From NCBI GenBank assembly GCA_000091205.1, contig AP006497.2: 64,000 nucleotides of DNA; one strand, written 5' to 3'. Source of the stretch: Cyanidioschyzon merolae. Its lineage: Eukaryota. Position 1 is the stretch's first letter. The number at the start of each line of letters is the position of its first letter. This document shows positions 1 to 64,000 of the stretch, in pieces. The notes beneath the pieces are model-generated. The model did no database searches and had not been told where the DNA came from. It was given only the letters and a program-made list of their open reading frames with translations. Position numbers and translations under genes: made by a program.

Positions 1-384
1 ATCTAGTGGTCCTCTGGTTCCACTCCGCACGCCCAATCCGAAATACCATTGAATACGTCGTAGAATGAGAAGTTTCCATGCCTTGGATACGAATGGTGAT
101 ATATGGACGCGCATCGACCGAGATAAGAAGCACTTTTTGCGATAGACCTTTCGAGCGTTGAACAACTCATAATCGATTTTTTAGTGGCATATGAACGCTG
201 ATTACCGGAGCAATCAGAGATTCGTCTCTTTCGATGAGACGTTATGAGGTAGCAATGCTAGACCTGCATATGCATCATCCTGGAGAGCGCAACCCTTTTG
301 CTCCCAGAGATGGGCCTGAGCGGCGACTCAGTCGTACGCTCGCCCACAAATCGCTAAATGAACAGAGACCTTCAACATCTTCTC

Positions 385-450
385 CTTCGTCGAAGCACTC
401 TTCGTGCCTTCTCCTTCCAATATTTTTGCGTCCTGCTCTTGGACAACGTC
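385..450. repeat. Short (~65 bp) dispersed repeat; its second copy is at 16515..16580
   Basis: cttcgtcgaagcactcttcgtgccttctccttccaatatttttgcgtcctgctcttggacaa versus cttcgtcgaagcagtcttcgcggatcctccttcccatattcttgcgtcgtgctctcagacaa. Both encode ...LLPIFLR.AL.Q in the ORF track. Confidence 0.6.
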
Positions 451-3247
451 CCTAAACATGCTTGGACAGCTGGCGAGGCGGACACGGCTGAGAATTGCTT
501 TGAGCTGCGCTTCGTGCTTGCTGATTCTCCTTCGTTTAATGCAGTCGATGGCGTCTTCACTGTTGCCCAGTGACAGTTTTTCAGTAACGGACCAATAGGG
601 GAATCGTTCGCGTCCAAAACATCGATGGATGCAGGGCGCTATTAGGAATCGTGTAGCTTCTGACTTGAGGCAGACTGGCCGAGATTTCCTCGTATGAAGC
701 ATCCAGTTAAGCCACTGATCGTACGAGTTCGGGACCTAGGGATGCCAATTCTCCACAATTCTCTGGTTTGCTTCCAGCAAACCTTCAATACGGCAACACA
801 GCTAATGCTCGGGACTGAAGAGGCTGCACAGATTGTACATAGGATCCGGGATGTACACATCCGCGTCCCAGAATACCATGACACGTTGCCGCAGCACGTC
901 GGCGATGCGAGCATCCAAAGCGCGGGTACCGAACCTTGTCTGACGAACATCGAAAAAGAACATCTCCATATGCAGATCATTGTCGTGAAGTTCATGCAGC
1001 GCAGCAGCTGAGCGTTGTGCCCACAAATTCGTGGTCCGGTAAAATGCGAAGTGATGCACATGATTCTTGGGATGTTGATAGAGGCAAGTGATCGGCTGGT
1101 GCCACAAGACATCGAGGTGATTGCGAGCTCAGACGAGATGCCGCAACGAGATCCAGAGACGCTTCAGGTCGTTCATGCTTATGATGGTGCTCTGTTTCTC
1201 GGACTGTTGGATGTCGCATGCAGATATCGTTGGAAATGTGATGTGTTCGTGCATTCCTTGCTACCTGCACTCCCGTGTTTTCCTGAAGCGAACGCTCCAG
1301 AGCAAGGAATGCTCCATGTCACTGCAACCCGGGCGCTCTCGCCTCCTCAAAGCTTGAGGACGATATGGTCCCCATGAGTCACATCTACGCCAAAGATATT
1401 ACCATGGACAATTGGATAGCGTACTTTACGGCCTGTTCAGGGAGCGACGGCTTGTCTCTGGCAGCAAACGTAGAGGAGTATTCCGACAACATCGCCTGGA
1501 GCGTTGGCGGAGCCTTTGCAAGGTGTCTCGTTTACAGGGAAGAAACGGAAAGAAGCCGATCAGACAATCGAGATCAACGGAATATCCATTTGTATGCAAT
1601 TCTTGGAACCTTTGCCTGAAGCGAGCGGCTACAATCGATTGCAACCTTTCGTGTAGATGAAGCTCAGGACTTTGTGGTACACGTGGATGCCGGGTCGAAA
1701 GCCGTCATCGTCATCGCCACGCGTCTCGATCAGGAGCGCGGATCCAAACGCCTGATCGGGAGCATGGACGACGCTGCAAAACTATTCGAAGGCTCTTTAC
1801 GATAGCGAGAAGGCCACGCTGGAGGCCAGGATGCGTACCAGCAGGTCGAAGGACGGGATCAGGACCCGTTCGACGCGCTGAGCACCGCATCGAGCCGATG
1901 AGGATGCTATTTACGCAGTACTCAGAGCGTCCGTGAGCATCCAGATGCTTTATGAAGACGAGTTTTGACAGGCGTGTATGTCAGATCGCGCTGGAGTCGC
2001 CAATTGTTCTGATTGGATGGAGACAAGAACATGCTTTAGCCAATTGCATGAATGAGTTGGAAAAGTGACTCGCCGACAAATCGCGTCTATCACTGGTAAC
2101 CTATGGTGCTAGACGTGCCGTAGCGCGCAAAGGCTGCCCGTTTCCCATGATGAACCGAGCGTACAACGAGTGCAGGTATTGATCCTGAGCGATTCCCATC
2201 GATGCGCTCGAGGCGGCATATGCGCACCACGACCATGAACGCATGTGGAATCTGGTAGAAGGAACCAGTGTGAAGCAGATTCGGATGCACTATCTGGTGT
2301 CCGGGAAGCGGACCGGACGCCAGATACCGAAGTGATCGAAGATGAGAGGCTTGCTGTGCTGCGATTCCACGAGCAACAACGCACTTTCTGAACCCAGACC
2401 TGAATGCCTCCATCACCAATACGAAACGTGTCGTGCTTGCAGGGCGTCCGCCGGCCTTGTATCGATCGATGCTTCGAGGTGATCGCTTCGTACTCAATGT
2501 TAGCGTTGTGCTAAAAAGGCTGAAGGCTTCTGATGGGTAAAAATCAATAGCCAGGAGGCCGAGCATTGGAATCTCGAAAGGAGTACGGCATTGGCAGGGC
2601 ACGGTTCAGCAATTCAAAAACGCCAAAAGCGTGGTATATATGCGACAGGAACACTTTCAGCCTGGGCAATCAATGACCAATTGATGAGCTTCATGAATTG
2701 ATGTTGCTGAGTACACGAAACTCGCCATCGACGAAGGTTGATGGCGTTACGTCTCGATCGCAGTGATGAAGGCGTAGCAAACAATGGGGAACAACGAGTA
2801 TTCCCATGCATTTACGGGAAGTAGTCTCCGAGCACGCGGTAGCAGCTTGGGGCGGAAAGATGCCCCGCTTGGTGACCAGCCAGTCACTCGGTCTGTCAGC
2901 CAGACAGCCGGTGCCATGAGGTATCTTGCCGACAGGTGTCTAGCCCGCCATCCATGCTCGTATCCCTTTCAACTACAACGTTCTAGAATTCGCCAGTACC
3001 GTCCACGCTTTGTCACGAACGGCTGTCGCGGACGCCGCCTATGGTGTGTCCAGTTCCTGCCTAACGTTTTCGAATCAATCGGATGCTCGCTAATTTCGTG
3101 CGGCGAAAGAGTCACGCCCCTTGTCGTTGCAGCACAGGCACGCCATCCCCAGCCGCTGATGACCGAATGCAGGGTCAAACGAGCCTTCGCGTGCCTGCAT
3201 ACAGCGCCTGGAAGAGCGGGACGCCGGCACGCGGATGTGCTGACGCA

Positions 3248-5374
3248 TCATCGCAACTGCGGCTGGGGAGAGTCGGTGGCATTCGATGACTCGGTGTGCG
3301 TCGATGACGGCAGACTCTGGCTGGTACGTCGCGAAACGAGCCATGCTGAACGGGGCCATGGCCAACGGCGATACGTCGTTGCACCGGTGCTTGCTTCATG
3401 AGCTTGCGTTGCTGGCGCTACCGGCGCATTCATCATGGTGCCGCTCGGCGGGAGCGCTTCACCAATACCCCGCTCGACGTCTCCAGGTTGTGCAACTGGA
3501 TCCGGTAAACGAGGTTCATTTGGTAGAGCATGGTTCCGCAACAACGGCGAAAAGTCTTCGCGACATACCGGGCACGCCGGATGCTTGCGCAACCACGGGT
3601 CAATGCAGTCTGTATGAAAAAGGTGGTGGCAACCGACCCGACGCACGCGATCCCCATCTGCAAAATCCTCCAGACACACTGGACACGTGATGCTGCTGTA
3701 GGCGATCGACCTCTCTGGGTCGAACATGGCGGATTCGGGGGGTAGTCGCGGCACAGCCGCTAGATCCGTCGTTGATTTCGCCAACTCTCGCGCTTGAACA
3801 AGCAGCGACGGTGAAGTCAACGATTCCGCGGAATTCGGCATCATCATATACGGTGTCGTGTTATCATTGATCGCATCAGGGGTGCGCTCGCCCCCTAGAG
3901 GTACCCCTGGAGTTGCTGCAGCGTTTTCCCCAGCGGCAGCGTCGTCACTCGTATCCGAGCGCTTGCAGGATTGATGCTCTCCGCTGCAATACAAAGACGC
4001 TGGGAATACAGCTTCAATTTTTTCAGGTGGTATCGGAGGAAGACGGTTGCGGGCACCGCGCTGCCCTCGCAACGGCACGATTCGAATGCCGCTGTTCGCG
4101 AGCCTCTGAGCTTCGGCCTCGCTGACGTAAGGACCCATCGCATAAAGAACGCCTGGATCCGTCGGGTATTCCCGCCGCGGGAACAACCAGGCGAGAAGCA
4201 GCCCTATACCCAAGACGCCGGCGATGCCTCCGAAAAGTATCGGGAGTAGGAAAAACCAGCTGTTGTAGAAAGGCGGCCCGGTGCACGCCGGCGACGCCGG
4301 TGGACACGAACCACTGCTACCGCCACAAATTTTCACTTGCAGGGTCACGTTTGCCTTGGAGAACGGATCCATATTCGTTGGACAATACCGGTTTGCAACC
4401 GAAACCCAGTACGTGCTTGCATTTGGTGACAGCAACACGTTTTGCGTCGAATAGCCGCAGATGAAACTGTTCGTATCCGATTCGTTCGCTGGGAAGTTAT
4501 CATTCGGAGAGAATGTTGCGAACACAGGCATCGACCGGTAAGATCCATTGTCCGGGGTAACCAAAAGCTCTGGGCAGCCGTTTTGCCCTTGAATCGCTAA
4601 CGTAACAGCATAGTTGGTAGCTCCCGAGCTCGTATTCAATGTTTGTGCGGAGAAGCGATAATACGACAAGGTGCTGAAATTCACCAAAGTCGTCGTGGAT
4701 TCTCCAACAGTAATATTGGGTGCCTCCACTGAGCAGTACGGTCCGACAAGGCTGCCGCTGCAGTCACATACCCCCCTGGTACTACAGGTCCCATTTCCCC
4801 AGCACGGACTTTCGGAGAACGGTCCTAAGGCGCAGGTTTGCTTCAGCGAGTCCGCGAAGCGCAAACGAATCGGCCCCTGTATCGTGATTGATTGCGGCTC
4901 GCTCGTTAGTACAGAAGAATAGTTCCCCTGGACTGCTACATTCAACGTCCTATTCCCAAACTGCGTCTTATTCAAGACAACATAAACGTATGGGAGTCCA
5001 GCGAGATAGCCCCAGTTGTCCGTAGCCAGCGTCAGATTTCGTGCAACATCCTGAACAGTGAGCTCGACGCGCCCAGCCAAGCGAAAAGCATCAACCGTCA
5101 CGTTTTCTCGTGACATTTCAATTATAAGATACGAGCTATCCATGGAAGATGTATTGACGCGAAACGACAGCGCGGGGCTCGCTACCGGCAAACTAGCGAA
5201 ACAAGCCGAGCTATCCTGTGTCAAAACGGTGTCGTTCGAGCACGTTTCATTTATCGCGCTCCATGGTACTGGAGTCGGCACAGAAGCGTTGACATGCCCA
5301 GTGAAGCGTAGCAGTAACAGGGATAAAACCCCAAGCAAGAAACCGAGCTGCGCTCGGTGCTCATGGCTCGCCAT
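3248..5374 (-). CDS. Single-pass transmembrane RING-H2 E3 ubiquitin ligase with a large N-glycosylated, EGF-like Cys-rich ectodomain
   Basis: The ORF spans 3248..5509. The likely start is the signal peptide MASHEHRAQLGFLLGVLSLLLLRF at 5374. There are many NxS/T sites and a Cys-rich block, CWGNGTCSTRGVCDCSGSLVGPYC. A TM helix FFLLPILFGGIAGVLGIGLLLAWLF follows. The C-terminal RING-H2 is CPVCLEDFADGDRVRRVGCHHLFHTDCIDPWLRKHPACPVCRE. Confidence 0.7.
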   Translation of the reverse strand: MASHEHRAQLGFLLGVLSLLLLRFTGHVNASVPTPVPWSAINETCSNDTVLTQDSSACFASLPVASPALSFRVNTSSMDSSYLIIEMSRENVTVDAFRLAGRVELTVQDVARNLTLATDNWGYLAGLPYVYVVLNKTQFGNRTLNVAVQGNYSSVLTSEPQSITIQGPIRLRFADSLKQTCALGPFSESPCWGNGTCSTRGVCDCSGSLVGPYCSVEAPNITVGESTTTLVNFSTLSYYRFSAQTLNTSSGATNYAVTLAIQGQNGCPELLVTPDNGSYRSMPVFATFSPNDNFPANESDTNSFICGYSTQNVLLSPNASTYWVSVANRYCPTNMDPFSKANVTLQVKICGGSSGSCPPASPACTGPPFYNSWFFLLPILFGGIAGVLGIGLLLAWLFPRREYPTDPGVLYAMGPYVSEAEAQRLANSGIRIVPLRGQRGARNRLPPIPPEKIEAVFPASLYCSGEHQSCKRSDTSDDAAAGENAAATPGVPLGGERTPDAINDNTTPYMMMPNSAESLTSPSLLVQARELAKSTTDLAAVPRLPPESAMFDPERSIAYSSITCPVCLEDFADGDRVRRVGCHHLFHTDCIDPWLRKHPACPVCREDFSPLLRNHALPNEPRLPDPVAQPGDVERGIGEALPPSGTMMNAPVAPATQAHEASTGATTYRRWPWPRSAWLVSRRTSQSLPSSTHTESSNATDSPQPQLR

Positions 5375-7197
5375 GGGCGCTGCTATCTGCCGTGGAGCGC
5401 GCGCCTCGTGCTCACGTTGGCGTTCACGTACCGCCCCAGGCGTGAAACTTGTGCCACTGGTCAAAGCTTTGAAAGTGGAAACTATCACTGCTAGGTTGTA
5501 CGCACACACCGCAACTCAAGAAGCAGGTATCCGAGCGTTCGTTCAGAGTCCGGATTCCGGGTGCGGAAATCGACGTTGGCGTTGTGAACACGATCGCGCT
5601 GCATGCGGCAACGCAAAGGGCGCATCCTCACAGAGGAGCCAGAATACGCTGAAACGTGCAGTTTTTTGGCCATTCTATATGCTTTTGAGAGAGCCACAAC
5701 ATAGCGCACAACTCCTCGCACGCTACCCCTGTACCAGGTGAAAAGAAGGACACGAAGCTGGTTGCTCTGGTTCTTTTTATTCGATTTCTTGTACAATATT
5801 AGCTGTAAATGGACAGTCTCTACATTTGGCGTACAGCGAAAGAGCGCTTTACGTACATGGACGTGATTTAAGGACTTTCGGTCATCGTTTTGAGGTGTGT
5901 ACTTGGACGCTTTGACGAAGGCATATGCTACGTAACGTTAATGAAGATGGGTCGTGACACACTCGAATGAGAGCTCGTAAAATAACCGATAGCAGTATTC
6001 CATGCGAATGCACGAGCCTCAACTCTCGTTCCTTCGCTATGCGACGCATGCTCCATATGATGCATGCGTCAGGTTTTCGATATCTCTGTTTCAAGACACA
6101 TTGTGGGGGCAGCGATTCACACACTCGGATTGACGAGGATAAACAGTCGACGTCGTACTTTGACGACATCTTCACAGCAGAGGCATCCGCGAAGGGGCTG
6201 AATTCTCATCGCTTTTAGCGACGCTATGTTATCGCGTATCTGCCAGTATCCCGCCCGATTCATCCACTGTACACCTTTCAAAAAGTATTGAATCGGATGC
6301 CGGGCTTCAAGTAGGCACACCCGCCGCAGCAGAACGAAGACGCCACGACTCCTGTAGACGATACCACGGAACTCAAGGCTATTTGGGTAGCTAGATCTAT
6401 GAAGTCTCTGGTGCTTCGTTGAGAGTCGGTGGAAATCTCTAAACATCCTTGGAGGAGCTGAGATCTCCTCTCTGGATACCTGTAGCGATTGTGTACGCAC
6501 CGTATTTTGGTTCGATTCACGTATCTCGCAGCGTAGAAAAGTTCCGCTCCGACCGGTAAAGTCGCGTTTCCTCAGCTTCGAATGTCATGAGTCCAGCCAG
6601 CCGGTACTTGCACACATATCTACCCATACATGTCCATGCACATGTACATAGAATGCGGAGCTGTCGTCGAACGCATGGGCGAGGCACGATCCCACTTCTT
6701 AGCCGCCACGAGCCCCGTGAGAATACACCAAACGACCCATAATCATCATTTGCAACGGAAATATCCATCCGCTCCAGTTACCGTGCCCTAGCGATGAAGG
6801 ATGGTACGCACCACTTGGAAGCAAGCGCAGCGAAGAGCTGAATCACTGAGCGAGACCCGCTTATGTCGCTGGGATTCCCTCGAAGCCTGTTAGGACAAAG
6901 CGCTTGGAAACCTGCCCTATTGTTTCCACATTACCCTCGAGTAAAAATCGATCTCAAATGCACTTGAATACAATACCAAAAGCGTCTAGTGACGACGCAG
7001 ATCCCTCAAAGCTCTATGGTATAGAGCGCGGCTCGCTTCACCGATCATCGAGGTGGCGCTTGTTCGGAACTCGGAAGACGTCCGCACTTGAGCGGTTTGT
7101 CGACCTGCACGCTGCTCGGGACGTGAGGCATACGTTGACCTTTAAATCTTCGAATAGCCACAGTTTTCGGTCTTCTTAACTGATTCAGCATTCGATC

Positions 7198-9369
7198 TTG
7201 AACGCGTCTTCGACGAAGCTGGACACCGGTCTGGCCCGTGCGCCTACAGAGGCGCAGCAGCCGCCAGAGGACCCTGGCCTGACTACTGTCGTAGAAAAGT
7301 TCCGAGCGACGTTCGATGCTAACTTGGACTGGCAACCGCTGCAGTATGGCTTGGTAGATGCTGTAACGCCGGGCGCACAGCGGAAAGGTTCTGTTTCTCA
7401 GGTCCTTCGCGCAGAACGCAAAGCTCAGCGACAGAGAGCGAACAGACTCGCCTCTATCGCCGTGGACGCGGCAGCCGTCCAAGCACTCTACGAACAAGGC
7501 AGCTGGGTACTTGCGCCTGAACTCGCTGGAAACGCTGCTCTTGGGACGTCCCCAGAGCAGAACTGGCTTCGTTGCTGGCCGCTGCTGGGGAACAAACGTT
7601 GCGGACGCTGGTACGTGCCGCCGCCGAACACTTTCGCTCAGCTGGGCGAACTTTCATTCGAACCAGTGGTGCACTTCAAGTCCGTTGATGGGCATCATGG
7701 CAAACAGCGCTTTTCAATGCGGTTCATGAACTTGCCAGCCTTGTTACAATGCATTCGCTGCGGAGGCCTGGCGATTGTGGATGCGACCCGCTCCGGGAAA
7801 CTCTGGCCGGATGCGTTACGCTGCACCTTGCCATTGTGGTGTGCAGTAATGAACGCTTTGTGGTGGTGGCCCGTTTTCCACAGCTCGGTCGACGATGTCC
7901 CGGATCCTGCACAGCTCTCGTGTGTTGCAGCATTCTGGCTACGCCTTTGTTGCAACTGGGGCATCGACAAGGACGAAATGACACAGTTGGGGCAAGCGGC
8001 CGCCGCTGCACTGGGCGCATTGATATCCTGCAAACCTTTTATGGACTGGTTTGAAGAAATGATCCGCCAGCGCAGTGACTGGGGTGTACTTTGGCCAATG
8101 GTCGCATTTCGAGGCGACCAAAAACTCGCTGAAAGGTTTCAGGGAACGTCCGCATGTCGCGTTTGTTCGGGACAGTCGTCGAGCGATACCGGGGACTGGC
8201 TCTCGCTCAGCTGCTCAGTACGCGAGGCCTTGGCGGTGCTGCAGCAGGTCGGAATGCGTCTGCAGTACACCGGGGGCAAGCAGTCGTCTCTGCATGTGAT
8301 ACCTGTGGTTGGGATTTCCGCATCTGATGCTCGCCAGGAGGGCAACCCGATCCTCAGTTGTCGTTACCGCTATGTCGCTGGTGCCGGAGACGACGAGGAG
8401 TCCTGGAGCGAGGGCCTCGAGCCGACGCTCTGGTGGCAATACCAGTCGCGTATTCGGGATGTGCTCGCACAGGGTGAAGCACTTTCGTCCGTCCTGCCTG
8501 ATCAGTCGGCTGAAAACAGGCACATTTGTGGGATAGATCACGGAAGCTGCAGAGTAGAGATCCTTGCAAGCATTTGGAAGCAGGAGCGTGTACATGTTTT
8601 TCTGGGACGTTGCGCCTGTTCCAGGGCTAACCCAACATCTGGAGACCACTGTGGACTCCAGTCGGAGAATTCCTTGCACGCTCGCCGGGTTTTCTGGCTG
8701 GATGCGCTCCCTTGCAAGCGCTCTTCGCGTGCAGCAGCAATGCTAGAGTCCAGTTTACGGAGTGCAAGCGTCGCAATACAGCAGACGCGCTCAAACGAAG
8801 ACCTAAGCCCGACGCGTAGCCCGTCTACGCAACCTTTGCATTGCACGCCGCACGAACTCGAGAGAGAGCAATCGACAAAAGCTTGGAAGCAGCCGGAAGC
8901 CGCGGGAGCGCGCTCCGCGCCTCGCGCCTATGCACACCATGGGGATAACTCCGCCCAACAGTGTGCTCGCTCGGCATCGTATGCTCCATGCAAACATTTG
9001 CTGAATTCAGGACAGCCTGCAGCGAGTAACGGTCAGCAGCGATGCGAGGATTGCCTAGCGGTAAGCAACGGCAAGCTGTCTCGTGCAGAGGCGAGCGCTG
9101 CCGCCCTTCTCGATACGCTGTTGCCCCAGATACGCCAGTGTATACAGGAAGAGGATCGATCGGTGGTGCTAGCCTCCACAGCGGGGGACGGCCTGGCGCT
9201 CGCAGCCGCCCTTGTCTGGCTGGCCACCAGTGGTCTGCAGCAGCCAGAGACGGGGCTGTGTCGTCTTCAAGAGACTCTCCTGCTCCTACAGTGTCGATAT
9301 CCTTCAGCGGAAGTGTCTCAAGCGGTCATGAAGCTGGTTCGCGCACACCTGCGACGTTATGCGAGGTAG
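7198..9369 (+). CDS. Rit1-like protein (initiator tRNA A64 2'-O-ribosylphosphate transferase family), tentative
   Basis: This is a 723-aa ORF. The motif LLGNKRCGRWYVPP resembles the ANxRCGxWY signature of Rit1. HFKSVDGHHGKQRFSMRFMNL resembles the Rit1 KS(T)DGH..W.FS.RRLNL block. This assignment rests on remembered motifs only. Confidence 0.4.
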   Translation: MNASSTKLDTGLARAPTEAQQPPEDPGLTTVVEKFRATFDANLDWQPLQYGLVDAVTPGAQRKGSVSQVLRAERKAQRQRANRLASIAVDAAAVQALYEQGSWVLAPELAGNAALGTSPEQNWLRCWPLLGNKRCGRWYVPPPNTFAQLGELSFEPVVHFKSVDGHHGKQRFSMRFMNLPALLQCIRCGGLAIVDATRSGKLWPDALRCTLPLWCAVMNALWWWPVFHSSVDDVPDPAQLSCVAAFWLRLCCNWGIDKDEMTQLGQAAAAALGALISCKPFMDWFEEMIRQRSDWGVLWPMVAFRGDQKLAERFQGTSACRVCSGQSSSDTGDWLSLSCSVREALAVLQQVGMRLQYTGGKQSSLHVIPVVGISASDARQEGNPILSCRYRYVAGAGDDEESWSEGLEPTLWWQYQSRIRDVLAQGEALSSVLPDQSAENRHICGIDHGSCRVEILASIWKQERVHVFLGRCACSRANPTSGDHCGLQSENSLHARRVFWLDALPCKRSSRAAAMLESSLRSASVAIQQTRSNEDLSPTRSPSTQPLHCTPHELEREQSTKAWKQPEAAGARSAPRAYAHHGDNSAQQCARSASYAPCKHLLNSGQPAASNGQQRCEDCLAVSNGKLSRAEASAAALLDTLLPQIRQCIQEEDRSVVLASTAGDGLALAAALVWLATSGLQQPETGLCRLQETLLLLQCRYPSAEVSQAVMKLVRAHLRRYAR

Positions 9370-9778
9370 ACATCTGGACATAATGCCAATTTCCATCGAT
9401 ACACTATCAAGATTAGAGAGGTCGAGGAAGTTTCGCAGGGCACCGCTGTAGATGGCGGCATGCAAACAGGCTCTCGCTTACGCCCAAGAAACCCAGATGC
9501 GTGAGCGGGTCCTCACGAACGCCCACAGAAGAGATAGCGACGCGGCTGACGTGGCAACGGTACGAGAGCGGGTGCCTGCTGGCTCACCACACGCCTGCTC
9601 CTAGTGCACCTACGAACGCACCATACCAAAGCAGCTGGCAGTGCAGCAACACAAGAACAGGTGCCTCGAGGTTTATCACACGCTTGCTCACAACTGGTCT
9701 CTGGACACGGAAGCGAACTTCATTCTTTCCAGCGCAAGAACTGGTGGCCGTTGCGAGCCCGCGGGTATCCCTTTCGCC

Positions 9779-10087
9779 CTAGCGGACGACGCGAAAGGGG
9801 TTCCACTGCCTCCACTCGTCAGGGTGCTGCGGCGGAGGCAACCACTCGATGTCAACGCGATCCACCCGCGCAAGCTCTGGACCACGACGACACCAAGCCA
9901 GGAGCTCCTCAACTTTTGTAGTGGTTCCAAACGCCTCGAGCTCCACGGAGCCGTCGGCACAGTTTCGCACCCAGCCAGCTACGCCGAGCTGTGTGGCTTT
10001 CTCCTGCGTGGAAGCTCGATAAAAGACGCCCTGTACAAGACCGTAAACTCGAGCTCTACAGTGACAGAGGCTTGGACTCGCTTCCAT
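9779..10087 (-). CDS. Acylphosphatase
   Basis: The ORF 9779..10225 contains VYGLVQGVFYRASTQEKATQLGVAGWVRNCADGSVELEAFG. This matches the acylphosphatase signatures V.G.VQGV.FR and G.V.N...G.V. The likely start is MEASPSL at 10087. Confidence 0.8.
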   Translation of the reverse strand: MEASPSLCHCRARVYGLVQGVFYRASTQEKATQLGVAGWVRNCADGSVELEAFGTTTKVEELLAWCRRGPELARVDRVDIEWLPPPQHPDEWRQWNPFRVVR

Positions 10088-11001
10088 TTGACCCAGTAGG
10101 TCACGTGTCCTATGTGTTTGCTGTGAACGGGATTGCAGCACTCGCGAGCAGTTCATCGCGGTTTCCTCGTTCCGTTCGCTTCCAGGCGATACCAACACGC
10201 TGTCTGTTTCAACGACCATTTGCATGGGTTTGTGTGTTGACTACCAGCTGTTATTCGGATTCGAAGTAGCTCAGATATGCAGTGCTCTGATACATACGCT
10301 TGAGAGCACCTTAGCGCTCCTGGGGCATTCTGTGCGCTTGCAGCGATGTTCTTCTTGACCCTGGATGAGGAGCGACTTGGATTGCCTCGTAGCGTATCGT
10401 ACTATTTTCGCGGTAAACGAGTCGTTTAGTTCCCGAAATCGCTTTGTAAACGCAGTGTCTCTACGCCTTGAGGCAGTGCGGAGATATCGGGCTTGTGTTG
10501 CTTTTCAAGGCGAACATGGTCAGAGCCCCGGAGTTCCGCCATGTGTGCGTCCGCCTTGAGAATGCCCGGCGATAGCTTGAGTGCATCTCTTCCGAGCACA
10601 TATCAAGCAGAGTCTCAAGAATCCCCATGTTGGTATTGATTCAGTACGGAGCATCGGTGCAGCACGCCTGCGACCTCAGAACTGATGCCGGAAAACAGCG
10701 CTCCAGAAAGATCCCATCCCCGGTTTCCTGATCCAGCGTAACGCTTACCTCGACCAGCGTACCCTCATCGTCTCTAGGTGATTTCTCGGGACCTTTCGCT
10801 GCGTGGCTATCGTGGATTGGAAGCCGCCGTCTCTGTCGGGGCATCCGCAACCACCAGGCACCTGTCGTCCATGCGCATTCCAGGTCATCGCTCGCCGAGA
10901 CTTTGCTCGCAACGAGTCGTTCGCTGCTTCGTTGTGAGTCATCTTCGAGGGATTTGCCTCTGGCTCTGCGTCAAGCACTTGACGCCCTCTCTGGGGCTGC
11001 C

Positions 11002-11823
11002 TCATCGACGACGCGATCGACGGGATGCTGGTTCCGCTCTGGCGGCATCTGCAGCGGCTGTGGGCGCACTGCTCGGTTCCCCGGTGCGCTCTGGATCCGC
11101 CTCCGGCGAATTCGTCACCATGGCTTCCTCATGCTCTGACGATTCATCAACAGAAGGCGATGCTCTCGCAAATGCCTCCTCCGCTAGAGGTTCCGATTCA
11201 ATCATCCGCGTTTGCGGACTGTCGCCCAAGTTACCAGCGGTATCGCTGTGCGCATGCGTCACGATGGCGACTCGCTGGTTGACTGCGTCGGACACTGCGA
11301 GCACGGTTGAGTAGCCGCCTCCGTCTGTGGCTACTGGCAATGCTCGTTTATTGAGTTCCCGTTTCCTCTTCTGAGCCGTCACCCGGAAAACCGGAGCGGT
11401 GAGTTGGAGTTCCTCGGGCGGGAGCTCCACTGTATCGCGATCGCCTCTGAATACAGGCAGGGGAACCGCATTCAGTTCACGAGCGTGAAGCATCTGCACT
11501 TCTCGCGGTGGAGGCTGCACGAACTCTCGTTGTAGCTTGAGTTCAATAGCTAGCTTCACGTCGTTCACGTCGATCTCAGCCATGTCACCAGCTGCAGCAG
11601 CTGCGCTAACTCCAGAACCAGTGCGACTAACTTTGCCCTGGCCACGATGAGCGTGTTCTGACAAGTCCCGCGCGTCTGTCAAGACCTCTGCAACATAGCG
11701 ATAGAGAAGCTCCAGTAGTTGGTGGATGACGCGATCATCATACTCTTCGATGCCCATCGATGACAGGATGCTCGCGAGTATGCGCGCGTCCAGCGGCGCT
11801 CCAGCGACCTCCACTTTACTCAT
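11002..11823 (-). CDS. TFIID subunit TAF9-like (histone-fold) protein
   Basis: The N-terminus reads DARILASILSSMGIEEYDDRVIHQLLELLYRYVAEVLTDARDLSEHA....VNDVKLAIELK. It is colinear with the TAF9 histone-fold, including ...ILKSMG..EYEPRV..QLLEF.YRY...VL.DA..YS.HA...DVRLAI. The C-terminal tail is S/A/E-rich. Confidence 0.7.
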   Translation of the reverse strand: MSKVEVAGAPLDARILASILSSMGIEEYDDRVIHQLLELLYRYVAEVLTDARDLSEHAHRGQGKVSRTGSGVSAAAAAGDMAEIDVNDVKLAIELKLQREFVQPPPREVQMLHARELNAVPLPVFRGDRDTVELPPEELQLTAPVFRVTAQKRKRELNKRALPVATDGGGYSTVLAVSDAVNQRVAIVTHAHSDTAGNLGDSPQTRMIESEPLAEEAFARASPSVDESSEHEEAMVTNSPEADPERTGEPSSAPTAAADAARAEPASRRSRRR

Positions 11824-13154
11824 GTTGCTGCGTGTGCAAAAACTATTTCCTTAAGTGAGGTCCAAAGCGACACAAGAGTCCAGCTGAAAGTTCGAATCGG
11901 TCAGCCTCGGTGCACCGACGCCTCAGCGAAGCGAGCGTTGGTTGTGGGCAGCGGCCACGTCCGAGCGAAACCACAAGTTTGTGTTCGTTCGGGAGCTACT
12001 AGTCACCTTCGAGGCAAGCCAACCTGCCCACGGAATGAATCGACTCCTGAACCCGTACACGCTCTGAATAAACGTCACTGGTGACCGATGCGAGTGTCTC
12101 AGCGCAGCACGCGAACAGGTATAGAAATGCGAGGATGTGTGCTGGGCGTGTTGGTGCGTGCGCCAGACGCTGCGTCGGCATGAGCACGTTCCAAAGCGAG
12201 TTGTCTGCATGGACTCAGCCTTGCGCGCTTTGGAAGGTTCCTGTATGGGAACAAGGGTACTATGTGGTGTCGGTCACTGTAGGAACTGAGTAGAACAGGT
12301 TCGGTTTGGGAACTGCTTGGGTTTTCGAGCAGTCGAAGACGACTGAGCTAGCTCTCGTGGGTTGTTTGAACAAACGCTGCGTTCTTGGATAATAGTGCAG
12401 TACGTTGCTTTGGATTGACTGATAAATTTTCATCGCACTGGGTCACCGACAGAGTTACGTGCTACAAAACTGCAGGCAAAGCGCTGTGTCCGTGCACGAC
12501 AGAGCACTCGGTTGCTGCGGAGACAGCATCCGGCAGCGTGGTGCCTCCACAGCGAGCCGGATCGTTTCTTTCTCGTGCGTATTTCCCGAGGACATAGAGG
12601 ATGAGCGCCATTGCTGGGCACTAGATTATAAGGTATCGAGGCATTTTGAGCCAGACGAGGCTTAGGGCGCACGACTAGACTCAGCCTTTATCTCGTTAGT
12701 TACCAGTACGCGTTTGGGCGCATCCACGGGTTCCGTCCGAGTCATTGGACCGCTCGAGATATGGTATGCGGTATCTGGCCTGTTCGCTATGTCGACGCGG
12801 AGCCATGTGCCGCTAGACCTGATGCCAAACCAGTGTTTGTTTCGTTTGTTGAAAATGCAAGGAGCGAAGCCTGGTCAGGTTCGGTAAGCCGGCGGTGTCT
12901 CTGCTGGAGCCCATTTGAAACCTCGCTCAGTGATGCAATGATCGTATTGAGGGTCATATCTAGTTTTACATGGATATGGGGGAAACAACATGGGGTCATG
13001 CATCCGCCCGAACAGGCGGTATGAAAATGATAAGCAGGAGCGCAGACCAAGAGCCGCGTACAACTTGGTAAGCGGTAGTATGTACATTAGACGGCAGCCC
13101 CGGGGCAGCCAATGTGGTGATTGCTGCTGGCCCGAAATCGCGCTTGCCGAGTTG

Positions 13155-14177
13155 TCAGTTTAATCTGTGAATCAGCATCGCGCGGTACTCATCGTATCGC
13201 AGTTCCGCCTTGGTGCTTCGGTATGTGGTCAGGAAGACGCATTCCGACCACCAGGAGTCGGTTTCCGTCGCCGGAACGTCACCTAAGTAACCAGATTTTC
13301 TGATAAGAGAACAAATGGTCTCGTATTTGCTCCATTTCAGTTCTAGCGGAACCTCGGGTAGATACGTTGCGCTGTACCGCGAGGTCCGTGGCCTTGTGAA
13401 CCTTCTCCACGCAAATCGCCGCTGCTGAGACTGCGGTTCCACTTCAACAATCAATCCATGGACGCCAGGTTCCCAGTCCCAAACCGAGTCGCGCTCCGTA
13501 AAGTCGCTCAGAAGACTAACAACGCATAGCAGCCGGGGAAGTTCCTCGATACGGATCGGGGCGAAGCGACGATCATGCAAGGCCGCGGTGACTGCGTATG
13601 AACGCAATGCATCGTGGAGGCCGGTCGGTGTCAGTGTACCGATGCAACCGCGAAGTTGCCACACCGAGTCGGTGGTCGTCCGCAGATGCCCTCTGTCCGC
13701 GAGTATCTTCCATGTGATGAAGAGTCCGTAAGCGTCGCTGTCTGGTGGCAGCGCTTCACGGAACGGGTCGTCATCGGTTGATAGACGACCTCGAGCGCGC
13801 AGTTCCCGTTCTAGCACCGAGAACGCGTATGCACACATGACAGACGTCGCGACCACACCAGTAACCCCACCGGGGTGCTGCGCAGCCCCGCCGGCACCGC
13901 TGACCGTTGCGTTCGAAGCGTCCACCTGGGCGGTTACCGAATTGTTGAGCGGCAATCCCGGTGATTCTCTGGCTTTCGTTGCATCACTCAAGTTCCGTGC
14001 CGTTGGTTCGGTGGTAACGCTGCTCTCGTCCGACGTTGCCGCTGGGCTCCGTGTCAAGCGCTCGCCTGCACTTGCGGCCGGCTCAGTTGCTGCTGAGGAA
14101 GCTTTGTCACCAAAGTCAGTGTCTGAACGCTCTGACTGAACAGCGTCTCTTCGAATTAACTTATTCCACATAGGCAA
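13155..14177 (-). CDS. AMMECR1-domain protein
   Basis: The ORF reads MCAYAFSVLEREL...YGLFITWKI....LRGCIGTLTP..L....YAVTAALHDRRFAPI...ELP.L...VSLLS.FTE......W.PGVHGLIVE....ATYLPEV. These are the canonical AMMECR1 blocks. The N-terminal extension is S/T/A-rich. Confidence 0.8.
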   Translation of the reverse strand: MPMWNKLIRRDAVQSERSDTDFGDKASSAATEPAASAGERLTRSPAATSDESSVTTEPTARNLSDATKARESPGLPLNNSVTAQVDASNATVSGAGGAAQHPGGVTGVVATSVMCAYAFSVLERELRARGRLSTDDDPFREALPPDSDAYGLFITWKILADRGHLRTTTDSVWQLRGCIGTLTPTGLHDALRSYAVTAALHDRRFAPIRIEELPRLLCVVSLLSDFTERDSVWDWEPGVHGLIVEVEPQSQQRRFAWRRFTRPRTSRYSATYLPEVPLELKWSKYETICSLIRKSGYLGDVPATETDSWWSECVFLTTYRSTKAELRYDEYRAMLIHRLN

Positions 14178-15344
14178 GCAAACGTTTTCAGGTGAACGTG
14201 CGTGCGCACGTCCATGGACGCACGCATCCGCTTCCTAGACACGCACGCGTGCACGCACGCATGTCAAGTCTTTCAACTCAATTCTGTTTCACCCCTGCTG
14301 CAGCGTATAGCAGGTGATCGATATTACGATGCAAAGTACCGTTTGAATCGTTGGCGAATTGAATGTAGGATACATATTCTTTACTGAACATTGGGAAGAG
14401 CACTGCACTCCTCTTTCGGGTCAGTAGGACCATAGGAGAGGTACGGTTGGGGAACACTGACAGGAACCCATGTATGCTGCCTTTACCAAGACCCGATATT
14501 CTAAAAGTCTGCTTATGGTCAATGGTAGAAAAGGACCCGTTGATCACTTTAGGAGAAGCAAAAGCGACGACAATGGTCGCCACGAGCGTCTCTGTTTCTC
14601 AATACGTTGTCTGTTTGGCCCTGAAACCCTGAGCGTTCCGTCACCAAAAAGTCCGATTTCGATCACGGACATCGCGCACCGAAATCGCAATGGCGGCGTT
14701 CCTGGAACGTCACAATCGGTACGAAGCACATGGACGTAGGTTTGTTTCTTAAGTCGATAAGACTCGCTTCGGAAAAACGGTCGGTGCTCATATGGGTATT
14801 CGCCGAGCAGGGCGCCCGTTTTATGAACGATCGAACTCGAAGAGAACGACGACATCGGCGTATGTTCTAGCTGAAGTGGGTTTATTCGGCAGCCTCAGTT
14901 CCGCTCGTAGAGAAGGCTCATGTAACAGCACCACCGACTTTGCCGAATCATTGAAATCTTTTCCCTGATTTCTGGTGACGTCCTTCTAGTAGATAACGTG
15001 GCATTTACCTGTTCCCGTTGCGTTCGAGCTTTTGCCGATTCTGCCGAGGCGTAGAGCTGCTTCTCATTCCTTCGTATGCTCTGTGGTTGAATCTCATGGA
15101 TGGAATGTTTTCCGTCGTGAAACGGAATGATCGATCGATCGTTCGAATTGATGAAGCCTTCAGCACAGTGACACACCGGGGCACATTTCGTATGCCTTCG
15201 GGAAACCGTTTTCCTTCAGGCAAGGTCCTCTCCCGATGGCATAAAGGAGGGGATTCAGTTTCAGAAATAAAAAACCCCAAAGAAAAGTTATGCACATCGA
15301 ATTCGAGTACTCTGGAGGGTCGTCACCCCCGGGTCCGACAAAAC

Positions 15345-15700
15345 CAGAGCGAAAAGTTCTCTTCTAGCCTACCATCGAGCGAAGAAGAACAAATGACGAA
15401 GGAGACGAGGGAGAGTGGGACCTTGGCCAGAAAAAATGTGTATCTGACAGGACGGTGACGAGACGTAGTGTCACAGAGGGCACGAGTTCGAGGACTACTT
15501 GCATTCGTGAGTTCAACCAGAGGACACGAACGCAGGGACTCTGTGAACCAAGACTTGAACGCCGCCATGAATATCCGGAGACCTGCGGCGCTGAAGACAA
15601 GACCCGAAGCGCTGATGCCATTCAACTCTGTGGGGCACCCTCTCACACTCGAATATTGCACGGAGATGCTGAAGCCGATGGCGGGCGGCCGGTCGGAAAC
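15345..15700 (+). pseudogene. Copy A: a truncated 'X + RuvC-III tail' fragment of the TnpB/Fanzor-like family
   Basis: The plus strand reads VNQDLNAAMNIRRPAALKTRPEALMPFNSVGHPLTLEY at ~15543..15660. It is preceded by segment X (~15345..15540), which is shared at the nucleotide level with 19083..19280 and 36584..36780. The GGCGGCCGGTCGGAAACGG motif lies at ~15690. Upstream frameshifts are present. Confidence 0.55.
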
Positions 15701-17462
15701 GGCTTGGAGGCGTCTGTCTGGAGGTATATACGGATAACCTCGATGGTTATAGAGCTGCTCAGTTTCACTGATAGGTACGTTGACACGCACACCTCTGAAC
15801 ACGCCGCGGTTGCCCAGCGCCCCGTTGTATGCGAAGCACAGCATTCTGAGTTATCGGACCCAGCACGTCCTTTTCTGTTTCTGTCTATTTTTTCCTTGCA
15901 GCTATTCAACGAACACAATGTATTTAATGAATGGGAGGAACGTCACGAAAAGACTTGACACGCTCACCGCTAGCGAGCGAGGAATGGTTATATGTGTTCA
16001 AGCCAATCACTGCACCGTCCTGAGGTTGACGAACGGACCCTCTCATGGCTCGTATCCTGAACGCTGTCGTCCCAAAATCCAAGTTTCCAGACTCTTTCTA
16101 CAAGAATGTCTCCTGGTCACTCAATTCTCGTCACATATAGTCTATTAGGAAAACGATTAAAGAAGGCACCAGACGAGCAGTTTCCATTCCGTGCATACGA
16201 ACGGTGATGATGGGAAACGGATGCGAGGGAGAAGCGCGCCTCTATACAAGACGGTCGCGCGTCCAGCTCCACACAATCGATTTCGTACTGACACGCGAAT
16301 CCTCATTCCAGGACAGAAAGGTATTCGTCTCACTCGATAGGATTCCGTTCGCGAACAACGGCGGACCTGTGTACGGGTACTCAAACCGGGGCCGAACCGC
16401 TGTTTACAATGAAGAAACTAAAACGAGCATGACGACGGCATCAGTCCTAGTGGAGGAGCTGTCGTGTGGTCTCGTATTTATCGCAGATGGCTCGGGATCG
16501 TTCTCCACCTTATACTTCGTCGAAGCAGTCTTCGCGGATCCTCCTTCCCATATTCTTGCGTCGTGCTCTCAGACAAGGGCGCTTTCTATCACATATCTGG
16601 GTCAAGGGCATCGGCGGAATGTGTGGTGCTTCAAGCTTTATTCTGAAGAGCAGCTGCGCTGTAAATGCAGAACGCTTCGGTACTTGGGCAACGCAAAACT
16701 GGGCCTGTCGAGAACGGGTGCAGCATGTTCCCGCTGCAAACTCGACTCGTCGATGTTGTTATTGTGGGTTCTGCCCTGCACCCGAAACTCACGAGCGGCG
16801 TCGCAGCTAGGCCCTCATCTCTGGACCCATGCATCGTTGCTCTTGACACGTGCGGGAAACCTTGCAGATGCTGAGCATTTTGGGCTCGATCTCCAGAATG
16901 AGCTGAGAAAGCAGTCGGCGCTCAAATCCAATCTGTTCCGTTGCCGTATCGCCAGTCGCACGGCTCCCGGGACGCAACCCGTCTCTGCATCGCTTCCAGG
17001 CTCGCTTGACGCACTCTGGGCCAGCTACTGGGCTAATGCTCCAAACACCCGGTGCATGACCCGCAGACAAGATATTGCACAGCGAGCGTGGACGCGTCAT
17101 TCTGGCGGCCCGCAGGTGACCTTGGATCTGGAAGCGCCTTTCTCCATCTCACGATGGATCATGCCTGATGTAAATGAGAACATTTACGATGTTGGCGCCT
17201 GGGTTCACCATCGAAATCACAATCTCTAGGAATTCTCTGACGACATGCGCGCAGAGGTGTCCGCAAAACGGAAACAGCTGTTGGAATGGATCTGAGCGTG
17301 ATCTCATCCGTGCCCGCACAAGGAGATGCGATCCGCTTCTACCAAATCAAGGTTTGATACATGGCGGACAAGTGCCTTACTGATCTCAGCCCGAAAGACC
17401 GTTCCGAACGCGGTTTCCGTTCCTTGGTTCATGCGGCAAGCAAGGGTTCGACGTCGTATCGG

Positions 17463-18479
17463 TTAAGTCCGACGATGACGTTTGGACACTGGAACTTCGT
17501 CCTCGTCTTCGTCCTCGTCAACGGCATCCTCGTCGTCGTCGTCGTCGTCGGCTTCCTCTTCCTCTTCGTCTTCATCAAAGTCTCCGCCCCCGTCCTCATC
17601 GTCATCGAACTCATTATCCTCATCATCCTCTTCTTCACTAAACTCATCGTCCTCGTCTTCTTCGTCGTAGACATAGTCGCCCCCGTCATCATCTTCATCG
17701 TCCTCGTCATCAACGTCGCCGGCGAGGTAGTGCCCGCCCGAAGGGCCTGACGCCTCATCTTCCGAATCCGCCCCATTATTGTCATCTTCCTCCTCTTCGT
17801 CCTCGTCATAGTCACCCTCTTCGTCCTCTTCTCCATCCTCCGCGTCACCACGGTCGTCTTCCTCGTCTTCCTCGTCCAGATCCGCCGGCCTTGTTTTACC
17901 ATACGCCTGTCGAAGCACTGCGTCCTCCTGTTGAATCTCTTCCTCGTCCTCTTCGTATTCCTCATCGTTCTCGTCTTCCTCTGCCCCCTCACCTTCAGCC
18001 TCTTCGTCGTCCTCAACGTCCTCGCCATTTTCATCCTTACCATCTAGCACCATAAGTCCGCGAATCTCGCGGAACATAAACGCGCGATAGTCTTTCAGGT
18101 TGCTCACCGGGCATCCGTAGCAGTCGACGACCCTAAGGTGCAAACAACCGCGCAACGGCTTCAGCGAATCGAGCGTGCGAATAGCGTTTCCAGAAAGATT
18201 CAATACCTCCAAGCGAGGAGCGTGTGTAGGCAAAAGCTCCAGCCCGGCACCAGTTAGGCGGTTGTCGCTGAGCTCCAGCCTCCGCAGCGCCGGAAGCATC
18301 GGAAACCCCGGGGTCAACGAAGTCAATCCGCATCCGTTCATGGACAGAACCTCCAGCGAATCGAAGTTCTCGAGCCCACTTGGATGCGATTGTTTGCAAC
18401 GGTTGTCCAGCACTAACTCCTTGACCTGTCGAGGGAGTTGCTCCCCGATGGCCTTCTTGATTGCCGCCTCCATCTCCAA
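17463..18479 (-). CDS. ANP32 (acidic leucine-rich nuclear phosphoprotein 32) family protein, with an N-terminal LRR cap and a ~190-aa D/E tail
   Basis: The sequence VKELVLDNRCKQ...LSMNGCGLTSL...LPALRRLELSDNRLTGAGLELL...LEVLNLSGNAIRTLDSLKPL...CPVSNLKDYRAFMFREIRGLMVLDG is colinear with ANP32A/B. It is followed by an extreme acidic low-complexity tail ending KRHRRT, which is NLS-like. Confidence 0.8.
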   Translation of the reverse strand: MEMEAAIKKAIGEQLPRQVKELVLDNRCKQSHPSGLENFDSLEVLSMNGCGLTSLTPGFPMLPALRRLELSDNRLTGAGLELLPTHAPRLEVLNLSGNAIRTLDSLKPLRGCLHLRVVDCYGCPVSNLKDYRAFMFREIRGLMVLDGKDENGEDVEDDEEAEGEGAEEDENDEEYEEDEEEIQQEDAVLRQAYGKTRPADLDEEDEEDDRGDAEDGEEDEEGDYDEDEEEEDDNNGADSEDEASGPSGGHYLAGDVDDEDDEDDDGGDYVYDEEDEDDEFSEEEDDEDNEFDDDEDGGGDFDEDEEEEEADDDDDDEDAVDEDEDEDEVPVSKRHRRT

Positions 18480-18599
18480 AAGGTGGCGTCTTTCGACGAT
18501 CTAGCTTCTTCCTGTCTCCGAAAATGATTCAAATCGATGATCCTCTGTGTAGCGTAACGCGGTCAGACTGCTATCCCGTTCCTTACGACGGCCAGCAGA

Positions 18600-18900
18600 G
18601 ACTAGTCGGAGACTCTGCTGCTCGCCTCAGCTCGCTACAGATGAAGAGCGTCCTCTGCAGGCTGAATGCGCGTGTGCGCGGGCAGCGCACGCACCCGCGT
18701 CCACGTCGCCGAGCGATTCGCCACGGCACGCCGCCCAGCGCAGGCGACGCAGTCCAGCGGCGCGACGGAGGTTCGCGCGCGTGTGCGCTGCCCACATGCG
18801 CATCCACGTGACTGTCCCCGCCGCCGCTGCTGTTGTGCCGCGCGGAGATTCCACAGACAGCGATCGCCTTCGGGCGCGCATGCGCTTCAGGTGGCCGATC
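18600..18900. promoter_or_regulatory. CpG/GC-rich tract immediately upstream of the ANP32 start; a putative promoter/5' region
   Basis: This is a very GC-rich, CpG-dense stretch (gcgcgcgtgtgcgctg..., ccgccgccgctgctg) just 5' of the minus-strand start at 18479. It is inferred only from composition and position. Confidence 0.3.
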
Positions 18901-19059
18901 GCGTGACACCGAGGTGTCCGCTATGGTGTTTCACTTCAATTGTGTTCCAATCGCCGCTGCGTGCTATGGAATGCTTTTTCGTGGTTTATGGCGGATGCGT
19001 TCAAAGTGAGTTTCTTTGAAGAAATGAAAAATTCACGGGGAAGTGCGTGGACATGGAAA

Positions 19060-19331
19060 TCGGGGGTTCTGGCGGGCCGTCATCACTGAGTTCTACGAAA
19101 ACGATAAGAATCCTCTTCTCGCCGACCATCGAACGAAGAAGCGCAAGTGACGACGAAGAAGAGGCGAGGTAGGCAAGAAAAGGTGTTTGCCCGACGGGAC
19201 GATGACGAGTGTGTCGTGGTACGGGGCCACGAGTTCGATGAATCCTTACATTGGAGTGTGTGTGTGTGTGTGCAGTCAACGGCAATGCACGAAAGGAGTT
19301 CGTGAACCGAGCCCTCAATATCATGCGCTGC
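19060..19331 (+). pseudogene. Copy B: segment X plus a 60-bp RuvC-III piece that abuts repeat R1 in inverted orientation (chimeric or nested)
   Basis: The plus strand reads VNGNARKEFVNRALNIMRCAV at ~19283..19331 and runs directly into R1. A (TG)9 microsatellite lies at 19256..19272. Segment X is homologous to 15349.. and 36584.. Confidence 0.5.
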
Positions 19332-20950
19332 GCTGTCAAGACTCCGCACTTTTTTATATCGTCAGGACTGATCTGGCACTTTTCCATCTCGAGCGTCTGA
19401 AGTGTACACCCCAGCTCGTGGTCTATGCAGGACGTCCGGAACTCGTCTATCGGGAATGTGACAAAACGCCTTGCGCACTCCTTGTAAGCGCGTGTCGGTG
19501 AGGCTGGAGTGCACCCTGTTTTCGACGCCCAGCGCCCTGCTCCCTATGCTGCTACGAGGCTTTGACGCTTGTCCTCCTTGAGGGTGCTCAGCGCATGAAA
19601 AAAGTTCCCAAATGCACGCCATTCCGCACAGTACAAGTTCATATGCGGACGATGGCATGGACATTGGCTTTTGAACGCTCTCTCCGCCGCTGCTTCCATT
19701 GCCGCTCTCTTAGCCCCGAGTGAACATGTGCCGGTCTCTCTTGTCCTTGCAGTTCCCGAGTCAGCAGTCGAGGGATGTCGGTGGCAGCGTTCAAGTTCCG
19801 ATTTCGCCACTTCCCGCCCGTGGTAACGCGTCCCGCGCGTAGGGCCAAGTTGCGGTCCGCACGTCGTTCCCCACGTTCATCTTCTGTGCACATACAGCTT
19901 CGGTGTGTCTTTCGCTGCGCTGACACCGGACTGTGATCAGACGTTCGCATATTCGTCTGCCGCATCTCTCACGCGACCGAGCGCCGCCCTGTGGCATGCG
20001 AAGGCTTGCTTCAGCGCTCGATGCATGTCCGGGACTGGCGTAGAAGGCGCTCGTCGAATCCATTCTTTGTCTGCATACCCGATGCCGTGACGAACGATGA
20101 CGGGCTGGTTCCGGGCGATTCCCTTTGCGAGTGCGCTGTATGGTGCAAAAGCAAGCATACGCAGTCCCGTTTGAGAAGGGATTCGTGGAATGCGATATTG
20201 GCCTTGGTGAGGCAGGCACCGGAATGATAACACTCATAGGAGAACCAGTCGAGTGATTTCGATCCGTCCACGCTGTTCTACAGCGAAGCGGCGATCCAGT
20301 CTGCACCAGAGGCGATCGCTGCGACGACTATAGTCAAGGACTTCATTCCATGCAACCAGAAGAGGCGAGTGCATCTGGGCGCGAATCCCCGTGTAACGTA
20401 CGATGCAGCTGTCGAATTCCCTGTCTCGCGGATGACCACAGGGACACAAGGATTTGTCTTTCGAAAGGATTCGATCATTTGATACGAGAAGCACGATGAG
20501 GCTTGGGCGTGAGCGTGTGAACACGTCGTCAAGGAGCGACGTCGGGCTCCGTGCCGCGCCAGTCCAGTGGCGAGCATTGCTGTGCCCACGGGTTGCCTTG
20601 AAACAGAAAGATCGAAAACATGAAGCATGCATGATTTGCGCATGCTATACACAAGGAACGCGATAGCGGTAGAGGCTTGTGCCTACAAATTGGTTCATAA
20701 AATCGGCTATTTTACAAACCTTTGTTTGGCGGCGTCGAGAAGCATCTCGATCCCGGTGACGTATCGAGTTACAGGGGCAACGCGTCGAAAGTGGCACGCA
20801 GTAACGCCGACCGGGAATCCGGAAACTGCGCATGAATTTCCAAGCCCTGATTGTTGCACTTTGAGTGTCTAGACCATATATCTAGGACAATGCCGGGAAA
20901 AAAAATCGAAAGGCAGGGCCAGCGCGTGCAGTGCAGTATCCCGTATTCAT
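19332..20950 (-). mobile_element. R1: a ~1.6 kb repeat carrying a decayed TnpB/Fanzor-like coding region; it is copy 1 of a direct-repeat pair
   Basis: It is about 97-98% identical to 39027..40645, with a constant offset of 19,695 bp. The minus strand encodes fragments in three frames, including WRAFGNFFHALSTLKEDKRQ and the zinc finger ...FRTSC..HELGC...CQISPDDIKKCG at its low-coordinate end. Multiple frameshifts leave no intact ORF. Confidence 0.7.
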
Positions 20951-22673
20951 CCAACGGTGGCACAGCGCTGCGGGAATCGGGCACCATTGAGGCGGGGCGT
21001 GTGTTGCGATGAATTCTATAATCAAAAGAACGTTCTGTTCTGAGCACGGGACCGAACGCTCGATGGATATCATCACCCTGGAAAGCGTCCATTATGCCTC
21101 GCCTTACGTTCAGGTACCAGCCGCCACTAGGCATACTTTTCCTCAGAGATACTAGTCGTCATATGTGTTCAACACTGTTCCGAATCTTCCGAAAATGCCG
21201 GGCAAATTGCGCTGGCTGTGGAGCGCGCTTCGAATGTAGTGCACCAGTGCCGAGAGCGCTTCGACGGCTCGTGCCATCGCGTCTCTGGTACGCCAGGCGA
21301 AGACGAGCCAACGTTGTTGCTGGTGTAAAACTTCTGAAAGGTGCCATGGATTTGGCATTCGCAGGCAGGAGTTGCACAGGCGACACCGACAGCGTACTAT
21401 CAAAAAAATAGGCGCATGGCATGTCGTAGCATAGGGAGCCTTCGTCTCATGAGTGTGTACTGGAAACACGAGTGGCTGCCGCACAGAAGCTGCGGATCGC
21501 GCCGAGAAGCAGCTGGGCATGCGCACAACCCGAGTAATGGGGCACACGCGAGCGTCTCGACGCGACTCCAGTGCTCCAGAATGCCTGGAAGCGTGTGCCG
21601 CGGCCTAGGCTGCCAGGCAAGCCTCGTTCGAGCGGCACCGTCCGGCGCGAGTCGAGTGCGACCTCCCCTCCCACGAGTCAGGCATCCGGGTGCCGGACGC
21701 AAATGATCCTCAGTCGGTATAGCGCGTGCGCATATTGTAGCGACGTGCTCCGATATGGCCGCAACACGTAGGCCACTGGCGCAACTTTTTCGCAGCCCGA
21801 CATACTCTAAACTGCCCAGAGGCTTCTCACTGCGCTTCATGCCGCAAAGCGTTTCCAGTCAGTACTTAGGGCGGTGTCGAGCGCCCTGCTCGACGCAGCG
21901 TTCTCGCGCGCCGCATCAAGTCGTTCTGCAATTCATCATCATTGTTCCGCCTCCGTGACTCGATTCAGTCGCATGCCCTCTAGACTTGCCATCCCGAGTC
22001 GCTGCCCGCGCATTGCGTCCACGAAAGCTCGTCTGTGTAGACAACAAGCGAATCGTTCCAGTCACAACGCTCGTCCCCGTGGACGCGATACAGGATACCC
22101 GCGTCGCCACACGCAGCGGTTACTCGAAGCGTCCCGCTCCTGCCGCTGATACGAGTGCTGCGGCCTCAGCGTCGATATGCCTGCGCAGCGCATGTTTCCG
22201 GCCTGCTTTTTTTTCATTGACAAAACGTTTACTTAGGCCAGCGTTCTCCGATTACGCGCATTTTTCTTTTCTTACTTTTTTCTGTGAGTGTTTTTTTCCC
22301 CGCCCTGCTGCGGAGGCGCGGCGCCCGCGCGATCGATGAACGCATCCCCGCGGATCGTTGCAAAAGCGCGACACGTCACAGCGCCGCATGCGTGCGTGCG
22401 TGCCGGCGGCGGCGGCGGCGGGAACAGCACTGTGGCATGCGTGCGTGCCGCGAACGCTCATTCAACAGTAGGCTCTCAGCGCAGCGTTCTGTTTTTGGGC
22501 GAATACAGGGAGCACCGGCAGTGTTCATCGAGAAGGAGTGTACTACGCGCCTGTGCGAGCGGTGACCGGGCGAAGGACCATTCGGTAGGTATCACTTGGT
22601 ACTCGTTCGAGAACGCCAGAGTTTTCTGCAGAAGCTTTTCGGATTTCGGTAAGAGGAGCCAGCGCGCCGAGGA

Positions 22674-25031
22674 ATGCTTGGTGATAGCACACGTCCCGTG
22701 TTCCTCTCGCCGGGCTTTTGGTGGATAGCCACAGCGCTCCTTTCAACGTATGCCGTTGTCGACGCGCACCTTGGTCACCTCACCAGTGTTTTCGAACGCG
22801 TTGCCGTGGCAGTGCCTTTGGGCTGGGCGGTGTCCTCGTGGCTCGCGTATTTGTTTGCGTCGCTGCGCTACCAAACGCTTGATGTACGATCCGTTCGAGC
22901 TGCTTGGCTAGTGCAAGCTGCAATCGGCTTGTTTCATGTGTGGCTGGTTCAGCGACGGAGAAAGGCGGGTCATGAACCAGCTGGCACCGTGAGGGACTCG
23001 CCGGCCCGCAGTGCGAAGGTAGCACCGCACAGGCCTGGGATGGGCGTCACAGCATTGACGGCTTTGATTGTCTGGCCCATGGTCTCGAGTCGTTTCCTGC
23101 GGAACGAACCAGATGGTAGCGTGAGCTCAGGTGGCGCAACCTGGGCCGATTTGCCGTTCCACATGAATATAGCGGCATCGTTCCTCTATGGAACGAACCG
23201 GGAATTCGACTATCGTCGCACAGAGGCAGCATTTTATGCAGGTTCGCGCCTTGTTTATCCGCTACTTCCAGACTTTCATGCAGCGTGTCTGCGGGTATCG
23301 GGCATGAGCTGGCGCATGAGTTTTCTGCTACCGGCACTGTTTCTGGCTGTATCAGCATCGGCGCTGCTGTATGCGGTGAACTGGCGTTTAACCGGCAGTC
23401 GCGCCGCTGCCGTGCTCTCCGTTCTCCTCGTCATGTGTGCAGGTGGTACCGGGTCCTTTGAGCACTGGATCGAGCGAGGCTGGAGTCACGCGACGCGCGT
23501 AGCCTGGGATGTGGATCCGGTCCAAGCTGACCGTGAGGGCGGCAGACAAGAGATCCTGTGGTTTGCCTACTTTGGGCATGTGTTCTTGCCACAGCGACCG
23601 GCCACGTATGCAATTCCCCTGATCCTCATTGTTATCCTGCTGCTTGTTCTTGCCATGACCGAAGGTGTTCCGCTTCAACAGAGCGCTATTGTGTTGAGGC
23701 TGGCGGCCTTTGTCGCCGGTATCTTGCCCTTATTCCAGGCGCACGCATTTGTTGGTGCAGTGATTCTCTGCTCTGTGCTCTTCATTATGGATTTCGACCG
23801 ATGGTACACACATATGGATCTTCTCTGGCGAGGGTGGCTCACAGCCGCTTTCATCGGTTTGGCGTTGTCGGCGCCCCAGCTTCCGGTATACATCGGGAGG
23901 GTGGCATCGTCGAGGGAGCAAAGAGGCTTTCTTCGCTTCTCTTGGACGGCAATGTCATCCTTCAACAGAGGGTTTTGGAGAACCTGGTTCCGCGCCCTGA
24001 CTCTACACGTTCCAGTCTATACACTTGTGTTTGGCATTGTGTCCGTGGTGCTGTTGGCACAGGCGCTTGCAGATCTGGAGAGACTTTTCGGAGTACGCGG
24101 ATACTTTCCGATCGTGGAACGCATCCAAAACCGCGTTGTGCACTTGCTGCGGGGCCTTGCTCCGGCTTTTAGCGGGCCTTCACATTACTGGCGTTTGAAG
24201 TTCTTCCCCGCATTCGCTGCAGTTTTCGTTTTCTGTAATCTTTTCCTCATTCAGCCATGGGTCAAGGATAACGTCAAGCTCGTGTATATTTGGCTCTTTC
24301 AGGCTGCAGGTGTCGTTGGGTATCTGCTGGTGCGTTTATGGCGGCGCGGTGGGCCTCTGGGCAAGCTCCTGACCCCGCTGATCCTGTTTTTCATGCTCTT
24401 TAGCGGCTTTCTGGGGATGCGCCGAGAATGGGGTGGCGTTACGGCTGAGCTCTTCACACCCGCCGATCAAGAGCTAGGTGAATGGATCAAAATGAACACG
24501 CATTGGCGATCGGTGTTTCTGACTGGCGAAGAGCACGTCAATCCCGCTTGTGCCCTCGGCGGAAGATCGCTGTATCTTGGCTACCTGGGCTGGGTGTGGT
24601 CCCATGGTCTGCCGAATATTCACGAGCGAGTGCAGCTTCGGGACAAAGTGCTTCGAGGTGATGATCGGAATGGGACAGAGCTCTTGAATCTGCTCCGATT
24701 CCGGCGAGTGAGTCATATTTTGCTGGAGCCAAGAATACCGGATCCAGGCTTTGAGAGCATTTTTAACCCGTCCGACGTATGGCTCGGGTACGAGAACCAA
24801 GGATGGCGTCTGTACTTCATCAAGGATGTCGTTCTCGGTGATCGGCCCATCGAGTCTATCTCGAGAGAGCAGCTCTTCTTCTCGACTGGAGTCTCGCTCG
24901 TTGCACTCTGGATGGCCGCTATCTGCTTGTGGTATTTGCCGTGCGTGTTTACGCGGCAGAAGACCGAAGAAGACGGGAACTACGTGCTGCCGCATGGCAC
25001 GATCGGCGGTCGACGCATGAAAGCGCTGTAG
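22674..25031 (+). CDS. Polytopic membrane protein of unknown function (GT-C-like topology: ~12+ TM helices followed by a ~200-aa soluble C-terminal domain)
   Basis: This is a 785-aa ORF with many hydrophobic segments over the first ~560 aa. A W/Y-rich soluble C-terminal domain follows. No family was recognised with confidence. A (GGC)n/CpG-rich tract lies upstream at ~22290..22480. Confidence 0.45.
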   Translation: MLGDSTRPVFLSPGFWWIATALLSTYAVVDAHLGHLTSVFERVAVAVPLGWAVSSWLAYLFASLRYQTLDVRSVRAAWLVQAAIGLFHVWLVQRRRKAGHEPAGTVRDSPARSAKVAPHRPGMGVTALTALIVWPMVSSRFLRNEPDGSVSSGGATWADLPFHMNIAASFLYGTNREFDYRRTEAAFYAGSRLVYPLLPDFHAACLRVSGMSWRMSFLLPALFLAVSASALLYAVNWRLTGSRAAAVLSVLLVMCAGGTGSFEHWIERGWSHATRVAWDVDPVQADREGGRQEILWFAYFGHVFLPQRPATYAIPLILIVILLLVLAMTEGVPLQQSAIVLRLAAFVAGILPLFQAHAFVGAVILCSVLFIMDFDRWYTHMDLLWRGWLTAAFIGLALSAPQLPVYIGRVASSREQRGFLRFSWTAMSSFNRGFWRTWFRALTLHVPVYTLVFGIVSVVLLAQALADLERLFGVRGYFPIVERIQNRVVHLLRGLAPAFSGPSHYWRLKFFPAFAAVFVFCNLFLIQPWVKDNVKLVYIWLFQAAGVVGYLLVRLWRRGGPLGKLLTPLILFFMLFSGFLGMRREWGGVTAELFTPADQELGEWIKMNTHWRSVFLTGEEHVNPACALGGRSLYLGYLGWVWSHGLPNIHERVQLRDKVLRGDDRNGTELLNLLRFRRVSHILLEPRIPDPGFESIFNPSDVWLGYENQGWRLYFIKDVVLGDRPIESISREQLFFSTGVSLVALWMAAICLWYLPCVFTRQKTEEDGNYVLPHGTIGGRRMKAL

Positions 25032-26485
25032 CCAATGGCTTCATGAAGAGGGGTTAACGCTCGAGGCTCGACGATATCTTGCTTCTGTCCGCTACATTGC
25101 GAAGCGATTCTTTGGCCGACGCGAGTTGTGCGTACGTATCCGGAATTCGGTGTTGCAGCATCTCAGCGGAGAGGCCATGAATGCTGCACTCGTCAGGCTT
25201 GCTCTCTGACTATCGCCAACGACGTGTCTCTTCATATCTAGTGGGGTCTAGTGACCATTTCGTGCCTGCTACAGCGATGCCAAACGACAAGCATGCAGGT
25301 AGGCAGCCATGTATACCCATACACATACGCAGGCGCTGTTCGTGTTGGAGAAGGCACGGCGCCCTGGTCGCATGCTCGTTCAGGGCACAGGCCAACGCGG
25401 TGACAACGAGCAGCATCCCCGTCCTCGCGGATCGCAAACCGGAGAGCGTCGATTCACTACCAGGACTGCGTGCTCGGGTTGTGTTGTGGCGACGCATAGC
25501 GTCGGGGCACTCATCTTGATGACTAAGCGGGTGCAGCTTTTGAACCGACCGGCTTGAGCCGGAGATCAGCCGCCTGAGCAGCCACGGGAACGATGACGAA
25601 GCGTGCTGGGGTGCGCAAATGCCGCGCACTATTCTAAACGAGACATCAGCGATTCTCTCGTAGTCCCTGGGTACGAGTATTCCCGCATTGCGACGACATG
25701 GCGGGCCATTGATCCATGCGCCTGGTTCACGTTCAGCACAAACCCTGTGGTGTTTTGCAAGTTGTCCCAGTAGTGTCGCCTTTTTGAACGCGAGCAAGCC
25801 TGAGGCTTCGATATCAACCGACTGCGGGCAGGAATTTACGGTGCCAGCGTTGCCGGATGCCTCTGCATGATATGGCAACCTAGACACCGTCGTCGCCAGA
25901 GGCGGGTATGTTGAATCAGCGTATGTGACAGGTCATCGATACATGGGATGTATTGGGTACTCCATGAGCGAGTGCAGCCTATCAGCACATCACATTTGCC
26001 CGCCACTCTCGGAATAACAACCAAACACCTCCAGTCCTCTGGGCGTCGTTTCGTCCTAGAGTGCCACTCCATAATCAGCTAGAACGGGAGAATCAGCAAA
26101 TTCGAGCGCTGAAATCTCCGCTTGTCGGTAAAGGCGTCAACGCAGGGGTGATCTGAGCCAAAGCGACACGTTTCCGTGCGCTGCATATACCCGGGTCCAT
26201 GCCATCGAAGCATTTGTGCAGCGCGGTTTCTCAGTTGCGCGTTGACGTCCGTGTTGCGCAGTAGCACCCCGTGGGGTATTTCAACGCGACCCGTTTGGAT
26301 GCGTCATAAGCGCACACGATTCATGGAGCGGGCACGGCGGACTCGGGACACGCTCAGATGCGTGCCTGAGCGCTCCTTCGATATGCAGCACCATCGAAAG
26401 AGACCAACATGAGGAACGAGCTGTACCTCTGTTGAATGGATACAGATGAACGTATATGCTGCGTTGAGGATGCGGGCACGCGGGG

Positions 26486-29400
26486 ATGACGCCCGAAACA
26501 ATCGCATCGCCTCCAAGCGCTGCAAGGAGAGATGAAATTTTTGTTCGTCAACGGCACCTTTACACACACACACACACAGAGCGATACTTCGGGAATCTGC
26601 TATGTCACGACTGGTATCGGCTTTCGGGAAAGCATCCATCGTTTCGCGTCCTTGTCCCGGGGATTCCACCTCCCCCCAGACTTTCACTCTGGGACACGCG
26701 TTCTGTCTCACGCTCTAACGTGCGTCCAGAGTGCCACCTAGAGCGCCGGTGCGGTCGCAGTACGCAGTCAGAACGGCTTTGCGATACCCCAGCGGGCACC
26801 GGCTCGTCATGGAACAGACGAATGGACGTGCGATGCCCGCTTGCCTGTCGCCAGGTCCGCTGGTGGTCGTGCAGGCGCTGGGGATGCCATCAAGCCAGCG
26901 CCTCTGGCCAATCGATACGCAGCAGCGAAGGGACGCGGAAAATACGCTCACTGCAGCGGGTACGAACTGGCTCTGCACTCCTGGACTGGGTCTACGTTGC
27001 TATGAACCTTGTTCGGAGCCAGCTTGCCTTACAGCGACTACAAGACGGAATTGAGTCCGTTCGATGGAGATATACTGTATTGGATGCGTTGCGAGTAGAG
27101 CCGCGGTTCGTTTCTGCGCTCGTGGCTCGTGAACGGAGCTCCGGAGAGCGTCCTGCGACAACGTCCAGCTCGCGTGACTGCCTCGTGGCGGAGCGTCTTG
27201 ACGGTATCGACGTCGGTGCGGCGGTGACCGAGGCAGAGCTGTGGACTCGGGCGGCAGAACGGGCACCAAAACTTGTTGTACGCCTTGTGGAGTTTATCAA
27301 GGTGGGTGCACGGAGCTGCGTGTTTGTGTACGAAACCTACACGCCAGTCGACCGCGACGCCACGCCGACAGACGCTCAGGTAGTTCGGGTTGCTGCCCAG
27401 GCTTTTTGCCTAGTACGCCTGTGCGAAACGCTGGGCACAAGTGTCAACGGTAGACTGGACAGGTCCGAACTTAGCTTTCAAGGCAAAGCGCGTGGTTTCG
27501 GACCTGGAGTTCTTCTCAGGAGGGAGGCACCGGCAGGCGTCCTCGAAAGCGAATCGGCTGCATCCGAAAGCATAGCCCAGCAGGATGAAAAACAAGTCGT
27601 CTTTCAGCTGGGATGCCTTATGGGCGATCTTTTAGCCGAGGACACGCAGTACTATTCTCGGCGGTTACTACGCCTGCAAGCTAGTTGTGTTCGAGAAGCA
27701 CCTGAAGCGCGTCCAACGCTGAATATCGTGGAGCGGAAGCTTCGACGTCAGATTCAGCGCCTGGTGCGAGCACGCTCCGACAGCGGCTCCACCGAGGCAC
27801 GCGATGAACCACCGTCTACCCCGGAAATCAGCGATGTGACTGCACCGGTGCCGAGCCACGAAGACCTAGAAGAAATGTTGCACCAATGGGAGAGCGGCAT
27901 GTCTGGTAGCCAGACACCGGGACGGGCGTCGAAGAGCTCGCGGGACTCGGAGTCGACGGTGCCAGCCTCTTGTGCCGCTTACCCCGCTGGACCCAGCGTC
28001 GACTCAAATCCCCTTGGCGGTCATGTCGAGGCACCCTGGGCCATGGAGTCGTGCAGTGACCCGACACCGAACGCTGATCGAGTCGAGCAGCTCATTCAGC
28101 TGGCTTTGGGACGTTCCGAGCAAAGCTTCGGGTTTCCGCACTGCATTCGAGCGTTGCTGCTCGAGGCGTTCGCTCGACCCGATCGAGCCGTCATCGACAC
28201 CGTGCTCAAAGCGCTTCGTCGGCGAGTCTTGCAGGACGCTCTGAGCGTATTTTCTCGTTTGCAAGCGCTGTATATTATTCACTTTCTGTTGCTCCGCGGG
28301 CCGCGGAGCGTTTACGATAGCGCCATAACTTACACGGATTTTATTTCTCTTCTTAGGTCCGCTGGTCAGCGTTCCACAAAGACTGCCTTGAAGCAGGTGT
28401 CTCCCAGACCAAAAGGGGCAGGCTTTTGGGTCCAGGGTTGCACTGGCGGCTCCCGGGATGCAACAGGGATCGTGCACCGATACCGTGAAAGAGACCCTTA
28501 TGGCTGGGTGGTCGGCAGCGCGGTGCACGCAAAAGGCGACCAGCAGGCCGAGCGCTCGGCGAACCGCCGACAGGAGATGCTTCTCGAGCAAGCCAATGAG
28601 CTATCGAGGCACTACGGTGCACTTATCCTGAGCAAACTCGACGCGGTGCGGACCTGGCGAGACCAACGGGGCGCAAACAACGACGATGCGCGCCACCAGT
28701 CGAGACGTTTGGGGATGGCGTCCTCGTTGTTGCAAATTTCGAAATCCGCAGGCAAATTGGCTGAAGAGCTCCTTACAAACCCCGCTCCATTACCATTTCG
28801 AGAGCCAGTGATTGATGAGCTACTCTTGGATGTGTTGTGCGGCTTTGCTACCGTGACCTCTATTTTGGCGCCCCGTTTGAGTGGCGTCGAGCGCGTTCGA
28901 CTGGATCACGAGTTCGTCGTGATTTTTCGAGGACTTGCGCGCCTTTTTGGGCTCGCAATTCCCTATTACATCGAACGGAGCCACGAGGCCTTCCTGCGGA
29001 TCGGTCGGAGTCTGTGGGGCCTCTCGCAGAATTGCTCCCTCGACGAACGAACGATTTTCATACAGGCTGCGCGGCGACTTCCGGCGGAGCTGGCTATCGG
29101 CTGTGGCCTTCGCGCTCCAGACACTTATTCGGCGCTACCAGCGTTGGCGCTGTACGCGTTCCGCGCATGCTCATCGTCGAAGTCGGGTAACGTTCGGTCG
29201 ATGCAAGTGGATGCAACGCTGGCTTCCGCCGTGGCAACGACTGCAGATATAACAGCCGATGATTACCGTGCCGCACATTGCCGGGCGCGGAGTAAGAGCA
29301 TCTGCACTGTGCCAAGTTTCGAGACCAGGCTCGGGAATCTGCCCCTGAACCCTGAAGCAACACCTGCGAGACTTGGGCGAAATCTGGATATCGACTGGTT

Positions 29401-30214
29401 GAATATCGAGCTCATTGAGGAACTCGGCCGCGGCAGTTTTGGTACCGTCCATAAGGCAAGATACCTGAATCGCTTGGTGGCAGTGAAAATCTTCGAAATG
29501 GGGCGCAAGTATGCACAAGGCGATCAATATCGTAATTTCTATGCTGAAGTGCGCACGTTGTGTAGTCTCGATCACGAGAACATCCTTCCGTTTATTGGAG
29601 CGGGTAGAGCGCCCGATCCACCGCGTCTTTTCATCGTGACGGAGTTCATGCCCCGCGGAACGCTCTTCGATCTTTTGCATCGTCGACGGGAGGCGCTATC
29701 GCCGCTGCGGAAAAAGTGCATCGCGCTGGACATTTGCCGGGGGATGGCGTACCTGCATGAGCATGGTCTTTTGCATCGCGATCTCAAGTCTTCGAATTTA
29801 CTAATCGATGGTTCTTATCGGGTGAAAATTGGGGATTTTGGCCTGTCCAAGTCCATTCGTTATCTGGCGCTGGACCAGCCAATGACGGGGAACTGCGGCA
29901 CTCCCCAGTACATGGCACCGGAGGTGCTGGCGTCTGCACCCTACGGCACTGCTGCAGACGTGTTCTCATTCGGAATTCTGCTCTGGGAGCTACTAGCGGA
30001 ACAATTACCGTACCAGGGCTTGGAGCCGATGCAGGTCATCACCGCTGTGCTGCAACGCGATGAACGACCGCCGTTAAATCCGCGATGGGATGTCGAGCTC
30101 GTGCGATTGCTCTGCGAGTGCTGGGATCGGGATCCAGCGAAGCGGCCACCATTTCGAGCATTGGTTGCGCGACTGCCGCCAGTTCCATTCCCGGTACCTG
30201 CGCTTGCCGACTAG
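26486..30214 (+). CDS. Large TKL-family Ser/Thr(/Tyr) protein kinase with a long non-catalytic N-terminal region
   Basis: The C-terminal catalytic domain lies at ~29400..30190. It carries GRGSFGTVHKA, VAVK, HRDLKSSNLL, KIGDFGLSK, GTPQYMAPE and DVFSFGILLWEL. The 5' end is uncertain. The ORF opens at 26486, but the first ~170 aa overlap a (CA)n tract and are low complexity. Alternative starts are MDVRC at 26822 and MNLVRSQ at 27002. Confidence 0.8.
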   Translation: MTPETIASPPSAARRDEIFVRQRHLYTHTHTERYFGNLLCHDWYRLSGKHPSFRVLVPGIPPPPRLSLWDTRSVSRSNVRPECHLERRCGRSTQSERLCDTPAGTGSSWNRRMDVRCPLACRQVRWWSCRRWGCHQASASGQSIRSSEGTRKIRSLQRVRTGSALLDWVYVAMNLVRSQLALQRLQDGIESVRWRYTVLDALRVEPRFVSALVARERSSGERPATTSSSRDCLVAERLDGIDVGAAVTEAELWTRAAERAPKLVVRLVEFIKVGARSCVFVYETYTPVDRDATPTDAQVVRVAAQAFCLVRLCETLGTSVNGRLDRSELSFQGKARGFGPGVLLRREAPAGVLESESAASESIAQQDEKQVVFQLGCLMGDLLAEDTQYYSRRLLRLQASCVREAPEARPTLNIVERKLRRQIQRLVRARSDSGSTEARDEPPSTPEISDVTAPVPSHEDLEEMLHQWESGMSGSQTPGRASKSSRDSESTVPASCAAYPAGPSVDSNPLGGHVEAPWAMESCSDPTPNADRVEQLIQLALGRSEQSFGFPHCIRALLLEAFARPDRAVIDTVLKALRRRVLQDALSVFSRLQALYIIHFLLLRGPRSVYDSAITYTDFISLLRSAGQRSTKTALKQVSPRPKGAGFWVQGCTGGSRDATGIVHRYRERDPYGWVVGSAVHAKGDQQAERSANRRQEMLLEQANELSRHYGALILSKLDAVRTWRDQRGANNDDARHQSRRLGMASSLLQISKSAGKLAEELLTNPAPLPFREPVIDELLLDVLCGFATVTSILAPRLSGVERVRLDHEFVVIFRGLARLFGLAIPYYIERSHEAFLRIGRSLWGLSQNCSLDERTIFIQAARRLPAELAIGCGLRAPDTYSALPALALYAFRACSSSKSGNVRSMQVDATLASAVATTADITADDYRAAHCRARSKSICTVPSFETRLGNLPLNPEATPARLGRNLDIDWLNIELIEELGRGSFGTVHKARYLNRLVAVKIFEMGRKYAQGDQYRNFYAEVRTLCSLDHENILPFIGAGRAPDPPRLFIVTEFMPRGTLFDLLHRRREALSPLRKKCIALDICRGMAYLHEHGLLHRDLKSSNLLIDGSYRVKIGDFGLSKSIRYLALDQPMTGNCGTPQYMAPEVLASAPYGTAADVFSFGILLWELLAEQLPYQGLEPMQVITAVLQRDERPPLNPRWDVELVRLLCECWDRDPAKRPPFRALVARLPPVPFPVPALAD
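26562..26578. repeat. (CA)n microsatellite
   Basis: acacacacacacacaca lies within the 5' region of the kinase ORF. Confidence 0.9.
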
Positions 30215-31127
30215 AATAGAGGCGTGCGGCTGTCTGGGGCGCTTCTTCGAGTCTGGGCGGCGTCGGATGCGCACCACTGGGGTGCGCGTCTACTCCTGCT
30301 CATACGCGAATGTATCGCACAATCGGTATCGTTTTCCGGTTCCGTTTGGCGATCTCGCGACAGTTACGATGGTATGATAAAGTCGGGGAAATAGATGGCC
30401 CCGTTTTGCAACGCGTGAAACTGCATCGGTGGCAGGAACATACCCGCGTAAACATCATCGTGCAGAGCGAATGTTGCTTCCGATCCACCAGGACAAGCAT
30501 GCGCCTCGGAAGAAATTACGGGATACCGCTTCATGGACACGCTGTCGTTGTCGCAGACAAAACACAGCTTCCGTCATCGGCATGCCAACAAACGATGCCT
30601 CGATCATGGCCAGGTCAGGGGTCCGGGGGTGCAGCGCCGCGCTCCAGGTGTGCACACCGAACACTCCCGAGGCGTGTGCGATGCGCGAACGCCGATGCGC
30701 GCACGGGCACATTCACGCACACGTATGCGATGCGGGAACGGAATGCGTGCGAAGCGACACGTGGCACCACCAAAATGCGCCGCGGAGATTGTCGCGCGAT
30801 TACGCACGAGCTGCCCAGGTGGGCACGGATGCGGTTTCCGCACGTCAAGTCACTTCATTTTACATTGGTGTTGATCATTAAGGTTGTACGTTGCGTCAAC
30901 AGCCGACAGAGTTTTTCTAGGTACTTCGTAAACGAGTTCTATGGCGCCGCAAGGAGACAAAGGTAAGGGAAAGGAGGCAGAGCAGTCCAAACCGATGGGT
31001 GGTCCAGCGATGGCCAAGCCTGCTGCGGATAAGCCTGGGGATAAGCCCGGACAAGGCAGGGCAGGTGGAAAGCCCAAGGGCAAGTGAGCACGTCCTCTGA
31101 AGGTTGTGGGTGTTCTACCGGAATCGT

Positions 31128-31185
31128 ATGGTTGGTTAGTTGGTTGGTTAATTGGTTAGTTGGTTGGTTGGTTGGCTATCGTATT
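31128..31185. repeat. GGTT/GGTTAGTT-type simple repeat
   Basis: ggttggttagttggttggttaattggttagttggttggttggttggct lies in the kinase/Pelota convergent intergenic region. Confidence 0.85.
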
Positions 31186-32041
31186 GACAAGTGGGTGCTA
31201 ACTTTAGCCGCCGGCGTGACACACGTTGTTTGGTAAGGTGTCGCAGTTCGCGAGCGAGGTCGCAGCGTCTGGACCGTCGACACGGCTGAGGGCGCGTCCT
31301 TGTCAGGTAATCGTCCGCACTGGCGTGGTTGTCAGAGCACGGGTGCGCTGGAACGGATGCTCGTGGTCGTCGTCGATGCTCAGTAGAACAGCGGCGGCGC
31401 CGACTGCATTCCGATGAATGGCAGGGTTTTCCGGCGAGGTCTTGGGGCATCATGAGCATTGCCACCATCGTCGTCGTCATGTTGGTGCCGATGTCGTCAT
31501 GGATTCCATGGTGGCCACGGGTGTGGAGCGATGACATTCAGTGTAAACGTTTTTTCTTGGAGAAAATTAAAGACTTCCATCGGTGTACCAGGCGCACAAC
31601 ACGCGCTGTCCATACGCCCGTGGCGCCGAAAAGACTCAGTGGTAACAAAATCGTGGATGCCGCTGACCTCCTCGACAGCGGGTGTATTTGACGCAACACG
31701 GTACGGGCGCGGCGGCATGGATCGAACGGAGTATGCGGTCTCTGCTTCCTTGTATTTCGTATCAGGGCGCGTGTGCCGCAGCCGTGAAACGGAGCGCGCG
31801 CGCGAACCCCAACACACCCATGGACAGCGGTGATATCGCCGCAGCGATTGCATCGCTGGTATCGCTCCTCCGGAATGACCTATTCCGTGCAGCACGAACT
31901 GCCTCGACAACGGCTCGATGACGCCCCGCATCATTCAGAGCCGGGAGCATGCTCCATAGAGACCAGACGGGCGTCGACTCGAGCGTCGCCTCCGGTTCGA
32001 ACTGTTGCCGCTGTCCCAGACGCTTGCACTCGATTCCAGCG

Positions 32042-33262
32042 TCACCACGATGTTGCTGTGGACTCGGCATTGCACCGAGTCTCGATATCGCTGGTGTCAG
32101 TGTCCTGTGCATCATCATCGGTATCGATCCAGGGAAAGCGCAAAAGCGCGGCAATGCCGCCGATATCCGCCAACTGCTGGCCAGTCGCGTGTGCGCTACT
32201 GAAGAGATGCACCTGGCCTCGGGCCGACTCCACCTGATCGACCAGGGCAACGAAGCGCTTCCTTTCTGACACCTCTCGATGGCGGAACAAGGCGTCCGTG
32301 ATTAGGAGGTGCTCGACTGCACCCATTTGTGCGGCTCTCTCTACCTGGTCCGGGCCATAAAGCGCACGATCTGAATCCTGATGTATCTGCTCGTAAAAGG
32401 TCTGTAGCAAACGCTGGTTCACAGCAGCCTTGGTGTCATTGATCAGGGTCATGGTCTCGGGCGAGGCGAGCACTTCATGAACGGCCTGCATGCGACCACT
32501 GCCTGCCGCCACAGCGATGAACTGTCGCTTGTGTTCCAGAATAGACCGCAGGTCCCGTCGAGCGGCCTCGGCAAACAGGTACTGCAGGAACTGCTCCCGC
32601 ACGTAACCCGGTGAAGCGATGACGACGCAACGCACTTGTTCTAAGTTTACCTGCTGGAGCAGTGCTCGCATTACTGCCTCGAAAAAGCGTTCCAGCGCTT
32701 TATCTCGCACGCCGAAAGCGGTTGCGGCGCGCTGCAACTTGCTGGGAACGTGCTGCTGGATCCGCGCTCGAAGCAGCGTTGCAGTGCCGCTTACGAGACA
32801 GAGGTGCGCGAGTCCTTCCTCCATGACGCAGATCGCGATGTCCGCGGACTTGCTGGGATCACAGGCGGTTTCCAAGGTTCGTAGGTGGACGCGGTCGAAC
32901 TGCGACTTGATGAGATCGAACCGAAGCCCGGTCGTTATCTCGAGCGTGTGGTGCTGCTCTCGCTTCACATACTCGTTTTCGGACACGTTCTTGCCCTGGA
33001 TCCGGAGGGAAGGTGCCTCCGTGTCATAGTCAATTCGTTGTACCCGGATCGTCAGCACGAGTCGTACGCGTTCCGTGTGCCGAGCACTGGCGCGTTGCTC
33101 AGTCGCCCCCGCGAGAGCGACTTTTCGCCAGGTGGTTGTTCGCACCAAGTCGCCTTTGTCGATGAGGTTATAGGCGTGCCAGAGGTCCTCGCTGTTTTCT
33201 GGTAAGAGCGCAACTTCAAAGCGCTGATCTTTCAGGCTCACACTGCGTCGGAGGAGCTTCAT
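32042..33262 (-). CDS. Pelota/Dom34 (eRF1-like ribosome rescue factor)
   Basis: The ORF is colinear with Pelota. Matching blocks are MKLL...LLPENSEDLWHAYNLIDKGDLVRTTTWRKV, RIQGKNVSENEYVK, ACDPSKSADIA.VMEEGLAHLCLV, VIASPGYVREQF, ALERFFE, YGPDQVERAAQMGAVEHLLITDALFR and IAALLRFP. The likely start is MKLLRR at 33262. Confidence 0.85.
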   Translation of the reverse strand: MKLLRRSVSLKDQRFEVALLPENSEDLWHAYNLIDKGDLVRTTTWRKVALAGATEQRASARHTERVRLVLTIRVQRIDYDTEAPSLRIQGKNVSENEYVKREQHHTLEITTGLRFDLIKSQFDRVHLRTLETACDPSKSADIAICVMEEGLAHLCLVSGTATLLRARIQQHVPSKLQRAATAFGVRDKALERFFEAVMRALLQQVNLEQVRCVVIASPGYVREQFLQYLFAEAARRDLRSILEHKRQFIAVAAGSGRMQAVHEVLASPETMTLINDTKAAVNQRLLQTFYEQIHQDSDRALYGPDQVERAAQMGAVEHLLITDALFRHREVSERKRFVALVDQVESARGQVHLFSSAHATGQQLADIGGIAALLRFPWIDTDDDAQDTDTSDIETRCNAESTATSW

Positions 33263-34593
33263 ACGACGCTGCAACGGGTGTCAACAACGCCAGCGTCAAC
33301 CGCTTGATGGATACCTCGGGCTGTGCTTAAGTTCGCTGTAAACGCGGAACGAGAATGCTTCGTCAAGCGGAAATATCTGCAGGACGTTCGAACCCGATTC
33401 TATAGATCGGGTGGGTGACGCTCTTGATAAAGAGACACCAAGAGCCGGCTTCGTATGTGTAGGTAGACTGGTTACCTGGTTGCATGGAAGCACGGATTTG
33501 GTAAACACGCTTACTCGTAGCAGCGATGGCTCGGTTTTGTGTGGTATGTTCAGCTGCGCGCCTCATATGGAACACTTGTGAACAACAACTGGGGCAATAG
33601 AAACGCTGCGGAGACGCAAACCTTAGAGCGGACACGGTTGGTGGACTTCCCGCACAGCTGCACGCACGACTTGACGTTTGTGTCGAGCTTGCTATCCGCG
33701 AACGAGCTTGTTTACACGGTCAAAGGACTCATCGGGGTCGACAAACGTCCGACTACCCGGTTACTCTATCGAGTTTGCGAATATGCGTTCCAGAGCGCTA
33801 CGTTATGCTGCGAAAAGCCGCGTGTCACAGCACGAAGCGCTGCTCAGGGCACAGGTAGCTCGCTGCCGCGAGCGTATCGGTTCACGACTCGCTGGAAATC
33901 CCGTTCTAATGCAAGTGGTTAGCTTCTTGGCGAGTCGCGGAGCTGCAGCGGTAACGCTGTTTGCTCCGTACGCAGACTCCGTGGCGTCCGCGCAGGCTCT
34001 CCGACCCGAACGCTGAAACCAGTACCCGTCAGGAAGCCTGCTGCATAGATGGATATGAATCGGCATGGTTACCTCGAGGGCAAGGCTACATGCTGATTGA
34101 TACAATACGTTTGCTCGACGGACTCGAGCTTGCCATTGAATTCGTTATGACACTAGGCTCGTAACAGCTGCAACGAAATCACGAGTTTGCCCCAAGGTGC
34201 AGCAGCAGCAGCAGCGCTCACCCGGGTGCAGACGCGGGCTTGTTTCCGCGCGGCACCCGCGGTACGCTCGACGTCCATATGTTCCCTGAATCGATCAAGC
34301 CTAGCTTTCAGAGGACAAGGAATGGACAGGAGCAGGTAGACCGTGAAAGCATCCACAGAAGAATCGAAATCGCTTCGCTGGAAATCGGTTCTATTTGCAT
34401 GCATGCGAGTGTTTGTTTCGATGATTCATCGAGCGTAGATTGTAAGAAACAGCGAGCGAGTCGCATTTCGCGCGAGCAACTGTCCTGAGCTGGCGATACG
34501 CACGATCCTTGCCTTCATCAGTCAACATGGAAGCGGACTTTTAGGATGATCGCACAAGCACGGTATCGGTGGCGAGCGAATGATCGTGATGCC

Positions 34594-36306
34594 TCACGAA
34601 TCGCATAATCCGCACGCTTCAAGGAACTGTTCAGGGTGCTCCAGAAACGGTACATGGCCACATGCCGGAATCACCCGGAAACTGACCTGATGCTCCCGAG
34701 GCGCTGCCTTGTCCATCACTTGATATGCTCGCTCAAGTTCATGCACGCTGATCAGCGAGTCCGTGGCTCCAGCAACGATGCGGATTCGGCCATTCACACA
34801 ACATGGGAGTTGCTCGAGAATAGACCCGCCAGTAGTCTCACCATCTGAGGCCAGCGGGTGCACGCAACGCGCTGTGCGTTTCTTATGCGATACGGTTACG
34901 AGCGCTGCGAACGCCAGATCAGCACTTTGTCCGCCACGACGTGTTGCCAAAGCGTACGTGTAGCGGCGGAGGTACCGCGAGCGAAATCCCAAATCGCGTC
35001 CGGGCCATCGCAGCCGGAATGCTAGATAGCCAAGCACTCCGGCGTTTCGCATGATCATTTGCGGCGTGAGCTGGAAGTACACCGCTCGTTTGTAGCTTTG
35101 CTTGGACCAGATGCCTGCGGGCGTCACGAGCACGAGGTTCTGGACCAGCCCATTCGATGCTTCGACGGTGTAGCGGCTGGCAACGTAGGCGCCGAGCGAA
35201 TGGGCAACAATGTCGATACGTTTCCCGTTTTTGCGACACCAGCTTTCGATGCCGGAACTGTACAGAAATTCAGAGATGCCACGAATCATAAAATGGACAG
35301 CTACTTGGGCCCTCGCTGCGGTGTCCCTCGGGGCACGTCCTGTCGTGTATGGCGGTCGAGACGAGCGCCCCCATCCGAGCATATCGATGGCGTAAACGAC
35401 ATAGCGCCCGGTAGCGGCGAAATCCGCGAGAACGTGTCGGAAGTAAGCAGAAGACATGGAGTGTCCATGAATGAGCAGCAGAGGCCTCAATTGAGGATTT
35501 GTCCCCGAAAACATGTCCTGCTCGTTGCCGGCCACCAGCACGTGCACAAAGGGCAAGGCCGCAGCTGGCGACCGGTTACCGCTTTCGGGGACTTGGGAGG
35601 ATGTGTCGCTTGAAACGCTCGACATGGGTGTCCGCTCGAATGACTCACTATCGGCTACATCCGTTAAAGGAGACAAGTAATCATCTACGCTGAGTGGCGC
35701 CTTCAGTCTCGAAACGCTCATCTCAGAAGACCATTCAGGGAGCGCTTCAGAGCTGACAGAGCTCAGCGAAGGACAACGCCGAAGTATGGGATCTATCGCT
35801 TGAAGTGCTCCACTTTCCGCCTGTTCGACGGGAATATCATCGAAATTGAGTTTTCGCTCGAGCCGTTCCGTACTGGTGCTCGCAACAGCTGCGCACCGGG
35901 TCGCTGCCGTCGGGCCGGACTGCTCCCAGCGCGCGAGCGTGACGCGCCGTGCAGTGACCACCTCGGTATTGGCCTGTTGGGGGCTCGTTCCTCGTCGCCA
36001 TGAATTTCGGAGGGAGCGAATGCGCTCGTATGACAGCTCATCGCTCCCAGCAGGCGGTGCATGGGAGCTTGAGCACGCGCCCTGGTATTCACGACGCAAG
36101 CAGAGCCCCACTTCTGCGAGCACTTTTTCCTCCAGAGCGTCAAGATCCCGCTCAACCACCGGTGGTCGCGTACCCAGTAGGCGAGATAAACACTTTTGCG
36201 CCTCCAGGCTTATGAAAAAAAAGGTTATAACTCGTAACATGGCAGTGCACGTGGAAGCAGCACCAACTCGCGCACTGCACATGCATGGAGCCGCAGCTGC
36301 CGCCAT
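34594..36306 (-). CDS. Alpha/beta-hydrolase fold protein (ABHD4/ABHD5-like); the 5' end is uncertain
   Basis: Motifs are LLLIHGHSMSSAYF, a nucleophile elbow AHSLGAY, and C-terminal ACGHVPFLEHPEQF. The N-terminal ~200 aa of the ORF are Ser-rich low complexity and may not all be coding. Confidence 0.6.
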   Translation of the reverse strand: MAAAAAPCMCSARVGAASTCTAMLRVITFFFISLEAQKCLSRLLGTRPPVVERDLDALEEKVLAEVGLCLRREYQGACSSSHAPPAGSDELSYERIRSLRNSWRRGTSPQQANTEVVTARRVTLARWEQSGPTAATRCAAVASTSTERLERKLNFDDIPVEQAESGALQAIDPILRRCPSLSSVSSEALPEWSSEMSVSRLKAPLSVDDYLSPLTDVADSESFERTPMSSVSSDTSSQVPESGNRSPAAALPFVHVLVAGNEQDMFSGTNPQLRPLLLIHGHSMSSAYFRHVLADFAATGRYVVYAIDMLGWGRSSRPPYTTGRAPRDTAARAQVAVHFMIRGISEFLYSSGIESWCRKNGKRIDIVAHSLGAYVASRYTVEASNGLVQNLVLVTPAGIWSKQSYKRAVYFQLTPQMIMRNAGVLGYLAFRLRWPGRDLGFRSRYLRRYTYALATRRGGQSADLAFAALVTVSHKKRTARCVHPLASDGETTGGSILEQLPCCVNGRIRIVAGATDSLISVHELERAYQVMDKAAPREHQVSFRVIPACGHVPFLEHPEQFLEACGLCDS

Positions 36307-36569
36307 GTCGCTACCCGCCCGGATCCGGTACCGATGCGGTGCGATGCGTTGCCGCGCGCGCGCGGGCGCTGCGGCGCGCCATCCGTTTGCGCTTACGATT
36401 ATAGAGTTTCACCTGAACTGTGTTCCACGTTCAGATCCGTGTCAACGAATGCCTGTTCGCGGTTTATTGCAGGTGCTTTCTACGTGCGTTGATTTTCAAA
36501 AATGCAATATTCAAAGGAAAAGTATGGACATGCAAGTCGGGATCATGGAGGTGAGATGTTGCCTGATTC

Positions 36570-36910
36570 GACAAAAAGAAACACGATAAGATTCCTCTTA
36601 TTGCCGAGTATCGGACGAAGAAACGCGAGTGACGAAGGCGAAGTGGAAGAAGCGTGTTGATAGGCGAGGAGAGCTGTTTGCCCGACGAGGCTGTGACGTG
36701 ACCTTGGTGGCACAGAGGGCACGAGTCCTTATGCACCCTTGCGTTGATGACTTGTACCAGAGACAATACACGCTGGGAGTTCATGAATCGAGACTTCAAC
36801 GCTGCGCCATTAAAAACAGACGATGTGCGGTGCTGAAGAGGCGACCCGCGTACCCGACGCGAGCCAACTTTGTGGGCCAGCCTCTCACACTCGATGTGTG
36901 CAACGATAAA
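36570..36910 (+). pseudogene. Copy C: a truncated 'X + RuvC-III tail' fragment, frameshifted
   Basis: The plus strand reads EFMNRDFNAAPLKTDDVRC, then shifts frame to IKNRRCAVLKRRPAYPTRANFVGQPLTLDVCNDKL. Segment X lies at 36584..36780. The copy sits in the promoter region of the minus-strand hydrolase gene, which starts at 36306. Confidence 0.55.
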
Positions 36911-37591
36911 CTGAACTCACTAGTCCTGAAGCTTTACGTATATCGGCGTTATACAGCAGTTCGCTACATGTCGGAAGCGTCGGATGCCACGTGGTTCCTA
37001 AATTCGCATGAAAGTTCACTACAGCAACGCCGTACCACACACCATGAGTGATGCTCGTCGTCTTTGCAAAGACGCTTCCGTGCATTGTCGCTGGTATAGG
37101 GGCAGTCAGCTTGTCAAATAGCGTCGTGCGGGTACCCTGAATCAACTGGAAACCAAGCATCCAATCGATTCAAGGTGTTTCTCAGTCACAGTTGGGCGTC
37201 AAGTTGTCCTGATCATGCAGCGACAGAGGCGGCAGCCGCTCAGCACCCCCTGAGTCGGAGTTCCACGTCTGCAATCCGCCATTGTGCTCGGCTGAAGAAG
37301 CGTATCGACAAACGTGCAACAGGCATGAGCCACAGATCGGCCGCTGAGCTACATGTATCCGGACGCTCGTTTCCGCCTGCAGAGCCATCACGTATGCGCA
37401 TGAGAAAGTTCGCACCCGATGCATACATCTCGAAGCAAACCGCATGCTGCCGGCTGTGGATAAAGTGCTCTATTCAACGGACAAGTCGAACGCGAACGCC
37501 CTCCAAGTGGCGGCACCACTGAATCGGACAATGTTTACAACCTGCCATGCCTTGCGGTATGCTGCTAACGCTCATTCCAGGCGCTCGAGGT

Positions 37592-38668
37592 CTAGTTCAA
37601 GGGTTTCGTCGCAAGCCACACCCGATGCCGCGGCGTATTGTTTTCGGTCTGCACGTCAGTGAATCCACTGATTGTCAGTAAACTGACCATATCGACGCGT
37701 TCATACTCAGAAAAATACGGTTCAGTGCTGCGGAATATGGCTGCTCCGACCGGGGGTATCGAACGGAACGCTTCGCTGTGCGGATCAGAATCCATCATCG
37801 CCAACATGCCTCCGGGGCGAAGCACTCGATACGCCTCTACCACGAGACGCTCGGTCGCTGCCATGGGCAGCTCATGTGTCACCAGGGAACATAACACGAG
37901 GTCCACCGAATCCGCTTTCTGAGGGAGGTTCTCGACCGCGGCGTGCTTAAAACGCACCTGAATCGATGACGGGTAGCTGCGCTCCTCTGCACGTAACTCG
38001 GCAACCGCAAGCATGAACGTCGATAAATCGATTCCTGTTATGTCGAGCGGGCGTTCCGGATACCGTGCTAGCCATGCATCGATGAAGCGCATCGTGCTGA
38101 GTCCAGTCGACGCACCCAGGTCGAGTGCTACCAGTGGACGTCCCATGGGCACGAGCAGCTGTTCCAGACGAGGCCAGACTCGGTCCAGGAAGGTGTCGCG
38201 TAGCAGGCGGTCACCTTGCGTGGGCGGTGCTTCCGGGAAAAGGCGTGCATGGACCGCCAGAGCCGACGACTCGACTTCCATGGCAGGAATCCAGCCAAGG
38301 TTCCCTTCCGGATACGTATGGAACGGTGCACGTACGTAGTAGTCTGGATATACGAGGTCGCGTTCGACAAGTCGCGCTCGTTTCTGTTCGAGGGTGTCCC
38401 ACTTGAGCCGCAGCTCACGAACGTTCTCTCGCCAGGGCACGCCGATCTCCTCCGCTCTCTTGACGACACCTGCACGGCCAATTCGCTTCAGTAACCAAGC
38501 AGTGGGCGGGAAAGCTAAAATCCCTTGTACTATCAGAGCCGGCAGTTTGCCCTCGGGGTTTCGCGTCACTGGAGTCGTCGCCGAAGCGTGAATCCATCGA
38601 CAAGCTCGGTATCGAGTGCACTTCTGAGACGGCAGTCTCACGCATGGAACAAAGTTTAACTGCGTCAT
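37592..38668 (-). CDS. Class I SAM-dependent methyltransferase (Methyltransf_11-like)
   Basis: Motif I is VALDLGASTGLSTMRF. Downstream blocks are DLVLCSLVTHELP and LRPGGMLAMMD. The likely start is MTQLNF at 38668. The longer ORF, 37592..39505, reads through in frame from a Fanzor/TnpB-like remnant upstream and is judged chimeric. Confidence 0.55.
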   Translation of the reverse strand: MTQLNFVPCVRLPSQKCTRYRACRWIHASATTPVTRNPEGKLPALIVQGILAFPPTAWLLKRIGRAGVVKRAEEIGVPWRENVRELRLKWDTLEQKRARLVERDLVYPDYYVRAPFHTYPEGNLGWIPAMEVESSALAVHARLFPEAPPTQGDRLLRDTFLDRVWPRLEQLLVPMGRPLVALDLGASTGLSTMRFIDAWLARYPERPLDITGIDLSTFMLAVAELRAEERSYPSSIQVRFKHAAVENLPQKADSVDLVLCSLVTHELPMAATERLVVEAYRVLRPGGMLAMMDSDPHSEAFRSIPPVGAAIFRSTEPYFSEYERVDMVSLLTISGFTDVQTENNTPRHRVWLATKPLN

Positions 38669-38744
38669 GAGGCTCGCTATCAAACGCCGTTCTAAAGTCG
38701 AACGACGTCGGACGTGTATCGTAGTGGCGGTGAACGTGCCTTCG

Positions 38745-39026
38745 ACCAGAGGTCTTCGACTGTCGTGCAGACGCCTTCCGGTCTTTTCGGACCGGCCACC
38801 TACTCCTGATTCCAACTTTTTCTCATATAATTCCACTTTGAGCGATTGTCCAACAAAGTTCTCTCTTGTCCACTCTGGAGGTCTTTTCTCCAGCACCGCA
38901 CATCTCCTGACATTGACAGCAGCGTTGAAGTCTCGGTTGACGAATTCCATACGTTTCTTGCCGCCGTTGGTTGTGCTCACCAGCGCATGTAGTGCTCGAA
39001 CTTTCGTCCTGCTTCCCATTTGCTCT
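38745..39026 (-). pseudogene. TnpB/Fanzor-like C-terminal segment (RuvC-III motif DFNAAVNV) plus a conserved 3' tail
   Basis: GGKKRMEFVNRDFNAAVNVRRCAVL matches the TnpB/Cas12 RuvC-III consensus (AD.NAA.NI) with the catalytic Asp present. It is preceded by a CxxC...CxxCG zinc finger and the FVTFPIDEFRTSC block (compare TnpB VxVdPxYTSqxCsxCG). A 3' motif CAGGAGTAGGTGGCCGGTCCGAAAAG at ~38745..38770 is shared with copies at ~55440 and ~15690. Confidence 0.65.
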
Positions 39027-40645
39027 TCTGTCAAGACTCCGCACTTTTTTATATCGTCAGGACTGATCTGGCAATTTTCCATCTCGAGCGTCTGAAGTGT
39101 ACACCCCAGCTCGTGGTCTATGCAGGACGTCCGGAACTCGTCTATCGGGAATGTGACAAAACGCCTTGCGCACTCCTTGTACGCGCGTGTCGGTGAGGCT
39201 GGAGTGCACCCTGTTTTCGACGCCCAGCGCCCTGCTCCGTATGCTGGTACGAGCCTTTGACGCTTGTCCTCCTTGAGGGTGCTCAGCGCATGAAAAAAGT
39301 TCCCAAATGCACGCCATTCCGCACAGTACAAGTTCATACGCGGACGATGGCATGGACCTTGGCTTTTGCACGCTCTCTCCGCCACTGCTTCCATTGCCGC
39401 TCTCTTAGCCCCGAGTGAACATGTGCCGGTCTCTCTTGTCCTTGCAGTTCCCGAGTCAGCAGTCGAGGGATGTCGATGGCAGCGTTCAAGTTCCGATTTC
39501 GCCACTTCCCGCCCTTGGTAACGCGTCCCGCGCGTAGGGCCAAGTTGCGGTCCGCACGTCGTTCCCCACGTTCATCTTCTGTGCACATACAGCTTCGGTG
39601 TGTCTTTCGCTGCGCTGACACCGGACTATGATCAGACGTTCGCATATTCGTCTGCCGCATCTCTCACGCGACCGAGCGCCGCCCTGTGGCATGCGAAGGC
39701 TTGCTTCAGCGCTCGATGCATGTCCGGGACTGGCGTAGAAGGCGCTCGTCGAATCCATTCTTTGTCTGCATACCGGATGCCGTGACGAACGATGACGGGC
39801 TGCTTCCGGGCGATTCCCTTTGCGAGTGCGCTGTATGGTGCAAAAGCAAGCATACGCTGTCCCGTTTGAGAAGGGATTCGTGGAATGCGATATTGGCCGT
39901 GGTGAAGCAGGCACCGGAACGATAACACTCATAGGAGAACCAGTCAAGTGATTTCGATCCGTCCACGCTGTTCTACAGCGAAGCGGCGATCCAGTCTGCA
40001 CCAGAGGCGATCGCTGCGACGACTATAGTCAGGGACTTCATTCCATGCAACCAGAAGAGGCGAGTGCATCTGGGCGCGAATCCCCGTGTAACGTACGATG
40101 CAGCTGTCGAATTCCCTGTCTCGCGGATGACCACAGGGACACAAGGATTTGTCTTTCGAAAGGATTCGATCATTTGATACGAGAAGCACGATGAGGCTTG
40201 GGCGTGAGCGTGTGAACACGTCGTCAAGGAGCGACGTCGGGCTCCGTGCCGCGCCAGTCCAGTGGCGAGCATTGCTGTGCCCACGGGTTGCCTTGAAACA
40301 GAAAGATCGAAAACATGAAGCATGCATGATTTGCGCATGCTGTACACAAGGAATGCGATAGCGGTAGAGGCTTGTGCCTACAAATTGGTTCATAAAATCG
40401 GCTATTTTACAAACCTTTGTTTGGCGGCGTCGAGAAGCATCTCGATCCCGGCGACGTATCGAGTTACAGGGGCAACGCGTCGAAAGTGGCACGCAGTAAC
40501 GCCGACCGGGAATCCGGAAACCGCGCATGAATTCCCAAGCCCTGATTGTTGCACTTTGAGTGTCTAGACCATATATCTAGGAAAATGCCGGGGAATAAAA
40601 TCGAAAGGCAGGGCCAGCGTGTGCAGTGCAGTATCCCATTCCAAT
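39027..40645 (-). mobile_element. R2: copy 2 of the 1.6 kb direct repeat; it is continuous with a RuvC-III-encoding tail at 38745..39026
   Basis: The ORFs at 39057..39371, 39486..40001 and 39973..40347 are near-identical to those at 19362..19664, 19791..20306 and 20278..20652. The minus strand across the boundary reads ...EFRTSCIDHELGCTLQTLEMENCQISPDDIKKCGVLTEEQMGSRTKVRALHALVSTTNGGKKRMEFVNRDFNAAVNVRRCAVLEKRPPEWTRENFVGQSL. Confidence 0.7.
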
Positions 40646-41945
40646 CTAACGCTCGGCTAGCATAAACCGCTGTTCACGAAACGGCATCCATGCAATAAGA
40701 GGAGTCAGCGTACGCTCCGCAAGTCGAAATTGGACTGGGTATTCGGCAGCCTCGCAGGCGCGTTCATCGCTCTGGGCGACGAGTTCCAGAACTGGAGAAG
40801 TCTCTCTGCTCCTTCGGTGCCTCCGCGTGCAACCGAGACTTGGCCAAACAAGTGACAGGTAGCAGGCGCCCGTCACGCAATCCCCAGCATCTTCGACCGT
40901 ATCATCCGTACCGGGAATTCGGATGCTCAACACGGCCAGGCGACGATGCGCGTCCGTTTCGGAGCAGGCGAAGCGGTGCGCTCCAACGCCGGCACCCGTG
41001 GCGCCTCGCATCTCTTCGGCGAAGCGACTCGAACGCGTCAACCCCAAGATATTTCTCTAAGACTTGGCAAAGCTATTGAATTGCCGTGACGCACACAACG
41101 AAGCGCTACCCCGATTGCACCCTGCTTTTATGGTACACGGTCGATGCACCGAGCCAGATTGCCATCGGTAACCGGAAATGAAATCGATGCGCTCATCCAG
41201 ACGTTTTTGCGTATCTGAACCCTGGACCCGTATTCCCCGTAACACTGCACGCTTGATCGATCCCGCAACGCTCAGAGTGCAACGCCCATGGTACACGTCA
41301 AGCAGAGACAACACGATTTTCATCGATCCTTGGAGGCATTCGTTCAAGGCAGTTGCGTCATTTTGCATGCCGAGCGCTCGCTTGGCCGAGATCCGCGCAC
41401 CTCTGTGCGCGGCGTCCATGCGCCGGTACCCGTGTCCGTGCGCGGCTGAATGGCGCAGCGATCGCCGTCGCGCCGCCGCCACGCATCGCTGTCCGGTGTC
41501 GCATCCGTGATCGCGGCATCGCATCGGATGCGTGCAGCGCATGCACCCCGCGCGCCCAGCACGGATCGCGCAACCAAAGCATCGACGTCACGCGCCCTGA
41601 GCGCAGCGCCCGCGGACGCTTGAGGGCGTCGCGTGCATTCACGACGCTCGCGGGATCGGAATCTACTTCCGTGCATTTCGCAGCTTTGAGTAAACTTCAA
41701 GACACAGAAGCGCAGCTTATTTCGATCTCAAGTTTCATCTAGCGTTCGCTTACGTGTCGCAAAAGTGGAGAAAGCAATATGCTGGTTCTGCCTGCGCTCT
41801 GCAGCGTACCAGGCACCGCGTCACTCTGATCCGCAGTTGTTGACCTGCGCGCCCTCATCGACACACAGACGTGGTATCCAGGACGAAGCGCGTCCGCTGG
41901 TCTCGTTGTGATCCGGCAAATGCGCCCACGCCCGTGGCGCAAACA

Positions 41946-43106
41946 CTACATGGAACTTTTCTCTGGGTTGCTGCTGGCGTTCGTCTCGATTTTCTGAACG
42001 CGATCGCGGGCGTATTCGAGCATTCTGCGAGTGTACCTGGAAGCAAACACCTCAAAGTAATAGTTACTTCCGTTCCACACGACGATGAGACCGACAAATG
42101 CCAACACGATTTCGTGCATCCATTTGTAACGCCAGAACAGCGCCGTAGGCAAACAAGTCACCCCAGTGAAAATCAGCTGCCAAAAAGCGAGTGCCAAATT
42201 CTGGTATCGCTCGCCGAAGATATTCAGCATCCGGGAGACTGCCGAGCCCGAGTGACGTGTGAGCCATCGCAGGCTTGTGATCAATTCAGGGTTTCGATCG
42301 AGCTTTCGACGAGAGATAACCAGAATCTTTGCAAGATACAAGGTTTGCCAGATTAGAAAGATCACCAGCGGCACTGCCACCGTAAACGCGCGACGTCCTA
42401 ACGCGATACAGTCTGCTTCGTGGCTGCAGATACCGATCCGTCGCGAGATGATCAAGTCTGAATGCCAACGAGCATTGTACGTCACTAGTGGGGGAAATAT
42501 ATGGATAAATACGGACGTCATCTTATCGAGCGAATGAAAAACCAGCGCATTGCGCCACGCCACCATCGCCCAGAGCACCGGTCCGTTCGCCGAGGCAAAC
42601 AGGGCCACGAACATGACCTGTCGCCAGGCTTGCGTCCGCGGCCAGCCAAAATAGAAAGCTACCAGTAGTGCTTGCACAAAGTAACAATAGTCGTACATGA
42701 AATAATGCTGAGCAGACTTGCGGTATGAATAATAGCGGAGAATAAGCAGAGGCGTCAGCTGGTACAGATACCACTGCCATAGACGCGCCGGCTGGCGTAG
42801 AATAACGTATTCCGTGAAGAGCACGTTGAGCAGACCCAAGACAAACGAAAGTTTGTCTCGCAAACGAATGACCTCTGGAGTGCGAACGCGCCTTTCGATG
42901 GCTCGCCGCCGCTCCACGAGCCGATGTTTGGTGTTACGGATCTTGTCATCTAGATTAGCAAGGCTACCAAGTGTAAAAATATCGGACAAAGAAAGGCTGA
43001 GCAGGTCAGGCTCGTAGTACGCTTCCGAGTCGGGAAAAGCGGAGGAGTCCGTCTCGTCGAAGTGGTCAACGCTCGCACTGCCCAACGCACGCCCACCGTC
43101 GTCCAT
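41946..43106 (-). CDS. DUF2838/GPC1-like multipass membrane protein (glycerophosphocholine acyltransferase family), tentative
   Basis: This is a 386-aa ORF with ~8 hydrophobic segments. The blocks YYSYRKSAQHYFMYDYCYFVQ and FHSLDKMTSVFIHIFPPLVTYNARW resemble the conserved core of the GPC1/DUF2838 family. Confidence 0.45.
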   Translation of the reverse strand: MDDGGRALGSASVDHFDETDSSAFPDSEAYYEPDLLSLSLSDIFTLGSLANLDDKIRNTKHRLVERRRAIERRVRTPEVIRLRDKLSFVLGLLNVLFTEYVILRQPARLWQWYLYQLTPLLILRYYSYRKSAQHYFMYDYCYFVQALLVAFYFGWPRTQAWRQVMFVALFASANGPVLWAMVAWRNALVFHSLDKMTSVFIHIFPPLVTYNARWHSDLIISRRIGICSHEADCIALGRRAFTVAVPLVIFLIWQTLYLAKILVISRRKLDRNPELITSLRWLTRHSGSAVSRMLNIFGERYQNLALAFWQLIFTGVTCLPTALFWRYKWMHEIVLAFVGLIVVWNGSNYYFEVFASRYTRRMLEYARDRVQKIETNASSNPEKSSM

Positions 43107-43454
43107 CTTTGTTCAATAGTTTTCGTGCCACTCGGTTCAGAACGGTTTCCTCGAACCGTTTCGAGAAACGCTTGACGCTGACACCACGACGAGAACGCTC
43201 TGAGCTGGTAACCCGCCCGCCGACCGAACGTTCGTCCTGACGCTGCGGCGCGCAGGCTGCGGGTGCCCGGTCGAGCAGTGGTGGTGGCGTCTGAAAATGC
43301 GCACGCGCGCGCGCTAACGCAATCTCCGGCATCGGCACCGACCGCACTAGATAGAACAAAGGACAGAGGCTATCCAGTAACTAGCAACGATATAAGGATT
43401 TATTTTCTCTTCTATGATTAATGTTAACATGACGGAAGGATTTCCGTATTGTCA

Positions 43455-44130
43455 AAAGTTTAGCTTCTAGGCGGAAGGTCCCGCGATCTGGACAAGTCTG
43501 TTAGGCTGATGCTTCATGCGCTCCCGCAATAGCTGTTGCTCTAGCGAGACCTGAGCAACTCGTCCGCAAACGCAGTTCATTCTGGGACTCAGAGCGGATA
43601 CACTGCGTTTCGATGTCGTCACGGTCGCAGTGGACTTCTTGTATATTGCTTCGCGCTGCAGCAGGCAATAGGTCCGTCTGCGCGATTGGCTCGTTCCCGG
43701 AATGCTCATGAATCCTGATTCCGTAGCAGGTGAATGTAGGCAAAAGGTCCGTCTGCGCGATTGGCTCGTTCCCGGAATGCTCATGAATCCTGATTCCGTA
43801 GCAAGTGAATGCAGGCAAAAGGTCCGTCTGCGCGATTGGCTCGTTCCCGGAATGCTCATGAATCCTGATTCCGTAGCAGGTGAACCACGCCTCGGGCCGG
43901 CACCCTTTGCAGTATGGCAAAAACGTCCTACCTCCGCGATGTATCGTCATCAGCGGTATGAGCGATAAAGCGGACGCTCACGACAGGTACTCGGCGCACG
44001 ATAGAACATACGAAACGACCAGCATATCCGTGAGGAAATATGGGTAAAGGAACTTGGAGCTAGGGTGCAGCACCATGACCAACGCTCTTCTGATTACCAT
44101 TATCCATCCGGCAACCTGTCATCCATGCTC
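43455..44130. repeat. Dispersed ~650 bp non-coding repeat (copy 1) with an internal 75-bp unit triplicated in tandem at 43671..43895
   Basis: It is homologous to 57975..58510. Shared strings include AGGCGGAAGGTCCCGCGA, ACGCAGTT(C/T)ATTCTGGGAC, GTCCGTCTGCGCG...GGCACC(C/T)TT(T/C)G(C/T)AGTATGGCAAAAACGTCCT, GCACACGATAGAAC.TAC.AA.CGACCAGC.TATCCG and ATTACCATTA(T/C)CCATC. Three 75-bp tandem units differ at 2-3 positions. Confidence 0.75.
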
Positions 44131-44334
44131 CATGTCCACCGGTTTGTCATCGAGAGAGACGGAGAGAGACCGGATAGCGCCATCGATGCGCTATCGTCGA
44201 TCGCCGCCGCTGCCATCATCTGTTGAGGGTGCCTCCAGCCGCCAGCGCGCGCCCGGATCGCGGCGACCGCTCTGCGCATCCGTCGTCCAGAGGCACGGAG
44301 TTGTGAACCTGCCCCCAGACACGTACGCTGCACC

Positions 44335-44916
44335 GTGTACTGCCTTTGCAGGAGAGGCGCTCTCAAGTCTCCGCTATTCAGGTTCACTTCTGGCGCATCT
44401 TCTATCGGAATGTTTGTTAGCGGAGCTTTTCAGGTTCCTCGGGAGAGACGCTGGGGTGCGGCTCGGGTTGCACGTCCTAGGCGTGCGCTCCGGCTACGGG
44501 ACGCGCAACGTCGTCACAGTGGCGTCTCGATTCTGGAGGCCAACGGCGAGAGCAAGGATGGCAAAGCAGGAGGCAAAGGTGGCGGCCTATTTGGAGGCCT
44601 TGGTAACCTCATGGATGCAATGAAAAAAGCACAAGAGTTCTCCAAATCGGCACAGGCGCTACAGGAAGAGCTGAAGAACACGGAAGTTGAAGCAACCTCG
44701 AGCGACGGTCGGGTTCGTGCAGTCGTTTCCGGACAGCAGGTGCCAATCCGAGTTGAGGTTTCTGATGAGCTCATCGCCGAGGGGAACCCAGCGGTCAGTG
44801 ACGCTGTCACGGAGGCAGTGCGCAACGCTCATGTGAAAAGCGCGGAGCTGATGCGACAACAGCTCGCGGACCTAACCCAGTCCTACGGGCTGCCGCAACC
44901 ACCGAAACAACCCTAG
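44335..44916 (+). CDS. YbaB/EbfC-family nucleoid-associated protein with an N-terminal extension, probably organelle (plastid) targeted
   Basis: GGLGNLMDAMKKAQEFSKSAQALQEELKNTEVEATSSDGRVRAVVSGQQVPIRVEVSDELIAEGNPAVSDAVTEAVRNAHVKSAELMRQQLADLT matches the YbaB core across its full length. The ~80-aa N-terminal R/S/A-rich extension is consistent with a transit peptide. Confidence 0.8.
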   Translation: MYCLCRRGALKSPLFRFTSGASSIGMFVSGAFQVPRERRWGAARVARPRRALRLRDAQRRHSGVSILEANGESKDGKAGGKGGGLFGGLGNLMDAMKKAQEFSKSAQALQEELKNTEVEATSSDGRVRAVVSGQQVPIRVEVSDELIAEGNPAVSDAVTEAVRNAHVKSAELMRQQLADLTQSYGLPQPPKQP

Positions 44917-44968
44917 CGGAAAACTAGTGTCTTTAGTAGGGATAAAAACTGTCCAACGGAAAAACCAT

Positions 44969-46495
44969 TCAGATTTTCAGAAGGAGTCTGCGCCATGTAA
45001 TAAGGAACTGTGCATAGCTATGAAGGCCATTCGAGGCCGGCTGCTGTTGCTGCTGCTTCTGGGTGCTGTGACGCAGGCGATACCAGAGGCGCAAGGGCGC
45101 AAAGGCCCAGTGTGCAGCACCATGCGACGCAGTGTCCCCATAACTCGACACGAGATAGCCGTCCACGAGGAGCGTGCCTTCAAAAGTGAGCGGCGCGTAC
45201 GCGTTGGTGTCCACGTGCTCGGTAACTCGTACAATGGTGTCGGTGGATCCATCTTCATGGAGCAAGGCCATACCCGGAAACAGGTTGCGGGCTCGCGTGA
45301 ATCGTGGGCGTTCGTGCGCATCTCCCGGTTGGACGTACACTAAATGATCGGGTGTCATGTGCAAAACGCCACCGCTGCTGGTGTGCAGCGCGATATACTG
45401 GAACGGGCCTGCCGCAGTTTGTTTGTCCGCAAACGCGTACGCGGTCGTGAAGCGCTTCGTCCAGCCACCGCGATTGTTCGGGACTAATGTGGCAATACGC
45501 GTCCCGGGTTCGAGTGCGGATAGCGGCACCAGCGTGCCGTCTGCGCGCTCTACGGTGCTCTCAGCCGGAAAGCAGCCGATGAAGCTCTGCCCACCAGCCA
45601 AGGTCGAGGGACAACCAGAGAAGGACTCTAGTGCGACAAACTTTGCGCTTTCGTTGTATATCGGGGGTCCGAGCGTGATGGTGCTCCCCTGCTGCGGCCA
45701 GAAATCAAACGTCGCAGACGTCTCCACAGGTTCATACATGGGAATATTGGTTTCCATCGGGTTTGCCGGGCAATAAAAAGGTGCACTCATCCCCGTCTCT
45801 CGATAAAAATCCAAACACTCCTCACACACAGAATAGCTGAGCTCCATACCAACATTTTCAACGAAACGAACGTCAACGACAGACGCGCACGTTGGCTCCA
45901 TCCCGTTCACGAACCCGCCTTCGGGAACGATTACGACGCTTCCGGAGGGAACGACAAACACATACGCCACCCCGGCTTGCTGGCCCTTGATAAGCCCCAG
46001 CGGTATCGTGAGCGAGTCGGTCAGTGGCGGGTATGGTCCGCCACTGATGGAAGCGAGCTGCGTGCCATCCGTTTCACCAGTCAAGTATGCGGGGAAGAAG
46101 GCACCACCAAACGGATACGCAGCGACATCGGTTGCTCCTCGGTTTAGAACCACAGCCAGGCTCTCATTTTTCGGGTTCAGAAACTGCCAGTATACGATGC
46201 CCTCAGAACGCGAAATCCACGACCAACTCACCTCAACGCCCAGCGGGCTCGAGCAACTCTGTTGACTACGGACTCGCTCCAAGATACGTCCAACGGTTAG
46301 GGTACCCGCCGGTTTGGTACCTTTTGGGTAGTACAAGTGCCGCAACCTCGCCTGTTTCGAACGAGATATGTCGCTGAGCCCTAGCGTTTTCACAGGCAAA
46401 GCGTACGCCACGTAGCAGCATAATCCCACACTGCAAAAGAGCGCTAGCAACAAAATCCAGGAAAAGAGCACGCGACATCGTAGACTGTGGCCCAT
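44969..46495 (-). CDS. Secreted Hog-type protein: signal peptide, a novel N-terminal domain, then a Hedgehog/intein-type Hint domain
   Basis: The signal peptide is MGHSLRCRVLFSWILLLALFCSVGLC. The Hint hallmarks are CFPAESTVERADGTLVPLSALEPGTRIATL ... LHMTPDHLVYV ... FEGTLLVDGYLVSSYGDTASHGAAHWAFAPLR. A poly-Q run lies near the C-terminus. Confidence 0.75.
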   Translation of the reverse strand: MGHSLRCRVLFSWILLLALFCSVGLCCYVAYALPVKTLGLSDISRSKQARLRHLYYPKGTKPAGTLTVGRILERVRSQQSCSSPLGVEVSWSWISRSEGIVYWQFLNPKNESLAVVLNRGATDVAAYPFGGAFFPAYLTGETDGTQLASISGGPYPPLTDSLTIPLGLIKGQQAGVAYVFVVPSGSVVIVPEGGFVNGMEPTCASVVDVRFVENVGMELSYSVCEECLDFYRETGMSAPFYCPANPMETNIPMYEPVETSATFDFWPQQGSTITLGPPIYNESAKFVALESFSGCPSTLAGGQSFIGCFPAESTVERADGTLVPLSALEPGTRIATLVPNNRGGWTKRFTTAYAFADKQTAAGPFQYIALHTSSGGVLHMTPDHLVYVQPGDAHERPRFTRARNLFPGMALLHEDGSTDTIVRVTEHVDTNAYAPLTFEGTLLVDGYLVSSYGDTASHGAAHWAFAPLRLWYRLRHSTQKQQQQQPASNGLHSYAQFLITWRRLLLKI

Positions 46496-46834
46496 GGCGG
46501 GCCACTGCTGCTCCCCGAGTGTGCAGGTCTAGCTCAAACCTCGCCACCTAGAACGTCGGGCATGAATACCCGCAACGGATGCGGCCATGTGCACTCAAGC
46601 ATCGATGCGATGCACCACGTGGCGATGTCCAAGTTCTGGAGTTCCCTGCAAGCGGCCACTCAACGGCCGCATCGCCGGTGCGTCGGAACTCGCAGCGCGT
46701 TCGATGCTTGCACGGCCAGCACCGTGGAGATTAAAATTCGTGGTACCTGCGAGTGCTGCCAGCACGTGGCATCTGGAGGTTCCCTGGTGTGACGTGCAGA
46801 TACAACATTCTCGGAATTGTTCCTGTAGGAAATC

Positions 46835-46968
46835 ATGCGACTCGCCATGAAATCCCTTACGACGCTGGTATTCGTCGTAGAGATCGTTGTTTGCCTCAGT
46901 GTATGGTCTGGGTTAGCCCTTCCGGTTTATCGTAGTGACCGCCCCCAGCTGGTGTTCGCAAAGCCGCC

Positions 46969-47000
<32 letters not shown>

Positions 47001-48427
47001 TCGCCGCCGGGGTGCGTCTCGAACGGGCACCGCTGCACCCTCTCGACCAGAGGGTTGTTCAAGAGGTTTCCGGTGCGCCGCTGGGACAGCCTTCACTGCG
47101 TACAAGCGGCACGAGTTGTACGAGCGGTGCAGGTGTGGAGGTTTCCTGGACATGGTTCAACCAGACCAGCGGTATCGTTGTATGGCAGTTCTACAATCCG
47201 ACTTCGAGTGAACGGGCAGTTGTTCTGAACCGCGGGGCGAAAGGCAACAATAGTATCATTGAATCGTACACCTTCGGCGGCGCCTATACATTCGCGTACC
47301 TCGGGAACGGGCTCGCCACGCTGGCCCCGGGGCCGTATCCGACGCTGGAAGCATCACCGAGCGTGTTGCCGGTCGCCATTATAGATAAGAGCGATCCGGA
47401 TATTGGCTTTCTCTTCACTATTCGTGCGGGTGGCACGGTAAGCGTCGAAGAGGGTGGCTTCGTGAACTTGGAACCGTTCTGTGACAGTGTACCTGACGTC
47501 TCGTTCGCGGAGAACGCCGACGTCAACATCACTTATGCAAAGAGTGTTATGTGTGAAGAATACTATTTTCAGGAAGGTAGTTCGAATGTTACGTGTTCTT
47601 CGAATCCTTTGGTGACGACTTGGCCTATTTATCAAGTGGCAAACGGTTCCGTGACGGGACAGAATTACATTATCATGGACTCTAATACACAGATCGAGTT
47701 TTTGAACGTATCAAACTCACAGGGTGGTTCATCGTCGGGATTCTCCTGCTTCCCGGGCGATGCAACCGTCACACTGTCCGATGGACAAGTCAAGCCCATT
47801 CACCAACTCAAGAAAGGCGATTGGATCTATACGCTTTCGTACGACGCCAAGGATCGCAAGTGGTCCCGTGTTTCGACGAGATTTCTCGGATTCCTCGATC
47901 ACAAACCTGCAGAGCGGACTGAATTCCTTCGGATTACGCTGCACGGGACGGATAGCGTTCTAGAGATTACACCGGATCACTTGTTGCCGGTAGTCGCAGC
48001 CGGTCCGTCCCCTGGTGAGCAACGTGAGCGCTATATGCCCGCTCGGCTGGTTGTGCCTGGCGCATTCCTCTTTCTGGAGACCGGTGAGCTTGCCCACGTA
48101 CGCAGCATGACATGGGTGCAACGGACGGGTGCCTTTGGACCGCTCACCGAGGCGGGAACCCTCCTAGTCGACGGGGTCCTCGTCTCGTGCTATGCGCACA
48201 CAGGGAGTCATGAAGCTGCGCATATGAGTATGTGGCCGTTGCGCGTTGGATCCCGTCTATCTCGCTGGCTGAACCCGGTGCATGCCCGTGTCCCAGGGAG
48301 CGCTTGCGCAAGTACTGGTATGCATCCGTATGCGCGTGTGCTGCTCGCTCTTCAGTACATGCTACGCATGTTCGAGCATCCGAGAAGCAAACAATACCTC
48401 CATAAGCATCAGCATATTTGGCTGTGA
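46835..48427 (+). CDS. Secreted Hog-type protein, paralogous to 44969..46495: signal peptide, a shared N-terminal domain, then a Hint domain
   Basis: A signal peptide and TM-like leader are present. (Q)12 is encoded by (CAG)n at ~46970..46999. The Hint hallmarks are CFPGDATVTLSDGQVKPIHQLKKGDWIYTL ... LEITPDHLLPV ... EAGTLLVDGVLVSCYAHTGSHEAAHMSMWPLRV. Shared N-domain motifs with the partner are SWTWFNQTSGIVVWQFYNP, VVLNRGA, TFGGAY and GPYPTLEAS. Confidence 0.75.
46970..46999 (+). repeat. (CAG)n microsatellite encoding poly-Q inside Hog gene 2
   Basis: cagcagcagcagcagcagcagcagcagcaa. Confidence 0.9.
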
Positions 48428-49229
48428 AATTCTGCGCATAAGCGCTGCGGCGGGTCTGTGAATTCCGATACGAACAACCCCCTATACCTGTGTCAGCTTA
48501 AGAATGAACCATTGGAATGCTCGCCCTGTTCCTAGCGTGCGAATTTCTCCCGACCTTGTTTGTAGATGTACAGCCTCGCCGTTCGAAATGCGACAATGAG
48601 CGATGACGGATTCAAACGTAGTTGTAGGGTTCTCGATCGTCTTGTCAGTGTGGCTCGTTTCTCGCTTTGCCGCTAGAATTCGGTACGTTACCGGAATCTA
48701 GGTGATTCGCGATGCCATGGAACCAGGGCTCGTAAAATAATCGATATCGTTACGAAGTGCATATGTAGAATTTTTCACGCGTCCCTTTTCGGTACCTGCT
48801 ACATGTTAAAATCGCAAATTCTTCAAGTCCTCCATGTTTCTGTTTCGTGGCAATTCGTAGACGCAGCCATTCGCGTCGCTGGATCGAGGAAAAAAAACTG
48901 GACGCCGTCCACTGACGAATTCATCACAGGTTCATGGCTGGCGTTTACTGACTTTGTCACGTGAAAAATTCAAAGCAGCTCGAAGGACAACACTCTTGCT
49001 TGATTGTGGCTATCGAGAAAACGACATTCGACAGCAGCATGATACGTCAGCCAGGACACGCTTCTACTAGAGGCTCCCGTCTATTCTGTTACCACGGAAA
49101 AGGATTGTGGACTCGGGCTTGAGCCAGCGCAGTGATCGCTTCTAGGGAAGCGCCCGTCACCGCCTGGTCCGAACTGAGCATAGACGGATCGAAATTTCTC
49201 GACTTGATCTTGAGGATCGATTTTTTTCT

Positions 49230-49350
49230 GGGATTCGCTTCATCATGGACAAGTTCGCAGTGCACAAATCCTCTATCGAATGGGACGGCGTACGCTTGGA
49301 CATGCATCGGGCAGTGTACTCGCTGTGCGTATCGGCCAGAAGAAGGCCGG
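49230..49350 (+). repeat. Fragment F: a short R-like fragment in inverted orientation
   Basis: The plus-strand peptide QCTNPLSNGTAYAWTCIGQCTRCAYRPEEGRN resembles the R1/R2 minus-strand peptide HSTNPFSNGTAYACFCTIQRTRKGNRPEPARH. Confidence 0.35.
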
Positions 49351-52176
49351 AATTATAGGGTACGGTCTCGGGCATGGAAACGAGCCACGGAAACGACGGG
49401 TGCGCTCTCTGAACCTGTAAAGGGTATGAAGTGAACGCTGAATGAGGCGTTCATGGTCAACAGGACAGCTCTCGGAGGATACGGTACCGTAGACATATGG
49501 GAATACCCGACCGCAGTGAGGTCGCACCGGTGCAAAGCGCACATCGCGACTGTATGCGAAGAAAATGCGACCGGCAAGCGAAGCATATGAACTGCATCTA
49601 CCGCCTATGCACGAAATGCGTCGCTAGCAGCCCGGAGCAGCAATATCGGCATTTGACTGCAGCAATCGACATGCTTCGACTGCTGAAAATGGAACTGGAG
49701 GGAAACGGGAGCAATGCATTCTTGAATCCGGAGATGCTTGTAAGGCAAAAGAAGCAACCACAGAAAAATCCGCAAAATCCAGTTTTCATGACAATCAGAT
49801 GTAATCCGAACGTCCTTATGTACGCCAGAGTTTGGTACTTGGTTCCTGTCCATCTCAGCCTGACATGAACGCCCATAAAGCATCCATAGAGTCGACATGA
49901 GCCAGGAAAAGAGCACATAGCGCGAACGCGCTGGCCTCGGGATGCGTCCGCCCAGGAGACTGCACGCGCTGTGTGGGCGGCCCCAGTTCGAACGCTTTGG
50001 TTCCCGGCTTGAAGCAGGTCGTGCATACGAGTTGCTCCATCTTTGAGGATACCATTCAAGTCACCCGCGGCTGTGATTCTTTATGATACCGTGGATCGCG
50101 TCTTCGGAATACCAGACAGGTTGCGCTGGTCCCATGTCCACAGGAAATATGGCTAGCTGTAGCATCCCTAGCGGGACGGCCGCCAGCATTGGAGCTGCAC
50201 CCAACAAATAGATGTACACGACGTGCATTTAGCTCCTAGTGCCAGGCACGTGAACGCATCCGCCAAGTATTCGCTCAAGGTGCCTTGCAGGTGCACGCGA
50301 TTACGGTGGAAAATCCGCGTACCTAAAAGCAAGCAAATGCCCCCAGAATGCAGCGTCTCTCGGAGCGTCTCTCTGCCGTTCAGGGATGTACCGGTACGCT
50401 GTCGCTCATTTCCTTGAATTTGACGATTCCGATATCGAGGAGAGCGCTCCTGTATTAGACGCTCGCAGCCCTATCCGATTTCGGAGCGAAACGGAACAGG
50501 AAAAGTCGAAGTTCCATCGGTAGGCAGCCACTCATCAAGATCATCCAATTACCCGTGAACGTCGACCTGGTCTCTGCACCAAGCGTACCCATGGTATTGC
50601 ACGACGTGACGAGCCTTGCGATCTATGCGTCCAGGTGGGCGACTCCGGGAACCCGGAACCAGCGTCCTGCGAACACTTCGTAGACGCGACGCCTCGACGG
50701 TGCCCAGTACTGGCGCGTTTTCGGAGGTGCGCAACTGCACAGTTGCATTGCACTGACTCTGGCTTCGCGTCGCATACGCGTTGTACGATTACTGAGCAGC
50801 GACACTCTCTATGCACGCGCTGGTGTTGCTCCCGATGTACGCACAACGTCCAACTTGGAACGGAACCGTCGCCGCAACACACGCCTAGATCCTGGTTCAG
50901 GAGGAGTAACCAATGGTGCTGCTTCGAGTTTTAGGACGGCATGAAAGAGAGCTCCGGCGTATCTTGAATTCAAGATTATCGCCAAGATCAGATTGCCGAG
51001 TTGTACGCCATTGCCCCGAGCCCTGTTTGGGTCTCGCTCACAACGGCCAGCATGTGCGCAAATAGAGTTGTTGCGTTCCCGATATTCGCTTCCGATAAGC
51101 TACGCACGATCTGTTGTTTCACGTCGAGCGTGGGCTGCAAGCACTTGAGCCAATCCCCTGCATGTATTTCGCTTGCCAGCGGCTGCAGGTTGTACGCTGC
51201 TCCGCACTGAGCGGTCGCAGCCTGCACTTGAGCCAATCTCCTGACACCATTCGAGGGAAGCAGCCGCAGCCGCAGCCGCAGCCACAGGCTCTTTGCGTGC
51301 TCGCTCTCCATTGCATTTTCGTACGTACGCTAGACAGACACAGACTCGATCATTGCGGGAAATGGATTTCCGCATGCACTCTGAAGCGCCATAGGCATCA
51401 AAAACATGTTCGACAAAAGCGACGTACGACTGAGAACCTTGTACATGTTCGCTTTCGTGCGACGAGCGTGCACAACACCTCGAGTCGGCGAGCGTCACGA
51501 CGACAGAGACCAGTCGGCAGCGGGTCAGTTGGCGTCAGACACTGCACGTTTGGACGCGTTTCCGAGGAGTTCAATTCTCGATCGAAACTGACTCTGGTAG
51601 GTGCTTTCGAGTTGCCGGCAAATTCACCGCTTCCGGGTAGAGTAAAGCTCGAGAACGCCTTCAGCGCAGTGCCAGTTCTGCCACACGCCACCTTCCCGGC
51701 TCCAGTGAGGTCTAGTTACAAACCGACGCTCCCCGATGCTCGACAGTAGTCTTCGACTCGACCAAGAGGAAACACGGAGAGGCGTCTACGTCACGGGAAT
51801 CAAGCGGCGATCCGGGAAAATGCAGCTCGTCAGGGGCTTTGCCACGCCCTCATCGCGCGAAAACGTCGTATGCTCCAGACGCAAGCGTTGTAACCGCGAG
51901 TGCATGCTGTCTTCGGAAGCGCCGATTGCTCTCCGAACCAAAACACCATCATGAGCAAGGATTCGAGCCCTCGCACCGGTCTCACGATCGCACGCGCTCG
52001 AGTCGAAGCATCGCTCGCCGTCATCGATACAGTTTCTCAAGCCGCAGCCGACAAAACTTCCTGTCCATCACCCGCATGATCCGGCTGCATGCTCGTCACA
52101 GGTTCATTGTCTACTCGTGGAAGAGCGCGCCCCCCGATACAACCGGTACGCGAATGGACAATGCTTCAGAGAGCGC

Positions 52177-52311
52177 ATCCCTCATGACCGTCACACTCGG
52201 GCAGGTACCAAGAAGTGCTGCAGCGTAGAGCTGCTTAGCAACGCATCCCTCATGACCATCACACTCGGAAAGGTACCGAGAAGTGCTGCAACGTCGAGCT
52301 GCTTAGCAACG
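52177..52311. repeat. 67-bp tandem duplication (2 units)
   Basis: GCATCCCTCATGACC(G/A)TCACACTCGG(GC/AA)AGGTACC(A/G)AGAAGTGCTGCA(G/A)CGT(A/C)GAGCTGCTTAGCAAC is repeated head to tail. Confidence 0.8.
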
Positions 52312-52516
52312 AGCGCGTCGACCTAGATGCCACCGTGGCACCCCCAGTGCCGTCCAGTCTCCGTTGGCCAAGTGCAACGGCGGATGCGACGTCGCCACGA
52401 GTGCCCACGGCAGACCCGGTTTCCCAGAAGATCGCCCGAAGCTATCGGAGCAACCATGAGCTCCTCAGCGGGAACCCTCTTGCGGCGAGTGTTCCAACGC
52501 GGCCTTCACTGCGATC

Positions 52517-53218
52517 CTATGACTGGTCGTCTTCCGGAAAGTTTGTCTGGAGCGTTCTACCAGATTCAGTCGGTACGCGACGGCGACGTAACATGCCCCG
52601 GATGTTCGCCTCGCCAGTGCCCAAACAAACCGGACACACAAGGTTCCCCTTTCCGTCACACTGAGGACAGACCGTGCCTTTATACTGCGCTCGCTTGTCT
52701 TCAGCGAAGCCACCAGCCCGCCAGAAGCCCGTTCCACCACACATGTCACAGACGACACGCCCCTTGCCGCGACAGTTCGGACACGGACCCGTCGGTGGTG
52801 GCTCACGAGCGCGAGCGTCGGACACAGCCCCCAGCAGCCACTGTGTCATAAAAGCGGCTATGCCCACACCAACTTGTTTAATGAACGTTCGTCTCTTGGG
52901 ATCGTTTGGCTCCAGGGAAGCTCGTACCTCTTCCCGGTGTCGCGAGCGAAACACTGCGTTCACTCTGGGGACACTGCATCGGCACACGGGTCGCCGCTCG
53001 ACCCAGTGCCCGAACCAGCCGTCCGGTGCGAAAGCCAAAGGTTCCATGACCCTGTCGAATCTGCGTTCCTGACGAACGCCAAGCAGTCCAAGAGTGGAAC
53101 GCTCGTTCCAGACTCGGTCTCGAAGGGTCACGGGTATAGCGCGCCAGTCAGCAGTCGTTGGCCTTGCAGCGTTCACCATCATCATCATCATCATCATGTC
53201 GATGCCGTGAGATGGCAC
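52517..53218 (-). CDS. DnaJ-type zinc-finger (CxxCxGxG) protein with a twin-arginine (Tat-like) signal; candidate thylakoid/plastid protein
   Basis: [27 protein letters not shown] is an RR motif followed by a hydrophobic stretch, resembling Tat/lumen targeting. There are two CxxCxGxG pairs: [20 protein letters not shown] and [20 protein letters not shown]. The N-terminus contains (M)7 from a (CAT)n microsatellite. Confidence 0.5.
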
Positions 53219-53625
53219 CGGGCGCTGGGCCGCAGCACATGGTGCTACGTTCCTCCAATGTTCTTGGTTGCGTTCCAGCGGGGGCCAGGGTCGGGGTTAT
53301 TGTTCGCTTTCCATGATCACTTGGATGGTTTTCAGAAAACCAAAGCGTTTACTTGGAACACCGTGCGCAGGCGGGAGGCTTTTTACGGGGGCGGTGGTGC
53401 AGGATCCTCTCCATGAGTCGGGGCTCGCCAACTGCGCGATGCTAGGCGCTATCCGGGAGAGCGTGCATCGTTCGCTACGCTCTCGCCATGCTTCCTGATG
53501 CTATCTGCGCGAGTCCTTGCACAAGCTACTCCATCAAGTGCTGTCTTCAGCACCGGCAGTCGCTGTCACGTCGACGGCAATGCGTAGCGCCAGCATAGGG
53601 GAAAAAAGTACGCTCGAGTAGCGCT

Positions 53626-55047
53626 TTACGTTGTTTCTGATGAGCCGGTTGGTCCCTGCAGGAGAACATCTTCACCGAGGATGCGCAGACCTGGTACGCT
53701 CGGGGTGACTTCCGGTGCACTGCGACCCGGGCGCGTTTGCTGCTGGTCGAGAAACGCGTGCAGGGTGGAGAATCCAGCTCGTTCCTCTTGATACATTTGT
53801 TGCATTCGCTGTTGGAGCGCGTCTAGCTCCTGATCGATGATGCCGCTCTGCTGAACGGAGCTGTACGCGTCTGCAACTGTGGTTTGCGGGGTCTCCCGGC
53901 CGAACGAGTCGCTGGTGGTATTACTAACAGAGGCATTTTCCAATTGAGATGAATCGGGTTGTAAAAGCTCCAGCGGGTCCGTGTCGTGGATGTGCTGGCC
54001 AGAGATCGCACCCACCTGGCGCAGGTCAGGCACTGGCCGGTTCGAGAGATCTCCCTGATCGCTTAGATACGTCAGTGCTTGCGTCCATTCAGGACTGAGG
54101 GCTAAAAAGTCCAAACCAGCAGATGCTAGCTGGCTGTTCATTATCTCCACGGAAGAAAAGAGCCGGAGCATGAACCCTTGTAGGTTGTGGAGCTGTTCCT
54201 CCCGTTCAGATTCTCGCTGCTCACTTTCGACGAGTCGCTGTTCAAGGCGAGCATAAAGACGACGCAGTTCGCTAAGCTCTCGCAATAACAGGCTGTTGTC
54301 GCGGCGAAGACGAGCAGCCTCGTCCTCGAGCGAACCATACTTACCAATCTCGATTGTTCTGTTGCCCCGTCCGAAGATGCGACTCAACCATGGCGGTTTT
54401 CGCTGATTCCCTGAATCCGAAGTGTTGAAGGTTGCCAGATCCTCCTCGCCCAGCAGCTCAGATGCAGCCAACGGGACATTGATGTGCTGCTGAAGGTAGG
54501 CAGCGTTCGCGTCTAGCCGCGGTTTGGAGGCAACCCCTCCGGGCAGCATGCGCACACCCTGCACTGGCTTGAAGGCGCTGCCATGGTTCACCGAGCCCGA
54601 GGAGCCGCTCGTACCAGATGCTCCCAGTACCCTCTTCCGTCGCTCGGGCCGGTTCCGCTTGATCTGACTCAAAAGGTCCGGCCGGTCTCGTCGGAAGAAC
54701 TCGTGCTGGAACTCCCAGCGCTCGTGACTGATCTTGTGAAACCCGTACTGATTCAACTGTCTCACAAAAGACGACATGTTGCTGTGTTTGAAATAGGCAG
54801 GAAGCACTTTTTCGGTGAAGTCTCCGACCCGCCAGATAACGAAAGACTCCCCAGACTCTTCCCAACTGACAGTGTCCGCCGTCTCAGCATCCTGGACGAG
54901 ATCGTACACTTTTTGGATGAACACCGTGGTCTGAGGCTTATCCGTATCCATTTTTGAGTCAAAGCTTGGGTCCTGTGTGATGTCTGCAGCGCCCATGGCG
55001 AATACCAGCGCCGTGCACTCGGAAAAGCGAGCGCGAATACCAAGCAC
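53626..55047 (-). CDS. Heat shock transcription factor (HSF-type DNA-binding domain plus coiled-coil HR-A/B)
   Basis: The DBD reads FIQKVYDLVQD..TADTVSWEESGESFVIWRVGDFTEKVLPAYFKHSNMSSFVRQLNQYGFHKI..ERWEFQHEFFRRDRPDLL.QIKR. Heptad repeats follow at LRRDNSLLLRELSELRRLYARLEQRLVESEQ. Alternative starts are M18 and M33 (54951). Confidence 0.8.
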   Translation of the reverse strand: MLGIRARFSECTALVFAMGAADITQDPSFDSKMDTDKPQTTVFIQKVYDLVQDAETADTVSWEESGESFVIWRVGDFTEKVLPAYFKHSNMSSFVRQLNQYGFHKISHERWEFQHEFFRRDRPDLLSQIKRNRPERRKRVLGASGTSGSSGSVNHGSAFKPVQGVRMLPGGVASKPRLDANAAYLQQHINVPLAASELLGEEDLATFNTSDSGNQRKPPWLSRIFGRGNRTIEIGKYGSLEDEAARLRRDNSLLLRELSELRRLYARLEQRLVESEQRESEREEQLHNLQGFMLRLFSSVEIMNSQLASAGLDFLALSPEWTQALTYLSDQGDLSNRPVPDLRQVGAISGQHIHDTDPLELLQPDSSQLENASVSNTTSDSFGRETPQTTVADAYSSVQQSGIIDQELDALQQRMQQMYQEERAGFSTLHAFLDQQQTRPGRSAPEVTPSVPGLRILGEDVLLQGPTGSSETT

Positions 55048-55439
55048 GCCACAAGGAGCGTTCTCAACAAAAGCGAGAGCCGCCTACCTCGACAACTACT
55101 TTCAGATAGATAGACAGACAGCCAAACACAGACAAACCTCCAAGTCGAGTCTTTCCCCGTACCGATATCGTGGCACCCGAGCAGAAAGCGCACCCTCGGG
55201 TAACTTGTCGTCTTCGTGCAAGCGAAGCAACACACTGTTCGTTCGGGCTGTTGCCCGCTGCATCAGGGAGCGCGTCGATCGATGCGCGATCACCGGCCGC
55301 ACCGGCACGCCAGTCAATCATCGATGAAAAGCTGCGTAACCCGTGCCCGCTGTGGTGGTGGTGGTGGTACCGAGCGACGCACCGCCGCCTCCGCCGCCAC
55401 ACTCTGTAGAATACGTATCCACCGAGCCGATCGGCGGAC

Positions 55440-57400
55440 GCTTCGCCGGCTTTTCGGACCGGCAACCAACTACTCCTGCGTGCAACTTCAGGTCGTACTA
55501 TTCGACCTGGAGAGGTTGTCCCAGAAAGTGGGGTCGTGTCAGCTTCGGAGGTCTCGTCTCCTTCAGTGCACGTCTCCTAATATTGATTGCAGCGTTAAAG
55601 TTTCGGTTCACGAATTCCATACGTTTCTTGGCATTGGTTGGTATCACCGACGCAAGTAGACCTCGAACTCGCAACCTCCACGCCATCAGGTGCTCTGGCA
55701 GCGCTCCGTACTTTGCTATATCCTCAGGGCTCCGCTGGCACTTTTCCATCTCGGCACTCTGAAGTGTACACCTCAGCTCGTGGTGTAGATAGGAGTTTCG
55801 GTTCCCATCTATTGGCAACGTGACAAGACGGTGTGCGCACTCCTTGTACGTTCTTGTCGTTGGAGCGGGTGTACACACTTTTTTAGACGCCCGGCGCCCT
55901 GCGACGTATGATGTTACGAGCCTTTGGCTCCTGTCCTCATTGAGGGCGCTCAACTGGTTGAAAAAGTTGGCGAATGCACGCTTTTTTCCCACTGTACAAG
56001 CTCATACGCAAGCGATTCATCCGGGGCTTTGTATATTCTTTGCACAGCGCTTCCCAATGAGCAACGCGAACTTTTATGAACTCCCGAATGACCTGAAAGT
56101 CCGCTCCATGGCTCGTCACCTCGCTCATAGCTTCCAGATGCTCGTTCACTCCTTCATTTTACGTCTCAATTTTCTTCCTTGCATTCATTATTCCCGATTC
56201 TCGGTAATATCTAGCTTCTGAGAGCTTCAACAGAGGCATGTTTTCCTGGCGCAAGCCGCCGTCAATACCATCTTCCCCACGCTCGGATACCGCAATAGGT
56301 ATAATATTCATGTTCCCGGGGCCCGCGCCAACGACATAGTCCTTACCCTGCACCGCATGCGTCGCAGGATCCGCCTCCTTTTTTTTCATGCCTCGCCGAC
56401 GGCGAAGCATGAAGATGCAATGGGACGATCCACTTTCAAGCGCCGATCGTGTACACACACGGCTGCTCCATCGGCTTCGATCATCTCAGTAAATAACTTT
56501 TGTTTGCTCGTTTTCAGACGTTTGAAATCGAACATATTCACCCAATTACGTCTCCCGGTTTTCGCCCGTAAACTCCTTGCTGCTTAGATCGAACTCCGGA
56601 TAGATCTCCTTCATTTTGCTGTAAAGTACGTAGGGGCCAACTGTCACAAAATGTGACTTGATGTTGCATAGCGGAACGACATTGAAGCGCTTACCCATTC
56701 GGGCAGCGTTCCGTTTCTCTGACTCTTCATTTTTCCCCTCACACGCTGCTCCATCTCCGCCTTGCGTTCGAGTTCTCGATTCAGGAATACGAAATAGTGC
56801 AGGATGAGCGGATAAAAACTTTTTTTCATCTCTGATACCTTTTCTGCTGGATTTGACAAGCCCCAAGACTACACAGTGCTCGTGAACAGCCATACGAATG
56901 ACAGAAGCTTCATTCTTGCCCCTGCGTGATGCCTTCTTGTCGACGAATTCGATCCCCTGTCCATTCTGGCGATCGTTCGTGATGCCACTGATGATGGCCC
57001 GTATCCCCTGGCGGGAGAGGCCCGGGCACAGTGTAAAAATAGCCCGTATGATGAAACGTTCGAGGTTCACGATCATATGGTTCTTCCGGTGCTTGAGGAA
57101 CTTGATTGCCCCGTAGGTGTAAATATCACCATCATCCCTGCATCGAGTACCGTCGAAGCGGAATTCGGCGTAATTCTCGTGGAGGGCGTGCACTCGCTCA
57201 TTTTTCGTCGACGTTTCCCCTGTGCCAACCATCAGGTGGCGAATAAACGTCTTGCTGAAAAATCCCCCCGGGACCTCGACCATTTTGATGCCCATCACGT
57301 CCCGAAACATCTTCTTCATCAAATACATAAGCCCTGACGGAGCCTTCATAATACTCATGGAGTACGACTCGACACGGTTTCTGAGTGCATCTCACAACTT
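55440..57400 (-). mobile_element. Copy E: a diverged, most complete (~1.95 kb) member of the TnpB/Fanzor-like element family, with lower GC in its 5' two-thirds
   Basis: Four consecutive minus-strand ORF segments are 56546..57358 (270 aa), 56159..56458, 55937..56149 and 55498..55992. Together they give ~620 aa when frameshifts or short gaps are allowed. The C-terminal segment aligns at ~50% identity with copy D: RAFANFFNQLSALNEDRSQRLV ... YKECAHRLVTLPIDGNRNSY ... CQRSPEDIAKYG ... KKRMEFVNRNFNAAINIRRRALKETRPPKLTRPHFLGQPLQVE. A candidate RuvC-I-like block is KDYVVGAGPGNMNIIPIAVSERGEDGIDGG at ~56250..56330. The 3' flank 55440..55497 carries the conserved CAGGAGTAGTTGGTTGCCGGTCCGAAAAG motif. Confidence 0.55.
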
Positions 57401-57974
57401 TCCCTTTTAGGGATCCTTGATATGCCGAAGAAGACGGGCTTTCACAACCATCTCGTCATAGTGCCGTCTCTCTTGCAGCCTCTGACGTCGGACTTCCCCC
57501 TTTTTGCTTTTCGTCCTCTCCTGTTCTTCTGTACTTGACACTGTTTCTTCTTGCAGCCGGCGACATGATGCCTCCATAATCCTCCATTTCCATTTCCATG
57601 ACTTGCACTTTTCATTTTTTTCAAAAAGAACACGCTTTGAAAGCCTCTGCTATAACTCACGAAAAATCACTGGAATACACTTACTTGAGGGTTGGAACAC
57701 AGTTGAGTTCAAAAACTCGACGTTGCTATGACTTCAACGTAAATCCATCCGGTAAGTTAGAGCAACACGCTGATGATCAGGATCGTGTTCCCCTTGAACG
57801 GCGGCGTACGCATGGTGTATCATACCTTCCAGATTTAGAGATGCGCCTATCGACAGCACTATGCGGAGCAAAGAACAAAGACTTACCACTAAATGGCGAC
57901 GATACATCGATGTCTTTCGCTCTCTACGATAAACGTGAAAAGGGGAAAATGTTTCTGACCTGTCGAAAGCGTAC

Positions 57975-58510
57975 CTTAAAGGCGGAAGGTCCCGCGAACC
58001 GCACGAATCTCCCAGGCTTGCGCCTCATGCGCCTCCCAGTGGCGGGTGCTAGAGTGAGATCAAAGCAAATCGTACGAAACGCAGTTTATTCTGGGACCAG
58101 GGGCGGGCGGCTTGCTTCTGGGCGTCGCCCTTGTCGTGGAGGACTCCCCGGAAATCGCTTCTCGTTGCCGCTGATAGGATGTCCGTCTGCGCAGTTTGCT
58201 AGTTCCCGACATGCTAGTGAATTCCGACTCCGTATCAGGTGGAGCATTCCTCGAGCCGGCACCTTTCGTAGTATGGCAAAAACGTCCTGTCTCCGTGATG
58301 CATCGGCATCAGCGGTTGAGGCGCTGTTGCGGATGCAGTAATGCAGGTAATCGGCACACGATAGAACGTACAAACCGACCAGCGTATCCGAAAGGAAGTA
58401 TAGGTCAAGGAACTTGAGGGTGAGGTGCAGCAGCATGATGGACGCTTTTCCAATTACCATTACCCATCGCGCAATAAGGGATCCATGGTCAATGCCAACG
58501 TTTTGTCATC
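57975..58510. repeat. Dispersed ~650 bp repeat (copy 2, single 75-bp unit)
   Basis: See 43455..44130. The offset is ~14.5 kb and the orientation is the same. This copy overlaps the plus-strand ORF 57598..58341, which is therefore probably spurious. Confidence 0.75.
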
Positions 58511-58959
58511 GAAAAAATCTCCCAACTCAGCTCTGCATCATGCCGCCGCTGGAGCGCGCGCTCGATCCGCCACCACGCGATCGTACCGATGGCAGAAATG
58601 TCAGGCCTGGAACGGTGCTGCTGCTGCTGCTGCGTGATGCATTGGGCGCTGGAACTGCAAGCCGCTCACTTGCTACTGCCGCGCCATCTGGCATTTGGTC
58701 AGCTTACCATCACATCATCTCATACATCCGTAACTGTTTCACGCGCTTCTTGTCTACCAGTTTCGAAGAGCAGTCGTGCCCGTGATTCGCTCATTTCATC
58801 CTGGACGCATCCGTGTGAATCGTGCAGAGTCGACTCCTGCAAGTATGGGGTGCTCACGTCGAGGGCGCGGAGGTGCAGCGAGCGCGCAGTCGCATGTCCA
58901 GCGCCATGGGTTGCCGCCGAGCGACGTGACGTATCGTTCAGTGGCAATCAACATCATTG

Positions 58960-59470
58960 AACAAGTTGGCGACTGCACGCCTCTTGCCTCCATGTAACTG
59001 TTGCCGTCGGTGTCGCTAGCGCGATATTATGTACTCCTGCCAGATAACGTTCGCATGAGCGACGTTGGCGCTCACGCACTCTGGGAATGAAGTGCGTAAC
59101 GCTCGCTACACTGCTCCGTGCTGTGGTCAGCGCTTCGGAATGGGCCCCCAAACCGCCATTCCACTTATTGGCATGCCCGTTGGCGTCCATCACGCTGACT
59201 CCCCGATCGTACCATTTCGTGGAAAACTCGAACGGATTCATGCGCTTCCTGTTCAGCCATTTGACTTGTTTGTCTTGATCTAGAGGGACGTCGATGGCCG
59301 CAAAACCCTTCGACGGGGGTTGCGTGCGCTTTTCCTCGCCCATACGCGTCGCTTCATCGCCGTTCGCATGAACGGCACGGAAACAACACATCATGTGATT
59401 TGTTGCATAGTTTTTCGTTGAGAACGTATGTATTCGGATGGTGTGATGAGAAAGTAGCCCTTCAAACACC
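58960..59470 (-). CDS. Hypothetical small protein (171-aa ORF); no confident family assignment
   Basis: This is an uninterrupted ORF sitting between the 650 bp repeat copy and COQ4. The KW/Y-rich segment PFEFSTKWYDRGVSVMDANGHANKWNGG is not recognised. Confidence 0.25.
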
Positions 59471-59742
59471 GTTTGAAAGCTCTATCTTTGCCGCAAAACC
59501 TTGCGGATATGGACGACGAGATGCATGGTCCATGCGCCTGCTGACCACAGCATCCAGGATATGTCTAATTAAGATCTAGCTTGTCGCAATCGAACAAGGA
59601 CATGTCGACATCTCATCGCGACTACGCTCCACGTATCTGAGCCGTCCTGTGCTCTTACGTATCTGCGAGAAAAACAAACAAAACCTAAAAGGGCTTGCCA
59701 GATCAGGTGTTCCTGAATTCACTGCTCTAATTATAACTATAC

Positions 59743-60510
59743 TTGTTCTGGGAACGCCAGCTCCCAGTTGCCTGCGAAGCGAGCCTTCAGCTTCCGCGCT
59801 CGTCGACGCCACTCGGACTGCGCAGCTGCTCCAGTGGTCGTATGCAACACGCCCTGAGCAAAGCCGGAAGACTTTTCCTCGCAGGTGCTGCGGGCGCTTT
59901 CGTACTGAGAAACCCAGTCCGCGCAGATTTGGTTGCCACTGTCGGGGAAATCTTGCCTGGCACCGAAAGCGTTCTCCGTGGTCACTTAAAGGAGCTTCAG
60001 AAAACCGAAGAGGGTCGCTCTATTTTAAAAGAGAGGCCACAGATCACCGCGGAGACTCTGGCAGCGGTTGCTCTGCTCCCGCCTGAGACCCTTGGAGGTG
60101 CGTACTATGCGTTCTTAAAAAAGCACAGTTTCAACTCAAGTGAGCGAGCAGAGGCTTCTTTCATCTCCGATCCCGATCTAGCTTACATAGTCCAGCGTTA
60201 CAGGGATATCCATGACATTTTCCACGTGGTAACGAACCTCACGCCCACGTTGACCGGAGAGGTGGCTCTAAAGTACTTTGAAGCGCTGCAAATGGGCTTG
60301 CCAATGGCCGTACTTGGAGCAACGTTCGGGACATTCCGTCTTACCGCGAGGCAGCGGGCGGCCCTGTTCCGGGACTATGTGCCTTGGGTCGAACGGAATG
60401 CTCGCTCATGTGAAAATCTCCTGGGAGTGTACTTCGAGCGGTACTGGCAAATGTCACTCACAGAGCTGAGGAAGAAACTCAGGCTCGAGCCTTTTCGGAA
60501 AGAGTTCTGA
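59743..60510 (+). CDS. COQ4: Ubiquinone biosynthesis protein COQ4 (mitochondrial)
   Basis: The ORF is colinear with COQ4. Matching blocks are LLAAGSA, GE.TG, GR.IL.ERP.I...TL, P.NT.G..Y..F, ELAYVMQRYRE.HD..H...G..T...GE...K.FE..Q..LPM and Y.PWA. The ORF reads LFLAGAAGAF ... VATVGEILPGT ... GRSILKERPQITAETL ... PPETLGGAYYAFL ... LAYIVQRYRDIHDIFHVVTNLTPTLTGEVALKYFEALQMGLPMAVL ... YVPWVERNARSCENLLGVYFE. The N-terminal presequence is R/S-rich, with an alternative start at M34 (59842). Confidence 0.7.
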   Translation: MFWERQLPVACEASLQLPRSSTPLGLRSCSSGRMQHALSKAGRLFLAGAAGAFVLRNPVRADLVATVGEILPGTESVLRGHLKELQKTEEGRSILKERPQITAETLAAVALLPPETLGGAYYAFLKKHSFNSSERAEASFISDPDLAYIVQRYRDIHDIFHVVTNLTPTLTGEVALKYFEALQMGLPMAVLGATFGTFRLTARQRAALFRDYVPWVERNARSCENLLGVYFERYWQMSLTELRKKLRLEPFRKEF

Positions 60511-61235
60511 TGGCTCGATTGCGTGATCCGGAGCGAAAAATACGGCTGGGCGAAACGCTCGAGGTATACAAGGCATTCCGGTATCTATGCTCAGTAATTT
60601 CGAATCATGCTTTACCATTGGTTTGCAGTAATTGCGCATGGAAATCGTTCTGGGATATAGATATAGACGACGCTCCGGCCTTTGTGGGATCGTCAAATGT
60701 ACCGTACCAGCAGCTTGCTCCAGGCCGGAATCAAAGGCGCTCTCACCTGGCCACCAGGTTCTCTCCATCGCAAGTCTTCAGCGTTTCAGCACAGCGCCCG
60801 CTCTGAGCAGTAAACGATTCACGCGAAACTTCGCTCGAAAAAAAATCGCCGGACGCTCCGGAAGCCCGACATTTTTCCGGACGTGGATCAAGGCGTTCAA
60901 GTTCCGATGGGGACCGTGTGCGGGCGCGCACGCTTGCTCGTGGAATCACTGCGTAGCAAGATGCTCTCCTTGGATTGTATCACCTGCCGACATTCGGTCA
61001 GCTTTCAGTATATCATCTCGTGCATTTGGCTCTGTTTCACGCGCTTCTTCGGCACCAGTACAGCGCGCTCCGGTACACGGGATGCATCATTGTAGTCCTG
61101 AACGCATCTATAGCAATCGCTCAGAGCCAATTGCTGCTTGCGTTGTGCGCCCTTGTCTCTATGTACGGCAGCGAGGACTCGTTTACCATGTACGGCGTTG
61201 GTGTAGCACGAGCGTACGCAGACGAGACACCGTAT

Positions 61236-63647
61236 CTACGATCTCTTCCGCGACTTGCGACCACGATTTCGTTTTTGCCGGAAGATTTTCGGACGCAACA
61301 TGGCCATGGGCTTCCGTTTCGCCTTCTCTGCATTTGAGAGACCGCCAACCTTCTTGTGATGTCGATGAGGATCTCCGGAGTAACGTGGTCGGTCAAGACG
61401 ACCACGCTGCACAGATGCGAGGCGCTCTTCCAGACTCCGACGCCGGCGCTTAAACGCGGATTCCAAGCGCTGGGGACTCGCCGGACAGAATGGCTCTTCA
61501 AAGCGCACAACAGCGCTCTGCATGAAGGCCGCATTGGCGAGCGCACGATCCTCTTTGGTGCTGCATGATCTCAGTGCTTCCCGATCCGTCATCGCAATAT
61601 TGCCACCATCTGCCTGGGGTATATCATCATCGTCATCATCGTCATCGTCTTCAGGCGAATGCGGCATACGAGCATGCGGCAGGGTTCCACAAGGATCCAT
61701 CAGCGCGGTGTTGCGCGCTTCTGCATCCGCTGGACTCCTGCCGTCCGCCGACTGAACACCTACTGCAGTTTCTAACGATGCTGGCGGCAGCGTATGCCCC
61801 ATCGGATACAAGCTGCAGCGATCAGTCACAGGCGAAGACGACGACAAGGACAACCCATTCGTCTGCTCGGAAGAAGCCTCATCCGAAAATGCGTCACTTG
61901 CCAACGAATCTGGTGACATCGAGTCGTACTCCTGATCGCTTGTCGAGTCGTACTCGAGGTCTCCAGGTACACTCACATCTGCACGATGCTCTGAGCGTGC
62001 AGCATCCTTCAATTCCGTCCAGGACAACTCTGTGGCAGCATCACTGTCGTCTTCCGTGGCAACCACAGATGCAGTGCGATGCCGGCTATCTGCACTAGAC
62101 GCTGCATTCGCCGCTGCCACGGGCCGGCCCCGTTCGCGTCGAGGCAGCAACGCTGGCAACACCCGCCGATAGAGCTGGAGAACGCCACGAGCAGCCATCA
62201 TGATGCCCCGATCACGTGATTTTCGGTACTGCACCAGATCCTGGAGCAGAATCGAGTCCATGGCGTCTGGTACACGAGCACACAACTCCCGGATCGTATT
62301 CAAACCGATCGCAACGACTTCATCTGTACGACGATCGCTCACAAAGTAATGCGCCAGATGTCGGAGCAGGGGCGTAACCAGCTCGGCAGGCACATCCGCA
62401 TGTACTGCATCCACCAGCATCGCTAAAACACGCGTCACATGCTGCTGAGATGGCATCAGGTAACGCTGGAGTGCCGTATACAACAGGGGTACGCACTGGC
62501 GGCACGCGCCACTGCAGCGACAGGCCAACTGCAAGATCAACATTCTAAACTCAAATTTTTCCTGACGTGCTCCCAGTCGATGCAACAGACGCTCGATGAA
62601 ACGCTGCGGGTCGTACAACAGGGTCAGAGCAGGTGCATCGGACCCGGGATTCCCTCGTCGGGTATTCATCGGTGGGAATGAGGAAGCCCCCGGTGACGCC
62701 CCGTCCTCCGCGGTGTTGCGGAGCGCTCGTCGCAGTTCACGCTGAAAGCGTTGTTTCCGTCGACTTGATTTCTTCTGCGTCCGCTTGAAGCGTGTATTCA
62801 ACATCCGGAGCATACCGTCATCGGCGCTTGCTACGGACTTGCACGCTCGACTCTGAACTGCCTGTTGTTTCTCCGAGGGTGCCTCGTCGTCCGCCGATGT
62901 CGATTCCGCAGCGCTGTCGCTGTCGTCAGCACTGGATCGACCGGCTGCATCCGTCTCCAAAAGAAAGCGACAAGCCTGTGCTGCTACGCTAGTGTTCGAA
63001 TGAAAGCACGTATCTGCGACAAGCTGAATGAGTCTTGCGTCGGACTGCCACAGCCCAAGGCCATACGCTCGATAAAAGAGACGCAAGAGCGATTTTGCCA
63101 TCGATGCATCTGCCTCCGGTAGCACCCGTTGACAGACCTGTAAAAGTCTAGTCTTGATTTTCTCATGCAATGGACGCTGGTTACGCTGCGACCGTCGCAG
63201 CTCCGCGAGAACTTGCCCAAGCACAAGTCGCCGAAGTGTCTTGTCTTGGAAGCGCAGTAAGGCCACGTAGAGGTCGACTGCCGCCGTAGCCGTCAGAAAT
63301 GTTTCACCTTTTCGGTTTCGAAACCGGGTGACTGCTTGCACCAGTTCATAGCGGAGCGCTGCATGAAGCGTCGCTGCCCGTTCCGTGAGGAACTGAACGA
63401 GAAACTCAGCAACCGCTCGACACGCGTTCGGGTACGCTCCCGCAACCGTGGCCAGGAAAGCGACCAACTTGGTGAAGCGATCATGGCGAGCGCCAGGCTC
63501 CAGGGCCACAAGTGCTGCAAGCGTTTCAAACTGTTGGCGTTGAGCTGTAAACACTTCCTGGTAGGCGGCCGGATCGGCTAGGCAGCGACTCGCCAACAGG
63601 CTGAGGTCGGTGGCGAGCACTCGCTCAGTTTGACGCTGTCGAGACAT
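61236..63647 (-). CDS. SDA1-family ribosome biogenesis/nuclear export protein
   Basis: The N-terminus reads LSLLASRCLADPAAYQEVFTAQRQQFETLAALVALEP, matching SDA1 (LQNLIKRDPESY.EEF.QQY.HFES...IF.L.P). The protein is helical-repeat-like. The C-terminal basic tail is GGLSNAEKAKRKPMAMLRPKIFRQKRNRGRKSRKRS. There are acidic inserts including (D)10. The likely start is MSRQRQ at 63647, whereas the ORF opens at 63725. Confidence 0.7.
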   Translation of the reverse strand: MSRQRQTERVLATDLSLLASRCLADPAAYQEVFTAQRQQFETLAALVALEPGARHDRFTKLVAFLATVAGAYPNACRAVAEFLVQFLTERAATLHAALRYELVQAVTRFRNRKGETFLTATAAVDLYVALLRFQDKTLRRLVLGQVLAELRRSQRNQRPLHEKIKTRLLQVCQRVLPEADASMAKSLLRLFYRAYGLGLWQSDARLIQLVADTCFHSNTSVAAQACRFLLETDAAGRSSADDSDSAAESTSADDEAPSEKQQAVQSRACKSVASADDGMLRMLNTRFKRTQKKSSRRKQRFQRELRRALRNTAEDGASPGASSFPPMNTRRGNPGSDAPALTLLYDPQRFIERLLHRLGARQEKFEFRMLILQLACRCSGACRQCVPLLYTALQRYLMPSQQHVTRVLAMLVDAVHADVPAELVTPLLRHLAHYFVSDRRTDEVVAIGLNTIRELCARVPDAMDSILLQDLVQYRKSRDRGIMMAARGVLQLYRRVLPALLPRRERGRPVAAANAASSADSRHRTASVVATEDDSDAATELSWTELKDAARSEHRADVSVPGDLEYDSTSDQEYDSMSPDSLASDAFSDEASSEQTNGLSLSSSSPVTDRCSLYPMGHTLPPASLETAVGVQSADGRSPADAEARNTALMDPCGTLPHARMPHSPEDDDDDDDDDIPQADGGNIAMTDREALRSCSTKEDRALANAAFMQSAVVRFEEPFCPASPQRLESAFKRRRRSLEERLASVQRGRLDRPRYSGDPHRHHKKVGGLSNAEKAKRKPMAMLRPKIFRQKRNRGRKSRKRS

Positions 63648-64000
63648 GCAGTGCAACCTAGCTGAGCAAGGAGCTATACTCCCTCGACACGATCGGGTGT
63701 TCCAGTAGAAGCGTACCTTGAACACCAGGCACGACTCGGCGAGCGCTTCCGCCTAGCGCGCTGCTCAGAGAACGACACACGAGAGGCGTCGTCTGCGACT
63801 CGCTGATAGAGGCCACCCGCGGGACCTCCTTCAACTTTGTGGTTGAGTGCCTGCACAGTTATGATTGAATGGTGATAAACGTTATTTCAGTGCTAAAGTG
63901 TTAGTGTTCCGAGTGCACCCGCAACGAGCGCTGCGAACGTTTTACGAAAGCCAATACCTTGTATATCAACGAACGCTGCAGCTCCATCGACGAGGCGTGC

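Follow-up and report, generated by a model that had tools for sequence, protein, structure and literature searches.

What do two algal proteins labeled as relatives of Hedgehog carry in front of their Hedgehog-like domains, and where did this cargo come from? Non-animal Hog proteins are widespread. In an earlier survey, the regions upstream of the Hog domain in red-algal proteins matched nothing known, and C. merolae lay outside its species set (Burglin 2008, PMC2362128). The window, by which we mean the whole 64-kb stretch of Cyanidioschyzon merolae DNA analyzed here, holds two divergently oriented genes, A and B, identical in sequence to C. merolae 10D BAM81541.1 and BAM81542.1 (A is cluster member P0028); the database annotation of both is 'similar to hedgehog protein'. 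By synteny A is CMO184C and B is CMO185C, names inferred from the neighbor order in the supplement tables of PMC13353863 and from the neighbors within the window. The same study moved CMO184C/CMO185C to the non-Hh Hog proteins and published haploid-biased expression for the pair (PMC13353863). The genes are already annotated and published, hence not new; the identity of their N-terminal cargo we did not find reported.

44969..46495, minus strand: gene A, open reading frame for a Hog protein of 508 aa, exact match to BAM81541.1 / XP_005537577.1
46835..48427, plus strand: gene B, open reading frame for a Hog protein of 530 aa, exact match to BAM81542.1 / XP_005537578.1

Between the two ATG codons lie 339 bp (340 counted start to start). 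The proteins are 36% identical across 443 aa, N-terminal part included (BLASTP, E 6e-73), and both run from a hydrophobic leader through a variable linker and a beta-sandwich domain of ~190 aa to a Hog domain; the family is confined to Cyanidiophyceae, and A and B are old paralogs within it. The sequence-only reading of this locus, which had described divergent paralogs with a leader, a Cys-containing N-terminal domain and a C-terminal Hint domain, holds, with both open reading frames where it had placed them. The N-terminal motifs that it quoted, SW(S/T)W, GIV.WQF.NP, VVLNRGA, FGGA(F/Y) and GPYP.L, all occur in the proteins. Its estimate of ~300 aa for the N-terminal domain was too generous, as the conserved core spans ~180-200 aa (~77-258 in A, ~95-270 in B) behind the variable linker.

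Hog domains and their known counterparts

44972..45574, minus strand: Hog domain of A, residues 308-508 (PF01079, E 1.6e-32; alignment to Drosophila Hh-C)
47747..48424, plus strand: Hog domain of B, residues 305-530 (PF01079, E 7.8e-40; alignment to Drosophila Hh, PDB 6td6_B)

A profile search recovers the proposed Hint domain in both proteins. Pfam Hint PF01079 scores 113.3 bits in A and 137.2 bits in B against a cut-off of 29.7, and the matches cover nearly the full model (profile positions 11-212 in A and 9-211 in B, of 213). Alignment to the Hedgehog C-domain leaves the Cys / Asp / Thr-x-x-His set intact in each. The predicted cleavage site of A is G307|C308, with catalytic residues C308, D357, T381 and H384; that of B is S304|C305, with C305, D355, T379, H382 and C452. 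The Cys at the cleavage site and the catalytic Asp, Thr and His are shared by all seven algal Hog members in the comparison (A, B and five others). Among the Hint motifs quoted earlier, CF and TPDH are present, while the variable G(T/A)LLVDG reads GTLLVDG in both proteins, followed by LVSSYG (A) or LVSCYA (B). The autoprocessing domain of metazoan Hedgehog aligns with B along a stretch that starts at the catalytic Cys, takes in the sterol-recognition region and reaches residue 460 of the 471 in Drosophila Hh (E 8e-17), and the algal Hog alignment contains conserved C-terminal blocks, SH..AH...PLR and G(L/M)H.YA. Judged by these alignments, A and B are Hog proteins (Hint plus adduct-recognition region) and their Hog domains retain all residues required for Hedgehog-type autoprocessing.

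True Hedgehog proteins they are not: HhN/Hedge PF01085 is unmatched in either protein, Pfam returning Hint and a sub-threshold Vint, which bears out the earlier statement that a Hedge domain is missing. No role in Hedgehog signaling is implied for A or B. Like A and B, inteins and bacterial intein-like (BIL) domains have a Hint fold with an N-terminal Cys as nucleophile, and the intein N-terminal profile TIGR01445 has a weak, borderline match in B; A and B contain neither a C-extein nor a C-terminal splicing motif and end after the adduct-recognition region. This order of Hint, adduct-recognition region and protein end is why cleavage and transfer would be expected of them, not splicing.

The closest architectural counterparts, the non-Hh Hog proteins known from protists, red algae and mosses together with the nematode Hh-related proteins Warthog, Groundhog and Quahog, likewise begin with a signal peptide, continue with a lineage-specific cargo and end in a Hog domain; Cys / Thr-x-x-His / Asp is conserved in them, as in A and B. 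The non-Hh Hog proteins differ from A and B in the cargo, for the ~190-aa beta-sandwich of the latter has archaeal, bacterial and viral homologs and is not a eukaryote-only orphan. The same organisms also have the subtelomeric Kelch+Hint (K+Hog) genes known from Cyanidiales (Nozaki 2007; Cho 2023), which share the Hog module and the 'similar to hedgehog protein' label and are mostly haploid-biased, as are A and B. Membership of that family was rejected: A and B possess neither a Kelch domain (Pfam) nor a Thr/Pro/Ala linker, their locus is chromosome-internal with no telomere repeat within the window, and the published orthogroups separate them (A and B in OG0000012, K+Hog in OG0000014; PMC13353863). 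Unlike the K+Hog genes, the A/B locus is syntenic across Cyanidiales and not recently duplicated.

The cargo domain

45722..46267, minus strand: PHROG-6678-like beta-sandwich cargo of A, residues ~77-258 (BLASTP against B, family profile, algal alignment)
47117..47644, plus strand: PHROG-6678-like beta-sandwich cargo of B, residues ~95-270 (AF2, PHROG, Foldseek, tblastn, column conservation)

What, then, is the cargo? The sequence-only reading did not recognize the N-terminal domain, and this stands insofar as the domain lies outside every curated family: profile searches of Pfam and NCBIfam matched none, Pfam matched none of 58 aligned family members at E<=0.01, and no close PDB structure was found. 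It does, however, belong to a large family common to archaeal viruses, archaea and bacteria. The N-terminal domain of B matches PHROG 6678 at E 8.2e-20 (residues 15-184 of the N-domain query against profile positions 30-197 of 235), a conserved protein in archaeal filamentous viruses (Rudiviridae, Lipothrixviridae, AFV1; Ligamenvirales) that is annotated 'hypothetical'. With the cargo domain as tblastn query, 25 virus records were matched, all Ligamenvirales, the best being SMRV1 orf32 (E 2e-11, coverage 83%); an archaeal homolog as query matched 41 Ligamenvirales records. When an algae-only profile was compared with a virus-only profile by hhalign, they aligned over 158 columns with a probability of 99.7% (E 7e-26). 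An exhaustive profile search with the cargo gave 122 hits at E<=1e-3. The homologs include >100 leaderless proteins of ~200-280 aa, among them proteins from Thermoplasmata and Parvarchaeum MAGs and from some bacteria; the named hits come from Cyanidium, Galdieria, a Parvarchaeum MAG, Thermoplasmat* MAGs, an acid-mine-drainage metagenome, Paraburkholderia and Acidimicrobiales.

Predicted structure agrees with sequence. From a 58-sequence alignment, AF2 modeled the B cargo with a pLDDT of 92.2, superseding an unusable model made from three algal sequences only (pLDDT 40.5). Foldseek against BFVD, with predicted structures on both sides, returned SFV1 A0A346LU67 (E 9.4e-12, TM 0.66/0.69) and SBRV1 A0A3Q8Q407 (E 1.2e-10, TM 0.71/0.69). 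We conclude that the algal cargo is homologous to PHROG 6678, so that SMRV1 orf32, SIRV4 ORF46, SIFV0066, AFV1 ORF224 and their cellular homologs contain the same domain. Common to both groups are an invariant W, N, L-x-R, Y-x-F-G-x-A, Y, F-x-F, E-x-G-F and P, and across 139 sequences R133, Y155, E206 and G208 (B numbering) do not vary. By its conservation, this Arg / Tyr / Glu-x-Gly cluster suggests putative ligand binding by the cargo. The gene neighborhoods of five archaeal homologs have no conserved partner in common. Searching the literature on AFV1 ORF224 or SIFV0066, or on a connection of Cyanidiophyceae with rudiviruses or lipothrixviruses, yielded no relevant paper.

The viral and prokaryotic proteins stand alone or have other C-terminal regions, with neither secretory leader nor Hog domain; the algal versions differ in being secretory, in an extra Cys pair and in the fusion to Hog. 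The pair C95/C216 of B is algal-specific, and a second pair is formed by C240/C254. Fusion to Hog is not universal among the algae: Cyanidium P0040 and P0042 and Galdieria P0045, P0047, P0049 and P0051 are family members without it, and the cargo domain therefore also functions without lipid anchoring. The UniRef label of P0040, Pherophorin, was not reproduced: no Pfam family matches this protein at E<=10. CMN299C and CMN300C of C. merolae are assigned to the family by published orthogroup only (PMC13353863); they were absent from the results of a word-index protein search made with the second algal subfamily.

46397..46495, minus strand: hydrophobic leader of A, residues 1-33, probable signal peptide or signal anchor (Kyte-Doolittle)
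46835..46921, plus strand: hydrophobic leader of B, residues 1-29, probable signal peptide (hydropathy)
46969..46998, plus strand: (GCA)10 repeat inside the poly-Q of B, 11 Q at residues ~45-55 (TRF)

An N-terminal hydrophobic segment is found in 15/15 algal family members and in 0/118 non-algal ones. The leader of A peaks at a Kyte-Doolittle hydropathy of 2.6 (top 15-mer, residues 9-23). A signal peptide had been proposed for each protein; SignalP 6 is positive for the Cyanidiococcus ortholog of B (Sec/SPI) and negative for that of A (PMC13353863 supplement), so a hydrophobic leader is present in both while the call for A is uncertain. The poly-Q tracts are real and placed as described, in the variable linker of B and, as QKQQQQQ, close to the C-terminus of A. 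Since both are missing from orthologs (B was compared with ortholog P0002) and the B tract differs in length in the 98%-identical environmental variant P0001, the 'mirror' placement once pointed out is uninformative.

Intergenic region and expression

46496..46834, unstranded: divergent intergenic region, 339 bp (sequence; alignment to the orthologous L001 region)
46616-46645 and 46763-46783, unstranded: two copies of the composite motif CACGTGGC...CTGGAG(G)TTCC (motif scan)
~46717-46743, unstranded: second conserved intergenic block (alignment to the L001 orthologous region)

Are A and B a co-regulated functional unit on a shared bidirectional promoter, for example subunits of one complex? 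The head-to-head layout with its ~340-bp spacer is kept in the closest relative, probably Cyanidiococcus. The composite motif occurs twice in 64 kb (0 expected), exclusively in this spacer, and once in the L001 intergenic region of the Cyanidiococcus-like genome. Orthologs of both genes are haploid-specific: in Cyanidiococcus, and these are values of the orthologs, not of the C. merolae CMO genes, the ortholog of A rises from TPM 12-15 (2n) to 169-244 (n), with its protein detected solely in n, and that of B from TPM 0.1-0.4 to 383-472, with ~90-fold more protein in n than in 2n (PMC13353863 supplement). The proposed co-regulation finds support in layout, motif and expression, but it does not extend to Cyanidium caldarium, where the syntenic genes are in tandem, one of them lacks Hint, and the ploidy biases are opposite, g377 being haploid-biased and g378 mildly diploid-biased (PMC13353863 supplement). 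Moreover, most Hog genes of these algae are haploid-biased whatever their location (PMC13353863), and short intergenic regions are usual in this compact genome. We therefore regard a functional unit of A and B as possible but doubtful.

Proposed processing and origin of the cargo

On balance we favor the explanation that A and B combine a horizontally acquired PHROG-6678-like cargo with a Hog domain that would autocleave in the ER, leaving the cargo lipid-anchored or soluble on the haploid cell. By horizontal transfer, the domain would have reached the ancestor of the Cyanidiophyceae from a prokaryote of the same habitat or from a virus of that prokaryote; a signal peptide and one more disulfide pair would then have been added, and some copies would have been fused to Hog. 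In the ER, the Hog domain is predicted to attack the G307-C308 (A) or S304-C305 (B) bond, giving a thioester that would be resolved by sterol, or else by water. The beta-sandwich domain would be freed as a lipid-anchored, or else soluble, protein at the surface of the wall-less haploid cell, where its conserved Arg / Tyr / Glu-x-Gly cluster may bind some ligand.

Does the Hog domain attach a sterol, or does it simply cut? The Asp equivalent to Drosophila D303 is required for Hedgehog sterol transfer and dispensable for thioester formation. Its retention in 7/7 algal members, together with conservation of the C-terminal region aligning with the Hh sterol-recognition region, argues against self-cleavage by hydrolysis or a non-sterol nucleophile that would merely mature and release a soluble secreted protein with no lipid anchor. 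Such release would fit the Hog-less paralogs P0040, P0042 and Galdieria P0049 and P0051, which are secreted forms of the cargo domain, and the literature names no adduct for Hog proteins outside the Metazoa (Burglin 2008, PMC2362128; PMC13353863); still, we consider it unlikely. C. merolae encodes a complete cycloartenol-to-cholesterol route (PMC8172173); in place of the presumed sterol, the thioester may also be resolved by a different sterol, some other nucleophile or water. Residue conservation makes autocleavage in the ER, freeing a sterol-anchored surface domain on haploid cells, the likely outcome.

An NJ tree of the N-terminal domain places the algal sequences in one clade, with homologs in archaea, bacteria and viruses. 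Counting replicates in which one metagenomic sequence joins it, the clade of 15 sequences is recovered in 97/100 NJ bootstrap replicates; the leaderless metagenomic P0061 at times falls within it, and deep branches are poorly supported. Among hits of identified origin the only eukaryotes are Cyanidiophyceae, many hits being without taxonomy. In Cyanidiococcus-like genomes and in Cyanidium the gene pair sits at the syntenic position, flanked by YbaB/DUF2838 and HSF, which excludes contamination. That the sole identified eukaryotic hits are Cyanidiophyceae in one clade would fit a domain that entered once, in an ancient transfer, before the signal peptide, the extra Cys pair and the Hog fusion were acquired. 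The opposite direction, in which archaeal viruses and prokaryotes received an ancient eukaryotic or red-algal invention, or else the loss of a very old domain everywhere but here, could draw on the weak deep branches, on the frequency with which viruses carry genes both ways and on the thermoacidic habitats common to algae, archaea and viruses, but is very unlikely given that the one algal clade sits within >100 far more diverse sequences from outside the algae (representatives of clusters at 50% identity, prokaryotic or viral where named) spanning Thermoplasmata, Parvarchaeum, Acidimicrobiales, Paraburkholderia and several Ligamenvirales families, and that secretory leader and extra Cys pair are derived, algae-only traits. 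Neither Hint/hedgehog nor viruses come up in an eLife survey of Cyanidiales HGT.

If confirmed, the transfer we favor would be an unusual addition to the known HGT into Cyanidiophyceae, since the transferred domain was later fused to another and a virus may have been the vehicle. The cargo ties a eukaryotic secreted family to an uncharacterized protein of several archaeal filamentous virus families, and the function of either side would inform the other. In the A/B system the cargo is defined and confidently modeled, ortholog expression is specific to the haploid stage, and the organism can be manipulated genetically. The fuller scenario, in which a domain from the pool of thermoacidophilic archaea and their filamentous viruses was captured, secreted, fused to Hog and sterol-anchored on the naked, gamete-like haploid cell for cell-cell recognition, mating or surface protection, is speculative, and we would give it a low probability. 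Were it true, the cargo would be the first of a Hog protein to have an inter-domain origin, and the system would offer a genetically tractable entry to the role of non-animal Hog proteins.

One observation concerns A specifically. At the position of the second conserved Cys (Dm C400) it has S451, and this Ser, along with the SignalP-negative ortholog, counts against the explanation we favor.

The pair of Hog genes

Two long open reading frames diverge from start codons 339 bp apart, at the positions reported in the sequence-only reading. Exact-sequence look-up identifies both in C. merolae 10D:

Gene A: 44969-46495, minus strand, 508 aa; identical to BAM81541.1/XP_005537577.1
Gene B: 46835-48427, plus strand, 530 aa; identical to BAM81542.1/XP_005537578.1

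The genes lie on a chromosome of 902,900 bp, and the database annotates both as "similar to hedgehog protein". A 2026 Plant Cell study (PMC13353863) places CMO184C and CMO185C between CMO183C and CMO186C/HSF CMO187C in its supplement tables. Since the window has the same neighbour order (DUF2838, YbaB, A, B, a BSD2-like gene, HSF), A corresponds to CMO184C and B to CMO185C. The proposed paralogy holds, with 36% identity over 443 residues (E 6e-73) and similarity in both the N-terminal and the Hint halves; the motifs quoted as shared are found, and each protein begins with a strongly hydrophobic segment where a signal peptide had been claimed. The poly-Q tracts are also real, that of B lying over (GCA)10, but because orthologs lack them and B's tract has another length in an environmental variant, we regard them as low-complexity noise. 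Strain 10D and this variant (P0001, 98% identical) differ by one unit in the CAG/GCA repeat of B (46969-46998), so the repeat is polymorphic in length in natural populations.

Pfam places the Hint family PF01079 at the C-terminus of A (E 1.6e-32) and B (E 7.8e-40), as had been predicted, with matches spanning approximately positions 9-212 of the 213 in the model. The alignment of protein B with Drosophila Hedgehog (PDB 6td6_B) starts at the Gly-Cys-Phe junction and runs to residue 460, a stretch that takes in both the Hint domain and the sterol-recognition region. Alignment of seven algal members to Drosophila Hh-C shows that all seven keep the nucleophilic cysteine (C308 in A, C305 in B), the aspartate equivalent to Drosophila D303 (D357, D355) and the Thr-x-x-His motif (T381/H384, T379/H382). 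The second conserved cysteine (Dm C400) is C452 in B, cysteine in five others and serine in A (S451). Judged on sequence criteria, A and B are Hog proteins. Neither contains an HhN domain, a Kelch domain or a C-extein, which eliminates a true Hedgehog, a K+Hog protein (Kelch plus Hint) and an intein, respectively.

The Hint/Hog part of the sequence-only reading is correct, but it had previously been annotated and published. "Hedgehog" genes were mapped mainly to subtelomeres (Nozaki 2007), and subtelomeric Kelch/Trefoil/Hint combinations have been described (Cho 2023); no telomere repeat occurs within the 64-kb window. [quoted passage not shown] In the same study, orthogroup OG0000012 comprises CMO184C, CMO185C, CMN299C and CMN300C along with four Cyanidiococcus, four Cyanidium and two Galdieria genes, while the 13 subtelomeric K+Hog/Hog genes form a separate orthogroup, OG0000014.

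The cargo domain and its archaeal-virus relatives

What do these Hog domains carry? The N-terminal part had been called novel, and it does belong to an uncurated family, with no match in Pfam, NCBIfam or the PDB sequence set; it is not, however, an orphan. A word-indexed search with full-length B recovered, besides the two C. merolae clusters, a single protein (51% identical). Far more emerged when 1.84 billion cluster representatives were searched exhaustively by HMMER with a three-sequence domain profile: 122 proteins at E<=1e-3, 48 of them at E<=1e-10. Among the Cyanidium caldarium matches, KAK4535165 joins the domain to Hint, while KAK4534070 and CDCA04G1189 have the domain only; Galdieria carries it alone or with other repeats. 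Two Galdieria proteins, P0045 (641 aa) and P0047 (563 aa, GJD09133.1), continue from the cargo domain into a Thr/Pro-rich linker and, in place of Hog, a pair of large, repeated modules that contain cysteines and match nothing in Pfam. Non-algal matches, mostly stand-alone proteins of 200-280 aa, come from Candidatus Parvarchaeum, Thermoplasmatales and Thermoplasmata MAGs, an acid-mine-drainage metagenome, an Acidimicrobiales MAG and Paraburkholderia (a 989-aa protein). In many archaeal members (P0048, P0052-P0055 and others), a G-G-(I/L)-x-P-like motif precedes the domain; many also end in a short helical extension with two conserved cysteines (C-x(18-22)-C) that is absent from the algal proteins.

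Most interesting about the cargo domain is that it is homologous to a protein conserved in acidophilic archaea and in archaeal filamentous viruses. In the PHROG collection, phrog_6678, an archaeal-virus family annotated as function unknown, is matched at E 8.2e-20 by the domain of C. merolae and down to E 3e-33 by the archaeal homologs. When 50,697 phage and archaeal-virus records were searched by tblastn with the algal domain, all 25 records matched were Ligamenvirales, the best being SMRV1 orf32 (E 2e-11, 83% coverage), with SIFV0066, AFV9 and AFV1 ORF224 among the others. An archaeal homolog used as query matched 41 Ligamenvirales records (Rudiviridae, Lipothrixviridae, AFV1, AFV2). To avoid mixed profiles, an algae-only alignment of 13 sequences was compared with a virus-only alignment of four by hhalign, giving a probability of 99.7% and E 7e-26 over 158 columns. 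The viral homologs are annotated merely as hypothetical or "conserved lipothrixviral protein", and a literature search on their genes found no paper. Nor did we find an earlier report of this homology with the Cyanidiophyceae as sole identified eukaryotic carriers.

AlphaFold modeling of the B domain reached pLDDT 92.2 (pTM 0.87) with a 58-sequence family alignment, compared with 40.5 from three sequences; the model has two helices and about a dozen strands. In an alignment of 139 family members, four residues never vary (R133, Y155, E206 and G208, in B numbering), and W117, N121, Y145, F147, G148, A150, F192, F194 and P258 are nearly invariant. By their conservation, these residues would mark a functional site, probably for ligand binding. 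The C95/C216 pair is confined to algal members, and C240/C254 occurs in the algae and about a fifth of non-algal members. An N-terminal hydrophobic leader is present in 15 of 15 algal proteins and in 0 of 118 non-algal proteins with an initial Met.

Origin of the domain and of the gene pair

Contamination is ruled out by the finished chromosome, the fusion to eukaryotic modules and synteny in two other genera. Because the identified eukaryotic members are confined to the Cyanidiophyceae whereas the non-algal set is broad and diverse, the simplest reading would be one ancient transfer of the domain into the cyanidiophyte stem from an archaeon, bacterium or virus. Adaptation to secretion would have followed, as would fusion to Hog in some of the copies.

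Neighbor-joining analyses with 100 replicates group the 15 algal sequences in one clade, into which a leaderless metagenomic protein (P0061) falls in some replicates: the algae stand alone in 54 and with P0061 in 43, together 97. Support for a Cyanidiales clade is 83%. A pairs with P0038 (99%) and B with P0002 (100%), their orthologs in the closest relative in the databases, probably a Cyanidiococcus, so the A/B duplication is older than the split of Cyanidioschyzon and Cyanidiococcus. The tree suggests, through weakly supported nodes, that it is also older than the divergence of Cyanidium.

The shared spacer, expression and a proposed mechanism

In the relative, the two genes are likewise arranged head to head, separated by a 340-bp spacer and set among the same neighbours, and alignment reveals conserved blocks common to the two intergenic regions. 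One of these blocks is a composite motif, CACGTGGC...CTGGAG(G)TTCC:

Window 46616-46645: motif copy, A-B spacer
Window 46763-46783: motif copy, A-B spacer
L001 (genome segment of the relative) 7786-7816: motif copy, A-B spacer

The C. merolae spacer thus has two copies, with no further one in the rest of the 64-kb window (0 expected); the relative's spacer has one. We consider the motif a candidate cis-element for haploid-specific expression. In Cyanidiococcus, both orthologs are haploid-specific: the A ortholog rises from a TPM of 12-15 in diploids to 169-244 in haploids, its protein being detected in haploids only, and the B ortholog from 0.1-0.4 to 383-472, with protein about 90-fold higher in haploids (PMC13353863).

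The syntenic genes of Cyanidium caldarium (L012, JANCYW010000001.1, 7001-9946) are arranged in tandem; the first, P0040 (312 aa), holds the B position and has a cargo domain without Hint, and ploidy bias differs between the two (PMC13353863). The co-regulation proposed from the shared spacer is plausible for Cyanidioschyzon and Cyanidiococcus but, given this Cyanidium arrangement, is not ancestral to the pair. Pfam scans do not reproduce the UniRef label of P0040, "Pherophorin domain-containing". In a second Cyanidium tandem pair (L013, JANCYW010000004.1, 2213-11893), P0042 (domain only) is followed by P0041 (domain plus Hog); the flanking genes encode an oxysterol-binding protein and a member of the 3-beta-HSD/epimerase family, and these sterol-themed neighbours may be a coincidence.

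A mechanism can be proposed from what is known of Hedgehog-type Hog chemistry. After entry into the ER, the protein would undergo an N-to-S acyl shift, at G307-C308 in A and at S304-C305 in B. The C-terminal recognition region would then hold a sterol in place, and the conserved Asp would activate the sterol's 3-beta-hydroxyl for attack on the thioester. The beta-sandwich domain, now bearing a C-terminal sterol ester, would be set free and displayed at the plasma membrane of haploid cells, which have no wall. The genome of C. merolae encodes the full cycloartenol-to-cholesterol pathway (PMC8172173). The main alternative to sterol anchoring is hydrolytic release of a soluble protein.

Two further features flank the pair. 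Between the DUF2838 and YbaB-like genes, three tandem copies of a 75-bp unit, 96% identical (43661-43884), create repetitive spurious ORFs on both strands. In the approximately 4 kb 3' of B (48428-52516), the sole ORF of at least 200 aa (51114-51749) has no Pfam match, a scarcity unusual for the compact C. merolae genome.

Follow-up and report, generated by a model that had tools for sequence, protein, structure and literature searches.

Does the minus strand between a heat-shock transcription factor (HSF) gene and a COQ4-like gene on chromosome 15 of Cyanidioschyzon merolae 10D hold a nuclease gene adapted to a new use, or the remains of a mobile element? We addressed this question in a window of 64,000 nucleotides (the whole stretch of DNA analyzed, from contig AP006497.2), in which a preliminary description had marked positions 55440-57400 as a near full-length, lower-GC Fanzor/TnpB-like gene, here called copy E, with substituted catalytic positions. 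The HSF gene (BAM81544; 53626..54996, minus strand), the COQ4-like gene (BAM81545; 59842..60510, plus strand) and the SDA1 gene (BAM81546; 61236..63647, minus strand) were each located by an exact protein match. The translations of five large open reading frames (ORFs) of the window are identical to annotated proteins of C. merolae 10D; CMO170C, a Raf-related MAPKKK and a pair of hedgehog-like proteins are among them. Because BAM81544, BAM81545 and BAM81546 are consecutive accessions, positions 54997-59841 are without any annotated gene. It had been stated that HSF lies about 400 bp downstream of copy E on the same strand. The strand was given correctly; the distance, counted from the HSF start codon at 54996, is ~500 bp to the premature stop of copy E and ~370 bp to its last recognisable element sequence.

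The four minus-strand ORFs reported for copy E were all recovered (57358..56546, 270 aa; 56458..56159, 99 aa; 56149..55937, 70 aa; 55992..55498, 164 aa), together with an extra minus-strand piece of 51 aa at 56541..56386. The 270-aa ORF was not found in the protein collection. When the pieces were stitched together (618 aa), 70 proteins were matched, all of them from JGI or ENA metagenomes, and the best match was P0001, a protein of 752 aa that is 50% identical over 99% of the query (E=3e-204). A hidden Markov model (HMM) of the broader clade matched the pieces colinearly at profile positions 3-601 of 646. From three-frame translation and homolog alignment, a single ancestral reading frame was traced from ~57577 down to 55498 and beyond. 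Its start lies upstream of the 57358 given previously, and two further stops were encountered in the added part.

To place this protein family, its profile was searched with HMMER against 1.84 billion representative proteins, from which 1857 relatives were retrieved at E<=0.001, and 90 diverse full-length clade members were assembled into an alignment (A4). The A4 profile matched the solved Fanzor1 proteins among PDB sequences, namely Parasitella PpFz1 (9cf0, 5.7e-22), Spizellomyces SpuFz1 (8gkh, 9.2e-17) and Guillardia GtFz1 (9cer, 1.3e-8), with the TDG, DPG, DEFRT and NRD blocks aligned between the clade and these proteins. Since copy E is without a continuous protein, the fold evidence comes from its intact relative P0001. 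The AlphaFold2 (AF2) model of P0001 built with A4 reached a pLDDT of 83.3 and a pTM of 0.81, and in a Foldseek search of the PDB its top seven hits were all Fanzor1 structures (SpuFz, PpFz and GtFz; E=1e-16 to 4e-14), with a target-normalised TM-score of up to 0.74. Cas12 and Fanzor2 structures appeared from rank 8 onward, at E ~0.01. The profile matches and the modelled fold of the intact relative thus bear out the reading of copy E as a Fanzor/TnpB-like gene.

Other searches of the same material were less informative. Pfam scans of the ORF pieces, the stitched protein and the intact homologs returned no match, and among ten clade members scanned, one distant member gave a weak sub-threshold match to PF07282 (TNB). 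With a shallow alignment of 19 sequences, the PDB profile search found no match and the AF2 model reached a pLDDT of 33; both analyses succeeded later because the HMMER search supplied 90 diverse homologs. It was also noted that no conserved Cys pairs of a zinc ribbon lie between DEFRT(S/T) and NRD in the 90-member clade, where the region between RuvC-II and RuvC-III holds a single Cys, present in 64 of the 90 members. By this alignment, the absence of a zinc ribbon is a property of the clade and not of copy E alone.

The element that carries this ORF is larger than first described. Homology of copy E to metagenomic copies at the DNA level runs from 58508-58523 down to 55434, or ~3.08 kb, and a second line of evidence for the 5' end is a solo TE-N2-like copy, which aligns to 58512..57851. 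At the other end, weak similarity detected by a covariance model reaches 55367. We therefore delimit the whole element, of ~3.1 kb, at 55367..58512 on the minus strand, with a 3' terminus blurred by decay; as it extends to ~58512, the coordinates 55440-57400 account for no more than about two thirds of its length. Its 5' non-coding segment (57851..58512, minus strand) is the equivalent of a separate element, TE-N2_CMe, and these 660 bp are 69-78% identical to an independent solo copy at 44153..43339 of the window. An A-rich leader (57578..57850, minus strand), which is the lowest-GC part of the element (0.425), separates this segment from the Fanzor1 ORF remnant (REC/WED/RuvC), which lies in pieces at 55498..57577 on the minus strand as delimited by three-frame translation, homolog alignment, tblastn and HMM.

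An element of this kind has already been described. CMe-1A is the single Fanzor1 family of C. merolae, with ~150 copies that are ~80% identical to a ~3-kb consensus; it is without terminal inverted repeats, its target-site duplications could not be determined, its 5' 635 bp are 95% identical to TE-N2_CMe, and some of its copies remain intact (Bao & Jurka 2013, Mobile DNA 4:12; PMC3627910). Copy E is 78.4% identical to a consensus that we built from 48 metagenomic copies, and its assignment draws on this consensus and on the published description. We conclude that copy E is a near full-length dead copy of CMe-1A, one of ~150 in a family known since 2013, and, as that family was reported for this very genome, an ordinary one. 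Related stretches were encountered at least 353 times in a handful of metagenomes. A few metagenomic copies (L001, L004 and L025) keep open frames of about 770-820 codons from stop to stop, and the majority of the others are wrecks similar to copy E.

The extent of decay was determined by alignment of copy E to the family. Five frameshifting indels and four in-frame stops were found, all read on the minus strand, with two of the indels hidden within the 270-aa ORF. This hidden pair, taken from the consensus indel list, consists of +1 nt at ~56859 and +2 nt at ~56747 (56747..56859), so that the intervening stretch of the 270-aa ORF is in a non-ancestral frame. The ancestral frame between these points is the other one (...NPAEKVSEMKKSFYPLILHYFVFLNRELERKAEM...), in which the translation of ORF 56859..64644, compared with the homologs, reads NPAEKVSEMKK..LILHYFVFLNRELERKAEM. 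Another +1 nt frameshift at ~56547 (56545..56549) terminates the 270-aa ORF. A frameshifting deletion, recognised from the alignment and the consensus indel list, falls in the tandem-repeat linker (56382..56416), where one 25-aa unit is left in copy E compared with two to four in intact copies. The fifth indel is a +1 nt frameshift at ~55987 (55985..55989; YSGKK|RAFANFF). Alignment to P0001 placed two of the stops near the start of the frame, a TAA where homologs have Tyr (57409..57407) and a TGA where they have Arg (57394..57392). Further along, a TAA stands at the Trp of the family motif KKIETW (56159..56161), and a premature TAG replaces a family Leu (55498..55500), beyond which the ancestral ORF continues for ~35 codons (VELYEKKLEAVVGGRSKK...).

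All three catalytic residues of the RuvC domain are substituted. At RuvC-I, Asp is replaced by Gly (GGC; 56321..56323, minus strand) in a column where all 90 clade members have Asp, and copy E reads VVGAGPGN where the family reads VVGADPGN, in agreement with the earlier remark that the RuvC-I Asp is lost. The stretch GEDGIDGG, proposed as a second RuvC-I block, corresponds to AEDGTDGN of the family and holds no catalytic column. At RuvC-III, the reported change of Asp to Asn (55600..55602, minus strand; Asp in 87 of 90 members) was recovered, with NRNFNAA at 55608..55588 against the family NRDFNAA, a motif also found in the window at 38938..38918 and 36786..36806. The preliminary description had missed a third change, that of the RuvC-II Glu to Gly (55804..55806, minus strand), at which copy E reads IDGNRNS and the family VDEFRTS; all 90 members have Glu at this column. 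The D-E-D triad is thus absent from copy E, which has G, G and N, and is present in the family consensus and in L001 and L004. Two occurrences of NRNLNAA elsewhere in the window, at 39498..39478 and 19803..19783, were also considered as RuvC-III motifs; they are in another frame, belong to a 1.6-kb segmental duplication of 97.9% identity, and are regarded as chance.

Beyond the protein, the family possesses a structured 3' module. Conservation across copies is strong in the terminal ~135 nt of the element, which overlap the final ~27 codons of the ORF and can form five helices. The module ends with ...GGCGTTTGTTGT, where similarity between copies ceases. In a plain alignment, 79-79.7% of cells were paired, compared with 39-55% when the partners were slid. 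From a MAFFT alignment of these 3' ends, RNAalifold derived a consensus structure with hardly any pairs (-3.3 kcal/mol), and covariation of a hand-defined structure on the plain MAFFT alignment was no better than in shuffles. When 62 distinct copies were aligned with the covariance model, both sides had changed in 21 pairs, a number reached by 1 of 500 shuffles, and the covariation score lay above all 500; as this alignment was itself fitted to the structure, the covariation support is suggestive. No Rfam match was found within 54000-60000. In its position and orientation the family module is similar to the omega-RNA scaffold known from solved Fanzor1 systems, which makes it a candidate for that role.

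Copy E retains a degenerate remnant of this module (55367..55478, minus strand), a candidate omega-RNA scaffold or set of right-end hairpins. The covariance model (R1) scored it at 16.7 bits (E~0.01), most of helices 3 and 5 being deleted, compared with 116 bits for copy C of the window (38811..38677) and 50-142 bits for 70 metagenomic copies, most of which exceeded 100. With the frame, all three catalytic residues and the 3' module decayed, the description of copy E as degraded and catalytically inactivated holds, and the signs of decay first listed are real but understate its extent.

We then compared the locus with a sister strain. No orthologous flank was found among 80 metagenomic loci retrieved by protein similarity; an ortholog was located through the HSF protein, on the ENA metagenomic contig L083, which follows the window colinearly for 20 kb with an identity of 98.9%. 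This contig holds copy E at the same site and with the same fragmented ORFs, and its ORF remnant carries two new 1-bp deletions. Between L083 and the window, the ORF remnant differs by 18.7 substitutions per kb and the 5' part of the element by 16.1 per kb; the values are 2.2 per kb for HSF, 3.7 per kb for SDA1, 7-10 per kb for the remaining coding sequences and 7-9 per kb for intergenic DNA elsewhere. The copy E region therefore has the highest substitution density of the neighborhood. To judge from this comparison of two sequences, the divergence is the opposite of constraint, and copy E is a neutral pseudogene relic.

The distribution over codon positions speaks against this reading: substitutions relative to the consensus are unevenly spread over positions 1, 2 and 3 (0.195, 0.165 and 0.275), and 20 of the 39 differences between the window and L083 fall at ancestral third codon positions (p about 0.05). 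This unevenness may derive from subfamily divergence before insertion, from gene conversion between paralogs, from their mixing during assembly, or from mutation bias. The third-position excess relative to the consensus would be expected from divergence between once-functional subfamilies, and for the excess between the strains, as for the clustering of their differences, conversion or mixing of paralogs is a possible cause.

Taken together, these results point to an old, dead CMe-1A Fanzor1 insertion in the intergenic region between HSF and the COQ4-like gene, which has no role as a nuclease or RNA-guided binder and drifts neutrally, a reading to which we assign a probability of about 0.93. 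Intact CMe-1A members encode a protein of ~780-820 aa with a Fanzor1 fold and a D-E-D RuvC triad. By analogy, the structured ~135-nt segment that overlaps the end of their ORF would give an omega-RNA scaffold that guides DNA cleavage. Frame, triad and 3' module are all lost from copy E.

The alternative that survives best is co-option of the relic without its protein, whether it supplies HSF with promoter or 5'-flanking regulatory DNA or with a non-coding transcript, or gives rise to a short REC-like peptide from the 270-aa ORF. The relic may be transcribed, and both strains examined retain the insertion at this site. No sign of constraint was found in either strain, however, and we consider such co-option very improbable.

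A domesticated derivative, as had been suggested for copy E, was found to be more doubtful still. TldR proteins are nuclease-dead TnpB derivatives that serve as RNA-guided repressors, with ORFs that are intact and conserved and guide RNAs that are kept. A comparable nuclease-dead Fanzor would act as an RNA-guided DNA binder or repressor and might regulate the adjacent HSF gene. The substitution of all three RuvC catalytic residues, the location of copy E on the strand of HSF and 370-500 bp ahead of it, and the slight third-position excess among the between-strain differences are in keeping with such a role. However, a protein of this kind would have to come from a locus that has no continuous ORF and no gene annotation, in which the five frameshifts and four stops are common to both strains and have been followed by further 1-bp deletions in L083. 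The guide-RNA-like 3' module is degenerate, the substitution density is the highest of the neighborhood, and an identity of 78% to the consensus is typical for dead copies. On these grounds domestication is very improbable, and neutral decay of a CMe-1A insertion accounts for the catalytic substitutions.

The lower GC content of the region had prompted a further proposal, that copy E is a recent arrival of foreign origin, for instance from a giant virus. The GC dip itself was reproduced, with values of 0.49 for 56001-57000 and 0.48 for 57001-58000 in a window of 0.555 overall, which makes this the lowest-GC 2 kb of the window. In the sliding-window calculation called for at the outset, the profile was not uniform, and the N-terminal coding part ranked 8th lowest of 629 windows. 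Fanzors have been found in giant viruses (Bao & Jurka 2013, PMC3627910), which lends the proposal some initial appeal. However, homologous copies at other loci likewise have a low-GC 5' half (0.40-0.51, with flanks of 0.55-0.60), and the same is seen in the family consensus, whose ORF has a GC content of ~0.50 throughout and whose leader has 0.42. The GC3 of the N-terminal half of the consensus is 0.62, which is host-like (0.57-0.62 in host genes), and the deficit sits in the A-rich leader and at codon position 2 (0.34), where it is due to amino-acid composition. As the low GC is common to other copies and the consensus GC3 resembles that of the host, a foreign origin is not indicated.

The history of the family argues in the same direction. 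The ~150 old copies in the C. merolae genome and the related stretches in metagenomic contigs show that CMe-1A is old and abundant in this lineage. Copy E is itself 22% diverged from the consensus and is present at the same site in the sister strain, and the best structural relatives of the family are eukaryotic Fanzor1 proteins and not the Fanzor2 of mimivirus. Recent acquisition is thus as hard to credit as domestication, and the GC dip is better read as a trait of the CMe-1A family. Least of all, and close to negligible, is the chance of a functional multi-exon gene, raised at first as four segments joined by splicing. In its favor, the order of the segments follows that of the family protein. 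However, the frame changes are +1 or +2 nt indels or a repeat deletion relative to the consensus, and coding-part insertions are just 1-3 nt with none of intron size, so that no introns are present. The segments overlap or abut and leave introns no room, in-frame stops stand where Tyr, Arg, Trp and Leu are conserved, and C. merolae has just about 27 introns genome-wide.

The value of copy E is therefore mainly negative. Its catalytic substitutions belong to the overall decay of a pseudogene and are no sign of a domesticated nuclease-dead Fanzor, and its GC dip is no evidence of horizontal transfer. As one of the ~150 CMe-1A copies catalogued in 2013, copy E itself matters little. What is useful for testing an active red-algal Fanzor1 lies in the wider family, namely the intact metagenomic copies, which span 778-819 codons from stop to stop, the conserved 3' module and the absence of a zinc ribbon in the clade.

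Compared with known systems, copy E is closest to CMe-1A itself, with which it has in common the species, a length of ~3 kb, an identity to the consensus of ~80% (78.4% for copy E), a 5' segment of ~640-660 bp related to TE-N2_CMe and a Fanzor1 protein. At the family level no difference was found; some CMe-1A copies are intact, whereas copy E is not. Among the solved Fanzor1 systems, SpuFz1 (8GKH, 9CEU-9CEZ), PpFz1 (9CF0-3) and GtFz1 (9CER-T), P0001 has the same overall fold, with a target-normalised TM-score of 0.72-0.74 to SpuFz, and the same TDG, DPG, DEFRT and NRD motifs. The clade differs from them in a sequence identity of just 13-15%, in the absence of a CxxC...CxxC zinc ribbon between RuvC-II and RuvC-III, and in a variable linker of 25-aa tandem repeats ahead of RuvC-I, while copy E differs further in having G, G and N for D, E and D and in the loss of its open frame. 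The TnpB proteins of IS200/IS605 and IS607 elements are likewise transposon-encoded, RuvC-type RNA-guided nucleases with a structured RNA region that overlaps or follows the 3' end of the gene. The family differs from prokaryotic TnpB in that its clade is eukaryotic, its N-terminal region is much longer and its element encodes no TnpA, and its fold-level similarity to TnpB and Cas12 is marginal. With TldR, copy E has RuvC catalytic substitutions in common; the intact ORF and guide RNA of TldR are missing from copy E.

Apparently intact copies of the Fanzor1 transposon family CMe-1A were identified in metagenomic Cyanidioschyzon-like contigs, with open frames of 772-819 codons from stop to stop. 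Three such copies were located at L001:9800-12256, L004:2923-5256, and L025:831-3146, and the first two possess all three RuvC motifs. Because of these apparently intact sequences, CMe-1A may still be active in natural populations.

Directly N-terminal of the RuvC-I strand, the CMe-1A protein carries a tandem repeat (KHEExKEAxPATQxVxDNDxVV) that varies in unit number, each unit measuring ~25 aa (75 nt). The repeat spans residues ~375-469 of the intact 752-aa metagenomic protein P0001 (L001:11120-11400) and was disordered in the AF2 prediction. Intact copies contained 2-4 units, compared to a single unit in the decayed copy E (window 56382..56416). In the alignment of copy E between two strains that are 98.9% identical (L083:5200-10000 and window 54997..59841), substitution density was ~2x that of other intergenic DNA, and the differences were clustered, with 20 of 39 falling at ancestral third codon positions. 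This pattern may derive from gene conversion or from assembly mixing among paralogous copies.

The window's remaining CMe-1A pieces were all 5'-truncated, C-terminal/3' fragments, comprising copy C (38767..39420, minus strand) and pieces at 19238..19651 (minus), 15459..15734 (plus), and 36738..36925 (plus). Copy C is much younger, and its 3' anchor shares 91% identity with the consensus. It lies in frame with the ORF of a methyltransferase gene, generating a spurious 637-aa ORF (37592..39505). It was noted that a 1.6-kb segmental duplication (39028-40651 against 19333-20956; 97.9% identity) includes part of copy C together with 1.3 kb of unrelated upstream sequence. 'NRNLNAA' motifs within this duplication are in a different frame and look like chance occurrences. 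A solo TE-N2_CMe-like copy of the element's 5' segment (43339..44153, minus) contained an internal duplication of ~75 bp.

The 3' terminus of CMe-1A comprises a conserved module of ~135 nt that overlaps the ORF end, as found at the 3' ends of loci L001-L082 (e.g., L029:5336-5473). Five candidate helices were identified in this module, with some compensatory changes, and it could represent an omega-RNA scaffold or right-end hairpins. The module is intact in copy C (38677..38811, minus) compared to its decayed state in copy E. In copy E, the site expected to hold the family's terminal hairpin is occupied by a (CCA/GTG)n microsatellite of ~6 units (55352..55368).

Two much more diverged Fanzor1-like relics, with ~26-34% amino acid identity to P0001, were found at 664..2537 (plus; clade HMM matches at 664-1008, 1358-1657, and 2346-2537) and at 58743..59256 (minus), directly upstream of copy E. 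An older or second Fanzor1 family could have left these remains; the account by Bao & Jurka (PMC3627910) gives C. merolae a single family.

Lastly, the stretch from RuvC-II to RuvC-III lacks the canonical CxxC...CxxC zinc ribbon in the alignment of 90 diverse Fanzor1 clade members (columns of P0001 residues 659-720), and its only common Cys occurs in 64 of the 90. CMe-1A's clade differs in this from SpuFz and PpFz, which possess a zinc ribbon between these motifs.
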